IMG/VR virus record: IMGVR_UViG_3300020187_001966 | DNA: 64,000 nucleotides | Reading direction: 5' to 3' (one strand) | Source: a virus | Lineage: Duplodnaviria > Caudoviricetes | Shown here: piece by piece, positions 1 to 64,000 of the stretch | How the letters are laid out: each line of letters opens with the position of its first letter | Position numbering within the stretch: the stretch's first letter is position 1 | Program-made: the position numbers and the translations under genes | The notes under the pieces: generated by a model | Database searches by the model: none | Told to the model about the DNA's origin: nothing | The model's input: the letters and a program-made list of their open reading frames with translations, nothing else

Positions 1-66
1 ACATTTTTAACAGCACAAGAAGCAGTTGACTACGGTCTAGCTGATCGTGTAATTGAACAAAGATAA
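1..66 (+). CDS. clpP: C-terminal end of ClpP protease (partial, runs off window)
   Basis: Frame 1 reads TFLTAQEAVDYGLADRVIEQR*, matching the ClpP C-terminal F(M/L)xAxEAxxYGLxDxV motif; not in ORF track. Confidence 0.8.
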   Translation, partial: TFLTAQEAVDYGLADRVIEQR

Positions 67-74
67 GTAAGTAT

Positions 75-129
75 AGTGGACTTCACAGGATCGCCCCACT
101 CTAAATACTCCGTCCTTGTAATATAGGAG
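75..129 (+). promoter_or_regulatory. Candidate structured 5' leader (H-type pseudoknot / anti-SD) upstream of queD
   Basis: AGTGG(75-79)/CCACT(96-100) stem; loop AGGAT(87-91) complementary to GTCCT(112-116), which is also complementary to SD AGGA(125-128). Confidence 0.45.
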
Positions 130-135
130 AAGAAT

Positions 136-585
136 ATGCCGCATTTAAGCACAAAAACATACGGACACAACATCGGACTATCAGCGGTGTTCCGTCAGCC
201 ACACGCAGATCATTCACACTGTAGATTCTTACATGGATACAGTTTGGGATTTAAGTTTACATTTGGTTGTGATGAACTAGATCATCGTAATTGGGCTGTA
301 GACTTTGGTGGACTAAAGCCACTAAAGAAATGGTTAGAAGATACATTTGATCACAAGACAGTAATTGATCGTGAAGATCCATTCTTGTATAAGTTCGCAG
401 AACTTGAGAACATGGGACTAGCAGAAATTACAGTACTAGATGGGGTTGGAGCAGAGAAGTTTGCTGAACACGCATTTAACTTCGCAAACAAACTTATTAG
501 AGAAGCAACAGATAATCGTTGCTATTGTGTAGAAGCAGAGTGTAGTGAGCATGGAGCAAACAGTGCTATCTATCGACCTGGCTGA
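136..585 (+). CDS. queD: 6-carboxy-5,6,7,8-tetrahydropterin synthase (QueD/PTPS)
   Basis: HCRFLHGYS, VDFGGLK, DHKT and final E motifs of the T-fold PTPS family. Confidence 0.9.
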   Translation: MPHLSTKTYGHNIGLSAVFRQPHADHSHCRFLHGYSLGFKFTFGCDELDHRNWAVDFGGLKPLKKWLEDTFDHKTVIDREDPFLYKFAELENMGLAEITVLDGVGAEKFAEHAFNFANKLIREATDNRCYCVEAECSEHGANSAIYRPG

Positions 586-811
586 GTTAGAATGGTGTGC
601 TAATTGGAAAACAGAACATGGATATTATTGTACTGTAATACTTAGAGACAACAGCCGATATAGTAAACCAAGAGGAGTTCATCTTTTACTTGATGAACTC
701 TTTGGTACTAACTATGGAGGTTTTAGATATAATGATAGTACAAATGGAGTAGAAATTTGGTTCAAGAAGAAACAGGACATGTTGACATTCAAGATGTTGA
801 CAAAACCCTAA
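545..811 (+). CDS. Hypothetical protein (true start uncertain)
   Basis: Fills the gap between queD and sufT on the coding strand. Confidence 0.5.
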   Translation: MSMEQTVLSIDLAELEWCANWKTEHGYYCTVILRDNSRYSKPRGVHLLLDELFGTNYGGFRYNDSTNGVEIWFKKKQDMLTFKMLTKP

Positions 812-1104
812 TACACGATAAAATAGTAGCAAACTTAAAAGAAGTTTATGATCCGGAGATTCCTGTTAATATCTACGATCTAGGATTAATATATAATATT
901 GATATAAATAATCAGCTATGTAAAATTACAATGAGCTTAACAAGTGCGTTTTGCCCTGCGGCAGACGATATTATTGCAGATGTACAAAGCGCCTCAAATT
1001 CAGTAGACGGTGTTGACGATGTTGATGTAAACATTACATTTGATCCACAATGGGGTCCTGAAATGATGAGTGAAGATTGTAAACTAATACTAGGAATATT
1101 TTAA
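757..1104 (+). CDS. sufT: Fe-S assembly protein SufT / DUF59 (MIP18 family)
   Basis: VYDPEIPVNIYDLGLIY, MSLTSAFCP, FDPQW motifs; GGAG SD 7 nt before TTG. Confidence 0.85.
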   Translation: MVQEETGHVDIQDVDKTLIHDKIVANLKEVYDPEIPVNIYDLGLIYNIDINNQLCKITMSLTSAFCPAADDIIADVQSASNSVDGVDDVDVNITFDPQWGPEMMSEDCKLILGIF

Positions 1105-1113
1105 GGAGTAAAA

Positions 1114-1425
1114 ATGTTTGATAAATTAAAAAAACTAATGGGTATAGCATATCCATTATCAGGTGGACCAGAACCAGTAATAACTGATGCATCTGAAGCA
1201 AAACAAAAAATTAAAAATGCTGAAAAAATTACAACTGTTACAGTAAAACCTAAGAAGCCAACAACACAAAAACCTAAAGGCGAAACAAAAGCATCATTAG
1301 GAAAAATGACAAAGAAAGATATTGACGACCTAGCTAAAGAAAAGTTTGGTGTAGAATTAGATCGCCGTTTAACTAAAGATAAAATGATCGTTGAATTTAT
1401 AGCCACACAAAAGAAAGCAAAATAG
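1114..1425 (+). CDS. Hypothetical Lys-rich protein
   Basis: AGGAG SD; C-terminal GVELDRRLTKDKMI small helical motif. Confidence 0.7.
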   Translation: MFDKLKKLMGIAYPLSGGPEPVITDASEAKQKIKNAEKITTVTVKPKKPTTQKPKGETKASLGKMTKKDIDDLAKEKFGVELDRRLTKDKMIVEFIATQKKAK

Positions 1426-1428
1426 TAT

Positions 1429-1764
1429 ATGACGTATATTGTCAATGACGCATGTATTATGTGTAAGTATACAGACTGTGTAGAAGTTTGTCCAGTAGAC
1501 TGTTTTTATGAAGGTGAAAACATGCTTGTAATTAATCCAGAAGAATGTATTGATTGCGGCGTTTGTGAGCCAGAATGCCCAGCAGATGCGATTCAACCTG
1601 ATACAGCACATGGCGCCGCCGCTTGGGTTGAGACTAATCAAAAGTATGCTGACATCTGGCCAGTAATTTTTGAGCAAAAAGATCCATTACCTGATGCTGA
1701 AAAATGGGATGGCGTTGAAGGTAAATGGGAACACTTTAGTGAAAATCCTGGAGAAGGTTCTTAA
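1429..1764 (+). CDS. fdxA: 7Fe ferredoxin, FdxA type
   Basis: [18 protein letters not shown] and [12 protein letters not shown], alphaproteobacterial FdxA-like C-terminus. Confidence 0.92.
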
Positions 1765-1777
1765 AATAAATAACATT

Positions 1778-2083
1778 ATGAAATTAACTATATCAGACTC
1801 AGCAAAACAATATCTTAATAAGATGATTGAAAACGAAAACAAACGCTATGTTACACTAGATGTTAAAGGCGGCGGTTGTAGTGGCTTTCGATATGAATGG
1901 AACTTCAGTGATGAAGTATCGGGCAATTTAATTGACGATATTTTAGTTATTGATGTAATGGCTGAGATGTTTTTATTTGGATGTACAGTTGACTATGTAC
2001 AAGAATTAGGCGGCAGTTACCTTACTGTTGTTAACCCTAACGCAACTGCTAGTTGCGGCTGTGGCGAATCGTTCGCAGTTTAA
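1778..2083 (+). CDS. iscA: HesB/IscA A-type Fe-S carrier
   Basis: GGGCSG and [14 protein letters not shown]; start moved to ATG 1778. Confidence 0.9.
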
Positions 2084-2097
2084 TAAACGAGGAAAAT

Positions 2098-3042
2098 ATG
2101 AAAATAATTACAGGAAGTAGCAATACTGCTTTTGCTAAAGCGGTTGCTGATCATTGCTTCACTGAGTTAGTTCCAGCAGAACTAAATCGGTTTAGTGATG
2201 GAGAAATATGTGTAGAAGTACATGAGAACATTCGTGGTGCGGATGTTTTTTTAGTGAATAGCACTTGTACACCAGTTAACGATAGTTTAATGGAAATGCT
2301 GATAATGATTGATACTGCCAAGCGTAGTAGTGCTAGTCGTATTACGGCAGTTATCCCTTACTTTGGGTACGCACGCCAAGATCGTAAAAGTGCTTCAAGA
2401 ACACCCATTACTGCCAAACTAGTTGCTGACTTACTAACTACAGCAGGTGCAGATCGTGTACTCACAATGGATTTACACGCAGGACAGATTCAAGGCTTTT
2501 TTGATATTCCAGTGGACGATTTAACAAGCCGTGTAGTGTTTGCTAAAGACATTAAAAAACAATTTTACAAAGACGGCAGTGACATCAATACTGTAGAGAC
2601 AGTATTTGTTTCACCAGACGCAGGCGGTGCTGTAAGAGCTCGTAAGTTTGCTGATATGTTCCATGGCGATATTGCTATTGTAGACAAACGTAGACCTCGA
2701 GCAGGTGTTAGTGAAGTAATGGCACTGATTGGTGATGTTAAAGGTAAACATGCTATCCTAGTAGATGATATTGTTGATAGTGGAGGCACACTATGTAAAG
2801 CCGCAGAAGCTATCTTGGATGCTGGCGCACTAAGTGTTAGAGCATACATTACACATGGTGTACTAAGCAATGGTGCTAGTAAAAAGATTGAAGCTAGTAA
2901 ACTAGAAGAATTAGTTATCAGTGATAGTATTCCTTATGATGGCAAAAGTACAAAAGTTAGACAAGTAAGTTTAGCACCATTATTTGGCGAAGCAATGCGC
3001 CGTATTACAAATGAAGAAAGTGTGAGTAGTTTATTCCAATGA
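2098..3042 (+). CDS. prs: Ribose-phosphate pyrophosphokinase
   Basis: [44 protein letters not shown]; SD before ATG 2098. Confidence 0.97.
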
Positions 3043-3377
3043 AATATGTAATTGATATCGACGGCACCATCTGTAAAGAAGTGATTATACCTGGCACTGG
3101 TGGAAAGAAAGACTACGCTAAACATATTCCTATGCTGGATCGTATTGCAAAAGTAAACGCATTGTATGATGCAGGACATACTATTAAATATATGACAGCA
3201 CGAGGTTGTGTGAGCAAAATTGATTATTATGATTTAACTAAAGATCAATTAATAAACTGGGGTGCAAAGCACCATGAACTAAGTGTTGGCGAAAAAGAAA
3301 ACTATGATATTTGGATTGACGACAAAGCGTTTTGGAGTGAAAACTTCTTTCGTAGTACAGGCGAATCTTATGAGTGA
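3039..3377 (+). CDS. HAD-superfamily phosphatase (capsule-biosynthesis phosphatase-like)
   Basis: DIDGTI motif I, TARG motif II, IDDKA motif IV. Confidence 0.75.
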
Positions 3378-3705
3378 TTACACATGCGACAACTGGGTAG
3401 TTATTAAGATGAAAGGCGATGATCCTCACTATCGTCTTCTTGTTGGAACATCCGGTGGTTACTTAGATGGCGACAGTTGGCGTATGAACAGTGGCATTAC
3501 AAAGGTAGAAGAGGACGAAGCATTCTATTACTTCTCTGGTTCTAGTGGGTCTCGATATCGTTGTTGTAACTTTACATCAGCGGCGTACACACTGAGAATG
3601 AACAATGCTGGTATTTGGGATCAGCTTCAGCAAATTCACGGCGACAAAGTTGAGATGATGCCAGAAGATACAGACTGGATGAATATGGATTGGATTATTA
3701 AATGA
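3370..3705 (+). CDS. Conserved phage hypothetical protein
   Basis: GGYLDGDSWRMNSGI segment; overlaps neighbours by ATGA-type coupling. Confidence 0.7.
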   Translation: MSDYTCDNWVVIKMKGDDPHYRLLVGTSGGYLDGDSWRMNSGITKVEEDEAFYYFSGSSGSRYRCCNFTSAAYTLRMNNAGIWDQLQQIHGDKVEMMPEDTDWMNMDWIIK

Positions 3706-3950
3706 GCTATAAGATCGAAGCCGCCTCTAAAGAAGAATGGGCTGAAAGAGCCTTATCTGGTGAGAAGAAGTTGACTGGCTTGAAAGATAGTGTTAGAGAG
3801 TTGTTTAGTCTTCTTGACGCTACTGAGGAAACTGACGAAGGTAGAGTACACCGACCAGTTCAAATAGTTTGTGTACGTACTGATATGTTGATCAAACTTG
3901 AAAACGTCTTGGCTACATTAAAAAGCACAATGGAAGAGGATATGAAATGA
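3702..3950 (+). CDS. Hypothetical protein
   Basis: Coupled ATGA overlaps on both sides. Confidence 0.65.
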   Translation: MSYKIEAASKEEWAERALSGEKKLTGLKDSVRELFSLLDATEETDEGRVHRPVQIVCVRTDMLIKLENVLATLKSTMEEDMK

Positions 3951-4135
3951 GTAAAGTATTAATGTGTGATCCGCCCAGCGGTTGGAAGTATGGATTTCCC
4001 AAACCAATGCCAAGCACCTTGGGAGAAGACGAAAGTATCTTTCCGTGGTTGTTGAGCGAAGGTTACCCACAGGCAGAGATTGATGCTTGTGGCAAACATT
4101 TCTATTGTAGGTATTGGGAGGCAGACGATGAGTAA
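3947..4135 (+). CDS. Hypothetical protein
   Basis: SD GAGG; DPPSGWKYGFPK; coupled overlap. Confidence 0.65.
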   Translation: MSKVLMCDPPSGWKYGFPKPMPSTLGEDESIFPWLLSEGYPQAEIDACGKHFYCRYWEADDE

Positions 4136-4631
4136 AGTACAGAAGTTTCGTAGTAAAATTGATAACTTCTTTGGCTGGGTAAAAGTTACTGAGCTAGTGG
4201 AACTTGACGAGATTGACGTTAGCGAAGATCCAGTACGTCCAGAGCTTGATGTAGAATGGCGCACAAGTTATGGACGTAAAATATACGGATTAAAATACCA
4301 AGACGAGATTGAAGGTATTATATGTATTGCGTATACTAATGATGTTCCTTCAAGTGTTAAAGAGCTAGACTTAATGAGTCAAAACGCACACTTTAAAAAA
4401 GATGCTGACACAGCAATTGCTTATACAGTATGGAGTCGCAAACGTGGCGCTGGTAAAGAGATCATAGGCAAAGTTGGCGACATGATGAAGCAATCAACTA
4501 ATGTACAAAATTTAGTAACACTAAGTCCACTAACACCTATGGCTACACATTTTCATATACGTAATGGAGCAAAACAAATTGCTATCAACACTACTACACA
4601 AAACTTCAAGTACGACTTAACACAAGGATAG
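4128..4631 (+). CDS. Hypothetical protein, possible GNAT-like fold
   Basis: YTVWSRKRGAGKEII ... TLSPLTPMATHFHIRNGA; start ATG 4128. Confidence 0.6.
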   Translation: MSKVQKFRSKIDNFFGWVKVTELVELDEIDVSEDPVRPELDVEWRTSYGRKIYGLKYQDEIEGIICIAYTNDVPSSVKELDLMSQNAHFKKDADTAIAYTVWSRKRGAGKEIIGKVGDMMKQSTNVQNLVTLSPLTPMATHFHIRNGAKQIAINTTTQNFKYDLTQG

Positions 4632-4635
4632 AATT

Positions 4636-5442
4636 ATGGATCATAGATTTATAGCGGCAATGGATCACAGTGGTGGTTCAACAGGTGGTGTACTAGAACG
4701 TTATGGACGTGAGTACACAGAAGATAACAAAATGGAACGTGTACACGAAATGCGTATGCGTATGGTTAACTCACCTGACTTCAACGATAAAAACATTTGG
4801 GCGGCAATACTATACCAAGACACAGTTACTCGTGGCATGGTAAATGTCCTGGATGAAAAAGGTATTGACACGTTCCTAAAGATTGACAGTGGCTGTGAAG
4901 AAAGTGGTATGCTTAAACAGTTTCCAGTAAAACAAATGTTAGAGTGGGCTACAAACGGTATTGGTCCTAAGATTTATGGTACAAAGATGCGTAGCATTGT
5001 TAAAGGGGGAAGTATGGTACATCCTGTACTCAAACAACAGTTTACACTTGCTCGTACTATTTGGGAGCATGGGCTTGTACCAATCATTGAGCCCGAAGTA
5101 CCTATCGACAATCCTGTTAAAGCTAAAGTTGAATCAGCTCTTATGTATCACTTACAAGAGTTTCTGGATGAGTTTCCAGGTAAATGTATTCTTAAACTAA
5201 CACCACCAGAAGTACCCAACTTGTATCACAACCTTACAGTATTTCCTAATGTAGAACGTGTTGTGTTCCTAAGTGGCGGATATGCTACACAAGAAGCATG
5301 TCGTAGGTTAGGCGCTAACGCAGACGTTACTGCTAGTTTTTCGAGAGCATTGAGTGAAGGTTTAAACTATCACTTGACAGACGCTGAGTTTAATGCTAAG
5401 ATTAAGCAGAACATTAAAATGATAACAGAGGCAAATAAATGA
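4636..5442 (+). CDS. Class I fructose-bisphosphate aldolase (short bacterial type)
   Basis: FIAAMDHSGGST, FLKIDSG, GTKMRS, PIIEPEV, VVFLSGGY, ASFSRAL. Confidence 0.88.
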   Translation: MDHRFIAAMDHSGGSTGGVLERYGREYTEDNKMERVHEMRMRMVNSPDFNDKNIWAAILYQDTVTRGMVNVLDEKGIDTFLKIDSGCEESGMLKQFPVKQMLEWATNGIGPKIYGTKMRSIVKGGSMVHPVLKQQFTLARTIWEHGLVPIIEPEVPIDNPVKAKVESALMYHLQEFLDEFPGKCILKLTPPEVPNLYHNLTVFPNVERVVFLSGGYATQEACRRLGANADVTASFSRALSEGLNYHLTDAEFNAKIKQNIKMITEANK

Positions 5443-5795
5443 CAAATCCATTCAAAGACATCGAAACATTTGGTACAGCATGTGACCAACCACCAAGTGA
5501 AGCAAACTACAAAATGTATCTCGATCTAATCCGTGAGGAAACAGACGAGCTAGAAGAAGCTATCCAAGACAACGACAAAGTCGAACAACTTGACGCACTT
5601 ATTGACATCTTAGTTGTTACTATGGGCGCAGTACGTGCCGCAGGTTGGGACGGAGAAGCAGCCTGGAAAGAAGTAATGGATACAAACTTTGCTAAGATTG
5701 ATCCAACTACAAACAAAGTGATCAAACGTGCTGATGGGAAGGTGTTAAAACCGTCAAATTGGTCTCCGCCTAACTTAGCACAATTTATCAAATAA
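5439..5795 (+). CDS. MazG-like / PRA-PH NTP pyrophosphohydrolase
   Basis: [33 protein letters not shown]. Confidence 0.85.
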
Positions 5796-6426
5796 TAGTA
5801 TATCTATTTTTATATAATTTGTTAGTATTATATCTAACAGCCCAAAATAGCCCTTTGCGATTTATTCCCAAGGGGCTTATTTTTTCTTCAAAGTTGTATA
5901 TATTAAATTTAATAGTGCTATTAGTATGCGTATCTAATAGCGTATATTCTTTAACATCTAACTGTCTTTCTTTGTTTCTACGCTTTACACCTTCTGATAT
6001 TTTTTTAGAAACTTCTTTAGAAGTAGTATTACCGTAATTCCAGTGATTCTCGCCTACTCTGTTTTCTAGTTGCTCTTGACTAAATTTGTATCCTTTTAGT
6101 CTGCCTTTGTTGGCGATAGAAATTTTATTCTTCGCTTCCTCTGGCATTATCCATCCTGCATTGCCATCGCCGCCATCTGTTTTATTGCGCAATATGCCAG
6201 TGCCGTTATCTATGCGTCCGTGCCATTTTATTAGACGTCTTTCTAACGCTAACGCACCTACATCTGTTAGATTAGATTCTAAAATGATAATGTTAGAAAA
6301 GTCTTTTTTTGGAAAGACAGTTCTATCTGTTTTAGCCCACGCCCTTTTGCCGCAGCCTTTGCCTATATAATACGGTGTGCCGTCATCACGAATATACGCA
6401 TAGACATAAAATTTAGTTAAATACAT
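5788..6426 (-). mobile_element. Free-standing GIY-YIG homing endonuclease with NUMOD3-like DNA-binding tail
   Basis: YVYAYIR...[22 protein letters not shown]; opposite strand to neighbours. Confidence 0.88.
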
Positions 6427-6429
6427 TTG

Positions 6430-6497
6430 CTGATACTCCTTGTTAGTATTAGAGTAGTTGGAGTTGCCGCTCGCGAACTACACTTATATTTATACAA
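6430..6497 (-). promoter_or_regulatory. Late promoter TATAAATA plus two-hairpin leader of the endonuclease
   Basis: Minus strand: TATAAATA, GTAGTT..AACTAC stem, then ATACT-AACAAGG-AGTAT stem covering SD AAGGAG. Confidence 0.6.
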
Positions 6498-6518
6498 AAG
6501 ATAAAAAAGAACAGGTTA

Positions 6519-6575
6519 GAAGTGCTAAAGCCAGAAGGTTGGCAAGCACCACAACTAGCACAGTTTATCAAATAA
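6519..6575 (+). pseudogene. Displaced duplicate 3' end of the MazG-like gene
   Basis: Reads EVLKPEGWQAPQLAQFIK* versus [18 protein letters not shown] at 5739-5795. Confidence 0.8.
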
Positions 6576-6588
6576 AAAAGGAAATATA

Positions 6589-6750
6589 ATGTTTTTTGCA
6601 TCAGTAGCTACAGGCGCATTTATAGGTGGCCTTATTGGAACTAAAGTAGTTGATACAACTAAAACTGAAGGTGAACTAGGTGTATTAGCTTGGGGATTAG
6701 TTGGTGTTATTGCGGGTTCTGTTATTGCATCTCTATTAGGTATTGTATAG
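6589..6750 (+). CDS. Small two-helix membrane protein (53 aa, not in track)
   Basis: AAGGA SD; MFFASVATGAFIGGLIG...AWGLVGVIAGSVIASLLGIV*. Confidence 0.65.
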   Translation: MFFASVATGAFIGGLIGTKVVDTTKTEGELGVLAWGLVGVIAGSVIASLLGIV

Positions 6751-6837
6751 GTTTGTTGAGTAATAAATAATTTTTGTAATACAACAGTATTATATTTGTG
6801 AGCGACGGGGTAAAGCCGTCAAGCAAAGGAGATTATT

Positions 6838-7797
6838 ATGGACGCACTCACTTTATGGAGCCTTGTTGGCTTCTTATTCGCAGCTTATGCTGTGATAGCA
6901 AACGATTCAGTACAGACTCTCGGTACATGGATGGCATCAAACAATGAGAGATTTAGTTATAAAGTATTATGGGGAGCCGCAAGCGCAGTATTACTTGCTA
7001 CACTCTGGTATGGCTGGCATGTAAATGGTGGAGACATCAGTTACGGCAGACTAAACAAGATCCCATGGCAAGAAGTACAATGGTATCATGCTGCGGCACC
7101 GGGCATACTTGTATTACTAACACGCAAAGGTGTACCTGTATCAACTAGCTTCCTAGTACTAAGTGCTTTCGCAAGTACATTTGTATTAGAGAAGATGCTT
7201 ATGAAAAGTATAATGGGTTATGGTATTGCGGCAATGTTCGCATACTTTGCTTGGTACTTTATTAGCAGATGGATGGACGAAACAGCACCAGTTGCTGAAA
7301 AGAATAAAAATTACTGGCGCATAGCACAGTGGGTAGCAACAGGCGGATTATGGTGGACTTGGTTGTCACATGACATGGCCAACATTGCTGTATTCCTTCC
7401 ACGTGAAGTACCAGTAGACCTTATGGTATTAATCAGCTTTGTATTTGTTGGCGGCTTGTTCTTTATGTTTAGAGAACGTGGCGGTAAGATACAAGAGATT
7501 GTATTAGAAAAACACAACACCAGATACGTAAGGTCAGCAACGCTGATTGATCTATTCTATTGGTTGTGCTTGTACTTCTTCAAAGAGCTGAACGATATAC
7601 CAATGTCAACTACTTGGGTGTTTGTTGGTATGTTAGCAGGACGTGAACTTGCTATTGCCAGCTTCACAGGTAAGCGTAAGTTCAAGAGTGTATTTCCGCT
7701 AGTAGCAAGAGACTTTCAGAAGATGATGATTGGTCTAGGTGCCTCAGTGGCTATTGTTCTAACAATACATTATGTGTTAGTACCAAACGGACTATAA
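6838..7797 (+). CDS. Putative PiT/PHO4-like phosphate (or anion) permease
   Basis: About 9-10 hydrophobic helices; ANDSVQTLG and HDMANIAVFL echo the two PHO4 signature repeats; PVSTS motifs. Confidence 0.65.
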   Translation: MDALTLWSLVGFLFAAYAVIANDSVQTLGTWMASNNERFSYKVLWGAASAVLLATLWYGWHVNGGDISYGRLNKIPWQEVQWYHAAAPGILVLLTRKGVPVSTSFLVLSAFASTFVLEKMLMKSIMGYGIAAMFAYFAWYFISRWMDETAPVAEKNKNYWRIAQWVATGGLWWTWLSHDMANIAVFLPREVPVDLMVLISFVFVGGLFFMFRERGGKIQEIVLEKHNTRYVRSATLIDLFYWLCLYFFKELNDIPMSTTWVFVGMLAGRELAIASFTGKRKFKSVFPLVARDFQKMMIGLGASVAIVLTIHYVLVPNGL

Positions 7798-7810
7798 AAT
7801 AAAACAAGAT

Positions 7811-7848
7811 AATGTCCCTATCGCTAAATAGTAGCAGATAGGGGCATT
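7811..7848 (+). promoter_or_regulatory. Late promoter TAAATA inside a 12-bp stem that covers the RBS
   Basis: AATGTCCCTATC / GATAGGGGCATT with TAAATA at 7825-7830 in the loop. Confidence 0.6.
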
Positions 7849-7854
7849 TATATA

Positions 7855-8865
7855 ATGGGCACAAAACAAATAATTTCAAAGAATATTTCGGCTGATAGTA
7901 CACAGTACATTGGTAAAGATGGTGAACTGTGGGTAGACACAGTCACAAACAAGATGAAGATAAGTGACGGAACAACACCAGGCGGTGTTGATTTAGCAGG
8001 TGGTGGCGGTGGTGGCGGTGCTACAACTTGGGCAGCTATTACTGACATTAATAATGCTAACGGACCAGGAAAAGTTGCCATTGGACGAAACGCCGGCAGT
8101 GTAAACCAAGGTACCGAAACTGTAGCAATTGGTGACGATGCAGGTAAAACCAATCAAGGTAACAACTCGTATGCATTGGGTAACAACGCAGGCGCAACCG
8201 ACCAAGGCGCAAGTTCTGTAGCAATTGGCGATGTAGCAGCTTCGAATACTCAAGGCACCTTATCGGTGGCAATTGGTGCGAATGCAGGTACAACAACTCA
8301 AGGCCAACAAGCAATAGCAATTGGGGGTGGAGCAGGTTTTACAAATCAAAGTACAAAAGCAGTAGCAGTTGGCTTTGCCGCAGGTGTTACAAATCAAGGC
8401 GAAGACTCAGTAGCAATTGGTTTCGAAGCAGGTGAAATAACTCAAGGCACAAAAGCAGTAGGAATTGGATATCGAGCTGGTGAAACCACACAAGGAAACA
8501 GTACAGTAGCAATTGGTGATAGTGCAGGTGAAACAACACAATCACAGCATGGAGTGGCAATTGGCGCACTAGCAGGCCAAACTACACAAGGAGAAAGTTC
8601 AGTAGCAATTGGTAAAAATGCAGGTAAAGTAAACCAAGGATCAAGTGCGATAGCAATAGGTAATCTCGCAGGCGTGAACAACCAGCACAACAACTCAATT
8701 GTAATTGCAGCCTCAGGCTCAGAGTTAGAAACAGCCCAAACAGGTCAGTTTATGGTTAAACCAGTTAGAAACTATAGTAATGCAGCCGCATTGCCATCAG
8801 GATTTAAGCAAGTTGCTTACAATCCAACAACAGGCGAATTTGTCTATTATGGTTCTGCAGGATAA
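7855..8865 (+). CDS. Fibre/adhesin with YadA-head-like 14-aa repeats
   Basis: About 16 repeats of AGxTxQGxxAVAIG; N-terminal GELWVDT fibre anchor. Confidence 0.75.
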   Translation: MGTKQIISKNISADSTQYIGKDGELWVDTVTNKMKISDGTTPGGVDLAGGGGGGGATTWAAITDINNANGPGKVAIGRNAGSVNQGTETVAIGDDAGKTNQGNNSYALGNNAGATDQGASSVAIGDVAASNTQGTLSVAIGANAGTTTQGQQAIAIGGGAGFTNQSTKAVAVGFAAGVTNQGEDSVAIGFEAGEITQGTKAVGIGYRAGETTQGNSTVAIGDSAGETTQSQHGVAIGALAGQTTQGESSVAIGKNAGKVNQGSSAIAIGNLAGVNNQHNNSIVIAASGSELETAQTGQFMVKPVRNYSNAAALPSGFKQVAYNPTTGEFVYYGSAG

Positions 8866-8891
8866 TAATTAACAACATAAACTAAATTAAG

Positions 8892-8923
8892 ATAGGGCGG
8901 ATTTAATCCCGCCCTATTTTTTT
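8892..8923. terminator. Intrinsic terminator between convergent genes
   Basis: ATAGGGCGG-atttaatc-CCGCCCTAT followed by a T run. Confidence 0.8.
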
Positions 8924-8926
8924 GAC

Positions 8927-9685
8927 TTACTGTAACTTTTCTAAGTTAGCAATATAATTTGTCATACTGTGGTCACTAAAGTTATCGATACCGCCTTGCT
9001 TTAGGCCCATCCACATTCCACGCCAGCGATCTTTAACACGGCGGGTTCCTTTAAGATTTGGCTTATAGTCGCCATTTGAATCTATGTAGTGTTCACAACC
9101 ATCATGTTTGTAACCCATAATAGCAAGTGGTACACGGGTAACAATATCATTGTTATTAACCCAACGTTGGTGTTTACAGTTTAAACTCTTGATAAACTTT
9201 CTCCAACCTGTACGTGGTGATCCGTATGTATACACTTCAGCAATGTTTGGCATAAGTGGATCGTCTTCACAACGGCTAGCCATAATAGTTGTCATTGCGG
9301 CACCTAAACTGTGTCCACAAAACCATGCTGTACGTTTCTTACCACACTCACGTAAATCTTCCATAACCATTGGCCATAGTTCGTCTACTTCTGTTTTAAA
9401 GCCAACGTGTACACGGCCAACAGTTTCTGCCATTACTGGAGCTGCTTTTAAGTCTGCTTTAATATCGTTAAACTCATTTGGTTGTGTTCCACGACAAGCG
9501 ATAACAATGTCTGCTTTGTTCATAAAGCGATATGCTTGAGCACCGCCATTGTTGTAAAATTCTATAGTAGTAAAACCTAATGCTTTTGCATCTTTTTTAA
9601 CTTGTTTTGTATCATCACTGTATGCTATACTTGCTAGTTTAGCAAATAGTAGACTACGTTGTTCAAAATTCATGTCTGTAATCAT
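8927..9685 (-). CDS. Class 3 lipase (alpha/beta hydrolase)
   Basis: CRGTQ, VHVGF, GHSLG nucleophile, YTYGSPR, NNDIVTRVP, terminal DHSM His; SD before ATG 9685. Confidence 0.88.
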   Translation of the reverse strand: MITDMNFEQRSLLFAKLASIAYSDDTKQVKKDAKALGFTTIEFYNNGGAQAYRFMNKADIVIACRGTQPNEFNDIKADLKAAPVMAETVGRVHVGFKTEVDELWPMVMEDLRECGKKRTAWFCGHSLGAAMTTIMASRCEDDPLMPNIAEVYTYGSPRTGWRKFIKSLNCKHQRWVNNNDIVTRVPLAIMGYKHDGCEHYIDSNGDYKPNLKGTRRVKDRWRGMWMGLKQGGIDNFSDHSMTNYIANLEKLQ

Positions 9686-9714
9686 AATAGTTTCCCTCTC
9701 ACTACAAATATTTA

Positions 9715-9743
9715 TTGACAAATGCCAAAAAAGTGTATATACT
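9715..9743 (+). promoter_or_regulatory. sigma70-type promoter
   Basis: TTGACA-17-TATACT; overlaps a divergent minus-strand TAAATA late motif. Confidence 0.65.
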
Positions 9744-9767
9744 GTTAGTTAAATATTAGGAGAATCT

Positions 9768-10523
9768 ATGAACATTTTAATCGCAGGCTACGGATTTGTA
9801 GGACATGCTCATAAAAAACTATTGAGTGAAACACACTCAGTTAGAATATATGATCCACATAAAAATTATCCATGGACAGATAATCCAGTGGATGCGTGTA
9901 TCATTAGTGTAAGTACACCTCCTGCTGATGATGGCAGTTGTGATGTAAGTAATGTTTGTGATGTGATTAGTCTGTTATCTGAAATGACACCAATCTTAAT
10001 TAAAAGTACACTAAGTTTAGAAGGTTGGCGTAAAATTAAGTTTATGTATCCTAATCATTTAATTGCGTTTAGTCCAGAGTTCTTACGTGCCGCAACTGCT
10101 GACGAAGACTTCTATAATACTAGAGAGATTTACATGGGCGGTGATAGAAAATCATTCTGGCACACATTGTTCTCTATAGCATTTAAAGATGATAAATTTA
10201 CTACGATACATGTTGATGTGGAAGAACTCATATTAACAAAATGTTTCCGTAATGCGTACTTAGCAACTAAGGTATCCTTCTTTAATCAGATACACGATCT
10301 ATGCGAGGCAACTGGTGTAAACGCAAACATGGTACTACATCTTGTAGGTGAAGATACTCGCATAGGTAGTAGTCACACAGAAGTAACAGAACAGCGTGGT
10401 TTTGGTGGTCATTGTTTTCCTAAAGACACAAGCGCCATTATTAAAACAGGTGAAAAGTATAATACAGACTTGACTTTGATCCGTAATGCTGTAGAGTATA
10501 ATAAAAGTATAAGGAGAGACTAA
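9768..10523 (+). CDS. UDP-glucose/GDP-mannose 6-dehydrogenase family (short form)
   Basis: GYGFVG, IKST, SPEFLR, GFGGHCFPKD. Confidence 0.88.
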   Translation: MNILIAGYGFVGHAHKKLLSETHSVRIYDPHKNYPWTDNPVDACIISVSTPPADDGSCDVSNVCDVISLLSEMTPILIKSTLSLEGWRKIKFMYPNHLIAFSPEFLRAATADEDFYNTREIYMGGDRKSFWHTLFSIAFKDDKFTTIHVDVEELILTKCFRNAYLATKVSFFNQIHDLCEATGVNANMVLHLVGEDTRIGSSHTEVTEQRGFGGHCFPKDTSAIIKTGEKYNTDLTLIRNAVEYNKSIRRD

Positions 10524-10783
10524 TGTTTGTAAATTATGACGGCATGACTGTTGATCAGATGCTGGAAAAACAAATTGAGCTAAAGCGTAAAGTAGCGCAA
10601 GCACATCAAAGTGGCATGAGTCCAGGTATAATTGGACAAATGCAAAATATGTTGGATGTATTAATGGTTGAGTATCAATCTCGAATAGCAAGTGATGCTG
10701 AAAAGTTGAAACGTGAACGTGCTGTTGAAGATGGCAGAGATCCCGATGCTGACAATGTAATGAATATTGGCGATGTTGAATAG
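10523..10783 (+). CDS. Hypothetical coiled-coil protein
   Basis: Coupled overlap; SD AGGAG. Confidence 0.65.
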   Translation: MFVNYDGMTVDQMLEKQIELKRKVAQAHQSGMSPGIIGQMQNMLDVLMVEYQSRIASDAEKLKRERAVEDGRDPDADNVMNIGDVE

Positions 10784-11279
10784 CGATAACGAAATCATTA
10801 TTAATGAAGATAAACTTGTAGAATTATTTCTACAGGGTAAACAAGTACACACGGTGACAATGGAAAATACAGTAAGTGTTGATAGATACAATCAGTTTTG
10901 TAGTTTGTTTCTAATTGATGAAAACATAAACGTAGAATTGCCAAATAATGGATTAGATAAGTATAATAAAGAGCTAGTTGATAATTGGTTTATGCCTGAC
11001 GAATACAAAAAAATTAACATAATTGATCACTTACTAAGTAAAACAAAAAATGAAGCTGAGTATCAACGTGTTGTTACAGAACTTACAGAGTTTGAAGAAC
11101 GTGGGTTGCTGTCACTATTACAGTATATGATGTATTTTGTTGAGTTAATGCGTGAAAACGATGTTGTAATGGGTGTAGGACGTGGATCAAGTGTTGCTAG
11201 TTATGTGTTATATCTTCTTGGTGTACACAAGATAGATAGTATTAAATACAACTTAGATTATAGGGAATTCTTTAGATGA
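10773..11279 (+). CDS. Stand-alone fragment of DNA polymerase III alpha (DnaE)
   Basis: GVGRGSSVASYVLYLLGVHKID..KYNL matches the DnaE GRGSAAGSLV motif; ORF stops before the catalytic DxD. Confidence 0.8.
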   Translation: MLNSDNEIIINEDKLVELFLQGKQVHTVTMENTVSVDRYNQFCSLFLIDENINVELPNNGLDKYNKELVDNWFMPDEYKKINIIDHLLSKTKNEAEYQRVVTELTEFEERGLLSLLQYMMYFVELMRENDVVMGVGRGSSVASYVLYLLGVHKIDSIKYNLDYREFFR

Positions 11280-11674
11280 GAAGTGTAAAAACTGCAAGAG
11301 GTAGAATGATTGACATGGCTGCTCTTGCCGCAAAAAATGAGACTGCTAGATCAGTTGGCAACGTATTAATGAATGCCAGAGGTGATAGATTAAATAGTGA
11401 CGGTACTGTAAAGTATACTGCTCAGGAGATTGCTCAAGCAGATGCGGCCCAACGGACACCAGCTACAACAACACCAATTAGTGATCCAAAACCAATTATG
11501 TCTACTCCAGCGCCAGAGCCAGCGCCAGTAGAAGAAACAGTACTAGAACCAGTAGTAGAACCTGAACCAGAAGCAGTAAGTAAAATTACTAGAACAAGAG
11601 ATGATGGTTCAAAATACGCAGAGATTGAATACGATGACGGTTCAATTGAAACATTAGAATTAGATGAGGAATAA
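11276..11674 (+). CDS. Hypothetical protein with Pro/Glu-rich linker
   Basis: Coupled overlap; NARGDRL motif. Confidence 0.7.
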   Translation: MRSVKTARGRMIDMAALAAKNETARSVGNVLMNARGDRLNSDGTVKYTAQEIAQADAAQRTPATTTPISDPKPIMSTPAPEPAPVEETVLEPVVEPEPEAVSKITRTRDDGSKYAEIEYDDGSIETLELDEE

Positions 11675-11998
11675 ATGAGACAAGTAAGAGCAACAGCAAC
11701 AAGTGTATTAGGATTTTTTGTAAACCCTCCAGGACAACATACACTTAATAGTGGACTAATTATCTTGAATGATGATGGTGAAACTCGTGGTATTAAATCA
11801 AGATACTTTGAAGTACATGATGTTGGTAGTAGAACAGAAGTTGCTAACGATGTTAAAAAAGGTGATATTGTCTGTGTAGCACACGGACGTTGGAGTCGTG
11901 GATTTAATGTCGACGATACTGATAATAGAAAACTATACGCACTAGACGCCAAAGATATCATGGGTGTGTATCATGGAGATGTTAGTAACATTGAATAG
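11675..11998 (+). CDS. GroES-like co-chaperonin
   Basis: SGLIIL mobile loop, EVHDVG, VKKGDIV, DIMGV. Confidence 0.7.
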   Translation: MRQVRATATSVLGFFVNPPGQHTLNSGLIILNDDGETRGIKSRYFEVHDVGSRTEVANDVKKGDIVCVAHGRWSRGFNVDDTDNRKLYALDAKDIMGVYHGDVSNIE

Positions 11999-12000
11999 AT

Positions 12001-12234
12001 ATGAGTAATATTATAGATTTTCCAACAGGGTTTGAATTTAAAGTACTGTTTGAACTACCTGAAGATAAAATACTACATATGAATAAAACTAAATCTGATA
12101 ACTGTCAAATTGAAATAGATGGACAATACGGTACAGCGATTGTTGATGCGTTAAATGATAATAGAGCAATTGATATATTACTAAAAGTATTTCCAGCGGC
12201 AATAATTATAAAGGCAATAAAACAAAATGAGTAG
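12001..12234 (+). CDS. Hypothetical protein
   Basis: In operon. Confidence 0.6.
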   Translation: MSNIIDFPTGFEFKVLFELPEDKILHMNKTKSDNCQIEIDGQYGTAIVDALNDNRAIDILLKVFPAAIIIKAIKQNE

Positions 12235-12397
12235 TTTTAGCGCACATTTAGAATACATCTTTCATATTACTTGTAATCATTGCAAGTGTTACTTTAGTTA
12301 CGCAGTGATGCAAAAGAAGTTTAAAATCGACAGAGGACATTGGTATTGTCCAAAGTGCGGTGCTAAAGGAAGTATTAAACTTGAAGAAGAGATATAA
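12227..12397 (+). CDS. Small Zn-ribbon protein (56 aa, not in track)
   Basis: MSSFSAHLEYIFHITCNHCK...WYCPKCG...; two CxxC pairs. Confidence 0.7.
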   Translation: MSSFSAHLEYIFHITCNHCKCYFSYAVMQKKFKIDRGHWYCPKCGAKGSIKLEEEI

Positions 12398-12590
12398 TAA
12401 TTTTAAACTTTGGTATGTACATTTACGTGCTGAAGGTCTGAGATTGTATGGATATCCTAGATACTACACCAGGTGGAAATGTTTTCAATGGGCATTTAGT
12501 AACAGTGGCACACATAATATAGACGGGTCGTATTTTACGCTCGACAAACCTAAAAATAATGTTATAGTAAAAGAAAAAGTGGAAAAGTAA
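12360..12590 (+). CDS. Hypothetical protein
   Basis: Stop abuts the clamp loader ATG; start uncertain. Confidence 0.5.
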   Translation: MLKEVLNLKKRYNNFKLWYVHLRAEGLRLYGYPRYYTRWKCFQWAFSNSGTHNIDGSYFTLDKPKNNVIVKEKVEK

Positions 12591-13505
12591 ATGAAAGAAT
12601 TATGGGTAGAAAAGTATCGTCCCAAGACTTTGTCTGAATATGTATTCAAGAATGATGGTCAAAAGAATCTTATTAATGGTTGGGTAACTGACAAAAGTAT
12701 TCCACATTTAATGTTTGCTGGAAGTGCTGGTACAGGTAAAACTACACTAGCAAAAGTCCTTATTAATGAACTAGGTGTACAACCAGCAGATGTATTGTAT
12801 ATCAACGCTAGTCGTGATAACGGTATTGAATATGTACGCAACAAGATTACTAACTTTGGTGATACAATGCCTTGGGGAGACTTTAAGGTTGTACTACTAG
12901 ACGAGGCTGATTACTTGTCTCCAGAAGCACAAGCGGCGTTACGTGGTGTAATGGAACAAAACCATCAGAGTGTACGTTTTATACTTACATGTAATTATGA
13001 TAATAAAATTATTCCAGCACTTAAAAGTCGTTGTCAAGTATTTCAGATCCAGAAACAAGACGAGACAGAGTTTTTTAATCGCATGGTAACCATACTTGAT
13101 GCTGAAGGTGTTACATATGATCCTTATATGTTGGGATCGTTTGTTGTAGCTACACAGCCAGACATGCGTAAAACTATCAATAACCTACAATCAAATGTTA
13201 TGGATGGTGTACTAACACAGCCTGAAGAAGGTGGTGACGACAGTGCTTGGTTAATTAAAATGGTAGACTTGTTTAAGAGTGGCGATATACGCAGTGCCCG
13301 TAAATTAATTATTGCTAATGCTAGACCAACTGACTACGAAGGCATCTTTAGAAAGCTATATGAGAATATAGACTGGTTTGGTGACACTCCAGATAAACAA
13401 GATGAAGCTGTTATTGTTATTCGTAATGGACTAGTTAAACATATGAGTGTAGCAGATGTTGAAATTAATCTGAGTGCTACATTAATTGAACTGCAAATGA
13501 TATGA
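12591..13505 (+). CDS. Clamp loader small subunit (RFC/gp44-like AAA+)
   Basis: WVEKYRP, GSAGTGKTT, LDEAD, SRC motifs. Confidence 0.93.
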   Translation: MKELWVEKYRPKTLSEYVFKNDGQKNLINGWVTDKSIPHLMFAGSAGTGKTTLAKVLINELGVQPADVLYINASRDNGIEYVRNKITNFGDTMPWGDFKVVLLDEADYLSPEAQAALRGVMEQNHQSVRFILTCNYDNKIIPALKSRCQVFQIQKQDETEFFNRMVTILDAEGVTYDPYMLGSFVVATQPDMRKTINNLQSNVMDGVLTQPEEGGDDSAWLIKMVDLFKSGDIRSARKLIIANARPTDYEGIFRKLYENIDWFGDTPDKQDEAVIVIRNGLVKHMSVADVEINLSATLIELQMI

Positions 13506-14044
13506 ATAAAGTAATCTTTGTTGCCCTAGCTGAAGAATTTCCTCGCAAAATGGCTCCCAAAGGTTTTAACGTTGTGTATACTGGTATCGGTAAAGTTAAC
13601 GCTACGCTAGCAGTAACACAATACTTGACTGCTAATCCACATGTTACGGCTGTTTATAATTATGGAACAGCAGGTGCTAGTGATGATAGTGTAGCAGGCG
13701 AGCTACTAGGAGTATGTAGTTTAATAGAACGAGATATGGATATCACGGCGCTTGGACTTCCGTTATATGTAACTGAAAAAGATCAAGAACAACATTTTTA
13801 CACTAGTAATCGTCAAACAAGTATTATATGTGGTACTGGTGATAGCTTTGCTAGACCAAATTTACCATATCATATTGTAGACATGGAAGCATATGCCATT
13901 GGCAGAGTGTGTGAACACTTTGGTATTCCAGAGTTTTATTGTTTTAAATATATCAGCGATACAAATAATGACTTAGATCCAGGTAAAGCCTGGAAGCAAA
14001 ATGTATCTAAAGGTGCCAAAAAATTTAGAAAAATCTTCGATTAA
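13502..14044 (+). CDS. MTA/SAH nucleosidase-like (PNP/UDP family)
   Basis: TGIGKVNA, NYGTAG, GTGDSF, VDMEAYA, KYISD. Confidence 0.85.
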   Translation: MNKVIFVALAEEFPRKMAPKGFNVVYTGIGKVNATLAVTQYLTANPHVTAVYNYGTAGASDDSVAGELLGVCSLIERDMDITALGLPLYVTEKDQEQHFYTSNRQTSIICGTGDSFARPNLPYHIVDMEAYAIGRVCEHFGIPEFYCFKYISDTNNDLDPGKAWKQNVSKGAKKFRKIFD

Positions 14045-14058
14045 TCTTAAAAAACCGG

Positions 14059-14087
14059 TTGACAACTAATCCTTTATATCGTATATT
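14059..14087 (+). promoter_or_regulatory. sigma70-type promoter
   Basis: TTGACA-17-TATATT. Confidence 0.7.
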
Positions 14088-14163
14088 GTAATTGTAGCTA
14101 ATGATAGTTACAGATGCTCATTCCAGAGCAATATAACATAAACCGTAAAAGGATATACTAACT

Positions 14164-15381
14164 ATGCAATTTATGCAATCAACACGCACAGAAAATGCGA
14201 CATACGCCGCAGGTGTCAACGACAAGTTTAATACAGACAAAGATGACATCCTAACATTAGAAAAACGATTCACAGAATCACTAATGGCAAAAGATCCAGA
14301 TTTAGCTGAATGGCTAACAGGAATGTTACAAGAATTCCGGGATCGTTACCCCCAATATGAAAAGTTTACAGACATGTACCCAGATATGGTACAGATGGCT
14401 CCTAACAAAAAGGACCGTATTACACTTGGGCAACTACTAATTAATGCTACTATCCAGCGAGAAACAGACATTGACTGGATTGTAGATATTCTCGGCAAAT
14501 TTGACCCGTTCTTTGTAAACATCATCCGTATCTACCCTAGTGAACAAAATGACAAGTATCTTATTTGGGATGGTGCACACACAACATATACACTAATTTG
14601 TTTAGCTATGTATGCATTTGGCATGTCATGGGAAGAAGCAATGGAACTTGAAGTACCAGTTGCTATCTATCCAGGCAAGCGAGTTGCTAAACTACGCCAA
14701 CGTTTTATTGGTGTACACGACAACACAATGACTAAACCTCTTGACAAGATTGACTTGTACATGCAGTATGTATGGGCAGTACGTAACAACGGAGATACTG
14801 ATCCTTGGTCAATGCGTTTTGAAGAGATTCAAACTGCAATGGAAGAGTTTAATTGCTTCTTTACACACAACAAGTTTGGTGACACTGGACAGCCAGGTGC
14901 TATTAGCCGTCCTTCAGAAATCTTCCCTACAGGACGTGATGTTAACAAATGGAAAAGCAGTGTACTACGTCGAGTATTCCAGTATCATACACTAAGCAAT
15001 CCAGATGCGCCAGTTGAACCCCTAGAAATTGACAACATGGCACACATCTTCCGTGCTTGTGATCAACAGGGCATTGTAGTTGATGATGATTATGTTAAGG
15101 CTGTTGTAAAATACTTAGGTGTTGTAACAAACAATACTTGGGCAAAAGGCTATAACCAAACTCGCAACCGGAAACACAAAATGATTATGGATGCTTACCA
15201 GGGTTGGTTAAAGCGTCAGCATTATCGTATTCGTGAGAACTACAATACACGTTGTAACCAAACAGAAGTTGCGCCAACTTGGTTGTGTCAAGCAATAGAG
15301 GCTGCAGGCTTCCCATTCGAATTGCCAGTGTTTATTGGCAAGTATGCATACGAGTTTAATGCAAAAGAATTGGGGGTGTAA
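14164..15381 (+). CDS. ParB/Srx-superfamily-like protein (DGQH-type motif)
   Basis: IQR..W followed by YLIWDGAHT. Confidence 0.55.
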   Translation: MQFMQSTRTENATYAAGVNDKFNTDKDDILTLEKRFTESLMAKDPDLAEWLTGMLQEFRDRYPQYEKFTDMYPDMVQMAPNKKDRITLGQLLINATIQRETDIDWIVDILGKFDPFFVNIIRIYPSEQNDKYLIWDGAHTTYTLICLAMYAFGMSWEEAMELEVPVAIYPGKRVAKLRQRFIGVHDNTMTKPLDKIDLYMQYVWAVRNNGDTDPWSMRFEEIQTAMEEFNCFFTHNKFGDTGQPGAISRPSEIFPTGRDVNKWKSSVLRRVFQYHTLSNPDAPVEPLEIDNMAHIFRACDQQGIVVDDDYVKAVVKYLGVVTNNTWAKGYNQTRNRKHKMIMDAYQGWLKRQHYRIRENYNTRCNQTEVAPTWLCQAIEAAGFPFELPVFIGKYAYEFNAKELGV

Positions 15382-15382
15382 T

Positions 15383-15823
15383 ATGAGTTTACGTGATCCC
15401 AAAATGGATATGCTAAAGGAGGGGTTATCTCTCCGGAAGGCAAGAAAGACTCGTTGCACGATTGATGGCTGTAACAACTTTTTAACAGCATACCAAGGAC
15501 CAGGTAGTGATACACTGTGTCGTGAACATCAGAAAAACTTATCTGATTACGGCGGTATGGCAACTACTAAAAAAGTATACAGCCACAGTCGTGAGACACA
15601 TTGTGAAAGTTGTGGTTACACACCATATAACGATGAACAGATTCAAGCAGTAGAAGATCTTAAAATGCGCAATCAGATTATTCGTTATGTATTGCATGTA
15701 GATCATATTGATGGCAATCATTTGAACAATGCGCCTGAAAACTTACAAACACTGTGCAGTCGTTGCCACAGTATTAAGACAGTTATTAATGGCGATACAC
15801 TGACACCACGTATAGCAGTATAA
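15383..15823 (+). CDS. HNH endonuclease with Zn-binding motifs
   Basis: CESCG ... HVDHIDGNHLNNAPENLQTLCSRCH. Confidence 0.85.
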   Translation: MSLRDPKMDMLKEGLSLRKARKTRCTIDGCNNFLTAYQGPGSDTLCREHQKNLSDYGGMATTKKVYSHSRETHCESCGYTPYNDEQIQAVEDLKMRNQIIRYVLHVDHIDGNHLNNAPENLQTLCSRCHSIKTVINGDTLTPRIAV

Positions 15824-15838
15824 AATTATAAACTATTG

Positions 15839-15865
15839 AAAAGGCAGAAAACTTTTTTGCCTTTT
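15839..15865 (+). terminator. Probable intrinsic terminator
   Basis: AAAAGGCA ... TGCCTTTT inverted repeat. Confidence 0.55.
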
Positions 15866-15869
15866 CCTG

Positions 15870-15898
15870 TTGACACCAAGACGTTTTGGTGCTATATT
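15870..15898 (+). promoter_or_regulatory. sigma70-type promoter with palindromic spacer
   Basis: TTGACA-CCAAGACGTTTTGGTGC-TATATT. Confidence 0.7.
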
Positions 15899-15924
15899 AT
15901 AATGGTAACAAAGAGGAAATTAAT

Positions 15925-16356
15925 ATGTTTGATCAAACTGTAAAATTTGAAGATGTAAGCGCAGAAACAATCGCAATGGAAGATGTTGTATTTACAGACG
16001 TAGATGCTGATACACTATCAATGGAGTATTGGAACGACATGCAAACTGAACTAGGATATGAGACTGTATGGTCCATGTGGGAGTTTTCAGATATTGACCA
16101 AAACATTTTCAACGAGGGTGTTAAGCGTATTTGCTATAGATTTTATGATCAAGCATCAACTGTTGAAGAACTACAAAACAACACTGCTAAAGAAATTGAA
16201 GTGAGCGCATTTGCTCCAAGTGGTAGTGTTCGTGATATATGGCGTGCTGCTGAGTCTTGTTACCAACAAGCAAAACAACTTGGTGATTGGCATGTCTTCA
16301 TTGAAGATTGTGAAGTTCGTGAAGATGGATCATATGAACTTTGGATGGGATCATGA
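15925..16356 (+). CDS. Hypothetical acidic early protein
   Basis: GAGG SD; WHVFIED C-terminus. Confidence 0.7.
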   Translation: MFDQTVKFEDVSAETIAMEDVVFTDVDADTLSMEYWNDMQTELGYETVWSMWEFSDIDQNIFNEGVKRICYRFYDQASTVEELQNNTAKEIEVSAFAPSGSVRDIWRAAESCYQQAKQLGDWHVFIEDCEVREDGSYELWMGS

Positions 16357-16589
16357 AAATCCAAATCGACGGATTAAATGATAAGCAAGTCCAGATGCTA
16401 GATAAACTTTGGACTTGTGATACCACTGATGATGTGTTGGAATGGATGAACACACTCAGCAAAGAAGATTTTTTTATGGCAGTCACACTTCAGGAAATGA
16501 TACTTGACGAAATGCTAACAATGCCTGCTGAAGAAAACGTTAGCGATGCTCGTAAAATGTTATCAGATATTGGAATAAAATGTACATAA
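16353..16589 (+). CDS. Hypothetical protein
   Basis: Coupled overlap. Confidence 0.65.
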   Translation: MKIQIDGLNDKQVQMLDKLWTCDTTDDVLEWMNTLSKEDFFMAVTLQEMILDEMLTMPAEENVSDARKMLSDIGIKCT

Positions 16590-16696
16590 TTACTGGCTTC
16601 TTTCCTGATAGAATAGTTCGCAAAGTCTTTAATGACATTTGTGACGCAATAGAGTATCGTGACGATTTAGATGCTCACTATATAAAGGTTCTATAG
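16580..16696 (+). CDS. Small hypothetical protein (38 aa, not in track)
   Basis: MYIITGFFPDRIVRKVFNDICDAIEYRDDLDAHYIKVL*; fills the gap. Confidence 0.5.
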   Translation: MYIITGFFPDRIVRKVFNDICDAIEYRDDLDAHYIKVL

Positions 16697-16701
16697 GAAA
16701 C

Positions 16702-17022
16702 ATGCTAGATGATCATGCCGCAGAAAAGTTTGCTGAAAACATAAACATGATGGTGCCTTGGTATCTCATGGCATCATATGCTTACTACAAAGAGGATGAT
16801 GCTATTTTGTCGGATGGCTTCTTTGACGAAATGGGCAAGACAATGTTGGCTGTTTGGGACGACATTGAACACTTCCACAAAGAACATATTAGTAAGGGCG
16901 ACTTAGAAGCAGGCACTTTCTTGGGCAAGTATCCAAGTCGTGTAGAAGGTGGTCTTAATAGTCTTAGAGAAACTTACTTTACTAAAGACGGAAAATTAAG
17001 AAAAAAACCGAAAAAAAAGTAA
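16702..17022 (+). CDS. Stand-alone NAD-dependent DNA ligase domain-Ia-like protein
   Basis: SYAYYKEDDAILSDGFFD resembles the LigA Ia motif YY..D.P.ISD..YD. Confidence 0.55.
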   Translation: MLDDHAAEKFAENINMMVPWYLMASYAYYKEDDAILSDGFFDEMGKTMLAVWDDIEHFHKEHISKGDLEAGTFLGKYPSRVEGGLNSLRETYFTKDGKLRKKPKKK

Positions 17023-17030
17023 ATTAGGGC

Positions 17031-17059
17031 TTGACAACCAAGACGTCTTACTGTATAGT
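17031..17059 (+). promoter_or_regulatory. Conserved early promoter, copy 1
   Basis: TTGACA-ACCAAGACGTCTTACTG-TATAGT. Confidence 0.8.
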
Positions 17060-17097
17060 ATATGTATAAGTTAAGCAAATACGGAGTGAGAACCAAG

Positions 17098-17442
17098 ATG
17101 CAAAATGAAATTCAAAAACTAATCCAAAAAGCTAAAGAAGATTACACTAAGTTTGTAATGTCCGGTGGACGTGGTATGCCAGATCCAGATAGTTACTTTG
17201 GTAAAACACTTGCTAACTTTGAAAATAGTTTTGAGATCAAAGAAGGCAGCAAATATATTAAACTTGTCCGTGATGGTGGTGTTTGGGGCTTTATTGTTAA
17301 AACTGATAATGATAAACTGTTCCAAAAAGGTGATATTTTGAAAGCGGCTGGTTACAATACACCTGCTCGTAACAAAGCACGTGGTAACATTTTTGCTGAT
17401 TCATTCAGTGTTGCTTGGACTGGTCCACATTACTTGAACTAA
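17098..17442 (+). CDS. Conserved phage hypothetical protein
   Basis: KYIK..VWGFIV..GDILKAAGYNTPARNKARGNI..WTGPHYL. Confidence 0.75.
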   Translation: MQNEIQKLIQKAKEDYTKFVMSGGRGMPDPDSYFGKTLANFENSFEIKEGSKYIKLVRDGGVWGFIVKTDNDKLFQKGDILKAAGYNTPARNKARGNIFADSFSVAWTGPHYLN

Positions 17443-17448
17443 GGAGTC
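17418..17448 (+). repeat. 31-bp direct repeat, copy 1
   Basis: GACTGGTCCACATTACTTGAACTAAGGAGTC identical to 17815-17845. Confidence 0.95.
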
Positions 17449-17452
17449 GCAA

Positions 17453-17797
17453 ATGACACCAGTACTTTACATAATGACTGATTATATTAAATGCGAAGTT
17501 GATGCTAATGGTTCTAAGTTTTATTACTTAAATGATGAACTCCATCGTGAAGATGGACCAGCCATTGAGCATAGTAGTGGTAAGAAGTATTGGTGGTTAA
17601 ATGGTAAACGCTTAACAGAAGAAGAGTTTAATAAGCGTATGGTACCTACAGTAGAAATGACTATGGATATTATTGACTTGCCAACGCTGGAACAGCAAGT
17701 AAGCAACGACATTGCAACTGCACAGGTAACTGTTGCTGAATTTTGGCAATGGTTGCTGAACGATGAAAATCAACACAATCCAATGGAGTGTTTGTAA
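17453..17797 (+). CDS. Protein with LHREDGPA (MORN-like) repeat
   Basis: YYLNDELHREDGPAIEHSSGKKYWWLNGK. Confidence 0.7.
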   Translation: MTPVLYIMTDYIKCEVDANGSKFYYLNDELHREDGPAIEHSSGKKYWWLNGKRLTEEEFNKRMVPTVEMTMDIIDLPTLEQQVSNDIATAQVTVAEFWQWLLNDENQHNPMECL

Positions 17798-17814
17798 TGT
17801 ATCAACGATATGAA

Positions 17815-17845
17815 GACTGGTCCACATTACTTGAACTAAGGAGTC
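17815..17845 (+). repeat. 31-bp direct repeat, copy 2
   Basis: Identical to 17418-17448. Confidence 0.95.
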
Positions 17846-17849
17846 TTAA

Positions 17850-18371
17850 ATGACTATTGTAGAGAAAGCATATACTTTTGCAACGGCGGCTCATGCTGCT
17901 GTTGGACAAAAGCGCAAGTATGATGGTGCTGACTATATTGTTCACCCTACTCGTGTTGCGAATCTTGTCAAACAATACGGCGGTACTGATACTATGATAG
18001 CCGCCGCATACTTACACGATGTTGTGGAGGACACAGATGTTACTATGGATGTTATCACTAGCCTGTTCGGCAGTATTGTTGCAAAATATGTTGATGATCT
18101 CACAGACGTCAGTAAGCCTGGCGATGGTAACCGTGAAGCACGTAAAACCATAGACAGGCAACACACCGCAAATGCGACAGCTGACTCGCAGTTCATAAAG
18201 TGTGCTGACATTATAGACAACGCATATGACATCGCTGATAACGATCCTAGTTTCTGGAGAGTTTACCGTCGTGAAATGTCACTGTTGTTGGACGAAATGG
18301 TTCGTGTTAAAGACACACCAATATACCTAGATGCTCGTTGGGCACTGGAAGAAAAACAGTTGACAGCATAG
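17850..18371 (+). CDS. HD-domain (p)ppGpp hydrolase-like protein (Mesh1/SpoT-HD type)
   Basis: AH..QKRK..G..YIVHP, AAYLHDVVEDT, IKCADIIDN. Confidence 0.82.
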   Translation: MTIVEKAYTFATAAHAAVGQKRKYDGADYIVHPTRVANLVKQYGGTDTMIAAAYLHDVVEDTDVTMDVITSLFGSIVAKYVDDLTDVSKPGDGNREARKTIDRQHTANATADSQFIKCADIIDNAYDIADNDPSFWRVYRREMSLLLDEMVRVKDTPIYLDARWALEEKQLTA

Positions 18372-18388
18372 CATTTATTTGTTATGCT
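18360..18388 (+). promoter_or_regulatory. sigma70-type promoter with 8-bp inverted repeat
   Basis: TTGACA-17-TATGCT; ACAGCATA/TATGCTGT. Confidence 0.55.
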
Positions 18389-18420
18389 GTTGATATTAAT
18401 TCAATTAAAAGGAAAATAAA

Positions 18421-18579
18421 ATGTCTAACTATGTAGCAACGCTCGTAAAAACTGACTTTAATCAAGCTGGTCCATTAGAGACTAAGATTTATATAGAACA
18501 GAATGATTATAATTCTCGAGCACTTCTTGAGAATCAATATTCTGGATACAAAGTTGTATCAGTAACTGTTAATAATTAA
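18421..18579 (+). CDS. Small hypothetical protein (52 aa, not in track)
   Basis: Preceded by AAAAGGAAAATAAAATG, the same 17-mer that precedes 18595. Confidence 0.6.
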   Translation: MSNYVATLVKTDFNQAGPLETKIYIEQNDYNSRALLENQYSGYKVVSVTVNN

Positions 18580-18594
18580 TAAAAGGAAAATAAA

Positions 18595-18777
18595 ATGACT
18601 GATGTAGTTTTTGATATTGAAACAATCCAAAATGTTCTTATCGCCTGGGAGGAAGGCGCATCAGACGAGAAGAGAATGGCTCGCCAATCACTTCGCAGTA
18701 TGCTTGTACGTAAGCAAGCAGAGCTAGATGAGTTCGAACGGAACGCACCTGGTTATCAAATTGAAATGGAAATGTAA
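18595..18777 (+). CDS. Hypothetical protein
   Basis: AAGGA SD. Confidence 0.65.
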   Translation: MTDVVFDIETIQNVLIAWEEGASDEKRMARQSLRSMLVRKQAELDEFERNAPGYQIEMEM

Positions 18778-18788
18778 AGGAACCTCCC

Positions 18789-19064
18789 ATGCTAAATTTA
18801 ATTCGTAATCTATCAGATAATACTCGCATTTATGTATATGCGTTCAGCTATGTACTAGGATTTATGCTGTTTATTGGCACAATTACACTAGCAGTAGATG
18901 CTGTGAACACATATAGTTCAAATCCTGAGTTTATTATCTACGGCACACTAATTATTTGGTTTGCTTATATTGGTATTAGTATAGCAATCAGCAGTGCTAA
19001 ATCCAAAGTAAAGGCTGAAGCTCGTCGTGAACGTGATATTATTAATAAAATATCTGATGTATGA
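18789..19064 (+). CDS. Two-TM membrane protein
   Basis: Two hydrophobic stretches; AAGGA SD. Confidence 0.65.
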   Translation: MLNLIRNLSDNTRIYVYAFSYVLGFMLFIGTITLAVDAVNTYSSNPEFIIYGTLIIWFAYIGISIAISSAKSKVKAEARRERDIINKISDV

Positions 19065-19330
19065 TCATTGATTGGTCCATAGATGAAGTAAAGGCTCATG
19101 TAGATAAAATCGCATGGGCCGAATCAGACCCACGTATGGATGGTTTTGTAACGTGGAGATGTAAAAAAGATTTATATGAACTATTATGGTATCTAGAAGA
19201 TAAACTAGAACGTTGTAGTACATATAGTACAGAGGAAGAAAACCTCATAAAAAATAGACGTGAACATAAAATTATCAACAAACTTGAAAGCAGCATCAAT
19301 AATGAAAATCCAGGATATCGACGGCGTTAA
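19061..19330 (+). CDS. Hypothetical protein
   Basis: MDGFVTWRCKKDLY; coupled overlap. Confidence 0.65.
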   Translation: MIIDWSIDEVKAHVDKIAWAESDPRMDGFVTWRCKKDLYELLWYLEDKLERCSTYSTEEENLIKNRREHKIINKLESSINNENPGYRRR

Positions 19331-19523
19331 AATTAGCGAGATTCTACAAAACTATAATCACCCAATGTTCGAGAGAGCATTTCAAATGATCGAGGAAGAG
19401 AACTTTGAAACAGACGGAAACACCAATCAACACACTACAACAACTGATGGCAATAACCGCCGAAGAGTGCGGAGAATTGACCCAAGTATGCATGAAGTAT
19501 TTGAGGCGTTACGAGAATATTGA
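19302..19523 (+). CDS. Hypothetical protein (start uncertain)
   Basis: In operon; overlaps both neighbours. Confidence 0.4.
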   Translation: MKIQDIDGVKISEILQNYNHPMFERAFQMIEEENFETDGNTNQHTTTTDGNNRRRVRRIDPSMHEVFEALREY

Positions 19524-19698
19524 ACAGATTGATGACAAATATCGTCAAAAACTACTTGAAGAAGTAGGCGATGTTTACTGTATGATTGATTTGTTAATTG
19601 ATCATGGACTAGTTGGAGAAGCTGAAATCTACCAACGCAGTCAAATTAAACGTGAAAAACTTAAAACATGGAGTACCCTAATCAATGACACAGAATGA
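19405..19698 (+). CDS. MazG-like nucleotide pyrophosphohydrolase
   Basis: AEECGEL ... EEVGDV. Confidence 0.8.
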   Translation: MKQTETPINTLQQLMAITAEECGELTQVCMKYLRRYENIEQIDDKYRQKLLEEVGDVYCMIDLLIDHGLVGEAEIYQRSQIKREKLKTWSTLINDTE

Positions 19699-19870
19699 TG
19701 GACGTATCGGTTACCGAGAATTAATTAACTTTTTTAAGGAAAGCGCACGAAAGCTAGACGCAAATGGCGAAGAAGATTGTGCTTTCTACTTTGAACAAGT
19801 TAGTGAGTACCTAACTCGTAATCCACATAAAGGTTTACAAGAGAAACCCGAGCGTATTTTAGGACTTTAA
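19685..19870 (+). CDS. Hypothetical protein
   Basis: In operon. Confidence 0.6.
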   Translation: MTQNDGRIGYRELINFFKESARKLDANGEEDCAFYFEQVSEYLTRNPHKGLQEKPERILGL

Positions 19871-19999
19871 TTTAAATTAATTTGAATTATTTTATAACCT
19901 GTTGTTTTCATTGAAAACATTTGTTCTGTTTTCTGTTGACATCTTGGTCTAGAACTGCTAGAACATGTATATAAGTTAGTTAAACAGAAAGATTACAAT

Positions 20000-20242
20000 A
20001 TGTCAAATTACGCAACATTACAAGAATCAATTAACACTGCAACTTTCGATTCAGATAACTGGAACGCTGATGGTAGCATTAACTGGAGTTTTGTTGACGC
20101 AGATGCGTTTGATGAGTGTAATAAATTGTTTGACGGCACAAAGGCTTTTTACGCCGCATTTGATGAAATTGTAAACGTTATAATTGCTGAAATGCGTGAA
20201 GAAGCTGAGTCAGAAGCACGTTTTGAAATGGCAACATCATAA
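20000..20242 (+). CDS. Hypothetical early protein
   Basis: INWSFVDAD motif; TTGACA at 19936 upstream. Confidence 0.65.
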   Translation: MSNYATLQESINTATFDSDNWNADGSINWSFVDADAFDECNKLFDGTKAFYAAFDEIVNVIIAEMREEAESEARFEMATS

Positions 20243-20523
20243 TGACTAAACGTGTTAATGACATGGATGTTTTTGAAAAGAGCATCCGAGACAATCCACA
20301 TCACTATAATGTAGTATTGTTTCAGCCAGTAACAAACAGTCGTATTGGCAAGAGCTTTGATACTATTAGTGAAGCAATTGAATATGGTACAAACATTGTA
20401 TCAGATGAAAATAAAGTTAGAGCCGCAATGGTTTATGCCATTGATAAAGATAATCACCACGCACTATGTGGTACAGTTAACCGTTTTAATAAAACATACA
20501 AAGAAGTGGAAGTAAGAATATGA
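20242..20523 (+). CDS. Hypothetical protein
   Basis: TAATG overlap. Confidence 0.65.
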   Translation: MTKRVNDMDVFEKSIRDNPHHYNVVLFQPVTNSRIGKSFDTISEAIEYGTNIVSDENKVRAAMVYAIDKDNHHALCGTVNRFNKTYKEVEVRI

Positions 20524-20804
20524 TTGATGCAGCAGCAGTTGGACGTTACATGAGCGATTTGTCTTATAGAACAACAGAAAATCTTGAGCTAGCAAATATG
20601 CTAAGCCGTATATCAGATGAACTAGAAACATTTGGTACTACTGTCTTTGCTAAACGTTGGAACGATTTTACTCGTATTGAAAAGCAACTTATTATTCAAT
20701 GTAAGAAAACAATGGAAAATGAACAGGAGAAATGGAATGATATGGGACAAACTGGCCCTGTGCCAGAAACAGATAGTGGACGTCCTCGATGCACACTGCC
20801 ATGA
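20520..20804 (+). CDS. Hypothetical protein
   Basis: ATGA overlap. Confidence 0.6.
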   Translation: MIDAAAVGRYMSDLSYRTTENLELANMLSRISDELETFGTTVFAKRWNDFTRIEKQLIIQCKKTMENEQEKWNDMGQTGPVPETDSGRPRCTLP

Positions 20805-21420
20805 AGATAATGAACCAGGGCTAGACTATTTTAATAGAGACGGCTGGGTAAACCGTGTATGGGCTAACGATAATATTCGTAGAGCCCATATTGACGTTGT
20901 AGATGCTAGAGAGAGTCGAGGACTTTGGATGATGCACGTATGTATATTTCCAGTCCTAAACAACGATGCTCCTATCTATGGCTTTGATGTTATTGCTGGT
21001 AAACGTAAGATAACTGGAGCGTTCCATGATTTCTCTCCTAGTAGTAATCGAGAGCATAATATGATACAAGGGTATTTTGACAGTGTTGATCACTTTGTAC
21101 CCAAAAAGCAACGTGAACTGCCTGAGTGGGCTCGTAATATCTTTACAAGTAAAATGCTTGCCGCTGGTAACGTTACTGATGAAGCTGAAGTAGATGAAAT
21201 TATTCGTATTGCTACAGATAATTTAACAGCATATTTAAGCGAGGTTGGCGAATATACAGCAGGCGAACGTGACCCAGCGGTAATTAAGGCACAAAACTAT
21301 TATTGTGATAATCAGAAGCTAAATCCACACACTGCTAATGTAATGAAGTCACTTGGATTGCCAGAAGAAGATGTAGAACTTTTTTGTAATAATATGCTTT
21401 TTCCTAAAATTAGCACTTGA
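20737..21420 (+). CDS. Ferredoxin-dependent bilin reductase (PcyA/PcyX-like)
   Basis: RRAHIDVVD, MMHVCIFP, PIYGFDVIAG..ITGAFHDFS, PEWARNIFT, QKLNPHT; AGGAG SD before ATG 20737. Confidence 0.75.
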   Translation: MIWDKLALCQKQIVDVLDAHCHEDNEPGLDYFNRDGWVNRVWANDNIRRAHIDVVDARESRGLWMMHVCIFPVLNNDAPIYGFDVIAGKRKITGAFHDFSPSSNREHNMIQGYFDSVDHFVPKKQRELPEWARNIFTSKMLAAGNVTDEAEVDEIIRIATDNLTAYLSEVGEYTAGERDPAVIKAQNYYCDNQKLNPHTANVMKSLGLPEEDVELFCNNMLFPKIST

Positions 21421-21445
21421 CAACCAAGGCGTCTTACTGTATAGT
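21417..21445 (+). promoter_or_regulatory. Conserved early promoter, copy 2
   Basis: TTGACA-ACCAAGGCGTCTTACTG-TATAGT. Confidence 0.8.
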
Positions 21446-21477
21446 ATAAGAGTAAATTAAGAAGAAAGATTAATAAT

Positions 21478-22053
21478 ATGAATAAGAATATAGTACTAAC
21501 AGATATCGATGGTGTAATGCTTGATTGGGAGGCTGCGTTTCATGATTGGATGGAAAGCAAAGGCTTCCAACGTAATAGTATTGCTACGTATGACATGCAT
21601 GTTGTATATGGGCAAAAGCGTAACCATATCAAAGCATTGATCTCAGAGTTTAACAATAGTGCTTGGATGTGTTGCTTAAAGCCATTACGTGATGTACAAT
21701 ATGGTGTTGAGCAACTTGTTAAAGCAGGTTATCGTTTTGGAGCCATTACTAGTTTGAGCTTAGATCCTTATGCTAAGGAACTTCGTACACAGAACTTGGT
21801 TAACTTGTTTGGTGATGTATTCGACTTTGTTACATGTCTAGATACTGGAGCAGATAAAGACGAAGCTCTACTACCTTATAAAGATAGTGGACTGTTTTGG
21901 ATTGAAGACAAGCCTGAGAATGCCAAATTAGGTGCAGACCTTGGCTTAAAGAGTTTGTTGATACGACACGAACACAATGCTTGGTTCGATTATGACGGTG
22001 TTAAGAAAGTAGACACATGGGCTCAGGTGTATAATACTATTGTTAAATCTTAA
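21478..22053 (+). CDS. HAD-family 5'(3')-deoxyribonucleotidase-like phosphatase
   Basis: TDIDGVMLDW, ITS, WIEDK. Confidence 0.75.
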   Translation: MNKNIVLTDIDGVMLDWEAAFHDWMESKGFQRNSIATYDMHVVYGQKRNHIKALISEFNNSAWMCCLKPLRDVQYGVEQLVKAGYRFGAITSLSLDPYAKELRTQNLVNLFGDVFDFVTCLDTGADKDEALLPYKDSGLFWIEDKPENAKLGADLGLKSLLIRHEHNAWFDYDGVKKVDTWAQVYNTIVKS

Positions 22054-22767
22054 TTATTCGCCATAAATGTTTAGTACATCTACAACAGCAGGATGTCTTT
22101 CAACATCTTGTTTTGTAAAATGTACGCATTTGATTGTATTGTGTTTGTCGGTTAGTTTGGTTGTAAAGTCTTTTAGACCATTATTATCATATCCTCTATC
22201 ATGTTGTGCTAAGTCTCCTGTAACAACGATTTTAGAACCAGTACCAATACGTGTTAGTAACATTTTCATTTGTTCTGGTGTAGCATTTTGCATTTCGTCT
22301 GCTACAATCCAGCACTGTTTGAATGTTCTACCACGCATATAAGCTAGTGGGGCGATCTCGATCTCTTTGTTCTCGATCATCTTTTCCACTTGCTTTGGAT
22401 CCCAATGTTCTTCTAATACGTCGAATATTGGTCGTGTCCAGGGTGCCATCTTATCTTTAAGACTGCCGGGTAGGAACCCGTGTTGTTCGTCAACGCTTAC
22501 AGCAGGACGTGTGATTACTATTTTACTAATCTCACCCGACTCAAACTTCTGAATGCCCATTTGGACAGCCAGCATGGTTTTACCTGTTCCAGCAGGACCA
22601 GTTGCAAATGCTATTGGTGTTTGGGTGTCGTCTAATATCGCAATGTAATCTTCCTGATGTACATTACGTGGTAAAATAGTTATCTTCTTTTTGCGATATG
22701 TCTGTAGTTCTACAACCATATTGTTAAAATTTGCCTTGCTATTTTGTTTTCTCGCTCTTCTTGACAT
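22054..22767 (-). CDS. phoH: PhoH-like ATPase
   Basis: GPAGTGKT, GFLPG, APLAYMRGRTF, DEMQN, GDLAQHD; GGAG SD favours ATG 22767. Confidence 0.95.
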   Translation of the reverse strand: MSRRARKQNSKANFNNMVVELQTYRKKKITILPRNVHQEDYIAILDDTQTPIAFATGPAGTGKTMLAVQMGIQKFESGEISKIVITRPAVSVDEQHGFLPGSLKDKMAPWTRPIFDVLEEHWDPKQVEKMIENKEIEIAPLAYMRGRTFKQCWIVADEMQNATPEQMKMLLTRIGTGSKIVVTGDLAQHDRGYDNNGLKDFTTKLTDKHNTIKCVHFTKQDVERHPAVVDVLNIYGE

Positions 22768-22843
22768 GTAGTGCTCCATTGGTTAAAGCTGAGCCCAATG
22801 TGTCCACAAGAGTATTTATTAAAGGAGCATAAATAATACTAAG

Positions 22844-23386
22844 ATGAGTACAGATATTGAACAATTAAAGAATACCCTAGATGGTATTATAGATTCAACT
22901 AACAGCTTAAATGTGTTGATTGAATTCGAGGAAGTTTTGGATAATTTACATATGTACAGTTATAAGAACTGGGAATATGGTGAAGTAATAGCAGGACCAG
23001 ACGTAAGTAGATATTGGATTACAGTAACACTAATGTATCCAAAAAACTTAATGCCTGACCCTGATGCGGCATTAAGATTAATCAAACACGGAGCAAAAGT
23101 TTATTACAAAAAGGATGAACTTATTGAACCAGTTAAAATTACATCACCAGATGATCTTGGCGAAATAGATACTGACACAGGTAAACGTAAGCCAAAGAAA
23201 AAAACTACACCAATTTGGTTAGTGACAATTGAAATGCCACGTGACTTTGTTAGTGAGTTTGATAGTAGTAAAGTTACAATTAATGGCGTTGATATTGATA
23301 TGAGCGATGTTGATAGTGCTTATGACACTGATTACGATAATGACATTGCTCCTAATAAAGAAGATTTAACAGGTGGTTTAGAATGA
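22844..23386 (+). CDS. Conserved hypothetical late protein
   Basis: TAAATA upstream; LDNLHMYSYKNW, MPDPDAA. Confidence 0.75.
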   Translation: MSTDIEQLKNTLDGIIDSTNSLNVLIEFEEVLDNLHMYSYKNWEYGEVIAGPDVSRYWITVTLMYPKNLMPDPDAALRLIKHGAKVYYKKDELIEPVKITSPDDLGEIDTDTGKRKPKKKTTPIWLVTIEMPRDFVSEFDSSKVTINGVDIDMSDVDSAYDTDYDNDIAPNKEDLTGGLE

Positions 23387-23856
23387 CAGTAAAATATGGT
23401 GAAATGGAGAACTTAGTAACTCCAACAATTAGTATTGACCAGTATACTCCCAAGATTGGCGAATCAAATGAAACAGTTGTTGTTGCGTTTGAAGTTAAAT
23501 TTGAGCAACCAGCAAGAGATCTAAGTAACTTAATTGAAACTGACGTAACTGAACATCTAGATGTAGACGTTAGTGAAGGTCCAAACGGTCAAGGAAACAC
23601 AATGGTGTTTGTTGAATTTAATCGTGACTCAGGACTATATGAAAAAATTATGAATATTGTTAAAGTTGCTAGTCAAGTAACTGGTATTACAGAGTGGAAA
23701 TATAATTACTACAAAGGTGATAGCGCAATTGATTTAACAGAAGATAACTTATCTAGTACAGTGGTTAATAATTCAGAAAAATATGTACTAAAGTATCCTC
23801 CAGCACCAGAAATTGATGAGTCACTTGAAAGAGTTCGTAGCCTCGCCGGACTGTAA
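23383..23856 (+). CDS. Conserved hypothetical protein
   Basis: ISIDQYTPKIG; coupled overlap. Confidence 0.75.
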   Translation: MTVKYGEMENLVTPTISIDQYTPKIGESNETVVVAFEVKFEQPARDLSNLIETDVTEHLDVDVSEGPNGQGNTMVFVEFNRDSGLYEKIMNIVKVASQVTGITEWKYNYYKGDSAIDLTEDNLSSTVVNNSEKYVLKYPPAPEIDESLERVRSLAGL

Positions 23857-23874
23857 CTGGAATAGGTATAAGTA

Positions 23875-24357
23875 ATGAGACTAGCAGGATTGTTATTAAT
23901 TGTTATCGCTGTAATGGGCGGTATAGGGTATTGGTATTATACTGATACTCAAGCTCGCATGGCCGTACTACAAGAGAATAACGCCAAACTAGAAATAGCA
24001 GTACAAACTAACGAACAAGCACTGGAAAGTTTACAAGCAGATTATGCTAGAGTCAATACAGAGTTGTCTCAAATAAATGAAGCATATACACAAATACGTA
24101 GACAGAATCAAGAGCTAGCAAACAAGTTAGAAAAGATAGACCTAACAGCTGCGGCACTTGCTAATCCTGAAGGTATTGAACGTGCTGTTAACCGTGGGAC
24201 TGAAAACGCAGGAAGATGTTTTGAAATCTTGAGTGGAAGCCCACTAACCGAAAAAGAAAAGAATGCAGAAAATGAAATCAGTTTTAACAAAGAGTGCCCT
24301 TGGCTTTGGCCTGGTCATACTCCTAACAGCGTGTTCTCAGCCCCAACAAACGATTGA
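23875..24357 (+). CDS. Putative i-spanin (N-terminal TM + coiled coil)
   Basis: Hydrophobic N-terminus, long heptad region, C-terminal Cys pair. Confidence 0.55.
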   Translation: MRLAGLLLIVIAVMGGIGYWYYTDTQARMAVLQENNAKLEIAVQTNEQALESLQADYARVNTELSQINEAYTQIRRQNQELANKLEKIDLTAAALANPEGIERAVNRGTENAGRCFEILSGSPLTEKEKNAENEISFNKECPWLWPGHTPNSVFSAPTND

Positions 24358-24667
24358 GATAAGCGCAAAACCAATCCAACGACCTGAGCTAACATTGCCA
24401 GCAGTTGATGAACTCAATTTAAAAGAAGTCAACTGGGTTGTTATTAACGAAGATAATTTGGATTCAGTAATAGCTACACTAGCACAGAGCGGAAAGCCAT
24501 TTGCTATCTATGGACTTACTGGTGATGGCTATGCTAATCTTGGATTAAACTTTAGTGACATTCGTGCGCTAGTACAACAACAGCAAGCAATCATTGCGGC
24601 ATACGAAGGCTATTACAAAGAATCAGATGCGGCAATAGCGGAACATAATCAAACAGTAGATGACTAA
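24272..24667 (+). CDS. Putative o-spanin lipoprotein
   Basis: Signal with lipobox LTAC; overlaps the preceding gene's 3' end in another frame. Confidence 0.55.
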   Translation: MKSVLTKSALGFGLVILLTACSQPQQTIEISAKPIQRPELTLPAVDELNLKEVNWVVINEDNLDSVIATLAQSGKPFAIYGLTGDGYANLGLNFSDIRALVQQQQAIIAAYEGYYKESDAAIAEHNQTVDD

Positions 24668-25424
24668 TCCTTATAGTGTCTTGGGTGTCAGCCAAACTGC
24701 GTCCGAAGATGAAATCAAACAAGCATATCGTAAATTAGCTAAACAACATCACCCTGACCGTGGCGGCGATGAAGAAAAGTTTAAGACTATTAACGAGGCT
24801 TACGATAATATCAAAAATCCCCCACAACAAGATCGATCTCAAGGGTTTCATAACCAAAATGATATGCGTGGATTTGAGGATCTATTTAAACAACACTTTA
24901 ACTTTACACAGCGACAACCACGTAATCAAGACATACATATTACATACCATGTAACACTAGAAGAACTAATCAGCAATACTCCAAAAGATATTGAAGTAAA
25001 ACACAACAATGAAGTTCGCAACTTAACTATAACTATACCTGCTGGTATATATGATGGTGTTGAAGTAAAGTATACTGGATTTGGACAAATATCACAACCA
25101 GGTATTCCAGGAAATCTAATTGTACGATATCGTTTAAAAAGACATCCAATATTTGTCGTAGAAGAGTTTAATTTAACAAAACAGTTAAATATTAGTATAA
25201 GAGAAGCGATGTTAGGAACAGAAAAGATTATTACAACACTTGATAACAGAAGTATAAAACTAAAGATTAACCCAGGTACACAATCTAAAACACGATTACG
25301 AATACCAGAGTGTGGACTGCCACGTCGTGGAAATTCCAATGGAAATTTGTATGTAGAAATAATGGTAGATATTCCAAAACTAACTGAACAAGACTTAAAT
25401 AAATTGCTTAAAGATGTAATCTAG
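24660..25424 (+). CDS. dnaJ: DnaJ-class chaperone lacking the Zn finger (CbpA-like)
   Basis: J domain with HPD; C-terminal GLP..GNLYV. Confidence 0.9.
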   Translation: MTNPYSVLGVSQTASEDEIKQAYRKLAKQHHPDRGGDEEKFKTINEAYDNIKNPPQQDRSQGFHNQNDMRGFEDLFKQHFNFTQRQPRNQDIHITYHVTLEELISNTPKDIEVKHNNEVRNLTITIPAGIYDGVEVKYTGFGQISQPGIPGNLIVRYRLKRHPIFVVEEFNLTKQLNISIREAMLGTEKIITTLDNRSIKLKINPGTQSKTRLRIPECGLPRRGNSNGNLYVEIMVDIPKLTEQDLNKLLKDVI

Positions 25425-25427
25425 CTG

Positions 25428-25456
25428 TTGACATCTGACGTAAGATACACTATATT
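25428..25456 (+). promoter_or_regulatory. sigma70-type promoter
   Basis: TTGACA-17-TATATT. Confidence 0.7.
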
Positions 25457-25484
25457 AATATTAATAAAGATAAAAGGATTATAA

Positions 25485-27719
25485 ATGTCACAAAACGACC
25501 CAAAAATAGAAGCACTAGTAGAACGCCTATTTCAATTGACTCGAGGGTACAAACATGAATATGTTACACTAGAACATCTACTAGCTATATTGCTGGAAAC
25601 AGAAGAAGTACAGGATATTTTCTATGATATTGACAAAGATCCAAAGGTAACTAGAGATCTAGTTATCACTTATCTAGAAACTGAAGTTGATAGTATTGAC
25701 AAGGAAGAGTTTCAACCACAAAAGACAGTTATGCTAGAGCGTGTGTTTAATCGTGCGTTTACACAAGCAATGTTTAATGGTAGACAGAAACTTGACCCAC
25801 GTGACTTGCTTATTAGTATCTTAACAGAAGAGCAATCGCCATCTGTTGTATTGCTAAATCAACTTGACATTACTAGAGAAGACTTAATCTCATATCTAAC
25901 TAATGAAGCAACTGAAGAAGCAGAAGCTAATACTCGTGATAAACCATTAAAGCAAGAACGTATACTAGAAAAGTTTTGTGACAATCTAAATATGTTAGCT
26001 AATAATGGTGAAATTGATCCTATGATTGGTCGAGAAACTGAGCTTGAGCAACTTGTACAAACTATTGCTAGACGTAAAAAGAACAACGTTATCCTAGTAG
26101 GCGAAAGTGGTGTTGGTAAAACTGCTATTGCTGAAGGACTAGCACATCTAATTAATGAAGATCGTGTTCCGGATGTTATTAAAGACAATACTATCTATAG
26201 TTTGGATATTGGTTCACTACTAGCAGGTACTAAGTTTAGAGGTGACTTTGAAGAACGTCTTAAAGAAGTTTTGGATGTACTAGAGCGCCGTGACGATGCT
26301 ATCTTGTTTATTGATGAGATTCATATGATTATGGGAGCAGGCAGTGCTGGACAAGGAGCAATGGACGTTGCTAACTTACTAAAGCCAGCATTACAAAAAG
26401 GCAAACTACGTTGTATTGGTAGTACAACATATGACGAGTATCGTGAAACCTTTGAAAAAGACAAAGCACTTAATCGTCGTTTTTATAAAGTAGATATTCC
26501 AGAGCCCACAGTGGGGGATGCTAAACGTATTGTACGTGCTGCTATTCCAGCATATGAATTATATCATGAACTAGCATACGACCAAAAGGCATTGGATGGT
26601 GCTGTTGACTTAACACACCAATACTGGCACAACCGTCAGTTACCAGATAAAGCATTTGATGCTCTGGATGCGGCGGCGGCAAGACAAGCATTACTACCAA
26701 TAGAAGATCGTAAGAGTGTACTAGAGCTTGATGACATCCGTTATGAGGTTGCTAAACTAACACGCATTCCAGTAGATCAATTAGTGCTAACAAAAGACAG
26801 TGAGTACAAAACTGAAAAGCCAGTTGATATTGAACGTATTGTTACATCAAAAGTATTTGGACAAGACGAAGCTATTACAAGACTAGCAGATAGTATCTAC
26901 ATTGCTAAAGCAGGACTTAAAGATCCAAACAAACCAGTTGGCAGTTACTTGTTTACAGGACCAACAGGTGTAGGTAAAACAGAAACAGCAAAACAACTTA
27001 GTGATGCTATGAGTATGCCACTTGTACGTTTTGATATGAGTGAATACCAAGAGCGTCATACAGTTGCTAAACTAATTGGTGCGCCTCCAGGATACGTAGG
27101 TTATGGCGAAGGTGGACAAGGCAGTGGGTTGCTGGTAAACAAACTAGAAGAAAATCCAAACTGTATCTTGTTGCTAGATGAGATTGAAAAGGCACACCCA
27201 GATGTAAGTAATGTATTGCTACAACTTATGGACAATGGTATGATTACAAATAGTGAAGGCAAAAGTGTTAGCGCACGTAATGCGATTGTTATCTTAACCA
27301 GTAACTTAGGTGCTAGAGATGCTGAACGTAATACAATTGGGTTTGGTGATAACGATAATACAACAGCAAGTAATGAAGCAGTTAAACGTTTCTTTAGTCC
27401 AGAGTTTCGTAACCGCTTAGACGCAGTTGTACAGTTTAATAAACTAGATAAGACATTAATGAAACAAGTTACTAATAAGTTTATTAAAGAGTTGCGTGAT
27501 ATGTTAACACCACGTGGTGTGGCAATGTCGCATAGTACACAAGTTCTTGATTGGTTAACTGATAATGGATTTACTCCTAGTATGGGAGCAAGACCAATGG
27601 CACGTTTAATTAATGAAAAGATTAAAAAGCCACTTGCTAAAACATTACTATTTGGTAACGACATTACTAAAGTACACCTAGAGATTGTTGATGATGAGAT
27701 TGTGATTCAAACAAGTTAA
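25485..27719 (+). CDS. clpA: ATP-dependent Clp protease ATP-binding subunit ClpA
   Basis: Clp N domain, two AAA+ modules (GESGVGKT, GPTGVGKT), no ClpB coiled-coil M domain, IGF loop NTIGFG. Confidence 0.92.
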   Translation: MSQNDPKIEALVERLFQLTRGYKHEYVTLEHLLAILLETEEVQDIFYDIDKDPKVTRDLVITYLETEVDSIDKEEFQPQKTVMLERVFNRAFTQAMFNGRQKLDPRDLLISILTEEQSPSVVLLNQLDITREDLISYLTNEATEEAEANTRDKPLKQERILEKFCDNLNMLANNGEIDPMIGRETELEQLVQTIARRKKNNVILVGESGVGKTAIAEGLAHLINEDRVPDVIKDNTIYSLDIGSLLAGTKFRGDFEERLKEVLDVLERRDDAILFIDEIHMIMGAGSAGQGAMDVANLLKPALQKGKLRCIGSTTYDEYRETFEKDKALNRRFYKVDIPEPTVGDAKRIVRAAIPAYELYHELAYDQKALDGAVDLTHQYWHNRQLPDKAFDALDAAAARQALLPIEDRKSVLELDDIRYEVAKLTRIPVDQLVLTKDSEYKTEKPVDIERIVTSKVFGQDEAITRLADSIYIAKAGLKDPNKPVGSYLFTGPTGVGKTETAKQLSDAMSMPLVRFDMSEYQERHTVAKLIGAPPGYVGYGEGGQGSGLLVNKLEENPNCILLLDEIEKAHPDVSNVLLQLMDNGMITNSEGKSVSARNAIVILTSNLGARDAERNTIGFGDNDNTTASNEAVKRFFSPEFRNRLDAVVQFNKLDKTLMKQVTNKFIKELRDMLTPRGVAMSHSTQVLDWLTDNGFTPSMGARPMARLINEKIKKPLAKTLLFGNDITKVHLEIVDDEIVIQTS

Positions 27720-27759
27720 CCCCGTTTCTAATAAATACTACTATAACAGGAGTATTAAA

Positions 27760-27924
27760 ATGGCACACTTAAATGAAACACACTTTGTTGTAAAAGTAAG
27801 TGAACTACTACGAGATAACCAAGAAGCACATACAATTCTTGATGAGGAAACAATAAATAGTATTGAGCAAGTCATCCAGGAATTAGCGGGTGCAGGTAAA
27901 GTAGTAGAAATTATAAAAGAATGA
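27760..27924 (+). CDS. Small late protein (54 aa, not in track)
   Basis: TAAATA plus AGGAG; MAHLNETHFVVKVSEL...GKVVEIIKE*. Confidence 0.7.
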   Translation: MAHLNETHFVVKVSELLRDNQEAHTILDEETINSIEQVIQELAGAGKVVEIIKE

Positions 27925-28331
27925 GTACAACAAGTATTAATATATTACCAAGCCAGGCAGTTTTAAGCTACACTGGTGATAAAGTCAAAGCAGATGGTTA
28001 TTATGGCCAAACTGATGGGCTACACACAATCTCGGCAAGAGTAACAAACTTTGTAGGCAGGATTTATTTGGAGGGCAGTTTAGCAACTGACCCTACCAAT
28101 ACTGATTGGTTTCCAATTTACTTAACTAGTGGACAAAGCTACAGACAGTATCCAGTTTTAGCTGCACCAAGTGGAGTAAACAACCTAGGAGATACAACTA
28201 CAGAAGCATGGACGTTCCGTTCAAATTTACTTTGGATTAGAGCCCGTGTTGATCGTAGTTATATTGATCCAGCCCCAACTTATGACGTTGCACTACATGG
28301 TACAGTGGATAAGATTCTCCTAAACCTATAA
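27921..28331 (+). CDS. Putative virion structural protein
   Basis: DGYYGQTDGLHT, late cluster. Confidence 0.6.
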   Translation: MSTTSINILPSQAVLSYTGDKVKADGYYGQTDGLHTISARVTNFVGRIYLEGSLATDPTNTDWFPIYLTSGQSYRQYPVLAAPSGVNNLGDTTTEAWTFRSNLLWIRARVDRSYIDPAPTYDVALHGTVDKILLNL

Positions 28332-28361
28332 ATAGTATATAATACAATTAACAGTTTAGGA
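28318..28361 (+). promoter_or_regulatory. Late promoter TATAAATA inside an RBS-covering 8-bp stem
   Basis: TCCTAAAC/GTTTAGGA. Confidence 0.6.
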
Positions 28362-28368
28362 ACGATCA

Positions 28369-29298
28369 ATGCCAATATATGCACAAAGCTCAACATTACG
28401 ATCATTATTGATTCCTTTAGTAGACATCGATCAAACAACGATTGCAAATGAAGACCTCCTGCAATACAACTCTACTACGGGAAAGTTTGAAAACAAACCG
28501 CTATCCAGCGGTGGCGCCGCCGTCATTACTACAGCAAGTAATGTTGGCACAGGTGCTACGGTATTCAAACAAAAGACTCTTCAAAATTTAGAATTTAAAT
28601 CAATTACAGCGGGTGCTGGTATCACATTAGTGGCTAATGCCAACGATGTAGAAATTAGCTCTACGGGGGTGCTTGATACTGCCAGTAATTTAGGCGCAGG
28701 TCAAGAAGTATTCAGCAGCAAGGTTGCTGGAGACTTTCAGTTTAGAACGATAAACGAAGGTATAGGTAATATTAACTTTACTGTATCAACTGTTGCTAAT
28801 GAAATAAGATTTGTTAACACTGCTGAAATTAATACTGCCAGTAACAGAGGCGGCGGCGCAACATTATTTGCTGCGAAAACCGGAGCTGATTTAGAGTTTA
28901 AAAGTATTATAGCTGGTAATAACATAACAGTCACAAGTGATGCTAATGAAGTTACTATTAACAGTCAAGCACAGATACAAGATTCATCTGCTTACCAAAT
29001 TACAGCAGCATTTGACGGTAATGGTAACTTACAATCAATTAGTGATTTGCCAGCAGGATGGACAAGCGCAGTTGTTGGTAACAAAGCAACTATAACACAC
29101 ACTGAAAACAAGATGGTTAAAAACATAACTTATTGGGGCAAAGATGCCACACTGGGATGGCAGCTACGTTTTCCAAACGCTGGTTTCCAAGCTACTGTGC
29201 CAGTTGGTTCAGAGAATAGTAAGTTTATTGTTGACCTTAACGCTAGTGTGGCAGGAGCCGATACGAGTAGTACAGCAAAAATAAATGTGATCTTCTAA
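28369..29298 (+). CDS. Fibre/baseplate-like protein with three ~48-aa repeats
   Basis: TASNxGxG..F..K....(L/F)(E/Q)F(K/R)(S/T)I repeated three times. Confidence 0.65.
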   Translation: MPIYAQSSTLRSLLIPLVDIDQTTIANEDLLQYNSTTGKFENKPLSSGGAAVITTASNVGTGATVFKQKTLQNLEFKSITAGAGITLVANANDVEISSTGVLDTASNLGAGQEVFSSKVAGDFQFRTINEGIGNINFTVSTVANEIRFVNTAEINTASNRGGGATLFAAKTGADLEFKSIIAGNNITVTSDANEVTINSQAQIQDSSAYQITAAFDGNGNLQSISDLPAGWTSAVVGNKATITHTENKMVKNITYWGKDATLGWQLRFPNAGFQATVPVGSENSKFIVDLNASVAGADTSSTAKINVIF

Positions 29299-29299
29299 T

Positions 29300-31300
29300 A
29301 TGAGCTTAATTAAGCCACCCAAGTTATTACCAATCCGCTTCAATTTAATTAGCATTGCGGATCCCGACGCTGCAGGGCGGGAGTATCGCTATAATGCGTC
29401 ACTATCACTTATTAATCCACAAACACACAGTGATAGTACACAAGGTAGTTTTTACAACTTAACTGACTTAAATGTTGGTGACTATGTAAGTACTAATGGC
29501 GGCGGTAAGATACTCAAAGTTGTCGACATTACGGCACAAACAAGTCAAAATGCGACTATTATCGCAGAAGATGAACTAAGATTAAACCAACAACAAGACA
29601 CAAGTGGTAACTCACAAGGATACATTCCTAGTAGTGAAGGCATTGTATTTGAAGTTAGTGAAGGACGTCCAATCCTTTTTCCATACACGCAATACAGTGA
29701 ATCAATTGTTGGATTTATTAAAACAGCGGCTGCTGAGATTATTAGTAAGTTTTCCTACTTACGTCAAGACAAATTAATAAGCATTGAGCAAGCAGGTAGC
29801 ATAGCACTAGGACTGGCTGTTGGTGACATTGTTACATGGGACGATACTACTAATCTTTGGAAACTACTAACTGCAACTGATACAGCTTGTGGTGTTGTGG
29901 TTGAGACTGCTAATCCTGTTCCAAACGCATTTAGAATTAACCCATTTGGTGATACAATTGATATTGATTTGCCAGATGATGGAAGTGGCAACTTATATTA
30001 CTACTGGGATACAGCTAATCCTGGCAAATTAACACAAACAATACCAGTTGGGCAAAAACCATCACCAGTCTTCTTAAAAATAGATAACAAAAAAGCAATA
30101 CATTTTGATGGTGCTATTGTTATCGCCCCAACTAATATAGTTACAATAGACACTACTCAGACAATCACTGGCAAAAAGACATTTGCCAACACTACAATAT
30201 TTGAACAAACTATAACAGTGGCTGGTGATATTGAAGCAGATAGTGATTTAACAGTAGACGGCAACACGGCACTCAACGGCACACTTGATGTTACTGGAAT
30301 TAGTACACTTGGTGTACTTGGTGCTGGAGAAACAACACTAACAAGTGCCACAGTAAGTGACTTAACCGACAACCGCATTGTTATTGCGGGAGTAGATGGC
30401 GCCATTGAAGACGACGCTAATCTAACATTCGATGGCACAGATTTAACTCTTGGTGCTAACACTAATTTACTAGTAGGTGGAAATGTAGGTATTACTGGAA
30501 ACTTAGTAATTTCAGGTGAAACTACAACTGTAAACACAACTAATACTGTTGTAACTGATCAGCTAATTGAACTTAATCAAGGTTATGCTGGTCCGCCAAT
30601 GTCTGCTGACAGTGGTATTGTTATTAACCGTGGACCAGAAGACAACGTGTTTGTTGGTTGGGATGAAACATCAAATGAATTTACTGTTGGTACTGGGACA
30701 TTTAACGGCTCTTCAACTGGAACGTTAATTACTTTTGATGCTAATGTACGGTTTGCTGGTATCAAAAGCAGTACACTAACTGATAATAGAATACTAATTT
30801 CTGGTGCCAATGGCATCATTGAAGACGATACTAACCTTACTTGGGATGGCACAGATTTAAGTGTAACTGGTGCTGGTGTAGCTTTTACAACTGGTAAAAT
30901 TGGTGTTGGTAACCAACTTAGTGCTAATGTAGATCATACTATGTATGTACTATACGCAGCAACTACAGACGCAACACCAACTCAGTTAAATCTAAGTGTG
31001 GGCGTATCTAAAATAGCAATTGCAATTAATACTACAATGCAGTTTGAAGCAACTATTGTTGGAAGACAAACTGGCGGTACAACACATTGTAGTTATAAGA
31101 TCACTGGTGTTATTGATAATCCTGGTGGTACTGCTACTTTAGTTAATACAGTAACAGAAACTATTTTAGCAGAAGATGAAGAAAGTTGGGTCGCCACAGC
31201 AGCACCAACAGGTGAAAGTCTAACTATAACAGTAACTGGCGAGGCGGCAACGAATATTCGTTGGGTTGCCTTTGTTAAAACTACAAGTATTTCATTCTAA
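29300..31300 (+). CDS. Tail fibre/baseplate-like structural protein
   Basis: Thr/Gly-rich; duplicated LTDNRI.I.G..G.IEDD.NLT.DGTDL. Confidence 0.65.
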   Translation: MSLIKPPKLLPIRFNLISIADPDAAGREYRYNASLSLINPQTHSDSTQGSFYNLTDLNVGDYVSTNGGGKILKVVDITAQTSQNATIIAEDELRLNQQQDTSGNSQGYIPSSEGIVFEVSEGRPILFPYTQYSESIVGFIKTAAAEIISKFSYLRQDKLISIEQAGSIALGLAVGDIVTWDDTTNLWKLLTATDTACGVVVETANPVPNAFRINPFGDTIDIDLPDDGSGNLYYYWDTANPGKLTQTIPVGQKPSPVFLKIDNKKAIHFDGAIVIAPTNIVTIDTTQTITGKKTFANTTIFEQTITVAGDIEADSDLTVDGNTALNGTLDVTGISTLGVLGAGETTLTSATVSDLTDNRIVIAGVDGAIEDDANLTFDGTDLTLGANTNLLVGGNVGITGNLVISGETTTVNTTNTVVTDQLIELNQGYAGPPMSADSGIVINRGPEDNVFVGWDETSNEFTVGTGTFNGSSTGTLITFDANVRFAGIKSSTLTDNRILISGANGIIEDDTNLTWDGTDLSVTGAGVAFTTGKIGVGNQLSANVDHTMYVLYAATTDATPTQLNLSVGVSKIAIAINTTMQFEATIVGRQTGGTTHCSYKITGVIDNPGGTATLVNTVTETILAEDEESWVATAAPTGESLTITVTGEAATNIRWVAFVKTTSISF

Positions 31301-31357
31301 TCGGATAAATAAATGTAGGCGGATATATAACCGCACTAATTTTTTAGGAGAAAAGCA

Positions 31358-31639
31358 ATGGCTTTAACAACAACAGCAACAACAAAAGCAGGCAACGGCT
31401 TAGGTTCAAGAACAACAGTACTAGTAACAGACGCAGCAGTAGCAGACGCAGCTGGAGCGGCAGCAATTGAAGCGGCACTAACAGTAGACGGCGGAACAGT
31501 AGCAGGTATCGCAGGAACAGCAAACGGCGGCGGTGTTATGCACTTCGCAGTACAAGGCGGACCAGACGTTTCAGCTTACTCAGCTACAGTAAAAGGACAA
31601 GCACTTAGTGCAGTAGTTACTTTTGAAGCAGACGCATAA
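31358..31639 (+). CDS. Small Ala/Gly-rich virion protein
   Basis: TAAATA, AGGAG, strongly biased codons (high expression). Confidence 0.65.
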   Translation: MALTTTATTKAGNGLGSRTTVLVTDAAVADAAGAAAIEAALTVDGGTVAGIAGTANGGGVMHFAVQGGPDVSAYSATVKGQALSAVVTFEADA

Positions 31640-31664
31640 GTTACTTAGTTAACTGACAGAGATT

Positions 31665-31697
31665 AAAAGCCTCGCTATCATTAGCGGGGCTTTTTTT
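31665..31697 (+). terminator. Intrinsic terminator
   Basis: AAAAGCCTCGCTA-tcat-TAGCGGGGCTTTTTTT. Confidence 0.8.
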
Positions 31698-31734
31698 ATA
31701 TAAATACGTGTATACAAACATAGGAGTTATTATT

Positions 31735-32061
31735 ATGGTAACAAGAAATTCAACAAACAAAATCGAATTTAATACACAAGAATGGGGTGCTCCAGTATCA
31801 TACTTTACTATTGATACAGGTGCTTCATTAGCAACAGAAACTAATCCAGGCGAAGCAGTAGAAGCTATTGTAGAACTTATTGCTCGTAAAGGTACAATTT
31901 TAGCCATGGGAGCAGAATTAACTGGTGCGTTTCGTGTAGCAATTGAAAACAATGCTTGGTCAGCAGGAAATTTACAAACTGAACTACAAGGACTAGGCGC
32001 AACAGTAGGTGTAAACAACTACGACTGTTCAGGCGCTACAGTAGCAGACTTTACATTTTAA
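31735..32061 (+). CDS. Small virion protein
   Basis: TATAAATA 31699-31706, AGGAG SD. Confidence 0.65.
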   Translation: MVTRNSTNKIEFNTQEWGAPVSYFTIDTGASLATETNPGEAVEAIVELIARKGTILAMGAELTGAFRVAIENNAWSAGNLQTELQGLGATVGVNNYDCSGATVADFTF

Positions 32062-32089
32062 ATCAGTGAGAGAGACAGAGGAAATTTAA

Positions 32090-32557
32090 ATGCCAAGAAA
32101 AAAACCTGAGCAACTCAAATCAGCTGGAGCAACACCTGCTCCAACACCAACACCGGTAGCACCTGCTCCAGTAGCACCAACACCAGTAGCAACAGCACCG
32201 GTAATACCAGTACAAGCACCAGTAGCACAAGCACCAGGTGTTTATCATCCAGCAGACACTAACGGAGACGGTAAAGTATCTGATGAAGAACTAGCAATGC
32301 ACTTAGAGTTCAAACGTAAAGAATTTGAAGACGCAGATGCGATGCGTGATGCGCAACGTAAAATGGCTTGGTTTGCTTTAATGGGGATGTTACTATATCC
32401 TTTTGCTGTTGTATTAGCAGTACTAGCAAACTTAGATCAAGCTGCTACAGTGTTAGGTAATATGGCCGCTACATACTTTGTATCAGTTGCCGCTATCGTT
32501 GCTGCGTTCTTTGGTGGACAAGCATATGCTGGTAAATCAAGTAGTAAGAAAAGATAA
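32090..32557 (+). CDS. Membrane protein with Pro/Ala linker, EF-hand-like loop and two TM helices (holin-like)
   Basis: DTNGDGKVSDEE; two hydrophobic helices; basic tail. Confidence 0.6.
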   Translation: MPRKKPEQLKSAGATPAPTPTPVAPAPVAPTPVATAPVIPVQAPVAQAPGVYHPADTNGDGKVSDEELAMHLEFKRKEFEDADAMRDAQRKMAWFALMGMLLYPFAVVLAVLANLDQAATVLGNMAATYFVSVAAIVAAFFGGQAYAGKSSSKKR

Positions 32558-32560
32558 CAC

Positions 32561-33121
32561 ATGCAAGACTTTTATATCCTTCAACGTACACCTACAGCAC
32601 TAAACAGTGAACAAGCAAAAAAATGGTTTTATACTATTGAGATGCTTGGTCCAGAAGGCATTATGGCTGGTGATGACGACACAACAACAAACTTAATGCT
32701 AGGTATGCAAGATGAACAATATGTATACATACTACCATTGGTAAGACATCTTACTGGCAATGAAGCAGAACGTATTGTTGAAGGATATATGCGTGTTACT
32801 GAACATGACTTTGAAATAGAAACCAGCAACGTATATCGTGCGGATGCTGATTTTGGACACCCATTTGAATACGATATTAATATCGAAGAAGATGCTAGAC
32901 TAACATTATATAACTCAATGGCACGCCAACACCACAATAGTTGGATACAAGAGCGTCAGCAAAATGGATGGCGCTTTGGTCTTAATTTAGACTTAACAGA
33001 AAAAACACACCCAGCAATGCGTCCTTGGGATGACCTACCAGAAAGCTATCAACAACGGATGGCTGTAAAAGATAAAGAGCTTGTAGACTTTTACGCAAAA
33101 AATAAATCACAATTTACTTGA
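32561..33121 (+). CDS. Protein with C-terminal RyR (ryanodine receptor repeat) domain
   Basis: HHNSWIQERQQNGWRFG...KTHPAMRPWDDLPE. Confidence 0.7.
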   Translation: MQDFYILQRTPTALNSEQAKKWFYTIEMLGPEGIMAGDDDTTTNLMLGMQDEQYVYILPLVRHLTGNEAERIVEGYMRVTEHDFEIETSNVYRADADFGHPFEYDINIEEDARLTLYNSMARQHHNSWIQERQQNGWRFGLNLDLTEKTHPAMRPWDDLPESYQQRMAVKDKELVDFYAKNKSQFT

Positions 33122-33146
33122 CAACCAAGACGGCTTACTGTATAGT
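33118..33146 (+). promoter_or_regulatory. Conserved early promoter, copy 3
   Basis: TTGACA-ACCAAGACGGCTTACTG-TATAGT. Confidence 0.8.
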
Positions 33147-33173
33147 AAGGACATATACATTCAGGAGAATCTT

Positions 33174-33452
33174 ATGTCAAACAATATGCCAGCCTACATT
33201 GTCACTAACCCTTGCTTAACCGGATTGCACACCAGCAAAGTGTTAACAAAACAAGAATATGCGTCTGCCCAAGAAATTTGGGGTAAGCAAGCATTTGTTG
33301 TTGCGCCTTTCTCAGAATCATTGTATAATACATTGTATGCGCAATTTACACAGTCAAAAGAATTTATCCACAACTTGCTACCTAAAATGAATTCTCCGCA
33401 GTTTATTGCTGCTCACCGCAAATTTTATAATAAAGTAACGCAAAATGTTTAA
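33174..33452 (+). CDS. Hypothetical protein
   Basis: AGGAG SD. Confidence 0.65.
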   Translation: MSNNMPAYIVTNPCLTGLHTSKVLTKQEYASAQEIWGKQAFVVAPFSESLYNTLYAQFTQSKEFIHNLLPKMNSPQFIAAHRKFYNKVTQNV

Positions 33453-34509
33453 TCAAAATCTAAATCGTATCGGGTTTGCGTGTAAATACATGCACCCGGA
33501 CCAAACGCAAAAGCCAAAGATACTTAAAGAAATACAGTCTAAGTATACAGAGCGTAGTACAACTATCACATGGCTTAACCGACAAACTCGTGAGGTAGCA
33601 GAGCAACGCTTATATGAGATTGCTTTTGATAACGTTACTAACTTAGAAAGGTTAATTAGATATGTTGGAAATTTACCAGAACAATTACGTATGGTACGTA
33701 TCGGGTCAAATTTGTTGCCTGCTTATACTCATGGTGATTGGGCTTATTTCTATAGGGAGCCAAGTCTCCAAGCACGGCTCGAGCGAGCATACTCGAGTGT
33801 TGGCGAAATTGCACGTGAGCTTGATGTACGCTTGTCTATGCATCCTGGTCAGTTTACCGTTCTTGCTTCCGATAATCCAGATGTTGTTGAGCGTAGTTTA
33901 GAGGAGTTTGAATACCATGCGGATATCATCAGGTGGATGGGTTACGGTCAGAAGTGGCAAGACTTCAAGTGTAACGTCCACATCTCCGGTAGACAAGGTC
34001 CAGCCGGTATCAAAGCCATCCTTCCAAGACTGTCTACAGAAGCAAGAAACTGTATCACTATCGAAAACGAAGAAAACGCCTGGGGACTCGACGCAACGCT
34101 AGAACTAGAAAAAGATGTTGCTCTTGTACTCGATATCCATCATCATTGGGTGAACAGTGGCGGTGAATATATTAGACCCGACGATGACAGAGTAAAACGT
34201 ATTATTGATAGTTGGCGTGGTGTTCGTCCTGCGATGCACTACAGTGTTAGTCGTGAAGATTTATTGCTTGAACACTCTAGAACACACAAGCCAGACTTTC
34301 CAGAACTTGAAGAGCAAGGCTTTAAGAAGGGAAAACTAAGAGCGCATTCAGACTATTTGTGGAATGATGCTGTAAATGACTGGGCACTCTCACATTGGCA
34401 GTGGGCTGATATTATGGTAGAAGCAAAATGTAAAAACTTAGCAAGTAACCAACTACTACAGCGTCATTTTATGAATACTGATGCGTTTACTGGAAAGATT
34501 GCAGCATGA
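33445..34509 (+). CDS. uvsE: UV damage endonuclease UvsE/UvdE
   Basis: RIGFACK, RLSMHPGQFTVL, TIENEE, LVLDIHHH, HYS, AHSD, MVEAK. Confidence 0.9.
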   Translation: MFNQNLNRIGFACKYMHPDQTQKPKILKEIQSKYTERSTTITWLNRQTREVAEQRLYEIAFDNVTNLERLIRYVGNLPEQLRMVRIGSNLLPAYTHGDWAYFYREPSLQARLERAYSSVGEIARELDVRLSMHPGQFTVLASDNPDVVERSLEEFEYHADIIRWMGYGQKWQDFKCNVHISGRQGPAGIKAILPRLSTEARNCITIENEENAWGLDATLELEKDVALVLDIHHHWVNSGGEYIRPDDDRVKRIIDSWRGVRPAMHYSVSREDLLLEHSRTHKPDFPELEEQGFKKGKLRAHSDYLWNDAVNDWALSHWQWADIMVEAKCKNLASNQLLQRHFMNTDAFTGKIAA

Positions 34510-35240
34510 GAGACCACGAACTAAATGATAATGATTTGCAAGAATTCTCAACTGCTGAACATAAATTTAAATGTGTCCCTAATCAAACTAGCAACTATGA
34601 TGTTTTTAGATTAGCAAATCCTCAACTTACTGATGGCAGTACATTTGCTATTTGGGATTATTACCGTACACTGTTTATTAATGCAAAACTAACTGGCGAA
34701 GGTCTATCAAGTTTCCGTCAGACACTACAGCGTTTTATTGAAAGCAAGCCATATAAAGATGATGTAGAAGCAACTGATAGAGCAAATGATATTAATCGTT
34801 ACATTGGACTAGCACGTTGGCTTGAGTTACAATTCAATGTAGATACTACTATTGACCAACTTAGTGAAAGTTGGGACAGACAACGACTAGAAAAAGAATC
34901 AAGACGTATTCAGGGTACAATACCATTTAATAACTATGTTAGTTACTTTACAAAAGACCCACAACAAAAATTAAAAGATCCAAAAGATTACGACACTCGT
35001 AAATTACTTGTACGTAGTGTGTATGCGTATACTCACAAACAAATTCGTTGGTATATTTGTGCAAGTGAATATGGTGCTGTAAAAGTTTGGGTACATACAA
35101 AGCATAATCCATTTATAGACTGGTTTGAAAATCGTATTAACAATGGCGTAGAAATTAATGTTGTTACTAGTAAAATATTGTGTAACATTGATGACTCTAC
35201 ACCTTATATTAAGATAGAAAATTTCTTTGTAGACAACTAA
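34506..35240 (+). CDS. Hypothetical protein
   Basis: Coupled overlap, 244 aa. Confidence 0.65.
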   Translation: MRDHELNDNDLQEFSTAEHKFKCVPNQTSNYDVFRLANPQLTDGSTFAIWDYYRTLFINAKLTGEGLSSFRQTLQRFIESKPYKDDVEATDRANDINRYIGLARWLELQFNVDTTIDQLSESWDRQRLEKESRRIQGTIPFNNYVSYFTKDPQQKLKDPKDYDTRKLLVRSVYAYTHKQIRWYICASEYGAVKVWVHTKHNPFIDWFENRINNGVEINVVTSKILCNIDDSTPYIKIENFFVDN

Positions 35241-35248
35241 ATATTCAC

Positions 35249-35818
35249 ATGAAAAACTTAGCATTTGGTGCCGCCTTCATTTTAGCTGGATGTTCGGCTA
35301 CCCCCGTTCTCGACTCTGTGGTTACAGCACAACCTTATCTTGGATTAGAAGAAAGATCACACAGAGCAGAACTAAAAGAACTGTTGGATGTAGATCCTGT
35401 ACGTACAGAATGGTGTGCGGCATTTGTTAATAGTGTATTAGAAATAGACGGTATTCCCAATCTAAACGATCAAACAAAATACCCTCCGCTTATGGCAAGA
35501 AGTTTTTTATATTGGGGCGATCGTGTAGAACCTGGAGATATACAACGTGGAGATGTTGTTGTGTTTCCAAGAGGCAACTCGGGTTGGAAAGGACACGTAG
35601 GATTCTATGTTGACACACAGACGCACAACGGCCGAGAATATTGGATTGTACTAGGTGGTAATCAAAGGAATGAAGTGAGATACGACTTCTATCTGCCTAA
35701 TAGAGCATTGGGAATACGTAGATATCCGATAAATACTACTAGTCCACGGAGGACTTTATGGGGATTCAACCCCGTAGACTTAGAACGTCAAGGAGAAAAC
35801 AAATGGGAAGACCACTAA
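35249..35818 (+). CDS. NlpC/P60-like (TIGR02594-type) peptidoglycan hydrolase, lipoprotein signal
   Basis: LAGC lipobox; WCAAFVN, ARSF, GHVGF, LGGNQ. Confidence 0.82.
   Translation: MKNLAFGAAFILAGCSATPVLDSVVTAQPYLGLEERSHRAELKELLDVDPVRTEWCAAFVNSVLEIDGIPNLNDQTKYPPLMARSFLYWGDRVEPGDIQRGDVVVFPRGNSGWKGHVGFYVDTQTHNGREYWIVLGGNQRNEVRYDFYLPNRALGIRRYPINTTSPRRTLWGFNPVDLERQGENKWEDH
35729..35795 (+). promoter_or_regulatory. Late promoter plus two-hairpin leader of the 35803 gene
   Basis: ATAAATA; AGTCC/GGACT; TATGGGG/CCCCGTA; AGGAG. Confidence 0.5.
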
Positions 35819-36258
35819 ACAAACGATATTTTGCCAAAGCTGATGTAGGACCAACAGCTGCAGGTAACGAAATTAAAGTATCCTTTCATAATGGCACAGC
35901 CGTTAAAGAAGGATTTATTGTAAAACAAAAAGGATCTAAAAGATTCGTATGCTCGGAAATCGGAGCAGCTGATACTTTACATACTTGTACACTAGCAGCT
36001 GACAAACTACCAGCGGCACTAGTAGACGGTGAAATGGCTATTTCATTCAAAATGGATGATGGTGAAACATATTCAGTAAGTAAAATTGCTGGACGTAAGG
36101 TTACATTGTCAGCACCAAGTGCTACAGGCGCAAATACTTATGACGGCGTAAGCGTAGCATGGGGCTTTGGTAACTATACAGATCAAGCAATGATTGAAGA
36201 AGCTGGTGACGATGATGCAGCAGGCGTTGATGACGACGACTTTACAGAAGACGCATAA
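35803..36258 (+). CDS. Putative virion structural protein
   Basis: Starts MGRPLNKRYF after AGGAG SD. Confidence 0.7.
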   Translation: MGRPLNKRYFAKADVGPTAAGNEIKVSFHNGTAVKEGFIVKQKGSKRFVCSEIGAADTLHTCTLAADKLPAALVDGEMAISFKMDDGETYSVSKIAGRKVTLSAPSATGANTYDGVSVAWGFGNYTDQAMIEEAGDDDAAGVDDDDFTEDA

Positions 36259-36269
36259 TTAAACTAACT

Positions 36270-36314
36270 AACGCCCTTGGATAAATACTTTATAATAGTA
36301 ATACTGAGGGCGTT
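36270..36314 (+). promoter_or_regulatory. Late promoter inside an RBS-covering stem
   Basis: AACGCCCT/AGGGCGTT with ATAAATA 36281-36287 in the loop. Confidence 0.65.
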
Positions 36315-36317
36315 TTT

Positions 36318-36695
36318 ATGAAAATAAATGAAGTTACACAAATAGTCGAAAAGACTGAAATTACTCTAGAAGATACACAAGACTTCCACGAAGAGTTTGG
36401 ATATCTGGCATACAGTATAGACGAAGGCGATCTATTTGAAGCAGAGTACCAAGGACGTAAAGTTAAACTAAACAAGCCAATGCGTGGTGATGTTAAGAAG
36501 TTTAAAGTATATGTAAAAGATGGCGACAAAGTAAAAAAAGTAAACTTTGGTCACGGCGGCACAAGTGCTAAACGTCCAACAATGCGTATACGCAAAAGCA
36601 ATCCAAAAGCACGTAAGAGTTTTAGAGCAAGACATAATTGCGATAATCCAGGACCAAAGACCAAGGCAAGATATTGGAGTTGCAGGGCCTGGTGA
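36318..36695 (+). CDS. Basic putative internal head protein
   Basis: MKINEV N-terminus; FE-AEYQGRKVKLNKP...RKSFRARHNC...YWSCRAW. Confidence 0.7.
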   Translation: MKINEVTQIVEKTEITLEDTQDFHEEFGYLAYSIDEGDLFEAEYQGRKVKLNKPMRGDVKKFKVYVKDGDKVKKVNFGHGGTSAKRPTMRIRKSNPKARKSFRARHNCDNPGPKTKARYWSCRAW

Positions 36696-37315
36696 TGCAT
36701 TATACTATCTATAAAATAACTAACCAGATAAATGGAAAATATTACATTGGTAGGCACGCTACTAAAGATGTAAATGACTCCTATATGGGTAGTGGTATAG
36801 GCATTAAAAATGCTATTGCAAAGTACGGTGTTGAAAACTTTACTAAAGAAATTATTGCAACAGCAGACAATACAGATGCACTATGGGACTTAGAATTAAA
36901 AATCGTCAACGAAGATGTAGTGAAAGATACTATGTCTTACAATATGTCGTACGGTGGAAAGCATTACTTACATGGATTAAAACAATACGATTACGATGCA
37001 TTTATAGAGCATCAGCGCAAAGCAGGACAGCAATATGCTAAAAACTTTACAGGAAATTCTAAAGAATGGCATGCCAAGGGCGGTTCTAAAAGTTCTCGTA
37101 TGCGTAGCGAACAATACACGTATCGCATTACTACAAACGAAGGCGTAGAATATATTGTAAACGGTTTAGAATTTAAAGAACTATGTGCAGAGAAAGACTG
37201 GAACTATAATACCTTACACTGGAAGAAAAGCATGGGTAAATATATTAGTAGAGGCAAGCACAAAGGCTTCTTAGTAGAACAACTTAGTACGTATAAGCAG
37301 GAAGTGGTAACATGA
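36695..37315 (+). mobile_element. Free-standing GIY-YIG (Seg-like) homing endonuclease
   Basis: TIYKITNQINGKYYIGRH, YMGSG, F.KEII, YNM. Confidence 0.85.
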
Positions 37316-38457
37316 AAGCAACTGATTTAAACCTGAGTGAAATGCCAGCAATGACTTTACATGGTCCAGATGGGTTCGGACTTACACAATATAGTGGTGA
37401 TGAATATGCCCTAGTAGGCGGCTTTAGAGACGGAGCAAGTAACGCTGGTGAGTTGAGACTAAAGTATCAAATATATAGTCACGCTCTTATTGATGCTAAT
37501 GGCGGTGATTTTGCTAAAGGTGAAATTGGTTATTGTGTTGTAAGAGTAGCAAGTGATGATGGACCAGACCAAGGTGAAATTTTAGGTTTGATTGATATTG
37601 AACTAAAACCAAAGTATAGAAAAAGCGGACACGGCAAAAAGATTGTACGTGATATTGTTGATACAACAAAGTCAGGCAATTTAGATATACACGACATTCA
37701 AAAGAAAGCCAAGAAGTTCTGGGACAAGATGGGTGTTGAGTATGATGCGAAAAAGCCGGGCGCTAAGAATGCAGTACTTAGAAAACAATCTGAAAGTGTA
37801 CTAGACGAAGATATAGCTAGTGTTGCTGAAGTTACGGCTATGGCGGCAGTAGCAGGACTAGCCGCACCAGTAATGATGGCTATGCTTAAAGCGGCATACA
37901 AAACTGGAAAAGGTATTAACGCTATTAGAAAAATCGCAAATCGTGCAGGTGTTAAACTTGCTGATCGTGTAATGGGCGAAGAGCTAGAAGACTTTAATAA
38001 AGACGAACCAAACAAAAGTACAGTAGCAGTGCCTGGATATGGTACTATGAATGTTGATAGTTTGATGAAGAACATTGTTGACCAAACTACACAAATGGTA
38101 AAGCAAATGCAAGCTGGTACACAAGGATTTCGCAATGCTGATTATGCTTTAAATAGTAATAAAGTATTAGCAACCAAAGTAGCAGCATTAGTAAAAGCAC
38201 TAGATGACTTACAAGCAATACGTGCCAAAGGTGGTGCTAACAGTAAAAATATTCAACAAGAAGCAGAAGAAGAACAACAAGCTCTTCCAATTGACGTAAA
38301 CAAAATTATGGGTAATATACAAGAGTTTGAAAGTAAGAAATACATTAATCCAGAAGATGCTGATCTAATGAGACGTGGTGTACAAAGTTTAGCAACACCA
38401 AGACAAACAGTAAACCCTAATGCTATATTACAATTACTAACAATGGTAACAAGATGA
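37312..38457 (+). CDS. Modular putative internal protein with GNAT-like module
   Basis: IELKPKYRKSGHG acetyl-CoA loop, A..FWDKMG; modules separated by xxE sites. Confidence 0.55.
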   Translation: MKATDLNLSEMPAMTLHGPDGFGLTQYSGDEYALVGGFRDGASNAGELRLKYQIYSHALIDANGGDFAKGEIGYCVVRVASDDGPDQGEILGLIDIELKPKYRKSGHGKKIVRDIVDTTKSGNLDIHDIQKKAKKFWDKMGVEYDAKKPGAKNAVLRKQSESVLDEDIASVAEVTAMAAVAGLAAPVMMAMLKAAYKTGKGINAIRKIANRAGVKLADRVMGEELEDFNKDEPNKSTVAVPGYGTMNVDSLMKNIVDQTTQMVKQMQAGTQGFRNADYALNSNKVLATKVAALVKALDDLQAIRAKGGANSKNIQQEAEEEQQALPIDVNKIMGNIQEFESKKYINPEDADLMRRGVQSLATPRQTVNPNAILQLLTMVTR

Positions 38458-38654
38458 AAATCTCTCAGATTATATCAGAAGCAGGTGTTGGTAAGATAAC
38501 CAAATATAACACTACAGTAGATGTTAAGCCTGGCGAAACAGAACGTCAAGCAGCTAAGTTTTTCCCAATGAACAAAGGCGGAAAACCAAAGCCTCTTGGT
38601 GTTCCTGGTGCTACTCCTAATCAAGCATTTAATTTAGGACTAACTAAAACATGA
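38454..38654 (+). CDS. Small putative internal protein
   Basis: MKISQIISE-AGVGKIT. Confidence 0.6.
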   Translation: MKISQIISEAGVGKITKYNTTVDVKPGETERQAAKFFPMNKGGKPKPLGVPGATPNQAFNLGLTKT

Positions 38655-40591
38655 AGATCGATCAAATCACAGAAAACATGAGTCATACTAGTAAACGACT
38701 ACATGACATTGAAAAGGAAAAGGGTGTAAAGCCTGGTACTCCTGAGTGGTTTAAACTGTGGTTTAGTTTACCTTACCTTAAAGAAAGCACAGTTGTAGAA
38801 GGTTACAAACTACAATTAGAACGTGATACTGATATGATGGTATTAAATATTGTTGACACTGCTACAGGCAAGCGTACAGAAGTTCGTGGCAAGGCAGGCT
38901 ATGAGACTAACGGTTATGATAAAAATGACAAACTACATCAGTTACTAGATAAAATTAGTAAAACTGCTAATATCAGTGAACTAATGAACGGTGAACCTGT
39001 TGGTATCAACCCTAAACACCCAGACGGTGCTAGTGCAAAGAAAGCAACGACTAAAGCATTCAATGAAGCAAAAGATGGTCTACCAGTTAAAACACTCAAA
39101 GGATTATACCATGTCGGCACGATGGATTCATCTGAGAAGCGTGATGGCTTCGAGGGTGCAGGATTAAGCGTAAGTACACATCCTGATGCTTGGAAGCAGA
39201 TTGCTAGAGGTCACGTAACAGGTGATACTCACAGTGCTACAAAAGAAGGCAATAAATTCTTAGATGTACATAGTCTTTCAGACGCACACAATAAACAAAT
39301 CAAACAATGGGCAATCGAAAATGGCTACTTAGAACAGCAAGAAACTGTTACAGTATGTTACTATGATGATGAAATGGAAGATGATCTTTGTTCAACTTTC
39401 GACTCAATGGCAGATGCCGAAGCAGAGTATGATGAAGAACTAAAGCATATGGATGTAACAGTAGACAAGGGCGGCATTGTTCCTACTGATAAGCTGAAAA
39501 AAGAAACAAGACAAAATCGTATAGATTCAACAGGTGTGCTAGAGTTTGTACTACCAATATTTGCAGAACAACAAGGACTCGACGGTGTTTGGTGGCAAGA
39601 TAACCTAGATGTCCAGCGATATTCGGCACCACGTGGTGTTATTGTTCCTAGCAAGATTAAGTCTTGGAAGTTCACAGTTAACGAATCAATTACAGAAGCA
39701 TTTGATAATCCTTATTCATATTATTGGGATGATACATATAACGGCGATGACTCTTTTCTAGCTAAAGCTGAAATGGATATGGGCGAACTAATGGTTATGT
39801 TTTCAGTAGGCGAGCCAGGTGAAAGTTGGACTATTGACTTTGCGGTAGACGGATCAATGGACAAAACAGGTGACGGAGATCAGTTTAGAATCTTTGCTAC
39901 AGTAGTTGCAGTTATAAAAGACTGGATGGCTAATAAGGTAGATTTATCTAAAGTAACACAAATTGATTTTAGTTCTGACAAGGACGGCGAGGCAGAAGAT
40001 AGTAGAGCTAAACTATACAAACGTTTTGGTCAACAACTAGCAAGTAAACTTGGATGGAATTTAGAAGTCACAGATAGAGGACAATTTGCTTCCTTTAAGA
40101 TTAAGAATCCAAATGCTCCTGTGAAAGAAGCAGTTAATGAAGCAATAGAAATGAAAATTAGCGACTTGACTATCAGTGATGCTGGTATGGCAATCGCACA
40201 ATCAGTAGGTGGTGGAAGTAGAACAGATGCTCCGTTGGCAGTTACAAAACTTCCATCAGGCCATGTATATCTGGTAAATGGGTATCATAGATTAGTAGAT
40301 GCTATGCAGGCTGGCAAAGATACTGTATCGGTAGAATATGTTCCATATGAAAAAGTAGAAATACTTTGGAAACAAGAACGTGAACAAGATATCAAATACG
40401 GTAAACAGTTTAACGAAAACTTCGCAGACGGTAAAGTAAAAGGCAAAAGCAGACCAGGCAGAGTAAAGAAGTCAGGTGCTAGTTGTAATGGTAGCGTAAC
40501 AGAATTACGAGCAAAAGCAAAAAAAGCCAGCGGTGAGAAAGCAAAGATGTATCACTGGTGTGCCAACATGAAAGCTGGTAAGAAGAAATGA
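38651..40591 (+). CDS. Modular polyprotein-like internal protein (ART-like, GNAT-like, ParB-like, basic tail modules)
   Basis: YHVGT..GLSVS; TGDGDQFRIFATV..SRAKLY; LVNGYHRL; ENFADGK..HWCANMK. Confidence 0.55.
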   Translation: MKIDQITENMSHTSKRLHDIEKEKGVKPGTPEWFKLWFSLPYLKESTVVEGYKLQLERDTDMMVLNIVDTATGKRTEVRGKAGYETNGYDKNDKLHQLLDKISKTANISELMNGEPVGINPKHPDGASAKKATTKAFNEAKDGLPVKTLKGLYHVGTMDSSEKRDGFEGAGLSVSTHPDAWKQIARGHVTGDTHSATKEGNKFLDVHSLSDAHNKQIKQWAIENGYLEQQETVTVCYYDDEMEDDLCSTFDSMADAEAEYDEELKHMDVTVDKGGIVPTDKLKKETRQNRIDSTGVLEFVLPIFAEQQGLDGVWWQDNLDVQRYSAPRGVIVPSKIKSWKFTVNESITEAFDNPYSYYWDDTYNGDDSFLAKAEMDMGELMVMFSVGEPGESWTIDFAVDGSMDKTGDGDQFRIFATVVAVIKDWMANKVDLSKVTQIDFSSDKDGEAEDSRAKLYKRFGQQLASKLGWNLEVTDRGQFASFKIKNPNAPVKEAVNEAIEMKISDLTISDAGMAIAQSVGGGSRTDAPLAVTKLPSGHVYLVNGYHRLVDAMQAGKDTVSVEYVPYEKVEILWKQEREQDIKYGKQFNENFADGKVKGKSRPGRVKKSGASCNGSVTELRAKAKKASGEKAKMYHWCANMKAGKKK

Positions 40592-40806
40592 AGATGTTTT
40601 TTAAAAAGTGGTGGCGCAGTATGTTTCCACAATATATACTTGAAGTAAAACATCGTGGCGTTGAGCGCCGCATACATGTAGTAAAATTTCATAAGAAGAA
40701 TATGAAACGATTGGCAGGTATAAATGTTCATGGTGAGACCTTTGAACTAATGAGTAAAGAACCAATGGATTACTATGTAGTAGAATACAGGGATGATTTA
40801 AGATGA
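40588..40806 (+). CDS. Hypothetical protein
   Basis: Coupled ATGA overlaps. Confidence 0.6.
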   Translation: MKMFFKKWWRSMFPQYILEVKHRGVERRIHVVKFHKKNMKRLAGINVHGETFELMSKEPMDYYVVEYRDDLR

Positions 40807-41441
40807 AATTATCAGAATTATTAAACATCAACTTCCCTCAATTGGAGGAAGTGATGAGTACAGAAGATTTAGAGGACAAAGTCCAAAAACAAAAACAAGA
40901 CGCATTCAATAAAGCTATGCTTGACGCAATGCATCGTCTTGTAATGAGTAAAGACAAAAGAAGTAGTATTGGCAGCTATGCTTTTGATATATCACGTAGT
41001 TTTGGAGGAGTAAGTCCCAAAGAAGTTGAACGTATGTACCGTGACAAATATATGACTGAGGGAGAACAACTCCCTACAATAATAACGCAAACAATGTTGG
41101 ATACACTAGAAAAACATCTAGATAAAATGTTTTCATCAGTTGGCATTGATGTAGAGTTTACACGACACTTTTTAGACCGTGTAAATGATAACAGAAATAA
41201 AACGCAAATTACTCTAAAAGAGCTTGCTATTTTGTTTAAAGACGCTTATAATAAGTATGGTAAGCAAATAGCACAAATGGGTCCAGATGCGGAAGCTGTC
41301 ATTAAAGATATGCGCAGTGATGTTAATCTACCTTTTGTACTAAATTGGGATAGTAGTAATCAAGAGCTAGACTTAGTAGCAAAAACAGTTATGCGTAAAA
41401 AAGACTTCTTTACTCCTGATACAGAGCTTCCGTTAACATAA
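40803..41441 (+). CDS. Two-module putative internal protein
   Basis: MKLSELL; second module FTRHFLDRVNDNRN. Confidence 0.6.
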   Translation: MKLSELLNINFPQLEEVMSTEDLEDKVQKQKQDAFNKAMLDAMHRLVMSKDKRSSIGSYAFDISRSFGGVSPKEVERMYRDKYMTEGEQLPTIITQTMLDTLEKHLDKMFSSVGIDVEFTRHFLDRVNDNRNKTQITLKELAILFKDAYNKYGKQIAQMGPDAEAVIKDMRSDVNLPFVLNWDSSNQELDLVAKTVMRKKDFFTPDTELPLT

Positions 41442-41504
41442 CATGTTATTAACAAATAACAGTTTACGATAAATAACTATATATAGAAAATCCGGAGTGT
41501 CTCA

Positions 41505-41981
41505 ATGAGATTAGAAAAAATACAAACAGCACAACAGGCGCAAGCTAAACCATCAGTGGCAAAAGTAGCTGAAGGTTACGCAGTGCGTGATGTTAATAAC
41601 AAAGAAGTAAAAGTTTTTGAAGACATTGATGTAGCAAAAAGCTATTTGAAGCGTCATATTACAGAACTTAAAGAAGGCCGTGAGCCAGTTGTATACATGA
41701 GTGAAATCATGGAAGGTGTCCTAGATGACACTGACGACGATGGTTGGATGGCAAAAAGTGAACTATACAAACTTTCAAAGTATGCTATTCAGTTACACGG
41801 TATGATCCAAGATAACGAAAATTTAGAACCTTGGGTACAAAGCAAAATCACAAAAGCAGCTGATTATATTAGTTCAGTAAAACATTATATGGAATACGTT
41901 CAAATGACTGACGGACAACCTGAAGTAGTAGACGACATGCCAATGGAAATACCAAACGAATTGCCACCTGAAGGAATGTAA
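41505..41981 (+). CDS. Putative internal protein
   Basis: TAAATA upstream; DDGWMAKSEL..LEPWVQSKITKAADY. Confidence 0.65.
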   Translation: MRLEKIQTAQQAQAKPSVAKVAEGYAVRDVNNKEVKVFEDIDVAKSYLKRHITELKEGREPVVYMSEIMEGVLDDTDDDGWMAKSELYKLSKYAIQLHGMIQDNENLEPWVQSKITKAADYISSVKHYMEYVQMTDGQPEVVDDMPMEIPNELPPEGM

Positions 41982-41983
41982 TA

Positions 41984-43597
41984 ATGAAGTTTACTGATTT
42001 TACTGAAAAAGTTATTGAATCTATTGTTAACGAAGAAGCAGCTATTAAACTTGATTTTGATCAAGTGAGGATAAGAATACCTGCTAACGATAATACTAGA
42101 CCAACTACTGGAGAAGTTATTGATTTAGATTCTCGTCGAGCTGCAGCAAAAGATGCTCTTAGTAAAATGTCAGAAGCAGACAGAAAATCTGCAAACGAAT
42201 TTATTAAAAAGAACAAAACTCTACTACAAAGACTATCGTCTGTAGGAGCCAGATCAGCAGCAAGACATGGTGTAGCAACAATTTCAAGTGTAGCATCAGG
42301 CCCACTTGCGCCAGCAGTAGCAGCAGTATTAAATGTAGCAATGCTAGGTTGGGATTTAGCTGATGCCGGCGTTGAAATATGGGACTGGGCAAAATCAAAC
42401 AATGCTAAAGATATTAAACAAGGTAATGCTGGTCGAGCCTATGGCAATGATTTAGCAATGGTAGTTCCAAGATCACCTAGACAGAATTCAAGAGACGATG
42501 ATGCGTATGAAATAAAACATTTAACTCAACAATCACAATTTGGTGCTGCTGGTATGAGAGATCAAGCTGCTCGATTACTATCACAACGTCAAGCTGAATA
42601 CCGCAGAGATCAACAAGAATGGGACAAAGAGTTTGGAAAAACACACTTAGATAACGGCACAGCAAATCCAGATGCAGGTTATCAAGATAAAATAATGAGA
42701 ATTGCGCAAGCAGGTAGAGATGCTCAAAATAAAGCAAGTGATAACGAGCTTATTAAAAAAGCACAACAAAAACCTCAAGATATTCCTCCTGTTGTTAATT
42801 TTACAAATATTCCACCATTGATCACACCATCGTTTACCCCAGGCACAATTAACAACCCAACTGGAGAATTCACTCCCCCTGAATTTGACCCTAATGCTCC
42901 TGAGTTCCCTGAGTTACCTAAAAGGGGTAAACCATTTAAAGCACCAGAAACACCTATAGAGCCAGCTCCAAAAGGCCCTAAAGTTATAACTAAATCACCA
43001 ACCCAACCAAAAAGAACCGACAAGGATCTGGAAAATCCAATAGTACCTGGAGAATTCACTCCCCCTGAATTTGACCCTAATGCTCCTGAGTTCCCTGATT
43101 TACCTAAAAGGGATGATCCGTTTAAAGCACCAAAGCCACCTGTAGAGCCAACTCCAAAAGGCCCTAAAGTTGTAACTACCCCACCTAAACAACCAAAAAG
43201 AACCGACAAGGATCTGGAAAATCCAATAGTACCTGGAGAATTCACTCCCCCTGCATTTGACCCTAATGCTCCTGAGTTCCCTGAGTTACCTAAAAGGGGT
43301 AAACCATTTACAGAACCAGAGTTGCCAAAAGAATTACCAAAAGAATTACCAAAAGAATTACCAAAAAAGTACACCCCTCCTGCTATAACCCCTAATCCAC
43401 ATGCCGGGATAGTTATTGGGAAAAAAGGTAAAACTGATACTAAGACAAAAACCAAGGAAAAACCTAAAGGCAAGACGACAAGTAGACGTGTTGGTGGTGA
43501 TGCTGGCAGTGGTGATCGCATTAAGTCAACGGCTAATCAAATGAAGTTCAGCCCTATAAATATTAGAGACCCACTAAACTTAAAGAGATATGGATAA
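41984..43597 (+). CDS. Pro-rich repetitive putative virion protein
   Basis: MKFTDFTE N-terminus; 62-aa tandem repeats. Confidence 0.65.
   Translation: MKFTDFTEKVIESIVNEEAAIKLDFDQVRIRIPANDNTRPTTGEVIDLDSRRAAAKDALSKMSEADRKSANEFIKKNKTLLQRLSSVGARSAARHGVATISSVASGPLAPAVAAVLNVAMLGWDLADAGVEIWDWAKSNNAKDIKQGNAGRAYGNDLAMVVPRSPRQNSRDDDAYEIKHLTQQSQFGAAGMRDQAARLLSQRQAEYRRDQQEWDKEFGKTHLDNGTANPDAGYQDKIMRIAQAGRDAQNKASDNELIKKAQQKPQDIPPVVNFTNIPPLITPSFTPGTINNPTGEFTPPEFDPNAPEFPELPKRGKPFKAPETPIEPAPKGPKVITKSPTQPKRTDKDLENPIVPGEFTPPEFDPNAPEFPDLPKRDDPFKAPKPPVEPTPKGPKVVTTPPKQPKRTDKDLENPIVPGEFTPPAFDPNAPEFPELPKRGKPFTEPELPKELPKELPKELPKKYTPPAITPNPHAGIVIGKKGKTDTKTKTKEKPKGKTTSRRVGGDAGSGDRIKSTANQMKFSPINIRDPLNLKRYG
42861..43366 (+). 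repeat. 186-bp tandem repeat (~2.5 copies) followed by 12-bp ELPK repeats
   Basis: CTGGAGAATTCACTCCCCCT at 42861, 43047, 43233; GAATTACCAAAA units around 43319-43366. Confidence 0.9.
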
Positions 43598-43600
43598 GAA

Positions 43601-45421
43601 ATGATACACAAAATAGCAAAACAAATCATAGCAGAAGCTAGACAAAGCAGAACTAATTATGCTGTTACACAACAGCCATATGATAAAATTAAAGCAAATA
43701 TGTACACCATATTTGAATGCTATGCTCGTGGTATTATTGACTGGGACATTTCAAAAACAAAACTACAAAATGTAATTAAAGAGTATGTAAATTTATATCC
43801 ACTAGAAGAGCGTAAAGCTGAAGTTAAAATTATGCGTGAAGAATATAAACGTATCACAACAGACTATAAACTAGCACTAGACGAATATCGTGTAGTTGCT
43901 GAACAAAAAATGACAAGTAGTTTAGTAGCAAAACAAAAACTAGACGAAAGTACAGCGCAACATCACAGTAATGTATTTTACAATGGACGTAATTTAACTG
44001 AATCAGATCTTAAAGATATTGCTACACTTAAAACATGGCAACGTGTAATGGAAGCGTATCCTAACCTTACAACAAAAGAAGAAGAGCTTGTACGTACACT
44101 TGAAAACACATATGATACTAAAGACTTTGAATTTAATCCAAGAGCTGGTCATAGAGATCAAATGGCACATCCAGAAAATCAAGGATTAGGTCCATCAAAT
44201 ATGTCTAGCCCACGTCCCAAGTTACGTCCTAAAAAACTAGCTCCAATGTCAAGTCCACGTCCACAAGCCCGTCCAGCAAACTTACAAATGCGTAATGATA
44301 TTAATAAAGCAGTACAGCAGGCAGTTGGAGAAGGCGATAGCCCACACAAAAAAGGTACAGCAAAGTACAAAGCACATATGGCGGCAATGCATGCTGAAGG
44401 ATATAAAGAGTTGCCGCCAATTAACAGAGATCGTTATCAAGAACGTGACGGTCTAGAAGGACCATTCAGTACACTAAGTGGTAAGGTAGTTTATTATGAT
44501 CCAAAAGAAGGTTCGTACTACGATCCAGACACAGATATGTATATGAGTTATGGCGAATTCAAAGCACTTGACAACGACTATAGTAACATGAAAGACGAAC
44601 GTGACATCGACGTAAAAGAAGAAATGAGCAATGACGAAGTAGATGCGTTCCATCGTGCACTAGATGAACTTGTGCACAAGCACTTAGGTCACAGCTCACA
44701 TGAGAAAGAAATGGACGAAGTTGAAGAAACACTTAGCCCAGAAGAGAAAAAGCAAGTCAATCAAATGTACAACAAAGACGGTACGTTAACTGACATTGGT
44801 AAAAAAGTTATGAGCCAAGGACAAATACAAGATATCCTTAAAAAAGCAATGAAGCAACTTAAAGGTATTGATGCCCAAGCAAAGTTTACACACAGAGATT
44901 TAAATCAAGCAGTTGCTACAATTAATCAAGGTAATATTCCAGGCGCACTACAAGAATTAGTAAATGGTGTAGATGGTCCTGAGCCACAAATACAAGACAC
45001 ATTTAATGACGCACATGATGATTTACAGAGACTTATTAACCCTAAAACAGACAAAGAACTAGATGATGAGTATTGGCAAGACGTATCCGATATGAAAGCA
45101 AAAAGCAGAGCTGGCGTAGAATCAATTGTTCATGATGTATTTGATACAGCACTTGAAGAAATGACAAGCGCAGGTGCTATTGCCAGTGTAGCAACACCAA
45201 TGGGTAAAATGAAACGCCGTAAAGACAGTATTTTTGCTGACAAAGAAACTAAAGGCGATGTAATGACTGAAGCACAGTTTGACGAAGCGGCAGGCGAAAA
45301 AGATGCTTGTTATCGTAAAGTAAAATCACGTTATAAAGTATGGCCAAGTGCTTATGCTAGTGGCGCATTAACAAAATGTCGTAAAGTTGGAGCAGCCAAC
45401 TGGGGAAAAAGTAAGAAGTAA
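43601..45421 (+). CDS. Modular polyprotein-like internal protein
   Basis: Modules such as GLEGPF..YYDPKEG.YYD and EAAGEKDACYRKVKSRYKVWPSAYASG separated by xxE sites. Confidence 0.6.
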   Translation: MIHKIAKQIIAEARQSRTNYAVTQQPYDKIKANMYTIFECYARGIIDWDISKTKLQNVIKEYVNLYPLEERKAEVKIMREEYKRITTDYKLALDEYRVVAEQKMTSSLVAKQKLDESTAQHHSNVFYNGRNLTESDLKDIATLKTWQRVMEAYPNLTTKEEELVRTLENTYDTKDFEFNPRAGHRDQMAHPENQGLGPSNMSSPRPKLRPKKLAPMSSPRPQARPANLQMRNDINKAVQQAVGEGDSPHKKGTAKYKAHMAAMHAEGYKELPPINRDRYQERDGLEGPFSTLSGKVVYYDPKEGSYYDPDTDMYMSYGEFKALDNDYSNMKDERDIDVKEEMSNDEVDAFHRALDELVHKHLGHSSHEKEMDEVEETLSPEEKKQVNQMYNKDGTLTDIGKKVMSQGQIQDILKKAMKQLKGIDAQAKFTHRDLNQAVATINQGNIPGALQELVNGVDGPEPQIQDTFNDAHDDLQRLINPKTDKELDDEYWQDVSDMKAKSRAGVESIVHDVFDTALEEMTSAGAIASVATPMGKMKRRKDSIFADKETKGDVMTEAQFDEAAGEKDACYRKVKSRYKVWPSAYASGALTKCRKVGAANWGKSKK

Positions 45422-45424
45422 TAA

Positions 45425-46279
45425 ATGGGTAACCGGAATCAAAATAGCACAGATTATATTCACGCAGATGAACCAAACATTTTAAATGTTCATAAAGCTA
45501 TGGATTATAATCAGCAAGGGCAACCGCTACTAAGAACAACTGGTAGTAGTTATGATTGGATTATTAACATTAGCGCAGGTGCGGTTGATGGTACTGGTTA
45601 TATTGAAAAGTTCGGCATGAACACTGATGTAGACAGCGACAAAGAAACAATTTGGGACGGTGGAGGTATATATACGTATCTATCCACTGGCGAGAAACTT
45701 TCAGTTACTAGCAGCAGTGTTAATGATAGCGCATCTGGATCAGGTGCTCGTACTGTAGAGATACAAGGTTGTAATGATGCTGGAGAGGTTATTTTAGAAA
45801 CTGTTGAGATTGGTAGTGCAAGTACTCAATTGTTTAAACGTGTGTTTCGTGTAAAGGTTGTAACATCAGGCACAAGCGGAGTTAATGAAGGTATTATTAA
45901 TATTACTAGTCTGGTATCTACAACAATAGTTGCTCAAATTGGAGTTGATGGCACTGGTAGTAATGCAGCAGGACGTGGACAAACATTCATGGCGTTGTAT
46001 ACAGTACCAGTAGGAAAAACAGCATATTTGACACAATGGACTGTTGGTTGTGGTAAGCAAAATACAGATGCTATTGCTACATTTATGGCAAAAACACCAG
46101 CTGGTGCTTGGAATGCTAAAGATATTATTACAGTTAGCGCAACTACATACACTAAAGATTATAAGATTCCAATACAGTTTACAGAACAAACAGATATAGA
46201 AGTACGTGCTTATAGTAGTGTAAACAATTCACTAGTAAGTAGTACGTTTAACTTATTGATAATAGACAACCCGGTATAA
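45425..46279 (+). CDS. Putative virion structural protein
   Basis: Beta-rich, Thr/Ser/Gly; late cluster. Confidence 0.6.
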   Translation: MGNRNQNSTDYIHADEPNILNVHKAMDYNQQGQPLLRTTGSSYDWIINISAGAVDGTGYIEKFGMNTDVDSDKETIWDGGGIYTYLSTGEKLSVTSSSVNDSASGSGARTVEIQGCNDAGEVILETVEIGSASTQLFKRVFRVKVVTSGTSGVNEGIINITSLVSTTIVAQIGVDGTGSNAAGRGQTFMALYTVPVGKTAYLTQWTVGCGKQNTDAIATFMAKTPAGAWNAKDIITVSATTYTKDYKIPIQFTEQTDIEVRAYSSVNNSLVSSTFNLLIIDNPV

Positions 46280-46287
46280 ATATTTAC

Positions 46288-46599
46288 ATGCTTATAGAAG
46301 ACATCATAACAGAAGATTTACGGGCATGGTTCGGCAAAGGCAAAAAAGGCGGGGCCGGCGGAGGTGGCTGGGATCGTTACAACAGCAAAGGCGAACGTGT
46401 TGGCAAATGTGGAGATGGCGAAGGCAAAGGCAAACCAAAGTGTCTAAGTAAAAGCGCAGCCGCTAAACTACGTAATGCTGACAAAAACAAAGACGGCAAA
46501 AAAGACGGAGCAAAAGGTATTGCTACCGCAGTTAAACGTAAAAAATCAAAAGACCCTAATCCTAATCGCAAGGGCAAAGCAAAGAACGTAAAGAACTAA
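46288..46599 (+). CDS. Very basic Lys/Gly-rich putative internal (DNA-binding) protein
   Basis: MLIEDIITE-DLRAWFGKG...KPKCL; TATAAATA 5 nt upstream. Confidence 0.7.
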   Translation: MLIEDIITEDLRAWFGKGKKGGAGGGGWDRYNSKGERVGKCGDGEGKGKPKCLSKSAAAKLRNADKNKDGKKDGAKGIATAVKRKKSKDPNPNRKGKAKNVKN

Positions 46600-46608
46600 G
46601 GAAGTATA

Positions 46609-49050
46609 ATGCCAATTCTAACTAAACGTGAGAGACAAGATGATAAACTTGCTTTAGCAAATGCTGATAGAGTAGCTCGTAATGTAATAGAGCCAGGGCG
46701 TTATACTGATGTAACAGCAGACGCAACTCAACTACCTACACGTTATGCTGTTGGTGATAATGACACCAACAATGTAGTAAATAACCCCAATACAGGCGGC
46801 CTATTACCAGGTCGTCCTTGGAACTCAACAACATCTGTGTATGCAATACTTGCTTTTGAGCCAAAACTAGTTTTTGATTTTACTGGAAATGTATTTAAGA
46901 CAGGCGGTGCAGATAGCACTCTAGCTAACAGTGTGACTCATGCTCGCGCAGGTCAAGCTACGATGGTAGACTCAGATGGTCTTCTCAAATGGGCTCCACA
47001 TAACCTTTTGCCTAGGTCTGAAGAGCTAAATCTGTGGTCTCAAGCAAATGCTGGCGGGGCTGTTGTAGACAATGCTGTTGCTCCAGATGGGACAACCACA
47101 GCGGCTACCTTTACAATTAGCTCTACTAACTTTCATAGTTATATTCGTTCTTTTGTCACATATACTGCAGGAGATATAATTACATTTTCCTTCTGGGTAA
47201 GAAGTGACACTGTAACGATACTGCCGTTTGGGATTAATGGTGGGACAAATCAAGCGAACAATAACATATATACTAATGTTCCAGTAACAAGCACTTGGAA
47301 CTTGGTTGATCTTGAATTCACAGTTGGAGGTAATGACACTTCTCTTTACTATGTAATTGGAAAACAAAGTCAAAACCCTGTATCTAATCAAATAGGTGAC
47401 GTAGAAATCTGGCATCCACACGCTTACCGCAGTGACTTAGGTGGCATGGTGAACAACCCATCACAACCTACAGGCTTTGAAACCTACGCCCCAACAACAA
47501 GTTCTGCTGTTTACCTACCAAGAGTTGGACATCACGTCTACAATGGCTCTGCTTGGGTTAACGAAGGCATCCTCCACGAGAGTGAAGCTAGGACTAACTT
47601 GGTTACTTATAGTAATGACTTTACTCATTCGAGTTGGGTAAAGAATGCAATAATAACCCCAAATGATGCTGTTTCCCCAGACGGGACATCAAATGCTTCG
47701 AAGTTTTCATTCGGCGGAACTGGTTATTTTCAATTCAACCATTCTAGAACCACTGGTCAGACGTACACCATATCAGCTTGGGTTAAGTCTTATGATGGAA
47801 CAGATGAAGCCTTTCAACTTTATGCACAAAATGGTGCTTTTAATCAAGACTTTATAGCAACCTCCGAGTGGCAGAGATTCTCATTTACTTACACAAGTAC
47901 GGGGACTACAGTCAATGGTGATGGCATTGCACGTCCTACTAGCAATATTCCTGCTCTCTTACATGTTTACGGTATACAAATAGAAGCTGGCGCAACCCCA
48001 TCTAGTTACATCCCAACATCAGGTTCAACTGTAACAAGGGCGGCTGAGACACTAACCGTCCCTGCGGCTAATCTGCCTTATCCTACTCCTGTTGAGGTTA
48101 CTGGCACTGAGCTGGTTACTAATGGTACGTTTGATAGTAACACAAATAATTGGACTGCTTTTAATTCCGCATTATCTGTGGACTCTAACAGATTAAAAAT
48201 TGTTAACGATGGAATCTTTGGGACAGCAACCCAACAATTCACTACTGTCTCAAATAAAGTATATTTAGTTACAGCTGATTTAATTCATGGCGGCGCTGTC
48301 GACGGTAGAATACTCATCAATGAAGGACAGTTTGGTGGAGCTTTGTATAATAGCACAATAGTATCATTCGATAAAACATTTTCAATTGTTTTTAAAGCGG
48401 CTAGTCACCTCACTAACATAGTTCTCCAAAATTCTTTTGGTACTTCTGGAGGTCTTGGTAGTACTGGAGATTTTAACTTTTGGGATAATGTATCCATCAA
48501 AGAAATCAACCCTCTCGCTTTGTCTATCCAGATGGACGGTAAGATGACTTATGCTGATAATGGCGCTACTGCAACTAGCAGTAATAACGTGGGCGAAGTA
48601 ACCTTTTTAAAATGGCAAGAGACTAGCAATAAATTTATTGGAGTAGTTCTTAACACACTCACCTCACGAGTAGGGCAAGTTTCGGTAAGACAACGTAATG
48701 CTAGCAGTGGGTTCGATGAAGTTGTGTCAGCCGTTGACGCTTACACCCCTGACACTAACGTACCGTTTAACATTGCATCACGTCATGGCTCTACGTTCAT
48801 CAACGGCGCTCACGAGGGTACACTCCTGACAGCCAACACAACCCCTACGATTCTCCCTGACTTGTCATCTACTGCCTTAGAACTTGGCCAAACCTTCATG
48901 GGTACAATAGCTCAATTCAGAATGTGGGATGAAGACTTAACAGACGCAGGTATAGTTGAAGCAACAGAACCATCCACAGAACCATCATTACAATTAACAT
49001 TTGATGGCTCATCCACAACAAGTTTCACAGTATTAGATTGGAGTGAATAA
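46609..49050 (+). CDS. Receptor-binding fibre/spike with carbohydrate-binding-like domains
   Basis: N-terminal anchor LPTRY..NPNTGGLLPGRPW; EARTNL, APDGT, QIEAGATPSSYIPT. Confidence 0.7.
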   Translation: MPILTKRERQDDKLALANADRVARNVIEPGRYTDVTADATQLPTRYAVGDNDTNNVVNNPNTGGLLPGRPWNSTTSVYAILAFEPKLVFDFTGNVFKTGGADSTLANSVTHARAGQATMVDSDGLLKWAPHNLLPRSEELNLWSQANAGGAVVDNAVAPDGTTTAATFTISSTNFHSYIRSFVTYTAGDIITFSFWVRSDTVTILPFGINGGTNQANNNIYTNVPVTSTWNLVDLEFTVGGNDTSLYYVIGKQSQNPVSNQIGDVEIWHPHAYRSDLGGMVNNPSQPTGFETYAPTTSSAVYLPRVGHHVYNGSAWVNEGILHESEARTNLVTYSNDFTHSSWVKNAIITPNDAVSPDGTSNASKFSFGGTGYFQFNHSRTTGQTYTISAWVKSYDGTDEAFQLYAQNGAFNQDFIATSEWQRFSFTYTSTGTTVNGDGIARPTSNIPALLHVYGIQIEAGATPSSYIPTSGSTVTRAAETLTVPAANLPYPTPVEVTGTELVTNGTFDSNTNNWTAFNSALSVDSNRLKIVNDGIFGTATQQFTTVSNKVYLVTADLIHGGAVDGRILINEGQFGGALYNSTIVSFDKTFSIVFKAASHLTNIVLQNSFGTSGGLGSTGDFNFWDNVSIKEINPLALSIQMDGKMTYADNGATATSSNNVGEVTFLKWQETSNKFIGVVLNTLTSRVGQVSVRQRNASSGFDEVVSAVDAYTPDTNVPFNIASRHGSTFINGAHEGTLLTANTTPTILPDLSSTALELGQTFMGTIAQFRMWDEDLTDAGIVEATEPSTEPSLQLTFDGSSTTSFTVLDWSE

Positions 49051-50671
49051 TATGGGTACTAAGAATTTAAATAGTGCAACAGACTTAATAACATTCACCA
49101 GAGCATCAGGTGGTACAGCTTTAAGAAAAATTAGCTACGGTAACGAGTTAGTTACTAATGGTGACTTTTCGAGTGGCACGACAGGTTGGGTAGATGGGAC
49201 AAACTGGTCAGGGGCTTTAGATGCTTCATCTGGCAAGCTGTTGATTACCAGTGACTCTAGTAATGGCTACGGTTGCGCCATTCAAGGTGTCCCACTTGTT
49301 GTAGGCAAGGCGTATAGATTAACAGGCTCCCGTAGGGCGGTCTCTGGTGGCAATCCAGCTATAGGTGTATCAAATTCGGCGGGTGCTGTGCAAGTGGTAT
49401 TACTGAGTGGATCAGCCTCAACAGTAACTAATTATTTTTCTGTGACATTTGTGGCCTCGTCTACTTTTAGCCTATGCTTATTTAATCAATCCCCAACAAA
49501 CGGCAATTCTTCTGAGTTCGACAATATCTCAGTCAAAGAAGTCCTCTTCGACCAAGCTGATGGCACACTCCAACTTTTTAACCATGGTAACAACGTACCT
49601 CGGATTGAGTACGATGCTACTGGTGCAGTCAAAGGCTTACTGATTGAAGAAGCTAGGACTAACCTATACCTTAACAGTTCAGATACTAGCACTAACAGTT
49701 CATTTGGTATTACAAAAACTTCAGACTCTGCGGTTAGCCCTGACGGTACAACAACTGCTGATTTGATAACCCCGGATACATCATATCCTAGACATTTATT
49801 TCAGTATTCTAGCTCCTACAGTGCAGGTGATGGTAGCAAGGAGACTTATAGTTTCTATGCAAAATCCAATGGCTATAACCTCATTGAAGTATCTCAGAGA
49901 AATCAAAATGGTGGCACAATAACTAAGTTTGATTTAAGTGCTGTAACTGCAACGACAACTGGTGGTACTGAAATATTAAAGTCTATAGAGGATGTGGGTA
50001 ATGGTTGGTACAGATGTTCTGCGGCTTACATAACGTCTAGTGTAAGACCATACCCTGCTATTGAGTTTCTCGATACAGATGGTTCTCAAGGATTTGTACC
50101 TGATGGAACTTCAGGTATCTACTTTTGGGGGCATCAACTAGAAGCTGGCGGCTTCCCTTCGTCCTACATCCCAACATCAGGTAGCACAGCTACTAGGGCG
50201 GCAGATATTGCTACTATTCCTACGAGTGCCTTTGGGTATAACCAGAAGGTTGGTAGTGTTGTTGTGGAGTTTAATAGTAATAAACCTAATAACGAGCAGT
50301 ATGGTGCTTTCGGGTTAAGTGATGGTAGTCCTACAAACCGAATAGCTTACTACGCAACGTCTGTTAACACGTTAGTTGTTACAACTGCTGGTGTCGGACA
50401 GGTAGAACTAAACGCGGGTTTAAGAGTTACAACCTCTGAACTTGTTAAGTTTTCTGCTGGATATGCCGAGAATGACTTTGCCGCTTCTCTCAATGGCGCA
50501 ACAACGGTCACTGATACATCAGGAACGGTTCCTTCTGGAATATCTTCGTTAGGGATAGGTCACTATTACCCCCCTAACCCAAGTTCTAACCTGATAAACG
50601 GTCACATCAAATCAATCAAATACTACCCTCGCAGACTAACTAATGCACAATTACAGGAGCTAACAACATGA
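49043..50671 (+). CDS. Second receptor-binding fibre/spike, paralogous to the preceding gene
   Basis: FTRAS, GLLIEEARTNL, SPDGT, QLEAGGFPSSYIPT, LamG-like C-terminus. Confidence 0.7.
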   Translation: MNNMGTKNLNSATDLITFTRASGGTALRKISYGNELVTNGDFSSGTTGWVDGTNWSGALDASSGKLLITSDSSNGYGCAIQGVPLVVGKAYRLTGSRRAVSGGNPAIGVSNSAGAVQVVLLSGSASTVTNYFSVTFVASSTFSLCLFNQSPTNGNSSEFDNISVKEVLFDQADGTLQLFNHGNNVPRIEYDATGAVKGLLIEEARTNLYLNSSDTSTNSSFGITKTSDSAVSPDGTTTADLITPDTSYPRHLFQYSSSYSAGDGSKETYSFYAKSNGYNLIEVSQRNQNGGTITKFDLSAVTATTTGGTEILKSIEDVGNGWYRCSAAYITSSVRPYPAIEFLDTDGSQGFVPDGTSGIYFWGHQLEAGGFPSSYIPTSGSTATRAADIATIPTSAFGYNQKVGSVVVEFNSNKPNNEQYGAFGLSDGSPTNRIAYYATSVNTLVVTTAGVGQVELNAGLRVTTSELVKFSAGYAENDFAASLNGATTVTDTSGTVPSGISSLGIGHYYPPNPSSNLINGHIKSIKYYPRRLTNAQLQELTT

Positions 50672-51057
50672 GCGAAGAATTAGAAACAATAAAGATTGAC
50701 TTTTATTTAAAGTTAACAAACGAAGCCGCAATGACTACAGTATTATCAGACTTCTATACACAAGACACTGAAACTACAGTAAACGAGGATACAGGCGAGG
50801 AGACCACTACAAACGTAGGTGATCCTTACTTAGTACCTAACACATCTAACTATGCTATTGATGTTGTGGGAACACTAAGTGAACCTACAGGCAATACACT
50901 GACAGATGATAATGACATGGAGTATCCTGAGATGCAAGCCTTAGATGGTTGGCATGTGAATATCCGTTTAATAGGTGATGAAGTTAGAGCAGCAGTAGAA
51001 GCACTGGATGAAACACACGGTGTTACTCCAAGTGTACCACAAAGAATTTGGTTATAA
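50668..51057 (+). CDS. Fibre-associated acidic protein
   Basis: GWHVNIRL motif; coupled to the fibre gene. Confidence 0.6.
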   Translation: MSEELETIKIDFYLKLTNEAAMTTVLSDFYTQDTETTVNEDTGEETTTNVGDPYLVPNTSNYAIDVVGTLSEPTGNTLTDDNDMEYPEMQALDGWHVNIRLIGDEVRAAVEALDETHGVTPSVPQRIWL

Positions 51058-51114
51058 ATAGAGTAAAGACATAAAAGCCAGATCGGCCTTACGCTACTTA
51101 AAAAAGGAAACAAT

Positions 51115-51288
51115 GTGCATACAAAAACTTGTACAAAATGTGGACATGCGTGTCATTGTGACAAAGTAAACTGTCCCGAGTGTATTAATGACGTATGTGG
51201 ACACTGTAATTGTGAATCTAAAATTTTAGCTGAACATGAATCGAAAATATGGCCATGGCAGGATAGTGGCGTCGAACAAATGCTATGA
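51115..51288 (+). CDS. Cys/His-rich metallothionein-like peptide (57 aa, GTG start, not in track)
   Basis: HTKTCTKCGHACHCDKVNCPECINDVCGHCNCE; TATAAATA at about 51053 and AAGGA SD; stop overlaps next ATG. Confidence 0.7.
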   Translation: MHTKTCTKCGHACHCDKVNCPECINDVCGHCNCESKILAEHESKIWPWQDSGVEQML

Positions 51289-51884
51289 ATCTTTGTACAG
51301 AAGAAATAGCATGGGCAACAACTGCTCCTGAAGACTTATGGATATTCGATAAACTTATACTAGCAAGACGTCTTGGTTATACGTGTGGGCCAGTAGGGAC
51401 TAGAGTTTCACAATCGGATTACTATATTGTAAGACCTTGTGTAAACGCTATAGGACTTGGGCTAGGTGCGCAAAAGCAATATATTAAAGAGTTTACAGAT
51501 CATCTAACACCTGGACATTTTTGGTGTGAAATATTTGAAGGTGATCATATTAGTGTAGATTATCTCAATGGGGAGCAAGTACTAGCAGTACAAGGACATA
51601 AAAATCCAGCCACCTATACACAATGGGATCGTTGGGTAAAAGTAGATGTTCAAATACCATTACCTAGTTGCTTAGATAATATTAAAAATAAATACAGTAA
51701 GATAAACGCAGAGTACATAGGCGGGAATCTAATAGAAATACATCTAAGACATAATCCAGATTTCCCTGAAGGTCAATACGAGTACATACCTGTATGGCAG
51801 GGACAAGACCAAAAACCCCCAGATGGATACAAATATGTAGTAGATCCGGATATTCATGGACGCACAGGAGCGTTTGTAAAATAA
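51285..51884 (+). CDS. Hypothetical protein, possible reduced ATP-grasp fold
   Basis: YIVRPCVN..G.G.G, FWCEIFEGDHISVDY, NAEYIGGNLIEIH. Confidence 0.45.
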   Translation: MNLCTEEIAWATTAPEDLWIFDKLILARRLGYTCGPVGTRVSQSDYYIVRPCVNAIGLGLGAQKQYIKEFTDHLTPGHFWCEIFEGDHISVDYLNGEQVLAVQGHKNPATYTQWDRWVKVDVQIPLPSCLDNIKNKYSKINAEYIGGNLIEIHLRHNPDFPEGQYEYIPVWQGQDQKPPDGYKYVVDPDIHGRTGAFVK

Positions 51885-51914
51885 ATACACATACATAAAA
51901 CAAGGATTTGTAAA

Positions 51915-52763
51915 ATGGCAGTAGAAGATTTTGAATTTGAATTCACAGAAGACATGGTTATTGAGATGCTTCGTGGCAATGACGAAGCTGAAGATTGGTA
52001 TGACGCAATGTGTGAAATCCTTCCTCTATGGGAAGTAGATACACCAGCACGAGTAGCAATGTTTATCGCACAGTGCGGACATGAAAGTAATAACTTTAGA
52101 GTGTTGAGTGAGAACCTCAACTATAGCGCCAAAGCACTAGATGCTATTTTTGGCAAGTATTTTAAGAGAGCAGGTAGAGATGCGGAACCTTATCACAGAA
52201 AGCCTAGAAAAATTGCGAATGTTATTTACGCAAATAGAATGGACAACGGCGATACCGATTCCGGAGATGGTTGGAGATTCAGGGGCGGTGGCATTCTACA
52301 ACTTACAGGCAGATACAATTATACAAAATTCGGAGAAGACGTCGATATGTCACCAGAAGCGGCAGTCGAGTACGTCAGAACAAAAAAAGGCGCCTTAGAC
52401 TCAGCATGTTGGTTCTGGGACACAAACGGCCTAAACAAGTATTGTGACAGTCGTGATGTTAAAGGTGCTACTAAACGTATTAACGGCGGCTACATTGGAC
52501 TAGAAGATCGTAAGAAGCATTATGAACATGCTATGGAAGTTCTAGGCGGACACTGGGAACCAGCACAAATGGTATACGAAACTATTCGTGTAGGCTCACG
52601 TGGACCAACAGTACGTGCTGTACAAGAAGAATTAGAAATCGGGGCTGATGGTGTTTTTGGTAGAGGTACTGAAGCACACATTAAGCACTGGCAAGAAGAG
52701 AACGGACTTACGCCAGACGGTGTTATGGGGCCTGTTAGTTTAGCAATGATGTTTGGAGAATAG
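51915..52763 (+). CDS. GH19 endolysin with C-terminal peptidoglycan-binding domain
   Basis: FIAQCGHES, ENLNYS, FRGGGILQLTGRYNY, INGGYIGL; ADGVFG/PDGVMG PG-binding repeats. Confidence 0.9.
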   Translation: MAVEDFEFEFTEDMVIEMLRGNDEAEDWYDAMCEILPLWEVDTPARVAMFIAQCGHESNNFRVLSENLNYSAKALDAIFGKYFKRAGRDAEPYHRKPRKIANVIYANRMDNGDTDSGDGWRFRGGGILQLTGRYNYTKFGEDVDMSPEAAVEYVRTKKGALDSACWFWDTNGLNKYCDSRDVKGATKRINGGYIGLEDRKKHYEHAMEVLGGHWEPAQMVYETIRVGSRGPTVRAVQEELEIGADGVFGRGTEAHIKHWQEENGLTPDGVMGPVSLAMMFGE

Positions 52764-52764
52764 T

Positions 52765-52959
52765 ATGTCGCAAGAAGTAGACGATAAAGGTAAAATGGAA
52801 ATACAACTACGTGTATTAGGTAACGAATTAGTTGCTATAAAGATGTCAGTTGATGATTTTAAAATGAAATGGTTACTAATTGGAGTAATTAGTATTGTAG
52901 CATTAGGATGGGCGGCGGGCAGCTTTGGTCCAGAACTAGTAAACATGTTTGGAGAGTAA
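52765..52959 (+). CDS. Small membrane protein
   Basis: One TM helix; adjacent to endolysin. Confidence 0.55.
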   Translation: MSQEVDDKGKMEIQLRVLGNELVAIKMSVDDFKMKWLLIGVISIVALGWAAGSFGPELVNMFGE

Positions 52960-53054
52960 CATGGACATAGCTCATTATTTAAAAGTATACAAAAAGCATG
53001 AAGCAGAACATACTAGTACTAATGAGCGCAACAACTATTGGAGGAGATATAACG

Positions 53055-53207
53055 ATGAGTTGGTTAAAGAACAGACTAAAAGAGAGAACGACACTTGATG
53101 GTGTTGTACTAGTAGCTTCAGGTGTAGCAATGATATTGGTACCTGTAAACTTAATTGCGTATGCTATGATTGCGTATGGCGGTTGGACTATTTGGAAATC
53201 TGAATAG
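53055..53207 (+). CDS. Small membrane protein (holin-like)
   Basis: GGAG SD; RLKERTTLDG plus two short hydrophobic segments. Confidence 0.55.
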   Translation: MSWLKNRLKERTTLDGVVLVASGVAMILVPVNLIAYAMIAYGGWTIWKSE

Positions 53208-53208
53208 T

Positions 53209-53484
53209 ATGTGGGATATGATAAGCGACATGGCTACCAATAGACTGTGGATATACACAAGTATTGGTGGTAGTATTATAGGTGCAGTTAGTTTAGCATA
53301 CTTGAGCACTACTAGAGCTGGGCTTTGGTTTTATTCCAAAGTAGATAACAGCATGGACTTCCTTGTAGAACGTTATGGATGGACTTGGTTAGAACAACCA
53401 GAAGACGCATGGCGTAAAAAGTATCCAAAAATAACAGCAAAGATAGATGCAATAGAAGCAAGACTAAAAGAGTTGGAAAAATAA
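53209..53484 (+). CDS. Small membrane protein
   Basis: One TM then WRKKYPKI. Confidence 0.55.
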   Translation: MWDMISDMATNRLWIYTSIGGSIIGAVSLAYLSTTRAGLWFYSKVDNSMDFLVERYGWTWLEQPEDAWRKKYPKITAKIDAIEARLKELEK

Positions 53485-53684
53485 TGTACAGTAAACAATG
53501 TAAGGCCCACTTAGATAAAGTAGGCGAAACTGGACTACAACACATGGGACATGCCTTAAAAGCCGCTGTTAAATTACAGCTCTTGGTGCCAGCACTGATT
53601 ATTCACAGTATTGCTCCAAGATGCTTTACTCATACCGCAAGTAATGTTATGAATGATATACTAAACACTCGTAAAAAGACTTGA
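53484..53684 (+). CDS. Small conserved protein (DUF6356-like)
   Basis: HLDKVGETGLQHM..A..IHSIAP..F. Confidence 0.55.
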   Translation: MYSKQCKAHLDKVGETGLQHMGHALKAAVKLQLLVPALIIHSIAPRCFTHTASNVMNDILNTRKKT

Positions 53685-53709
53685 CAACCTAGCAAATCTA
53701 ACATATAGT
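53681..53709 (+). promoter_or_regulatory. sigma70-type promoter
   Basis: TTGACA-17-TATAGT. Confidence 0.7.
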
Positions 53710-53732
53710 AGTAGGATAACAAGCTAAAGGAG

Positions 53733-53996
53733 ATGAATATGTCACGAGCATTTAGTGATAGTGAGATTAACAAACTTAAACAAATTATTAACGAAGGTAT
53801 CCAAGTAACATCAGAAGTGGAAACACTTAAAGGTGGACTGAAAGATACAGTAAGCGCAGTTGCTGAAGAGCTAGATATGAAGCCAGCAACTATTAACAAA
53901 GCAATACGTATTGCTTATAAACAAGAGTTCGCAAAAGTATCAGACGATTTCAGCGAATTAGAAGAATTATTGGCGGCTGTCGGCAAAGGACATTAA
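53733..53996 (+). CDS. dsDNA-binding protein, T4 DsbA/GapR-like
   Basis: KLKQIINEG..E...LKDTV..VAEEL. Confidence 0.6.
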   Translation: MNMSRAFSDSEINKLKQIINEGIQVTSEVETLKGGLKDTVSAVAEELDMKPATINKAIRIAYKQEFAKVSDDFSELEELLAAVGKGH

Positions 53997-53997
53997 T

Positions 53998-54696
53998 GTG
54001 CTAGACTTAAAAGTTATTGAAGTCCAACACTATACAGATAAACTTTTTAGAATTAGAACAGAGCGACCTCGCAGTTATAGATTTACTGCGGGGGAGTTCG
54101 TTATGATTGGTTTAGAGGATGCTCCAAGTAGAGCGTATAGTATTACCAGTGGTCCATATGACGACTACATAGAATTTTACAGTATTAAAGTACAAGACGG
54201 ACCGCTTACTAGTAAACTACAACACATTGTAGTAGGCGATACTATTCTTGTAGGTGAGAAGCCAACAGGTACACTTATACTTGCTAACTTAGAACTAGGC
54301 GGACATCTAGTAATGATGGCAAGTGGTACTGGTATTGCTCCGTTTATTAGTTTACTACGTGAACCAGAAACATATGATCTATTTGAGAACATTACAGTAA
54401 CATGGACTACTAGGCTACATGCTGAACAGGACTGTTACCGAGACTTCTTGAATGAGATGCCCATTGAATACATCAGCACAGTTACACAAGAGCCTGCTGA
54501 ACTACAAGGACGTATTCAAGTGTTCATGGCAGACGGTACTGTAAAGATTGACAACCCCGCAGAACAGCGTATAATGTTATGTGGAAGTGTAGCATTTAAC
54601 AATGATTTAAAAGAACACTTTAACAGCCTCGGATTTAACGAAGGCAACAAACGTACACAAGGAACGTTTGTACAAGAAAGGGCATTTGTCGGCTAA
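53998..54696 (+). CDS. fpr: Ferredoxin-NADP(+) reductase
   Basis: RAYSI, YSIKVQDGPLTSKL, GTGIAPF, MLCGS, ERAF. Confidence 0.92.
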   Translation: MLDLKVIEVQHYTDKLFRIRTERPRSYRFTAGEFVMIGLEDAPSRAYSITSGPYDDYIEFYSIKVQDGPLTSKLQHIVVGDTILVGEKPTGTLILANLELGGHLVMMASGTGIAPFISLLREPETYDLFENITVTWTTRLHAEQDCYRDFLNEMPIEYISTVTQEPAELQGRIQVFMADGTVKIDNPAEQRIMLCGSVAFNNDLKEHFNSLGFNEGNKRTQGTFVQERAFVG

Positions 54697-57380
54697 TGTA
54701 TGTAGACGCTTACTTCGATCAAAACAAAGATATTATCCACGTTACTGAACGTGATGAAAAAGGGCGGCGGGTATTCCGTGAGTATCCTGCTAGCTATGGC
54801 TTTTATTACAAGGATCAGCGTGGAAAGTACGACAGTATCTTTGGCGATAAACTATCACGTTATGCTACAACTAATGGCAGAGCGTTTAAAAAAGAAAAGA
54901 AGATGTATGGCGGACAAAAACTTTTTGAAAGTGATGTTAACCGCACGTTTAAGTGTTTAGCAGACAACTACTTGGGTAAAGATACTCCTAACTTAAACTT
55001 AGCCTTTTTTGATATTGAGGTTGACTTTGATAAAGACGTAGGATTTGCTCCGCCTGAAGATCCGTTTAACGCTATTACAGCAATCGCAGTTCATCTTAGT
55101 TGGCTTAAAACTACAGTATGTTTAGTGTGTAAACCAGACACACTTAGCCGTGAAGATGCAGCAGAGATATGTAGTCGCTTTCCAGACACTATGTTAATGG
55201 ATACAGAGGAAGAACTACTAAAAACTTTCCTTGAATTAATTGATGATGCGGATGTAATGAGTGGATGGAACAGCGAAGGCTTCGACATTCCATACACAGT
55301 AAACCGTATTTCTAGAACAATTGGTAAAGAGTATACTAAAAAGTTTTGCTTGTGGGATCAATATCCTAAACGCAGAGAGTTTGAGCGTTATGGAAAGTCA
55401 CAAGAGACGTTTGATACTATTGGACGTTTGCACTTAGACTATTTGCAACTGTATCAAAAATACACATATCACGAAATGCACAGCTACAGTTTGGATGCTA
55501 TTGCAGAGTATGAACTAGGCGAAAAGAAAGTTGAATACAAAGGCACACTTGACCAGTTATACAACAACGACTTCTATACGTTTATTGACTACAACAGACA
55601 AGACGTTGAGCTACTAGTTAAACTAGATGCCAAGCTACAGTTTATTGACTTAGCAAATGTTATTGCGCACGATAATACAGTTCTTATTCAGACAACAATG
55701 GGTGCTGTTGCGGTTACTGACCAAGCTATTATTAATGAAGCACATCATCGTGGACTAATTGTTCCTGACAAAGTACGTGATAAAGTACAAAAGCATTATC
55801 CACAATCAACACAAGCCGCAGGTGCGTATGTTGCTACTCCTGTACGTGGTAGGCACGAGTGGATTGGCAGTATGGACTTAAACAGTCTGTATCCTAGTAT
55901 CCTACGTAGCCTTAACTTGAGTACAGAAACTATTGTAGGGCAGGTTAGACACACATTAACTGTGCCACTACTACAGGAATATAAATGGGAAGCCGCAAGA
56001 GCGTGGGAGGGCAAGTTTGCTTGTCCAGAGTATGAGCTTGTAATGGCAAAGGATACTGAAACGCAACTGTGGATTGACTTTGAAAACGGCGAAGAGCTAA
56101 TGGCAACTGGTGCTGAAATATATAGCATTGTCTTTGAAAGCGATCAGCCTTGGGTTATTAGTAGTAATGCTACTATTATTAGACAAGACAAAAAAGGTAT
56201 TATTCCTGGATTGCTAGAGCGTTGGTATGCTGAACGTAAAGTTATGCAGAAAGAAGCTAGAGCTGTACAAGGTAAAGATGATGCCAAGTTTGGATACTGG
56301 GACAAGCGACAACTAGTTAAAAAGATTAACTTGAACAGTTTGTATGGTGCGTTACTTAATCAAGGATCACGTTTTAATGATCCACGCATGGGACAATCAA
56401 CAACATTAACAGGACGTACTATTGCTAGACATATGGGTGCTAGTGTTAATGAACTGTTTACTGGAGAATACAATCACGTAGGCGATACAATTGTGTATGG
56501 CGACACGGATAGTATCTACTTTAGTGCGTACCCTATCTTTAAAGACAAGATTGAAAGCGGAGAGTTTGAGTGGAATAAAGACAAGGTTACTGAACTTTAT
56601 GACACTGTATGCGATCAAGCAAACACAACGTTTCCTGGATATATGGCACAAGCACATAATGTACTTGACCAAAAGCAAGGTGAGATTATTGCCGCCGCTC
56701 GTGAAATGGTTGCCTTGTCTGGTATCTTTATTAAAAAGAAGCGTTATGCTATCCTAGTATATGATAACGAAGGCTATAGAGAAGACAAAGACGACAAGCC
56801 AGGTAAGATTAAAGCAATGGGCTTGGACTTAAAGCGTAGTGACACACCAGCATTTATGCAAGACTTTCTCAGTGAACTACTGCTTAAAACGCTAACAGGT
56901 ACAACTGATGATGATTTGATTGCTCGCATTATTGAGTTCCGTCAAGAGTTTAGACAAAAAGATCCGTGGGAGATTGGCACACCAAAGCGTGTTAACAAGC
57001 TAACACATTATACAGGGTTAGAATGGGATAAGAAAGGCGTGTACACTGGTAAAGCAAACATGCCTGGACACGTAAGAGCCGCAATCAACTACAATAGACT
57101 CAAGGGTATTAACAACGATAAATACAGTCCAGACATTGTTGATGGTATGAAAACTATTGTCTGTAAACTGAAACCGAATCCAATGGGATTCACTAGCATA
57201 GGATATCCTACAGATTCAATAATCCCTCCAGACTGGTTCAAAGAACTACCGTTTGATGTAGATCTTATGGAGGAAACAATCATTACTAAAAAGATTGATA
57301 ACTTACTTGGTGTACTACCAATTGACTTATCAAAAGCAGAGGACAAGACTACATTTGAGAGTCTGTTTGATTTTGGATGA
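54696..57380 (+). CDS. Family B DNA polymerase with 3'-5' exonuclease
   Basis: FDIE, GFDIPY, DLNSLYPS, KINLNSLYG, YGDTDS, KKRY. Confidence 0.97.
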   Translation: MYVDAYFDQNKDIIHVTERDEKGRRVFREYPASYGFYYKDQRGKYDSIFGDKLSRYATTNGRAFKKEKKMYGGQKLFESDVNRTFKCLADNYLGKDTPNLNLAFFDIEVDFDKDVGFAPPEDPFNAITAIAVHLSWLKTTVCLVCKPDTLSREDAAEICSRFPDTMLMDTEEELLKTFLELIDDADVMSGWNSEGFDIPYTVNRISRTIGKEYTKKFCLWDQYPKRREFERYGKSQETFDTIGRLHLDYLQLYQKYTYHEMHSYSLDAIAEYELGEKKVEYKGTLDQLYNNDFYTFIDYNRQDVELLVKLDAKLQFIDLANVIAHDNTVLIQTTMGAVAVTDQAIINEAHHRGLIVPDKVRDKVQKHYPQSTQAAGAYVATPVRGRHEWIGSMDLNSLYPSILRSLNLSTETIVGQVRHTLTVPLLQEYKWEAARAWEGKFACPEYELVMAKDTETQLWIDFENGEELMATGAEIYSIVFESDQPWVISSNATIIRQDKKGIIPGLLERWYAERKVMQKEARAVQGKDDAKFGYWDKRQLVKKINLNSLYGALLNQGSRFNDPRMGQSTTLTGRTIARHMGASVNELFTGEYNHVGDTIVYGDTDSIYFSAYPIFKDKIESGEFEWNKDKVTELYDTVCDQANTTFPGYMAQAHNVLDQKQGEIIAAAREMVALSGIFIKKKRYAILVYDNEGYREDKDDKPGKIKAMGLDLKRSDTPAFMQDFLSELLLKTLTGTTDDDLIARIIEFRQEFRQKDPWEIGTPKRVNKLTHYTGLEWDKKGVYTGKANMPGHVRAAINYNRLKGINNDKYSPDIVDGMKTIVCKLKPNPMGFTSIGYPTDSIIPPDWFKELPFDVDLMEETIITKKIDNLLGVLPIDLSKAEDKTTFESLFDFG

Positions 57381-57619
57381 AAACAAGTTTAGATTTACAT
57401 GGAAAACATATACATGAAGCGTGGAAAAGTGTTGACAGATTCATAGGTGAGTGTTATTATAGTAATATTAAACGTTGTGAAATCATATGTGGCCAAGGCT
57501 TAATTCGTAATGAAATAGAAACTTGGTTAAATCTAAATATACATGTGCGAGAATATAGATTTAATGTCCGCACACAAGGCAGTTATAACGTAATACTAAA
57601 GAAAAGGAAAACAGTATGA
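57377..57619 (+). CDS. Stand-alone Smr-domain protein
   Basis: LDLHG, IICGQG. Confidence 0.75.
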   Translation: MKTSLDLHGKHIHEAWKSVDRFIGECYYSNIKRCEIICGQGLIRNEIETWLNLNIHVREYRFNVRTQGSYNVILKKRKTV

Positions 57620-58335
57620 GAGACTATCTTCTCGACATCGTAAAGCATACCCGTAATGTGGGTAACATTGACGCAGTAAAGGTTACTAACGGAAGTGTTA
57701 TTGAAGCTAAAGATGACGACAACAAAGTAATTGTAAAGGCAACTTACAAAACACCACGCAGCGAATTGGCTGGGGTAATTGGATTGCCAAACTTGGATAA
57801 ACTAAACGTTATCCTTAACATTTCTGAATATACTGAGAACGCAAATATCAGTGTTGAAATGCGTGAACGTAATGGTGAAGAAGTACCATTTACTATGAAG
57901 TTTGTAAACGCAGGTGGTGATTTTAAAAATGACTTCCGCTTTATGAGCAAAGAACTTATTACACAGCGTATTCCAGAAGTACGTTTTAAAGGTGCTAATT
58001 GGGATGTAGAAGTTGCTCCACATAGTGCTAGTGTAGCACGATTTAAGATGCAAGCACAAGCAAACAGTGAAGAGAATGTCTTCATTGCGAAAACAGATGG
58101 TGATTCACTAAAGTTTTATTTTGGTGATGACAGTGGACACACTGGTAACTTTACATTTGAAGCTAGTGTATCTGGTGAGCTTAAACAAAGCTGGAAATAT
58201 CCAGTTGCTGAAGTACAAAGTGTACTAAATCTTAATGGTGATATTACTATGCGATTTAGTGATGCTGGTGCGTTAAAGATTGATGTAGACAACGGCATGG
58301 CTGTGTACGAATACATCTTCCCGGCGCAAAGCTAA
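57616..58335 (+). CDS. Probable sliding clamp (gp45-like)
   Basis: Size, position after PolB, clamp loader elsewhere in window; no strong motif. Confidence 0.55.
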   Translation: MRDYLLDIVKHTRNVGNIDAVKVTNGSVIEAKDDDNKVIVKATYKTPRSELAGVIGLPNLDKLNVILNISEYTENANISVEMRERNGEEVPFTMKFVNAGGDFKNDFRFMSKELITQRIPEVRFKGANWDVEVAPHSASVARFKMQAQANSEENVFIAKTDGDSLKFYFGDDSGHTGNFTFEASVSGELKQSWKYPVAEVQSVLNLNGDITMRFSDAGALKIDVDNGMAVYEYIFPAQS

Positions 58336-58781
58336 TGCGAGTTGGGTTTACGTGTAGTGTATTTGATTTGCTTCATGCTGGTCATATTGCTATGTTACGT
58401 GAAGCTAAAGAGCATTGTGAATATCTAATAGTTGGGTTACAAACTGACCCAACTATTGATAGACCGGACGAAAAGAATCGTCCAGTACAAAGTTTAGTTG
58501 AAAGACATTTACAACTAAGCGCAGTCAAGTATGTAGATGAAATTATCACATATCAGACTGAACAAGATTTGATTGATATTCTAAATATGTATAATATAAA
58601 TGTACGCATGTTAGGTGATGAATATCGAGAAAAGGATTTCACTGGCAAGGAAACTTGTCGCAAACGAGGTATTGAACTTCACTTCAACAGAAGAGACCAT
58701 AGGTTTAGTACAAGTGATTTAAGGGAAAGGGTTGAAAATGCCCCCAAACATCGAACAACGGTTAAAAAGTTTAGAAAGTAA
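58335..58781 (+). CDS. Cytidylyltransferase (TagD-like)
   Basis: FDLLHAGH, LIVGLQTD, RDHRFSTS. Confidence 0.88.
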   Translation: MRVGFTCSVFDLLHAGHIAMLREAKEHCEYLIVGLQTDPTIDRPDEKNRPVQSLVERHLQLSAVKYVDEIITYQTEQDLIDILNMYNINVRMLGDEYREKDFTGKETCRKRGIELHFNRRDHRFSTSDLRERVENAPKHRTTVKKFRK

Positions 58782-58926
58782 GCATAAAGCTCTTGACAAA
58801 CAGATAGAACAGTTGTATAAACATACTAGTGCTGAACTTAGTATTAAAAAACTTAAGAAAGAAAAACTGCTCCTAAAACAGGAGATAGTAAAACTAACTA
58901 ACCAATTAGGAGAACATAATGGTTAA
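58738..58926 (+). CDS. Small coiled-coil protein (DUF465/YdcH-like)
   Basis: RLKSLESKHKALDKQI..LKKEKLLLKQEI. Confidence 0.65.
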   Translation: MPPNIEQRLKSLESKHKALDKQIEQLYKHTSAELSIKKLKKEKLLLKQEIVKLTNQLGEHNG

Positions 58927-59095
58927 GAAGATCCGTGTAATTGAAGACTCAACAGTAGCACCTGATGAAATATCTGACGCTGCGTTCCGAACACAAGTAA
59001 TGGAACTTGCGAAAGCTGTAGATTGGAAACTTTGGGAGTTGTTGCAAACTATTCAACGCCTTGAGAAGAAAATCGACGTTTCAGATAATGACTAA
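58919..59095 (+). CDS. Hypothetical protein (58 aa, not in track)
   Basis: AGGAG SD; AVDWKLWE. Confidence 0.6.
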   Translation: MVKKIRVIEDSTVAPDEISDAAFRTQVMELAKAVDWKLWELLQTIQRLEKKIDVSDND

Positions 59096-59528
59096 CCGTG
59101 AAGGTTATTATGATTATATGCTTAGGCGTATGAGAGAAGAGGATACTAAGATGAAGAAGTCAAGCACAAATATTTGGGTAACATTCCGCAAGGAAGGTTT
59201 ACACAAGTACCCAGCAGCACTAGATGACCCTAAGTTGGCAACTGGTGATGAACAAGATGTAAGTTTCCTAGGATACATACATCGACATATTTTCCACTTT
59301 AAGGTAGAACTTGAAGTATTCCATGACGATCGAGACGTTGAATTTATCCAATTCAAGAGATGGTTGGAAAGCCTCTACGCAGACGGAACTCTGCAACTCG
59401 ATTTTAAATCCTGTGAGATGATTTGTGATGATCTTGCAGATACAATTAACACAAAATATCCCAACCGCAAAATGACAATCACTATTAGTGAGGATGGGGA
59501 AAATGGAGCAACGTGTAGCTATGCATAG
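59088..59528 (+). CDS. Atypical QueD/PTPS-like T-fold protein (start 59088 or 59151)
   Basis: HRHIFHF His cluster, DRDVEF, KSCEMI; sits in the tgt-folE cluster. Confidence 0.55.
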   Translation: MTNREGYYDYMLRRMREEDTKMKKSSTNIWVTFRKEGLHKYPAALDDPKLATGDEQDVSFLGYIHRHIFHFKVELEVFHDDRDVEFIQFKRWLESLYADGTLQLDFKSCEMICDDLADTINTKYPNRKMTITISEDGENGATCSYA

Positions 59529-59841
59529 TTTAGGTACTAATATCCGTGAACTTCGCCAAGGGCGAGTAAGCGTTAACGACATCAAATGGGATCTTATTAA
59601 GATTATCGAACCATATGATGGTATTCTTGCAACCAATGACGGAAGTGAACGAACTGTTCGCCGTCTATTCACTACATACCTAAGTGATCTTAGATACGTG
59701 GGTCTAATTAATGACTTTAACATCTTTAGTAATATCCGTGATAACGCTATTACATATGATGTAAGCGTAAAAATGTCACAAGATCGCAGTGATAAGAAAC
59801 TAAAGATTCATGTAGGTGTGTATCAGAAACGAGCGGCATAG
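59503..59841 (+). CDS. Hypothetical protein
   Basis: In operon; start uncertain. Confidence 0.55.
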   Translation: MEQRVAMHSLGTNIRELRQGRVSVNDIKWDLIKIIEPYDGILATNDGSERTVRRLFTTYLSDLRYVGLINDFNIFSNIRDNAITYDVSVKMSQDRSDKKLKIHVGVYQKRAA

Positions 59842-59842
59842 T

Positions 59843-61357
59843 ATGACAGCAACTCGTGTAAACTTAACAGAACGTAACAAAGACTACGCAGTATTTTTGC
59901 CTAGTATTAGTACGTTCTATAATAACTTTATCGCAAAGCAACGTGCTTCTGGCAATCATATTTTGCCAGAACGTATGCCAGCAGGTTTTGAAACTGGCAT
60001 GGAAGGCATGAACTTTCTTAATGAGAAGGATGCTTACTATAGTTATAAGTGGGGGTTATACTCCGCAGGTCATGCTCAACTTAATCTAGATAAAGCTAAT
60101 GAATCAGACGCAATGGTACAAGGCCGTGATCGTGACAAAACGTTTATGCTTTGTGACAGTGGCGGCTTTCAGATTATTAAAGGTGTTATCCAGTGTGATT
60201 GGGATAACTTTAAAACTGATGACAGTTTACGTCAGAAGATCTTAAACTGGTTGGAACACACAGGTGATTACAGTATGATCCTGGATATTCCAACACTAGC
60301 GGCGGATCCTACATTTACAGAACGAACAGGTATTTCATCATTCAACGAATGTTTGGACTACACTGACTTTAATGTAAACTGGTTTAAAAAGAACCGCAAA
60401 TACCAAACAAAGTATCTTAATGTTATGCAAGGGCGCAACTGGGCTGAAGCAGAACACTGGTATGAGAAAATGAAACATCATGATCTCGAAGGCTTTGCGT
60501 TTGGTGGTAGTGCTAAGAACGACATCAACATTGTACTACGTACACTTATTAAGATGCGTGATGATCAGCAACTAGAGCGTGGCAAACGTGATGTGCTACA
60601 CTACTTGGGCATTGGTAGACTAGAATGGGCAGCGGCTTATACAGCAATCCAACGTAGTTTACGTGAGCATGTTAACGAAGATATTAATGTTATGTTTGAC
60701 TGTGCGAGTCCTTTCTTGGCAACAGCAAATGGTACAATGTATACACAGCACGTTCATAAGTCAGATCGCTTTGGTTATGTTATGGATAAAGCAATGGACA
60801 GTAAAGCACTAAGTGGAAGTAAACAAGCATTTCCGTTTGGTAGTCCAATTGGCGAACGTCTTAACTTGGGTGACATTTGTCACTACTCGCCTGGTATGCT
60901 TAATAAAGTAGGCAAAGAAGGCAAAACAAGTTGGGATAGTTTTAGTTATATGCTACTAATGTCACACAATGTATACAGTCATATTGAAAGTGTACAACGT
61001 GCTAATGCGTTAACTGACATGGTAAACGCAACAGTAAGTACAGACTACAGAAAATGGCGTAAACTTAAACCTAACAGTAAAGATGAAGTGTTTAGTCCAT
61101 ATGTTCCACGTAACATTGTGTACATGACACAGTTTATTGATCAACTGTTCCGCAGTGAGAAACCTATGACAATGCTAGACGAAGCGGCAGGTATGTTAGC
61201 TAACTTTAGTGGACAAAAACTACAAACATCAAGTGCTGGTAGTTTTAGTAACTTGTTTGAAGTTGAAGGTGCTGTTTCAGAAGAATCCAATGAGATGTCA
61301 GCTGAACAAGAAGCTGACGCAATTGACTTTTTAGAATCAATGGAGAGTACTGTATGA
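59843..61357 (+). CDS. TGT/DpdA-like 7-deazaguanine transglycosylase
   Basis: DSGGFQI, ILDIP, GFAFGG, HYLGIG, FDCASP, SHN line up with the TGT barrel motifs. Confidence 0.75.
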   Translation: MTATRVNLTERNKDYAVFLPSISTFYNNFIAKQRASGNHILPERMPAGFETGMEGMNFLNEKDAYYSYKWGLYSAGHAQLNLDKANESDAMVQGRDRDKTFMLCDSGGFQIIKGVIQCDWDNFKTDDSLRQKILNWLEHTGDYSMILDIPTLAADPTFTERTGISSFNECLDYTDFNVNWFKKNRKYQTKYLNVMQGRNWAEAEHWYEKMKHHDLEGFAFGGSAKNDINIVLRTLIKMRDDQQLERGKRDVLHYLGIGRLEWAAAYTAIQRSLREHVNEDINVMFDCASPFLATANGTMYTQHVHKSDRFGYVMDKAMDSKALSGSKQAFPFGSPIGERLNLGDICHYSPGMLNKVGKEGKTSWDSFSYMLLMSHNVYSHIESVQRANALTDMVNATVSTDYRKWRKLKPNSKDEVFSPYVPRNIVYMTQFIDQLFRSEKPMTMLDEAAGMLANFSGQKLQTSSAGSFSNLFEVEGAVSEESNEMSAEQEADAIDFLESMESTV

Positions 61358-62109
61358 AAATTGTAGTTGTATCTGGTGGATTTGATCCATTACATAGTGG
61401 ACATATTGCGTACTTTAAGTCAGCTAGAAAACTTGGAGACAAACTTGTAGTTGCTGTGAATTCAGATGATTGGCTTACCCGTAAAAAGGGTAGGCCATTT
61501 ATGCCTTTTCATGAACGTTGTAATATTATTGAAGAGCTAGGGTGTGTTGATCAAGTTATTGGATTTAATGACGAAGACGACACAGCATGTAACGCAATAT
61601 TTCAAATGTTATCTACTAAAACAAGAAGTGATACTGTAATCTTTGCCAATGGTGGAGATCGCACTTCAGATAATATTCCAGAAATGATTTATGACGAAGT
61701 ACAATTTGAATTTGGAGTTGGTGGAGAAGACAAAAAGAATAGTAGTAGTTGGATACTTAAAGAGTGGAGTCAGCCTACAACACAACGTGCTTGGGGTAGT
61801 TACACAGTGTTACATAATGGTCCAGGTTGGGCAGTTAAAGAGCTAGCATTTGGTACTGAAACTCCACTAAGTGATCAACGACACTTTATTCGTAGTGAAC
61901 ACTGGCATGTAGTTGAAGGCGATATTCGTATGGATTTAGAGTTTGACAATGGCGACAAATCAAGTATACTATATACATCAGGACAAAGTATCGATATTCC
62001 TGTACACACTTGGCACAAAGCAACAAACGTCGGCACCACAACAGCAAAAGTAATTGAAGTGTGGATGGGCGATGAACTTAGTGAAGATGACATTGAAAGA
62101 AGAGATTAA
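61354..62109 (+). CDS. Cytidylyltransferase fused to MPI-type cupin
   Basis: GGFDPLHSGH, ANGGDR, KNSSS; RAWGSY, SDQRH..RSEHW. Confidence 0.85.
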   Translation: MKIVVVSGGFDPLHSGHIAYFKSARKLGDKLVVAVNSDDWLTRKKGRPFMPFHERCNIIEELGCVDQVIGFNDEDDTACNAIFQMLSTKTRSDTVIFANGGDRTSDNIPEMIYDEVQFEFGVGGEDKKNSSSWILKEWSQPTTQRAWGSYTVLHNGPGWAVKELAFGTETPLSDQRHFIRSEHWHVVEGDIRMDLEFDNGDKSSILYTSGQSIDIPVHTWHKATNVGTTTAKVIEVWMGDELSEDDIERRD

Positions 62110-63170
62110 TGAAAACAATTTATATTATACCGATAGAACCGATTGACCAACGTTATTCTAAGCAATGGTATGATAACATTCCACTTATACTACAAAAAGA
62201 GATAGCTGAACGTAATTTAGATTATCATGTAGTAACAATTGATGGCGAGGACTTTAAACCTGATGTGAGAACAGAAGGTGCTTTCCTTGACTTTGGTGCT
62301 ACTAATGTATATAAGTCAACACAGACTACAGCGGTAAGTAAACTGTTTAGTAACGGTAAAGTTAAGGCAGGCGATAAGTTTCTGATAACTGATGCTTGGA
62401 ACTTTATCATTACACCTATCAAATACATGAGTGACTTACTGGACATTCCAGTAGAGATACATAGTATTTGGCATGCTGGAGCATATGATCCAAGTGACAT
62501 ACTTGGGTATAAGATGCAACCAGACTGGCCCAATCATGTTGAGAAGAGCTGGTATCATAGTAGTGATTATAATTACTATGCTACAAACTTTCACAAGGAC
62601 ATGTTTTTACGTAACTTAAATATTCCACAAGGTAATTATAATAAAGCTATACGCAGTGGGCAACCACACGAGCTTATTGTTGATAACTTAACACAATATC
62701 AAACTACACCTAAAACAAATACAGTTATGTGGCCACATCGCTATAATGATGACAAGCAACCAGAAATTGCTGAAGACTTGTCTAACGACTTTAGAATGGT
62801 CATTACACAAAAAATGAACCTTGACAAAGCTGAATATTATGCTAAGATGGGAGGGTGTAAGGCAATTTTTAGTTGTGCGTTACATGAAAACCTAGGCATT
62901 AGTGTAATGGAAGCAGTACTAACAGGTGCTATTCCAATCGTGCCGGATCGCTGTAGTTACAGCGAAATGTATCTGCCAGAGTTTAAGTATCCAAGTGAAT
63001 GGACTAAAGACTATGTAGCATACGTGGAAAATAGACCACAGCTAACAGCCTTTATTCAAGAGAAACTAGACAACTTTGATCAGTATACAAACAAACTAGA
63101 AGAACAACGTAACATTCTTATTAAAGATTATCTAAATAGTAGTGTTATGATAGACAACATACTACAATAA
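62109..63170 (+). CDS. GT-B glycosyltransferase (GT4-like)
   Basis: WPHR..DKQP, HENLGISVMEA, PIVPDRCSY.E. Confidence 0.8.
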   Translation: MKTIYIIPIEPIDQRYSKQWYDNIPLILQKEIAERNLDYHVVTIDGEDFKPDVRTEGAFLDFGATNVYKSTQTTAVSKLFSNGKVKAGDKFLITDAWNFIITPIKYMSDLLDIPVEIHSIWHAGAYDPSDILGYKMQPDWPNHVEKSWYHSSDYNYYATNFHKDMFLRNLNIPQGNYNKAIRSGQPHELIVDNLTQYQTTPKTNTVMWPHRYNDDKQPEIAEDLSNDFRMVITQKMNLDKAEYYAKMGGCKAIFSCALHENLGISVMEAVLTGAIPIVPDRCSYSEMYLPEFKYPSEWTKDYVAYVENRPQLTAFIQEKLDNFDQYTNKLEEQRNILIKDYLNSSVMIDNILQ

Positions 63171-63189
63171 ACGAAAAGGAACATAGTAT

Positions 63190-63882
63190 ATGAACAAGAC
63201 TTCCGATTTAGTAATTAACAGACTAAAAAAAGACGACAAACGTTATTGGGCAGGCGATAACATTAGTGACTACATCAAAGACGGTGAAAAGGATCTATTG
63301 ATTGACGAAGCTGCTGTAGCGTTTGAAAGTGTATTAGATACACTTGTAATTGATCGTCATAATGATCCCAATTCAAAAGGTACAGCAAAGCGTTTAGCTA
63401 AAATGTATTATAATGAAATAATGGCGGGTCGTTACGAACCTATGCCACCAGCAACAGCCTTTCCAAACGATTCAGCGGATCGATATGAAGGAATGTTGGT
63501 AGTACGTAGTGAGCTTAAAAGTATGTGTTCACACCATCATCAGCCAGTGGCAGGTGTAGCGTACATAGGTATTATTGCTGCAGACACACTTATTGGTTTA
63601 AGCAAGTACACACGTATTGCTCAATGGTGTGCTAGACGTGGAACACTACAAGAAGAACTAGCTACTGATATTGCTAGGGAAATCATGTCAGCAACTGGTA
63701 GTACAGACGTTGGTGTCTATATCCAAGCAACACATGGTTGTTGTGAGAATAGAGGAATAGGCGCACACAGTAGTTTAACACAAACAACTGTACTTAAAGG
63801 TAGCTTCCATAATGACCAAGGAACTAAAAAAGAGTTCATGGACAATATTAAACTACAGCAATCATTTGCTCAAGGCAAATAA
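63190..63882 (+). CDS. folE: GTP cyclohydrolase I
   Basis: SMCSHHHQP, GLSKYTRI, QEEL, ATHGC...RG. Confidence 0.95.
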   Translation: MNKTSDLVINRLKKDDKRYWAGDNISDYIKDGEKDLLIDEAAVAFESVLDTLVIDRHNDPNSKGTAKRLAKMYYNEIMAGRYEPMPPATAFPNDSADRYEGMLVVRSELKSMCSHHHQPVAGVAYIGIIAADTLIGLSKYTRIAQWCARRGTLQEELATDIAREIMSATGSTDVGVYIQATHGCCENRGIGAHSSLTQTTVLKGSFHNDQGTKKEFMDNIKLQQSFAQGK

Positions 63883-64000
63883 TGAAAACTCCAAAATATA
63901 AAAACTTTGGGTCTGAATTGAGTATCCCTGTCAGTGGTTTATCTGACAGGGAGAATCACAAATCAGGATCTGGGGGTGCGCTAAATGCTGGTTATACACC
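63882..64000 (+). CDS. 5' part of a hypothetical gene (runs off window)
   Basis: TAATG overlap with folE; open to window end (..GSGGALNAGYT). Confidence 0.55.
   Translation, partial: MKTPKYKNFGSELSIPVSGLSDRENHKSGSGGALNAGYT

Follow-up and report, generated by a model that had tools for sequence, protein, structure and literature searches.

The DNA stretch IMGVR_UViG_3300020187_001966, which comes from a marine giant phage and is analyzed here over its whole length of 64,000 nt (hereafter, the window, on which all leader positions are numbered), encodes at positions 75-119 what comparative sequence analysis identifies as an RNA pseudoknot of the H type, located in the 5' leader of a queD-like mRNA. 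It is close to certain that this element is a functional, queD-specific structured RNA, and it belongs to a family shown by the database searches described below to be large, uncatalogued, and present almost only in uncultured, mostly large phages. The element looks like a new, phage-only riboswitch that is related in shape to the class I preQ1 (preQ1-I) riboswitch. General characteristics of riboswitches were found in it, namely a covarying leader structure before a metabolic gene and conserved unpaired bases.

The leader begins behind an upstream open reading frame (ORF; 1-66, stop codon at 64-66, plus strand), which was judged by eye to encode the C-terminus of a ClpP-like protein. Inside the 3' end of this ORF lies a weak candidate sigma-70-type promoter on the plus strand, as read from the sequence (TTGACT at 26-31, a 16-nt spacer, and TGTAAT at 48-53); no flag for it appeared in the output of the scan tool. 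All the following elements are also on the plus strand. The 5' strand of P1 (AGUGG, 75-79) is assigned by covariation to the 3' strand at 96-100 (CCACU). Between the two strands are located L1 (ACUUC, 80-84), which starts with (A/U)CU and varies in length in the family; the 5' strand of P2 (85-93), which in the register supported by family covariation consists of A85, C86, A87, G88, G89, A90, a bulged or mismatched U91, C92, and G93; and the two-base junction N-C (94-95), whose invariant C95 adjoins the P1 3' strand on its 5' side. L3 (CUAAAUACUC, 101-110; family consensus N-UAAA-N-A-Y-UC) then leads to the 3' strand of P2 (111-119), that is, C111, G112, U113, C114, C115, U116, a bulged U117, G118, and U119. 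The Shine-Dalgarno (SD) sequence AGGAG (125-129) is found 5 nt past the end of P2, and the QueD-like gene (PTPS family, CxxxHGY variant) occupies 136-585, with matches to PF01242 (E 6e-14) and to the PHROG 'QueD-like' (E 4.5e-40). No terminator is present near the motif. The initial annotation had listed AGTGG (75-79), CCACT (96-100), AGGAT (87-91), GTCCT (112-116), CTCC (108-111), TCCT (113-116), the SD AGGAG (125-129), and an ATG at 136, and all of these strings and positions were verified.

When 95 unique leaders were parsed, a single architecture emerged: P1, L1 starting with (A/U)CU, the P2 5' strand ending at an invariant U-C-R, the junction N-C, the P1 3' strand, and L3 with the sequence N-UAAA-N-A-Y-U-C, followed by Y-G-C and then the P2 3' strand. 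P1 has a length of 5 bp, or of 4 bp in short leaders designated type B, and L3 has a length of 10 nt. P2 comprises 8-11 bp and includes a hypervariable outer part, a U/C mismatch, an invariant C-G pair, and a covarying R-Y pair. The A at the start of the loop, which had been pointed out in the window, is common in the family: among 102 unique cores, L1 begins with ACU in 71 and with UCU in 17, and the U at the third position is almost always present. In 71 distinct cores, 13 of the 36 positions are invariant and most of these are unpaired; they include U91, C92, C95, U102, A103-A105, A107, U109, and C110, and position 93 is G or A.

Folding of the window sequence alone gave a nested minimum free energy of -10.8 kcal/mol versus -14.0±2.7 kcal/mol for shuffled sequences (z = +1.2), which is not better than chance. 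Comparison among relatives was informative for both helices. In an unfitted MAFFT alignment, 85.2% of P1 cells were paired versus 74.5±1.8% after shuffling, and the P1 covariation score was 0.185 versus 0.090±0.018, a value matched by none of 500 shuffles; the result on the covariance model (CM) alignment was similar. The P1 pair types over all loci were AGAGG/CCUCU (49), AGUGG/CCACU (36), and AGACG/CGUCU (5), together with rarer types such as AGUAG/CUACU, AGCGG/CCGCU, and others. P2 was evaluated with 71 distinct 36-nt cores in a gapless MAFFT alignment that was fitted to no structure. In this set, 82.6% of P2 cells were paired versus 56.0±1.4% in shuffles, and the covariation score was 0.729 versus 0.231±0.019, with 0 of 500 shuffles reaching either value; in slid registers, only 20-47% of cells were paired. 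The two central P2 pairs were each kept in 68 of the 71 sequences through six pair types, and the inner pair (93-111) was A-U in 42 cores, G-C in 29, and unpaired in none. Over all cores, this inner R-Y pair was A-U in 63, G-C in 38, and G-U in 1, and about 46 different 4-bp P2 sequences were seen. An alignment-free swap test gave -4.23 kcal/mol for cognate loop and tail partners versus -2.39±0.46 kcal/mol for swapped partners (p ~1e-4).

Covariation among homologous leaders was the comparison that had been proposed for the pseudoknot, and the motif passed it decisively in both P1 and P2. The P1 helix AGTGG/CCACT was correctly placed, with covariation beyond that of shuffles. P2 had been drawn as AGGAT/GTCCT, of which the pairs 87-116, 88-115, 89-114, and 90-113 stand, and the U91-G112 wobble is replaced by C92-G112 and G93-C111. 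As drawn, P2 was also too short, since family covariation extends both inward (92-112 and 93-111) and outward (86-118 and 85-119). In the best reading of the window, P2 thus has three segments that are separated by the single bulges U117 and U91: an outer one (A85-U119 and C86-G118), a middle one (A87-U116, G88-C115, G89-C114, and A90-U113), and an inner one (C92-G112 and G93-C111). A slipped register with G88-U116 and A87-U117 is possible in the subtype to which the window belongs. In the relatives L041 and L044, the outer P2 pairs are preserved by a C-G to U-A change.

The distribution of the motif was analyzed both from the gene and from the RNA. A QueD-based search of IMG/VR provided 80 loci with QueD 77-94% identical. 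A covariance model built from P1 only (R1) gave one strong match per locus, always directly before queD, in 59 of 81 sources, and no second copy was found in the 64-kb window or within about 6 kb around each relative. At the 22 of 80 close loci that have no motif, queD is fused to the upstream gene or is located directly behind a promoter. A gene-blind scan of IMG/VR, for which the pattern was derived from the conserved core without reference to queD, yielded at least 119 stretches, including at least 111 true instances additional to the 59. Among the matches listed, all 110 true instances with readable downstream sequence precede a QueD homolog that is 33-94% identical to that of the window, and none of the 8 matches without P1 precede queD. 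In a subset of 80 gene-blind loci, 73 match R1, and the QueD homolog is the first downstream ORF in each of these 73; one of the 7 loci missed by R1 (L114) is a true instance before queD. The other 39 gene-blind loci consist of 36 true instances before queD, 1 at a contig end, and 2 chance matches. Genes located 3' of queD differ among loci (ClpP, UvdE, KDO8P synthase, PMM, and 2OG oxygenase), and no gene other than queD is consistently associated with the motif. One complete genome has the motif at the head of the series queD-queE-PRT-x-folE.

Outside this collection, the motif is rare. When a stricter pattern was applied to 185,579 prokaryotic species, each represented by one genome, 7 matches resulted; 3 of these were chance, and the 4 true ones, which all precede queD, lie on contigs from three metagenome-assembled genomes. 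Blastn detected no motif in GenBank phages, the covariance model found none in the 8 GenBank phages with the nearest QueDs, and the model likewise found none before queD in Cellulophaga phage phi19:2. The window itself has no close DNA relative among 50,697 GenBank phage records; the family B DNA polymerase that it encodes shares 44-48% identity with its counterparts in Rak2/Atu_ph07-like jumbo phages, and its DNA was found in marine metagenomes of 13 studies. Contigs assembled from RNA libraries cover queD and, in one relative, the leader, and they are uninformative on the 5' end or on transcription. No description of a queD-linked phage motif was found in Rfam 15 or in the searchable literature, for which coverage is incomplete.

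The gene behind the motif is a divergent one. The QueD of the window scores 36 bits against an NCBIfam QueD cut-off of 89 bits, and it has CxxxHGY in place of CxxxHGH, the canonical QueD signature (PMC10516641), so that one of the two signature zinc-binding histidines is a tyrosine. CxxxHGY was present in all seven motif-linked QueDs that were inspected (the window, L089, L142, L144, L098, L152, and L129). Five large carrier genomes (251-382 kb, 71-100% complete) were searched for other pathway genes. Each encodes a QueE-like protein and, within about 2 kb of its gene, a Gpt-like phosphoribosyltransferase (PRT), and FolE was confirmed in both of the large carriers that were examined closely. 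The five genomes gave no TGT-family match, no classical DpdA, and no QueC above the cut-off; in one of them, a 217-aa PP-loop protein showed a weak QueC-like match in its N-terminal stretch only. DpdA3 was not found by the searches used, for which it is too distant and which would miss it. The scores of the QueD-like and QueE-like enzymes fall far short of the NCBIfam cut-offs, and hence, the product of the pathway is not certain. Because the carriers have no QueC over the cut-off, they probably do not synthesize preQ0/preQ1 on their own. The queD step would be the first committed deazaguanine step, a placement that rests on the divergent QueD-like and QueE-like enzymes.

Near the far end of the window, on the plus strand, a DpdL-like QueD paralog (59061-59528; E 1e-11 versus phi19:2 gp040, which carries LxxxHRHxF) is followed downstream by a sugar nucleotidyltransferase/mannose-6-P isomerase gene (61354-62109), a glycosyltransferase gene (62109-63170), and FolE (63190-63882). 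The region 59061-63882 reads as a QueC-less 7-deazaguanine cluster interspersed with sugar genes. In phages of the phiST type, a QueC-less pathway replaces guanine by 7-deazaguanine, and the pathway of Cellulophaga phages phiST and phi19:2 consists of FolE, QueD, QueE, DpdL, and DpdA3 (PMC10516641). Similarly to phiST and phi19:2, the window has QueD-like, FolE, and DpdL-like genes, and its relatives have QueE-like genes and no QueC over the cut-off; unlike in the window, queD of phi19:2 is without the leader motif. In phi19:2, a phage with 7-deazaguanine in its DNA, the annotated QueD (gp036; L224, 5095-5724) starts about 50-60 codons before the QueD-similar region and has no leader motif.

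Several other neighbors of queD may be mentioned. On the plus strand of the window, an iron-sulfur block lies directly 3' of queD (FeS_assembly_P at 757-1104, a 4Fe-4S ferredoxin at 1429-1764, and an IscA-like protein at 1670-2083), and it is followed by a PRPP synthase gene (2098-3042, plus strand); these genes could plausibly assist a radical-SAM QueE as well as a phosphoribosyltransferase step. In L210 (G003:286500-292500) and L211 (G005:87500-91500), the QueE-like gene is within about 2 kb of the Gpt-like PRT gene with FolE nearby, a neighborhood that hints at a base-to-nucleotide step. Pathways of the tubercidin/toyocamycin type have such a step. A ClpA/ClpB-like ATPase with two AAA domains is encoded at 25485-27719 (plus strand), and ClpP directly follows queD in the relative L001.

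Class I preQ1 riboswitches (RF00522), whose types I-III are exemplified by those of B. subtilis queC, T. tengcongensis, and E. coli yhhQ, are the closest known counterpart in shape. All three types of preQ1-I form a compact H-type pseudoknot with a P1 of 5-6 bp, an A-rich L3 that runs along the P1 minor groove, a conserved L3 adenine, a conserved L1 uridine, and a conserved L2 cytidine that reads the Watson-Crick face of the ligand, and sequestration of the SD takes place within P2 or beside it (PMC10622847). The phage motif shares with preQ1-I the H-type topology, the 5-bp P1, the location in the leader of a gene of the queuosine/deazaguanine pathway, a conserved C located 5' of the P1 3' strand (here C95, invariant in 71 sequences), and an A-rich start of L3 (here an invariant UAAA). 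It differs in that P2 has 8-11 bp with a U/C mismatch, compared with the small P2 of the preQ1-I aptamers of about 30-34 nt; L3 has 10 nt with an additional invariant A-Y-U-C tract; and L1 begins with A in most members. Furthermore, P2 does not include the SD, the wiring is suggestive of an ON switch instead of an OFF switch, and the motif occurs in phages and before queD only. With regard to L3, UAAA and one further A are invariant, and the loop ends in an invariant pyrimidine tract that is absent from the description of preQ1-I. A cmscan against Rfam, which had been suggested at the outset, gave no match (the window at gathering thresholds; 1-400, 66-140, and 15 other loci at E <= 10), as expected from the departure from the preQ1-I consensus. 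RF00522 reached at best 17.3 bits on the five carrier genomes, never at the motif, against a gathering threshold of 39 bits. With the shape shared and no RF00522 score, the motif is preQ1-I-like, yet fails membership; since no Rfam family scores it, the analogy between the binding pockets is one of position and topology only. The preQ1-II and preQ1-III riboswitches (RF01054 and RF02680) are likewise pseudoknotted sensors of 7-deazaguanines, and the all-family Rfam scans gave no match to them here. They have larger, differently organized folds.

The candidate riboswitch interpretation of the initial annotation is supported, with ligand binding as a putative part of it. The element likely senses a small molecule, whether in the form proposed here or as an ordinary preQ1-I member. 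Our specific reading, to which we assign a fair though far from full degree of belief, is that of a metabolite riboswitch with a preQ1-I-like pocket, a deazaguanine ligand, and control through freeing of the SD. The pocket would be formed at the P1/P2 junction, where the invariant junction C would read the Watson-Crick face of a guanine-faced ligand, and the L3 adenines would line the minor groove of P1. The most likely ligand would be a 7-deazaguanine of the phage pathway (CDG, 7-deazaguanine, or preQ0): the QueC-less pathway context makes guanine-faced 7-deazapurines likely ligands, and these fit the invariant C. Pterins share the guanine-type face and may be regarded as candidates as well, albeit less likely ones. 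When the pseudoknot is open, the tract CUCCG at the L3/P2 border and the P2 3' strand would pair with the SD; ligand-stabilized folding would free the SD and turn translation ON, which is the weakest step of the scheme. That QueD diverges to about one-third identity and 13 RNA positions stay invariant is more easily explained by an unchanging small ligand. Against this reading, the length and G+C content of P2 are sufficient for ligand-free folding, the SD is outside the aptamer at a distance from P2 that varies (-2 to 27 nt), and ON logic is unusual for a biosynthetic gene if the ligand is the end product.

Modeling of the leaders addressed this control step. Upstream of the motif, a sigma-70-like pair (TTGACA/TATAAT-like) is found in 60 of 91 unique leaders, with the -10 box mostly ending 5-17 nt before P1, and downstream of it the SD is located -2 to 27 nt after P2. 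In the nested fold of the window, CUCC (108-111) pairs with GGAG (126-129), and across the family the usual partner of the SD in such folds is the invariant pyrimidine tract where L3 meets P2. The proposal that the two folds are mutually exclusive was borne out, given that both CTCC (108-111) and TCCT (113-116), which are located inside L3/P2, can be paired with the SD by complementarity. When the aptamer was sequestered in the model, the probability that the SD is unpaired rose from 0.32 to 0.69 in the window, and SD accessibility gained more than 0.2 in 59 of 91 leaders. The modeled accessibility suggests an ON switch. No co-adaptation between the P2 3' strand and the ribosome-binding region was detected (cognate -5.11 versus permuted -5.07±0.18, p = 0.40); the anti-SD pairing may therefore reflect a general complementarity of pyrimidines and purines, and the ON or OFF direction remains inferential. 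Long leaders designated type C (for example, L144, L156, and L155) have additional conserved blocks after P2. In their subgroups, AUCAAACUUGCUAC co-occurs with GGAGACUAGAG-AUG and AUCAAACUUACUC with GGAGGCAAGAG-AUG, and the L3 tract CUCUGC has its complement in a purine run beside the start codon. These blocks may constitute a further level of the expression platform.

Other explanations of the motif were weighed against the riboswitch reading. The pseudoknot might be a constitutive, non-sensing structural element that shields the 5' end of the mRNA or keeps the pyrimidine tract off the SD, which would make for constantly efficient translation of queD. The motif is at the predicted transcript 5' end in many loci, a P2 of 8-11 bp could fold unaided, the switching platform is without covariation support, and 22 of 80 close queD loci do without the motif, all of which would fit such a role; a generic stabilizer, however, needs no 13 invariant, mostly unpaired bases, and would not be expected to be restricted to a single gene family without a second copy in the window or in about 6 kb around relatives. 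We consider a purely structural role unlikely. A similarly low probability is given to a protein-bound translational operator, through which QueD would regulate its own synthesis or a phage translational repressor would act. Autoregulation accounts as well as metabolite sensing does for the exclusive association with queD in widely different phages and gene neighborhoods, a protein could contact the invariant loop bases, P2 has sufficient length to be stable when ligand-free, and the phage is T4-related by its DNA polymerase. The leader pseudoknot of T4 gene 32 is an autoregulatory nucleation site for a single-stranded-nucleic-acid-binding protein, and, like the motif, it is an H-type pseudoknot in a 5' leader with an A/U-rich stretch before the ribosome-binding site. 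Unlike the gene 32 product, QueD is an enzyme without known RNA binding, and we know of no RNA-binding member of the T-fold group. The conserved C and UAAA occupy the places of ligand contacts in preQ1-I, and the 13 RNA positions stay invariant despite the divergence of QueD to about one-third identity, both of which argue against an operator. Furthermore, pterins or purines are the ligands described for T-fold enzymes such as QueD (PMC10516641).

That the motif is an ordinary preQ1-I member, missed by the Rfam model RF00522, binding preQ1 or preQ0, and turning translation OFF, appears somewhat more improbable still. Membership would agree with the shared topology and P1 length, with the C that precedes the P1 3' strand, with the A-rich start of L3, and with the linkage to a que-type gene. 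However, even with the limit relaxed to E <= 10 per genome, RF00522 is silent at the motif; the 8-11-bp P2, the 10-nt L3 with extra invariant bases, and the SD outside P2 depart from the class; and carriers without QueC over the cut-off probably have no preQ0/preQ1 of their own. Chance pairing, or a T4-type late promoter at TAAATA, is very improbable. A T4-type late promoter is TATAAATA about 6-8 nt before the transcription start. It might be said in favor of these possibilities that the single-sequence fold is no better than that of shuffles and that some relatives read TATAAATA across the P1/L3 border. Chance, however, is excluded by the covariation in both helices, and the window reads TCTAAATA, not TATAAATA, which occurs in only 8 of 79 unique relatives; window-wide, TATAAATA is as frequent as expected by chance and CTAAATA is below chance. 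The resemblance of CTAAATA to the late promoter, which had been raised as a caveat, thus does not explain the conservation, because a promoter cannot yield compensatory changes in two helices, and a late promoter at the motif was rejected. Elsewhere in the window, TATAAATA is found at 28327-28334 and 43555-43562 (plus strand), 35-40 nt ahead of ORFs that start at 28369 and 43601; the two sites are possible T4-type late promoters, though the window count is that of chance.

The definition of riboswitch classes has relied almost wholly on cellular genomes. The riboswitch reading can be taken one step further, in a form that we regard as tentative and rather doubtful: the motif would be the first virus-confined riboswitch class, preQ1-I-shaped and yet distinct, which senses phage-made CDG or 7-deazaguanine and turns the first pathway enzyme ON, thereby timing the replacement of guanine in the DNA. 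To our knowledge, there is no natural sensor for a 7-deazaguanine other than preQ1. The aptamer may read such a non-preQ1 7-deazaguanine, and the pathway behind it rewrites guanine in phage DNA. At about 50 nt, the RNA also represents a natural experiment on the flexibility of the preQ1-I fold, and it may provide access to an anti-restriction pathway of DNA modification, the chemistry of which is still open (PMC10516641), or a biosensor for that pathway. If the riboswitch reading is true, a class of more than 100 distinct members that is essentially phage-only would mean that viruses evolve metabolite sensors of their own.

Follow-up and report, generated by a model that had tools for sequence, protein, structure and literature searches.

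A predicted head-cargo locus of modular polyproteins in a T4-related marine jumbo phage

The internal proteins of T-even phages have only a capsid-targeting sequence in common, and their locus is variable (PMC3012670, PMC9026906). In T4, IPI, IPII, IPIII and Alt share one form of leader, which ends in hydrophobic-x-Glu, and a gp21-family protease; they are essentially single-module and shed a propeptide at the N-terminus (in Alt, one at the C-terminus as well). Also described are packaged multidomain polyvalent proteins of phages and conjugative elements (Iyer et al., 2017, PMC5512222), which combine several disparate domains per polypeptide, are predicted to be delivered with DNA, and are predicted to rely for their processing on embedded peptidase domains of the zincin-like or another kind. 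Giant phages of a different lineage from the one considered here (phiKZ, 201phi2-1 and SPN3US) contain many head-internal proteins that are cut after Glu by a gp21-related protease and ejected into the host, and some of their inner-body proteins are cut at several sites (PMC5694885, PMC10052503). Anti-defence or toxin proteins are also capsid-loaded and delivered with DNA in the case of phage P1 Dar and MuF-fused toxins (PMC12810830, PMC5512222). Compared by literature alone, these use other loading routes and are without the T4-type leader or the junction grammar described below.

We analyzed an array of genes in a 64-kb stretch of DNA (the window) from an uncultured marine jumbo phage that is related to T4. 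The array (36318-46599, about 10 kb, 12 ORFs) is probably the head-cargo (internal-protein) locus of this phage, elaborated into polyproteins that would be loaded, cut and delivered with the DNA. The first-pass annotation of this DNA had called it a candidate for an undescribed system, which is too strong given the T-even internal proteins and the packaged polyvalent proteins. The components are known, and what is new is the combination of capsid targeting and gp21 with polyvalent multidomain proteins. The features are as follows (in motifs here and below, a slash marks the predicted cut).

36281..36288, plus strand: late-promoter-like box NATAAATA, 37 nt before ORF A.
36318..36695, plus strand: ORF A, 125 aa, with leader 1-11, acidic spacer 12-41 (net -9) and basic module A2 at 42-125 (net +21, 2 Cys).
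36695..37315, plus strand: GIY-YIG homing endonuclease between A and C, outside the array set (phrog_314, E 7.7e-31; Pfam SegE_GIY-YIG).
37312..38457, plus strand: ORF C, 381 aa, with leader 1-10, GNAT-like C1 (11-166), hydrophobic C2 and helical C3 (224-381).
38454..38654, plus strand: ORF D, 66 aa, with leader 1-9 and then a basic 57-aa module.
38651..40591, plus strand: ORF E, candidate polyprotein, 646 aa, with leader 1-8, E1 9-50, E2 51-139, E3 140-349, E4 350-497, E5 501-589 and E6 590-646.
Between E and G in array order: ORF F, 72 aa, which interrupts the leader-bearing ORFs.
40803..41441, plus strand: ORF G, 212 aa, with leader, G1, junction YMTE86/G and G2 (87-212).
41505..41981, plus strand: ORF H, 158 aa, a possible member of uncertain membership, with an MRLEKI start and a conserved core after SE67/IME70/G.
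41984..43597, plus strand: ORF I, 537 aa, with leader 1-8, a hydrophobic stretch, Pro/Glu-rich 62-aa tandem repeats and a basic tail (net +11).
43601..45421, plus strand: ORF J, candidate polyprotein, 606 aa, with leader 1-12 (ending QIIAE/A), edges at 244, 266, about 340-356, 520 and 557/562, and J5 at 563-606.
45425..46279, plus strand: ORF K, virion or tail-fibre-like, without leader, outside the array set (phrog_8198, E 6e-61).
46288..46599, plus strand: ORF L, 103 aa, with leader 1-9 and a basic Gly/Lys-rich module (net +20, 2 Cys).

The leader-bearing ORFs had been described as consecutive. Eight such ORFs are present, and their series is broken up by the GIY-YIG endonuclease, F, H and K. 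Counterparts of ORF K in cyanophages are annotated as virion or tail-fibre protein, and K is missing from the corresponding position in the nearest relative (G004). The exact ORF E protein occurs on at least 22 metagenomic contigs, and scaffolds of 304 kb and 188 kb carry the array. Among cultured phages, no DNA near-identical to the window was found, and a search with the ORF E protein returned a single weak match. An exact 40-mer taken from the window had no counterpart in IMG/VR. ORF I has few relatives.

Eight of the 12 ORFs start with a leader of 8-12 residues ending in hydrophobic-x-Glu. The N-termini quoted in the first-pass annotation are all present at their ORFs (A, MKINEVTQIVE; C, MKATDLNLSE; D, MKISQIISE; E, MKIDQITE; G, MKLSELL; I, MKFTDFTE; J, MIHKIAKQIIAE; L, MLIEDIITE). 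The leader ends IVE, LSE, ISE, ITE, FTE, IAE and ITE fall at residues 8-12 and are of the (L/I/V)-x-E form, the motif at which gp21 cuts, and the leader consensus is M-[KR]-[IL]-x-[ED]-[IL]-x-E. The start of ORF H is atypical, with no Glu site by residue 12. A strict pattern, ^MK[IALF][NTSD][EDQ][VLIF], matches six array ORFs vs. none of about 90 other ORFs in the window; it was composed after the sequences had been seen, and independent tests come from the related contigs and from the E3 family. Across 158 related loci, the strict leader occurs on 39% of 337 distinct module-bearing ORFs vs. 7% of other ORFs, and its share is still 31% where homology begins past residue 20. Background ORFs have hydrophobic-x-Glu by residue 14 in 23% of cases. 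Relatives of the array proteins have starts such as MRAHEFIAE/A, and P3 is I or L in 119 of 142 distinct leaders collected from relatives. The N-termini of T4 IPII and IPIII, as read from NC_000866, are both MKTYQEFIAE/A. This is a close match and, to judge from the sequences, the array leaders are of the same kind.

Members of the E3 domain family come in three arrangements: the bare domain, the domain immediately preceded by a leader that ends in hydrophobic-x-Glu, and the domain within giant proteins. These forms with and without the leader show that it is portable. Clear leaders were sought among the neighbours of the A2 homologue in the Pelagibacter myophage HTVC008M, and none were found. 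The size of the system varies, as one complete relative (G001) has just seven strict-leader genes.

All of the internal hydrophobic-x-Glu sites that had been listed exist in the sequence. Such sites are frequent by chance (about one per 40 residues), and they are meaningful only because they coincide with module edges. The proposal that domain boundaries fall on these sites held up: homology boundaries coincide with most of the listed Glu sites, in ORF E at 45/50, 139, 345/349, 493/497 and 589, and elsewhere at C166, G86, J266 and J557/562, with J520 weakly supported. Fifty-one percent of 638 internal HSP edges, which are non-independent events, lie within 4 residues of hydrophobic-x-Glu vs. 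26 ± 7% expected (0/2000 permutations), whereas only 18% lie near hydrophobic-x-Asp, which has equal density. On the subject side, 54% of edges are at hydrophobic-x-Glu vs. 21 ± 2% expected; the D, K and Q controls stay at background and N is slightly above it (23% vs. 12%). In the distinct contexts upstream of E2, E4 and E6, P1 is Glu in 84 of 84 and P3 is hydrophobic in 72 of 84, while P2 is free and whole relic leaders occur in 0 of 84. The junction consensus is [VLI]-x-E/[GNDA]-[YF], and P3 at junctions may be V, L, I, M, F or Y. Unlike the leaders, junctions have no hydrophobic residue at P6 and no acidic residue at P4, and they favour V at P3. One fusion relic is visible, AIE/MKISDL at E500/501.

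The E3 domain, which has more than 1000 relatives, spans exactly FNE/A to VNE/S, and the relatives match query residues 4-203 of 206. Similarly, the start of A2 after LFE41/A is the start of free-standing 80-86-aa proteins of Pelagibacter phage Kolga and Roseobacter phage CRP-902, both non-T4-like phages. AlphaFold models place junctions in coil between compact domains. The VNE345 site, where a predicted beta strand ends, may be poorly accessible. A search for shared words of at least 10 nt among leaders or junctions returned none, so a fixed linker at the DNA level that might act as a recombination site is absent here, and conservation of leaders and junctions is at the peptide level rather than the DNA level. 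It is also conceivable that recombination moves each module together with its Glu.

The modules had been proposed to be shuffled across phages, and 158 related viral contigs indeed carry the same modules in other orders, split or fused. A2 is the C-terminal module of 448-450-aa proteins in L001 and L002, C3 stands alone behind its own leader in G004, L085 and L105, and the module that is standalone here as ORF D is the N-terminal module of 350-560-aa proteins in L130, L105, L092 and L148. E5 is a separate ORF in L117, starting at M501. In L001, L002 and L101 the G modules are reversed, with G2 first and G1 last. In G004, the nearest relative (77% polymerase identity; a fragment without the head module), array content is shuffled within conserved flanks: ORF G is fused with D, E2 and E6, and J549-606 is encoded apart, as a 63-aa gene that has a leader of its own. 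ORF L is elsewhere standalone or a C-terminal module, and has cyanophage relatives.

Of the module types suggested earlier, ART, GNAT and basic modules are supported and the ParB-like one is a lead; no search gave evidence for an RNase-like module. E3 is predicted to belong to the ADP-ribosyltransferase superfamily, with an ART/RES-type fold. The top 13 VIA-align rows for its AlphaFold model (pLDDT 94.5) are all ART-superfamily, with middling Z values of 5-7.6 (MbcT, Z 7.6, rmsd 3.7, 124 aligned; diphtheria toxin, Z 7.0; AcrIF11, Z 6.2). Also found were an AFDB RES-domain match (E 2.5e-14) and an Atlas lead to ART-PolyVal. H15, E29, S34 and R189 are invariant in 56 relatives and may include the catalytic H-Y-E or R-S-E residues of the superfamily. 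The domain also occurs within proteins of 1000-3238 aa. E4 is predicted to have a GNAT fold: for its AlphaFold model (pLDDT 79.5), GNATs fill all of the 50 best VIA-align rows (EctA, Z 9.6, rmsd 3.3, 118/144 aligned) and were also returned from AFDB. Pfam assigned no family to the 56 E3 relatives, Foldseek of E3 against the PDB gave no match at E <= 0.001, and profile searches of E3 and E4 against PDB sequences returned nothing; the two folds are recognised solely via VIA-align and AFDB. E5 is a lead to a ParB/sulfiredoxin-like domain, with the G-x-H-R motif NGYHR (DGHHR in one relative) and an Atlas score of 0.96 to ParB_N and sulfiredoxin clusters; a Pfam search with E5 gave no match. C1 matches the Pfam GNAT family (E 0.002, below the cut-off) and a PHROG acetyltransferase (E 0.0045).

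PHROG families also match residues 42-125 of ORF A (phrog_7595), residues 90-206 of ORF G (phrog_23027) and separate stretches of ORF J. Several array proteins have strongly basic tails; E6 is basic with 2 Cys, as is the J5 tail. The mature parts have no detectable similarity to PHROG families annotated as internal head proteins.

The protease that the first-pass annotation proposed to locate was found in jumbo relatives, where it is of the T4 gp21 type, and not in the 64-kb window, which has no Peptidase_S77-type protease. Peptidase_S77 is encoded in G001, G002 and G003, whose polymerases are 56-57% identical. The head module of this clade has the T4 order: portal, a 71-72-aa gene starting MKYSDI[TK]E/N, protease, a gene in the scaffold position, and Gp23, with LFE/G, LLE/G, VLE/N and LNE/S sites in the N-terminus of Gp23. 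Protease variants of the clade are present on hundreds of Tara and other contigs, from which the clade is very abundant in the ocean. P0185 was considered as a link from the protease to the array-bearing scaffolds and rejected; its contigs are other clade members.

The array resembles the T4 internal-protein locus in its form of leader, in the gp21-family protease (here in the clade), in a cargo (here predicted) of small basic proteins plus an ART-type enzyme, and in variability around a leader that is the sole common part. Unlike in T4, one gene encodes up to six unrelated domains whose joints each carry the cutting motif, and relatives have traded, fused or split the modules. The repertoire overlaps that of polyvalent proteins (ART, GNAT and ParB-like), with ORF E alone holding ART-fold, GNAT-fold and ParB-like modules. 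In contrast to polyvalent proteins, no peptidase domain was found in the array ORFs with Pfam and PHROGs (a very divergent one would escape), and addressing and processing appear to be handed to a T4-type leader and a head protease in trans. The phiKZ-like motif has a small P3 (A/S/G-x-E) and propeptides of more than 100 residues, whereas P3 in the array is V/L/I and the leaders have 8-12 residues.

We infer that the array genes would be made late, and that the 8-12-residue leader, like the T4 capsid-targeting sequence, would bring each protein into the prohead scaffold core. A gp21-type prohead protease (Peptidase_S77) would then cut after hydrophobic-x-Glu, removing the leader and severing the module junctions. 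The separate products (about 5-25 kDa) would stay in the DNA-filled head and exit through the tail with the DNA to play their parts in the host. Among the predicted cargo are one ART-superfamily domain, domains with the GNAT fold, one domain that is ParB/sulfiredoxin-like, and several two-Cys peptides that are very basic and probably ride on the DNA. By analogy, the enzyme folds match known packaged cargo, as T4 Alt is an ART and polyvalent proteins have ART, GNAT and ParB domains (PMC5512222). One leader would load several modules in fixed proportion, and the locus may evolve via fusing, splitting and swapping of modules at the junctions.

Cleavage at the junctions is here a prediction from sequence. 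It is unlikely, though, that the leader loads the proteins and the internal sites stay uncut, with the proteins traveling as whole multidomain polyvalent proteins in the manner of the N4 virion RNA polymerase. Transfer without processing occurs for some polyvalent proteins (PMC5512222), T4 gp21 leaves some matching sites uncut (PMC9026906), and VNE345 lies within a predicted strand. However, P1 Glu and a hydrophobic P3 are kept before the same module whatever lies upstream (84/84 and 72/84), and therefore selection on the site itself is needed; the junctions also coincide with the points at which free-standing relatives naturally begin or end. Threading a chain of 646 aa and six domains through the tail channel would presumably be difficult unless it unfolded.

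Enzyme folds (ART, GNAT and ParB-like) would be senseless in a scaffold, which makes it quite unlikely that the proteins with leaders belong to the prohead core or scaffold, as T4 gp22, gp67 and gp68 do, and are degraded and expelled at maturation rather than delivered as effectors. Such components would fit the acidic spacer in A, the acidic ORF H, the 71-72-aa gene with the same leader between portal and protease, and the cutting of T4 core proteins into many pieces (PMC9026906). The array is nevertheless outside the head module, and its content differs greatly between relatives with conserved flanks, whereas essential scaffold genes are at least 89% conserved in the clade. Its basic modules resemble T4 internal proteins, which remain in the head.

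It is very improbable, and already disfavoured, that the motifs are unrelated to the capsid, with MK starts as a translation-start preference in an AT-rich phage (Lys after Met is common, and 23% of background ORFs have an early hydrophobic-x-Glu site) and Glu junctions as generic linkers or neutral fusion leftovers like the E500/501 relic, given that the full leader is confined to the array (6 vs. 0), is carried by module relatives in other phages, is added to an otherwise bare E3 family and closely matches the T4 sequence, and that junctions differ from leaders (0/84 relic leaders) and Glu shows the strongest enrichment, with none seen for Asp, Lys or Gln.

Beyond the head-cargo reading of this one locus, we hold as evenly balanced the possibility of a general two-part grammar in T4-related jumbo phages, in which a portable 8-residue address peptide and a hydrophobic-x-Glu joint serve for building and rebuilding cocktails of delivered proteins. 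Any domain behind a joint would become cargo, and the head protease would make small ejectable units of it. If loading and cutting take place as predicted, then for uncultured T4-like and jumbo phages the leader and joint motif would allow the delivered proteome (proteins acting before any phage gene expression) to be listed from sequence alone. Such a list would lead to new enzymes of anti-defence or host takeover, such as the ART-superfamily family, which numbers more than 1000 relatives and lacks a Pfam model. Module exchange at protease sites would explain cargo diversification, and the T4 expression-packaging-processing idea would be extended to multi-protein loads. If the grammar is true, it would give phages a major, hitherto unstudied way to take over marine bacteria, or to counter their defences, within the first minute, because the clade is very abundant in the ocean.

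The exact TATAAATA is at chance level across the whole window, i.e., not enriched. The NATAAATA box that precedes ORF A is also present 36 nt before H (41469) and 45 nt before J (43556); these boxes would fit late expression, without proving it. The array neighbourhood consists of UvdE, the array and an endolysin, similar to the T4 gene order denV-ipII-ipIII-e.

The N-termini quoted in the first-pass annotation are present at the starts of ORFs A, C, D, E, G, I, J and L (36318-46599, + strand). Each is a leader, i.e., an 8-12-residue peptide ending in hydrophobic-x-Glu, with the consensus M-[KR]-[IL]-x-[ED]-[IL]-x-E and a modal length of 8. A strict form of the pattern is found in six array ORFs and in none of the ~90 other ORFs of the window. 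The T4 internal proteins IPII and IPIII start with MKTYQEFIAE/A (T4 record NC_000866; slashes mark the boundary after Glu), which can be compared with the ORF J leader (...KQIIAE/A) and with MRAHEFIAE/A in one relative. The ORFs are not strictly consecutive: the run is broken by ORF H and by the following features:

36695-37315, + strand: GIY-YIG (Seg-like) homing endonuclease between ORFs A and C (phrog_314, E = 7.7e-31)
40588-40806, + strand: ORF F (72 aa), a basic protein lacking a leader, conserved in position in five or more relatives
45425-46279, + strand: ORF K, whose product resembles virion or tail-fibre proteins

ORF K and two genes for tail-fibre-like proteins (813 and 542 aa) together occupy 45425-50671 and are missing at the equivalent position in G004, a related viral contig. 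The three resemble a host-range cassette inserted between ORF L and the phrog_3577 gene.

The first-pass annotation placed module boundaries at internal hydrophobic-x-Glu sites (joints), and homolog alignments show that the boundaries do coincide with this motif. Of the internal HSP edges in the query proteins (n = 638), 51% fall within 4 residues of hydrophobic-x-Glu, a value reached in 0 of 2000 random placements of the sites (expectation 26 ± 7%); for hydrophobic-x-Asp, which occurs at equal density, the value is 18%. On the subject side, the motif lies just upstream of 54% of 349 internal module starts (21 ± 2% for random positions). D, K and Q are not enriched there, and N shows a slight increase (23% vs 12%). 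When modules E2, E4 and E6 of ORF E were anchored on their own first residues and every distinct upstream context was examined, the residue before the cut (P1) was Glu in 25 of 25, 11 of 11 and 48 of 48 contexts, respectively. P3 is hydrophobic in 72 of these 84 contexts and P2 is variable; the stretches before that are in many cases not related to each other, and a whole relic leader is seen in 0 of 84. Leaders and joints are confirmed as features of the array.

Codons at the signal vary freely, indicating a peptide signal rather than a DNA recombination site. The joint motif, [VLI]-x-E/[GNDA]-[YF], is unlike the leader consensus, and this difference, together with the anchored results, argues that the joint site itself is under selection and is not a neutral remnant of gene fusion.

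Domain limits were also compared independently of the joints. Module E3 (residues 140-345 of ORF E) matches 1091 cluster representatives (E ≤ 0.001) end to end, over query positions 4-203 of 206. Members of this family occur bare, embedded in proteins as long as 3238 aa, or directly behind a short leader ending in hydrophobic-x-Glu (e.g., MRINEILNIVE/, MRAQEFITE/, MRQFINIIE/ and MRYQELLE/); the leader behaves as a portable tag. In AlphaFold models, E3 and E4 form compact domains and the joints fall in coil, except for VNE345, which lies at the end of a strand in E3. Module A2 of ORF A starts after LFE41/A, and its first residue coincides with that of stand-alone proteins (80-86 aa) encoded by Pelagibacter phage Kolga and Roseobacter phage CRP-902. 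These phages are not T4-like, and their A2 homologues have neither the leader nor the acidic spacer of ORF A. This spacer (residues 12-41; 36351-36440; net charge -9) separates the leader from A2 (net +21), has the edges IVE11/ and LFE41/, and may be a charge-masking propeptide.

The modules proved exchangeable, as proposed. Searches with the array proteins (tblastn and blastp) against 158 related loci recovered the corresponding pieces in other orders and combinations. In L001/L002, E340-503 precedes E42-346; a leader is followed by E134-346 and then E491-645 in L095, and by E48-139 and then E585-646 in L023. E501-645 is an ORF on its own in L117. ORF D stands alone in the window and elsewhere forms the N-terminal part of 350-560-aa proteins, and ORF A is elsewhere the C-terminal module of 448-450-aa proteins. 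In G004 the array flanks are kept (a Lon-like ATPase with UvdE at one end, an endolysin with the polymerase at the other); between them, a single 490-aa gene combines D, E6-139, G20-211 and E566-646, and J549-606 is a 63-aa gene bearing its own leader.

A Peptidase_S77 protease (T4 gp21 family) was found in the related contigs G001, G002 and G003. The head module of these and other clade members follows the T4 order:

Gene 1: Portal_T4
Gene 2: 71-72 aa, starting MKYSDI[TK]E/N (locus L171, 11352-11570, i.e., G001 191352-191570; locus L189, 1626-1841)
Gene 3: acidic protein, 295-308 aa
Gene 4: protease (Peptidase_S77)
Gene 5: 371-372 aa, in the scaffold position
Gene 6: Gp23, with LFE/G, LLE/G, VLE/N and LNE/S in its N-terminus

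The 71-72-aa gene, in the T4 gp67/gp68 position, has the same type of leader as the array, and its location between portal and protease ties this leader to assembly of the prohead core. The clade protease is at least 89% conserved, with thousands of variants, and we infer that the window phage itself probably encodes one.

The window is a portion of an uncultured phage genome, and a DNA-level search with it gave no match among cultured phages. The family-B DNA polymerase encoded here shares 44-48% identity with its counterparts in the Atu_ph07, Phosso, GAP32 and CBB-type jumbo myoviruses. Related IMG/VR contigs form a clade with it, at a polymerase identity of 77% for G004 (a 172-kb fragment), 63% for G005 and 56-57% for G001 (342.6 kb, complete, bearing terminal repeats), G002 and G003. 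ORF E is encoded as exactly the same 646-aa protein by at least 22 contigs, which come from several metagenomes. Two of them are scaffolds of 304 kb (ENA ERZ23491292, KRUG19-1 scaffold_9) and 188 kb (ERZ807186, NODE_71) in which the gene order is unchanged; therefore, the phage is real and widespread. Also present at 25485-27719 (+ strand) is a large two-AAA+ protein of an 'ATP-dependent protease' family (phrog_4871, E = 1.9e-246), kept across the clade at 42-74% identity.

Among the functions suggested earlier, ART and GNAT were borne out by AlphaFold models and structure comparison, in E3 (ART-superfamily fold) and E4 (GNAT fold), respectively. ParB is a lead only, from a ParB/sulfiredoxin-like E5 with G-x-H-R, and searches of the array modules gave nothing in support of an RNase-like module. 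C1 has weak GNAT signals and an R-x-x-G-x-G motif. The E3 fold (39068-39685) resembles a domain of a cyanophage A4 pre-ejectosome protein (PDB 9k3a chain B 1421-1602, Z 5.6), a solved ART-like domain within an ejected phage protein. Modules A2, D1, E6, I3, J5 and L1 carry a strong positive charge (net +6 to +21). Exactly two cysteines occur in each of A2 (36441-36692), E6 (40418-40588), J5 (45287-45418) and L1 (46315-46596); all four may adopt one mini-fold, either metal-binding or held by a disulfide. Homologues in cultured phages carry the annotations 'HVA1 family' (A2) and 'DUF6321' (L1).

In T4, replacing the P1 Glu by Asp stops cutting but leaves loading intact. T-even internal proteins are a diverse set with the capsid-targeting sequence as their sole common part (PMC3012670), and this sequence has been proposed as a general protein-loading route of T4-like phages (PMC9026906). 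Polyvalent proteins, which are packaged, join several domains in one chain, ART, GNAT and ParB among them, with processing thought to be by embedded peptidases (PMC5512222). In phiKZ-type phages, inner-body proteins are cut after A/S/G-x-E (PMC5694885). An incomplete literature search found no description of polyproteins that combine several enzymes with a T4-type leader and with joints at protease sites. The leaders, joints and shuffling partly support the proposal that array products are polyproteins that would be packed into the head, cut by a gp21-type protease and injected with the DNA; it holds as far as such sequence evidence reaches. The predicted cuts would fall after E8, E50, E139, E349, E497 and E589 in ORF E, after E41 in ORF A, and after E266 and E562 in ORF J.

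NATAAATA boxes lie 36-45 nt upstream of ORFs A, H and J and also before several structural or lysis genes; exact TATAAATA occurs at chance frequency. Late expression of the array is plausible. The window order of UvdE (UV repair; 33445-34509), array and endolysin (51915-52763) parallels that of denV (UV repair), ipII, ipIII and e (lysozyme) in T4 (NC_000866 64939-66997), which may reflect an old shared locus or coincidence. ORF I contains 2.5 copies of a 186-bp unit (42861-43366; 90% identity) encoding a Pro/Glu-rich 62-aa repeat, followed by 3.5 copies of a 12-bp unit (PKEL).

Follow-up and report, generated by a model that had tools for sequence, protein, structure and literature searches.

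In Cellulophaga phage phiST, FolE, QueD, QueE, DpdL, and DpdA3 lead to 2'-deoxy-7-deazaguanosine (dDG) (Cui et al. 2023, PMC10516641). Reconstitution of the DpdL reaction has yet to be achieved, and a published attempt to obtain dDG with DpdL and DpdA of Acidovorax phage ACP17 in E. coli failed (PMC10516641). The DNA of Pseudomonas phage PA5oct (Arenbergviridae, Wroclawvirus) has been reported as G-modified, with G-containing restriction sites resisting cleavage (PMC12191111).

Sugars are also attached to a 7-deazaguanine derivative by a GT4-fold enzyme in the case of QTMAN/GTDC1, the tRNA-queuosine mannosyltransferase. In phage DNA, sugar decoration is exemplified by the glucosyl-5hmC of T4. 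Phages are known to have pyrimidine glycosylation clusters that include sugar-activation genes of their own, as for the arabinosyl-5-hydroxycytosine of RB69, DLP3, and HY126 (PMC13326640). Here, we describe a gene cluster from an uncultivated marine jumbo phage, a distant relative of PA5oct, found in a window of 64,000 nucleotides, which is the whole stretch of DNA that was analyzed.

Gene content and organization of the cluster

At 58335-63882 we observe a single string of co-oriented, partly overlapping genes on the + strand (Table 1), comprising a cytidylyltransferase, a PTPS-like protein, a TGT-fold protein, a fusion of a cytidylyltransferase with a PMI-type cupin, a GT-B (GT4-like) glycosyltransferase (GT), and FolE, together with three small conserved ORFs. 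The preliminary description had read the six named genes as one coupled operon, and their positions and shared strand bear this out: neighboring genes overlap or touch (ATGA at 61354, TAATG at 62109 and 58335), and no terminator-like sites were found on the + strand within 58335-63882. The genes that it placed elsewhere in the window are likewise present, namely QueD, an NDP-sugar dehydrogenase (here truncated), and a HAD-type phosphatase of the NT5C nucleotidase kind. It had also stated that queE and queC lie outside the window, within which we found no radical-SAM or PP-loop ORF.

Table 1. Cluster genes and possibly associated genes of the window (near clade, relatives with a DpdA-like identity of at least 63%)
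Feature	Position	Strand	Evidence and remarks
QueD (6-carboxytetrahydropterin synthase type), unlinked pathway member	136-585	+	Pfam PTPS E 6e-14; TIGR03367 E 7e-9, below cut-off
PRPP synthetase, possible supplier to the cluster's purine phosphoribosyltransferase	2053-3042	+	Pfam Pribosyltran_N E 6e-51
Class I fructose-bisphosphate-aldolase-like, possibly sugar supply	4636-5442	+	NCBIfam PRK05377 E 1e-70, below cut-off
Short nucleotide-sugar dehydrogenase-like (251 aa, without C-terminal domain)	9768-10523	+	PF00984, PF03721; TIGR03026 E 4e-38, below cut-off
NT5C (HAD-type) nucleotidase	21478-22053		
Cytidylyltransferase-fold nucleotidyltransferase (148 aa), candidate NDP-sugar or NDP-polyol synthase	58335-58781	+	Pfam PF01467 (CTP_transf_like) E 3e-13; nearest NCBIfam RfaE domain II E 6e-23 and TagD E 6e-18, both below cut-off; phrog_7878
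Two small ORFs	58732-58926, 58919-59095	+	No family match; translations conserved at 38-94% identity in near-clade contigs
DpdL (T-fold, QueD-like; proposed 7-carboxy-7-deazaguanine decarboxylase)	59151-59528	+	Signature and homology
117-aa protein	59488-59841	+	Directly 3' of DpdL, near clade only, 45-95% identity; no family match
TGT-superfamily DpdA-like transglycosylase, long (about 500 aa) subfamily	59816-61357	+	Fold and invariant residues
Cytidylyltransferase-fold + type II mannose-6-phosphate-isomerase cupin fusion	61354-62109	+	PF01467 E 2e-15, PF01050 E 2e-20
GT-B fold, GT4-like glycosyltransferase	62109-63170	+	Predicted model; no Pfam match
GTP cyclohydrolase I (FolE)	63190-63882	+	Pfam PF01227 E 4e-38; NCBIfam FolE models E 1e-30 to 7e-38

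A QueC-less pathway with DpdL

FolE, QueD, QueE, DpdL, and a TGT-fold transglycosylase are common to phiST and the phage studied here, no QueC accompanies them, and both clusters lie beside replication genes. The protein first described as an atypical QueD is indeed QueD-like (PTPS), and signature and homology now identify it as DpdL: its LGYIHRHIF corresponds to the published DpdL signature LxxxHRHxF, also found in phiST, and it is 33% identical to phiST CGPG_00067 and 59% identical to ACP17 DpdL. The Cys required for PTPS/QueD chemistry is absent from it. The ORF opens at TTG 59061, with homologues beginning at the likely true start, ATG 59151; the 59061-59528 protein has no Pfam match and matches phrog_17812. 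DpdL is present in all 16 representative loci, and the separate QueD carries the motif CRFLHGY, in agreement with phiST and ACP17 QueD.

Given this signature, the pathway is of the QueC-less type (FolE, QueD, QueE, DpdL, DpdA). It had been suggested that queE and queC might follow just downstream. In near-identical relatives QueE does lie a few kilobases beyond the point where the window stops, and among five relatives with contigs of 159-270 kb QueE is present in all five and QueC in none. A pathway without QueC would be expected to yield 7-deazaguanine or a CDG-derived base as its core, rather than the preQ0, preQ1, G+, or ADG considered earlier. The locus departs from that of phiST in its transglycosylase (~500 aa), which shows no BLAST similarity to DpdA3, and in a GT4-like GT, nucleotidyltransferases, a cupin, a phosphoribosyltransferase (PRTase), and a HIT protein, all absent at the phiST locus.

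A divergent TGT-fold protein

By sequence alone, the DpdA-like protein (likely true start, ATG 59843) matches only TIGR00449 (E 5e-4). Its predicted model (pLDDT 83) gave only TGTs among the best 50 Foldseek matches listed against the PDB (best E 7.5e-9), and VIA-align Z scores ranged from 15.6 (DpdA, 7ui4) to 18.4 (ArcTGT) for ArcTGT, QTRT2, TGT, and DpdA, with other TIM barrels at 11.9 or below. The protein thus shares the TIM-barrel fold of tRNA TGTs and bacterial DpdA, the DNA preQ0 insertase. The DSGGFQ (D114), ILD (D157), GG (230-231), and FDC (D295-C296) motifs, already recognized in the preliminary description, are invariant among 29 relatives, and equivalents of Zymomonas mobilis TGT D102, D156, G229-G230, and D280 are invariant. 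In contrast to bacterial DpdA and TGTs, the protein carries N- and C-terminal extensions (about 100 aa extra) and, as also stated before, no CxCxxC zinc motif; the only invariant residues in the zinc region are C355, H384, H389, and D353. Because QueC is absent, a substrate other than preQ0 is expected.

The glycosyltransferase is consistently linked to deazaguanine genes

The GT model (pLDDT 90) finds its best PDB matches in BshA, LmbT, glycogen synthase, and MshA (E 1e-10 to 1e-8), and the HY126 glycosyltransferase (9ir0, E 5.5e-8) is also among its fold matches. Conserved residues include E260-x7-E268 (EX7E) and R211-x4-K216, the latter matching the donor-phosphate-binding pair of GT4 enzymes. 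The N-domain residues are invariant while the neighboring sugar genes vary. QTMAN shares 15% identity with the GT, the highest value among the Swiss-Prot matches listed, and as a match is no more distinctive than other GT4 enzymes; its target is the queuosine cyclopentenediol in tRNA, a group that the pathway of the window cannot make.

The main new result, obtained by comparing sequences, is the linkage of this GT across related contigs and cultured phages. Wherever a related viral contig continues far enough downstream, the DpdA-like gene is accompanied by the GT (54 of 54 contigs); nine more related contigs without GT are truncated and lie outside the 54. GT homologues also occur inside the DpdL-type clusters of five cultured phages (PA5oct, ACP17, Phosso, X1, and BCSR5), with partners from at least three different DpdA subfamilies. 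A separation of tgt and GT in relatives had been named as evidence against glycosylation, and what we observe is linkage in all 54 contigs and all five cultured lineages.

In PA5oct, the cluster (EST35_0316 to 0322, annotated as hypothetical) follows a DNA polymerase and a clamp-like protein and includes DpdA-like (EST35_0316), GT, and DpdL proteins with 36%, 39%, and 54% identity to those of the window; PRTase and QueE are also present, with gene order conserved, and a short SDR epimerase-like remnant stands in place of the cupin and both cytidylyltransferases. In the T4-like, 156-kb genome of ACP17, the order is QueD-FolE-x-DpdA-GT-DpdL-QueE, with the genes from DpdA to QueE overlapping or nearly abutting; its GT (32% identity) thus lies inside the deazaguanine genes, and its 424-aa DpdA belongs to a different subfamily (hhalign probability 77%, 24% identity). 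The clusters of X1 (GT, TGT, DpdL, QueE) and Phosso (DpdL, GT, FolE) differ again. Among 50,697 phage records, 22 match the GT, 28 match DpdL, and 17 match both; several DpdL phages have no GT, phiST being one of them. In addition, one GT-family member at 23% identity is surrounded by GlmS/deacetylase genes, none of its neighbors being annotated as a deazaguanine gene.

The sugar-nucleotide genes flanking GT differ by clade, being nucleotidyltransferases and a cupin in the window, an aldolase-like gene in L011 and L022, and a GalE-like epimerase in L024, L053, L057, and L065, of which PA5oct retains a remnant. The 58335-58781 gene occurs in the near clade; some distant clades have it as well, placed upstream of the cluster. 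At this locus the cytidylyltransferase-cupin fusion is seen only in the near clade, and its architecture is common in viruses, also outside such clusters. Genes located elsewhere in the window adjoin the cluster in relatives: the 4636-5442 product is 67% identical to that of the gene directly upstream of GT in L011 (also aldolase-like at the same position in L022), homologues of the 9768-10523 dehydrogenase adjoin the cluster in several relatives, and a PRPP synthetase homologue does so in L058 and L059. A xanthine/guanine-type PRTase, a HIT protein, and PRPP synthetase are cluster-linked across clades, PA5oct included.

Proposed pathway and alternatives

We propose, at about even confidence, that a QueC-less DpdL-type 7-deazaguanine DNA modification core has been extended here by a glycosylation branch that places a sugar on the deazapurine. 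FolE, QueD, and QueE would convert GTP to 7-carboxy-7-deazaguanine, DpdL would convert this to 7-deazaguanine (a role proposed in the literature), and the TGT-fold protein would exchange guanine in phage DNA for the deazapurine. The GT4-like enzyme would add a sugar to the deazapurine, which could still be a free base at that point or already be part of the DNA. The donor in this clade may be produced by the PMI-type cupin together with both cytidylyltransferase-fold enzymes, which suggests a manno-configured hexose or heptose nucleotide, and the PRTase encoded just downstream may recycle released guanine or activate the deazapurine. The linkage of GT to DpdA and DpdL, accompanied by sugar genes that vary with the clade, favors a link between a sugar decoration and the deazaguanine pathway. 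The earlier suggestion of an inserted base decorated with a sugar or polyol therefore gains genomic support for its sugar part, with a different core base expected from those listed at the time.

Like the systems of T4, RB69, DLP3, and HY126, the locus combines a phage GT-B enzyme with phage sugar-activation genes. In those systems, however, the sugar is attached to the hydroxyl of a pyrimidine that is synthesized as a nucleotide, whereas a purine analogue introduced by base exchange would be the acceptor here. It counts against our proposal that 7-deazaguanine has no hydroxyl for a glycosyltransferase; to our knowledge, DNA glycosylation is described only on hydroxylated pyrimidines, and we know of no precedent for GT4-type attack on C7, N2, or O6. 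The DpdL phages that lack GT, the distant GT-family member, and the occurrence of the cytidylyltransferase-cupin fusion outside such clusters count against it as well. No description of a glycosylated deazaguanine was found in the literature.

This lack of a hydroxyl would be accommodated if the DNA contained plain dDG as in phiST, with GT and the sugar genes serving a different base in DNA, a protein, or a glycan of the virion or host envelope, which we consider rather unlikely. dDG is the only proven product of a DpdL pathway, the cytidylyltransferase-cupin fusion is widespread in viruses, the GT fold matches are generic GT4 with no acceptor signal, and the distant GT-family member sits in an unrelated amino-sugar context. 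However, GT is universal in the marine clade, and in five cultured lineages, whose genome layouts and DpdA subfamilies differ, it overlaps or nearly abuts DpdA or DpdL, a pattern that is hard to obtain without shared function.

It is less probable still, and in our view unlikely, that the chemistry takes place on free bases or nucleotides, with the PRTase making a (glycosylated) deazapurine nucleotide that enters DNA at replication, or a metabolite resembling tubercidin or a pterin glycoside, in which case the TGT-fold protein would have a different role. In 7-deazapurine nucleoside antibiotic pathways a PRTase acts on CDG or preQ0, which agrees with the cluster linkage of PRTase, HIT protein, and PRPP synthetase, and tetrahydrobiopterin glucosyltransferases rank 45 and 50 among the GT fold matches listed. 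Yet the TGT-fold protein is never missing and keeps its catalytic residues, DpdL is without the PTPS/QueD Cys, QueE favors a deazapurine over a pterin, and the PRTase is equally explained by salvage of guanine from base exchange. Finally, it is very improbable that the target is phage or host tRNA with a sugar on a queuosine-like base, as with the eukaryotic mannosyl-queuosine enzyme, since although the closest solved folds are ArcTGT and tRNA TGTs and the Drosophila tRNA-queuosine mannosyltransferase ranks 8 among the Swiss-Prot fold matches listed for GT, that match is one of many to GT4 enzymes, DpdA scores nearly as high as the tRNA enzymes, the genes lie in a replication module, with those for DNA polymerase and a clamp-like protein as neighbors, the virion DNA of PA5oct carries modified G, and the phiST DpdL pathway replaces G in DNA.

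For the deazaguanine pathways of these phages, the recurring pairing with a GT points to a sugar-decorated purine, so far undescribed in DNA.

The deazaguanine gene run

The interval 58335-63882 is a single-direction gene run in which stops and starts overlap or abut (junctions TAATG at 58335 and 62109, ATGA at 61354), and no terminator-like site is seen on the + strand within it. Its genes are present as they were named in the preliminary description, and are listed in the table below. The run is preceded, in order, by genes for a DNA polymerase, an Smr-domain protein and a 239-aa protein, with a perfect sigma-70-type site 5' of the polymerase gene. The 239-aa protein, directly 3' of the polymerase and Smr genes, is a conserved neighbour of the DpdA-like gene in almost all relatives; its homologue in Sinorhizobium phage Phosso is annotated as a sliding clamp, and mass spectrometry of PA5oct virions has its homologue in that phage recorded as a "structural protein". 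Pfam and PHROG scans give no match for the 117-aa protein of the run, for an approximately 180-aa family shared with Acidovorax phage ACP17, or for the downstream 251-aa and 411-aa proteins, and a megablast search with the region likewise finds no match among 50,697 phage records. Elsewhere in the window we observe auxiliary genes typical of marine phages, encoding a ferredoxin-dependent bilin reductase, PhoH, a DnaJ-type chaperone and a class 3 lipase.

Features of the window and of related viral contigs
Feature	Sequence	Location	Strand	Remark
QueD (second PTPS-family gene)	window	136-585
Aldolase-like gene	window	4636-5442
Class 3 lipase	window	8927-9721	-
MTA/SAH-type nucleosidase	window	13502-14044
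Ferredoxin-dependent bilin reductase	window	20632-21420
PhoH	window	22054-22779	-
DnaJ-type chaperone	window	24660-25424
Sigma-70-type site	window	54548
DNA polymerase	window	54696-57380
239-aa protein	window	57616-58335
Cytidylyltransferase-fold protein	window	58335-58781	+
Two small ORFs	window	between the 58335-58781 gene and the PTPS-like gene	+
PTPS-like protein (DpdL)	window	59061-59528	+	homologues begin at ATG 59151
117-aa protein	window	between the PTPS-like gene and the 513-aa gene	+	function not assigned
513-aa TGT-fold protein	window	59816-61357	+	likely start ATG 59843
Cytidylyltransferase fused to type II mannose-6-phosphate-isomerase cupin	window	61354-62109	+
353-aa protein (GT-B fold)	window	62109-63170	+
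FolE	window	63190-63882	+	Pfam PF01227, 131 bits vs cut-off 27
Xanthine/guanine-type phosphoribosyltransferase	L003	13284-14208		just past the window end
Glycosyltransferase ORF	L006	12816-13961		about 30 aa longer N-terminally
Glycosyltransferase ORF	L015	12489-13643		about 30 aa longer N-terminally
Distant glycosyltransferase-family member and preceding genes	L077 (Xanthomonas phage PhiXhv-15)	4870-8104
~180-aa family	L034	11938-12483
~180-aa family	L053	11759-12301
~180-aa family	L066 (ACP17)	7326-7724		132 aa as annotated

A DpdL-type pathway

The PTPS-like protein carries the motif LGYIHRHIF, that is LxxxHRHxF, in which Leu takes the place of the catalytic Cys of QueD. This change from the QueD motif CxxxHGH defines DpdL, of which proteins of Cellulophaga phage phiST and ACP17 are named members (Cui et al., PMC10516641). 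The window protein shares 33% identity with phiST CGPG_00067 and 59% with ACP17 DpdL, the motifs aligning one by one, and on this comparison its assignment as a predicted DpdL holds. DpdL is the proposed 7-carboxy-7-deazaguanine (CDG) decarboxylase, an activity not reconstituted to date; its pathways comprise FolE, QueD, QueE and a DpdA, with no QueC, and in phiST all G is replaced by 2'-deoxy-7-deazaguanosine (dDG) (PMC10516641). ACP17 or phiST DpdL together with DpdA gave no dDG in Escherichia coli, and it was suggested that further enzymes may be required (Cui et al., PMC10516641).

FolE, QueD and the DpdA-like gene all lie within the window. QueD scores above the Pfam PTPS cut-off (E 6e-14) and below that of TIGR03367 (QueD); its motif is CRFLHGY vs the expected CxxxHGH, the same variant as in the QueDs of phiST and ACP17, with which it groups. 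No radical-SAM or PP-loop ORF is found in the window, and the state of QueE and QueC beyond its 64 kb is read from relatives: QueE lies 3' in the near-identical viral contig L003 and is present in all five of the long relatives' contigs (159-270 kb), none of which has a QueC above cut-off. The MTA/SAH-type nucleosidase could clear the 5'-deoxyadenosine made by QueE.

In L003, whose proteins are 82-99% identical to those of the window, the genes after FolE are, in order, a 98-aa ORF, a xanthine/guanine-type phosphoribosyltransferase, a HIT protein, three unassigned ORFs, a DNA methyltransferase, QueE, a second methyltransferase and MetK. The phosphoribosyltransferase is found in this position in many clades, including PA5oct (EST35_0321), with the HIT protein beside it in many marine clades. 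It may possibly act in guanine salvage after base exchange or in deazapurine nucleotide formation; together with the HIT protein and PRPP synthetase it may be part of chemistry at the nucleotide level, or the three may equally do no more than recycle guanine set free by base exchange.

A long DpdA-like subfamily

By sequence alone, the 513-aa protein gives a weak match to the general TGT model (TIGR00449, E 5e-4). A structural model built from 29 relatives (pLDDT 83) returns only TGT among the best 50 Foldseek PDB matches listed, the best at E 7.5e-9. With VIA-align, an aligner independent of Foldseek, Z reaches 18.4 for ArcTGT, 17.5 for QTRT2, 16.6 for bacterial TGT, 15.6 for DpdA (7ui4), which inserts preQ0 into DNA, and 13.9 for Cap10, and stays at or below 11.9 for unrelated TIM barrels. 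The predicted structure is that of a TGT-type (beta/alpha)8 barrel. The residues D114-S-G-G-F-Q119, D157, G230-G231 and D295-C296 are invariant or nearly so among the 29 relatives (40-91% identity) and match, by motif and TIGR00449 alignment, D102 (DSGGxQ), the base-binding D156 and GG, and the nucleophile D280 (FDC) of Zymomonas mobilis TGT. The lack of CxCxxC remarked on in the preliminary description is borne out: the zinc motif CxCxxC...H is absent from the window protein and from its relatives in PA5oct, Phosso and the marine contigs L034 and L057. An altered zinc site is possible, as only D353, C355, H384 and H389 are invariant in that region.

Membership in the DpdA3 subfamily, which includes proteins of Campylobacter phages, was considered and set aside, since blastp gives no alignment of the window protein to phiST DpdA3 (CGPG_00065) at E <= 10; the PA5oct homologue reaches just E 3.9, and phiST DpdA3 is a weak structural match to the model (BFVD, E 2.7e-3). 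The protein groups with its counterparts in PA5oct, Phosso and marine contigs in a separate long DpdA-like subfamily. A putative DpdA activity, exchanging guanine for a 7-deazaguanine base in DNA, is supported by context, namely the replication module and the DpdL pathway, and by the G-specific restriction resistance of PA5oct DNA.

The predicted glycosyltransferase

The model of the 353-aa protein (pLDDT 90.4) shows a GT-B fold with two Rossmann domains and matches BshA, LmbT, MshA, glycogen synthase and PimA-type mannosyltransferases (E 1e-10 to 1e-8, TM by query 0.6-0.66), its best matches being retaining GT4 enzymes. It keeps the EX7E motif (E260-x7-E268, with E268 nearly invariant) and a basic donor-diphosphate-binding pair, R211-x4-K216, invariant in 13 members down to 19% identity; in the N-domain, E10, R15, Y16, D95, D130 and E145 are invariant or nearly so over the same range. 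A Pfam scan of the protein finds no family at E <= 0.01, PF00534 (Glycos_transf_1) included; a precomputed PF00534 match exists for one 68%-identical homologue, and related Atlas clusters carry this family as well. Searching solved structures by sequence and by profile yielded no usable match for this protein or for the TGT-like protein, and a complex prediction for the two returned no verdict (score 0.00), which we count neither for nor against an interaction.

We do not infer the acceptor from the fold, because QTMAN (rank 8 among fold matches) and the tetrahydrobiopterin glucosyltransferases (BGluT; 5zes and 9v0l, placed only 45th and 50th in the list of GT4 matches) do no better than other GT4 enzymes. 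The fold matches also include 9ir0, the glycosyltransferase of a 5-hydroxycytosine cluster; phage clusters for 5-hydroxycytosine glycosylation bring their own sugar-activation enzymes together with the glycosyltransferase (PMC13326640).

Some close relatives have 0.6 to 4 kb inserted between the genes for the cupin and the glycosyltransferase, so the operon is fluid in what lies between its genes. A distant family member (23% identity) follows GlmS and an LmbE-type deacetylase in PhiXhv-15, with no deazaguanine genes annotated nearby, and may be part of some other glycosylation system of the 228-kb Xanthomonas phages.

Linkage across phage lineages

A search with the 513-aa protein recovers 63 viral contigs (38-94% identity), as well as PA5oct and its kin (36%) and Phosso (26%). 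In 54 of the 63 contigs a glycosyltransferase profile finds a same-strand homologue 0.7 to 5 kb 3' of the DpdA-like gene, and the other 9 stop short of the expected position. The glycosyltransferase is also found with DpdL in cultured phages whose gene orders differ (see below), and its DpdA-like partners belong to at least three subfamilies that are scarcely alignable with each other. Cultured phages thus carry the same module as the marine contigs.

Gene order of the module in cultured phages
Phage	Order
PA5oct	DpdA-like, glycosyltransferase, DpdL, x, SDR remnant, phosphoribosyltransferase, QueE
ACP17	QueD, FolE, x, DpdA, glycosyltransferase, DpdL, QueE (genes overlap or nearly abut)
Xanthomonas phage X1	FolE ... 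glycosyltransferase, TGT, DpdL, QueE
Burkholderia phage BCSR5	DpdL ... glycosyltransferase, DpdA-like, x, QueE ... FolE
Phosso	polymerase, clamp, x, DpdL, glycosyltransferase, x, FolE ... QueE

The glycosyltransferase has no homologue in phiST, the sole DpdL phage whose product (plain dDG) is chemically proven, or in Rhizobium phage RHph_I1_18; it thus behaves as an optional tailoring step on the DpdL pathway. That the phages carrying it would also make plain dDG, with the glycosyltransferase unrelated to the base, seems to us rather unlikely. Among the 50,697 phage records the glycosyltransferase matches 22 and DpdL 28, with both in 17, where independence would predict about 0.01.

In ACP17 and in distant marine clades, DpdA is adjoined by a gene of the approximately 180-aa family, which is not found in the window's clade and may be an additional pathway component that has gone unrecognised.

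Sugar supply and the nature of the base

The genes adjoining the glycosyltransferase vary from clade to clade. In the window's clade these are two nucleotidyltransferases and a cupin, and in two contigs of this clade (L011 and L022) the glycosyltransferase is immediately preceded by a class I aldolase-like gene, the L011 copy being 67% identical to that of the window. Four more distant clades carry a GalE-like epimerase directly 3' of it, of which PA5oct keeps a short remnant. In the contigs L051 and L058 a cytidylyltransferase and an NDP-sugar dehydrogenase-like gene adjoin the cluster, in L058 along with a PRPP synthetase; in the window the dehydrogenase-like gene and PRPP synthetase lie 50 kb away. 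The cytidylyltransferase-cupin fusion is common in viruses and means little by its presence alone; it is its position between DpdA and glycosyltransferase that counts. As the N-domain residues are constant while the sugar genes beside the glycosyltransferase vary, we infer a fixed acceptor and changing sugar donors. T-even phages swap the sugar donor on cytosine.

The preliminary description proposed a glycosylated deazapurine. Strong gene linkage in multiple lineages favors this proposal, which seems to us evenly poised. 7-Deazaguanine has no hydroxyl, and a C-C or N link to the sugar is for this reason possible: the sugar would have to be joined through C, N or O6, unless CDG or another intermediate is the acceptor. 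To our knowledge, the sugar modifications of DNA are all on pyrimidines, and the 7-deazaguanine bases described in DNA carry a small substituent or none. A more specific form of the proposal, which we advance tentatively and with somewhat less confidence, is that these phages make a sugar-decorated purine, the first of its kind in DNA: a 7-deazaguanine- or CDG-derived base, inserted by the new long DpdA subfamily, would receive a hexose or heptose from a dedicated GT4-type enzyme, possibly through a C-C or N link, with clades swapping the donor. A pterin glycoside as the product was given low weight, since the catalytic Cys is missing from DpdL and QueE is a constant partner of the linkage.

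A literature search found no report of glycosylated 7-deazaguanine in DNA and no identified nucleoside for PA5oct, MIJ3 or ACP17. The DNA of PA5oct is modified at G, resists G-specific restriction and is attacked by nucleases that sense modified G, its nucleoside not having been analysed (PMC12191111).

Occurrence and significance

Near-identical copies of the region are found in marine metagenomes of 13 studies (2014-2025), which indicates a phage lineage common and persistent in seawater. The stretch 57000-64000 also recurs almost unchanged in contigs of six RNA libraries. One contig of a metatranscriptome library equals 57970-62407 without a difference, DNA carry-over being possible, for which reason we do not claim transcription of the operon.

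The glycosyltransferase is fixed inside a DpdL-type pathway in six phage lineages, which predicts a new class of hypermodified purine. If true, this would account for the G modification of PA5oct-like jumbo phages, the targets of END nucleases, and for the missing dDG when ACP17 DpdL and DpdA act alone. In that case the modification would occur widely in the ocean and in the therapeutic candidate phage PA5oct, and, given the abundance of the family in marine metagenomes, would matter for escape from restriction, for bias in sequencing and for the use of PA5oct relatives in phage therapy.
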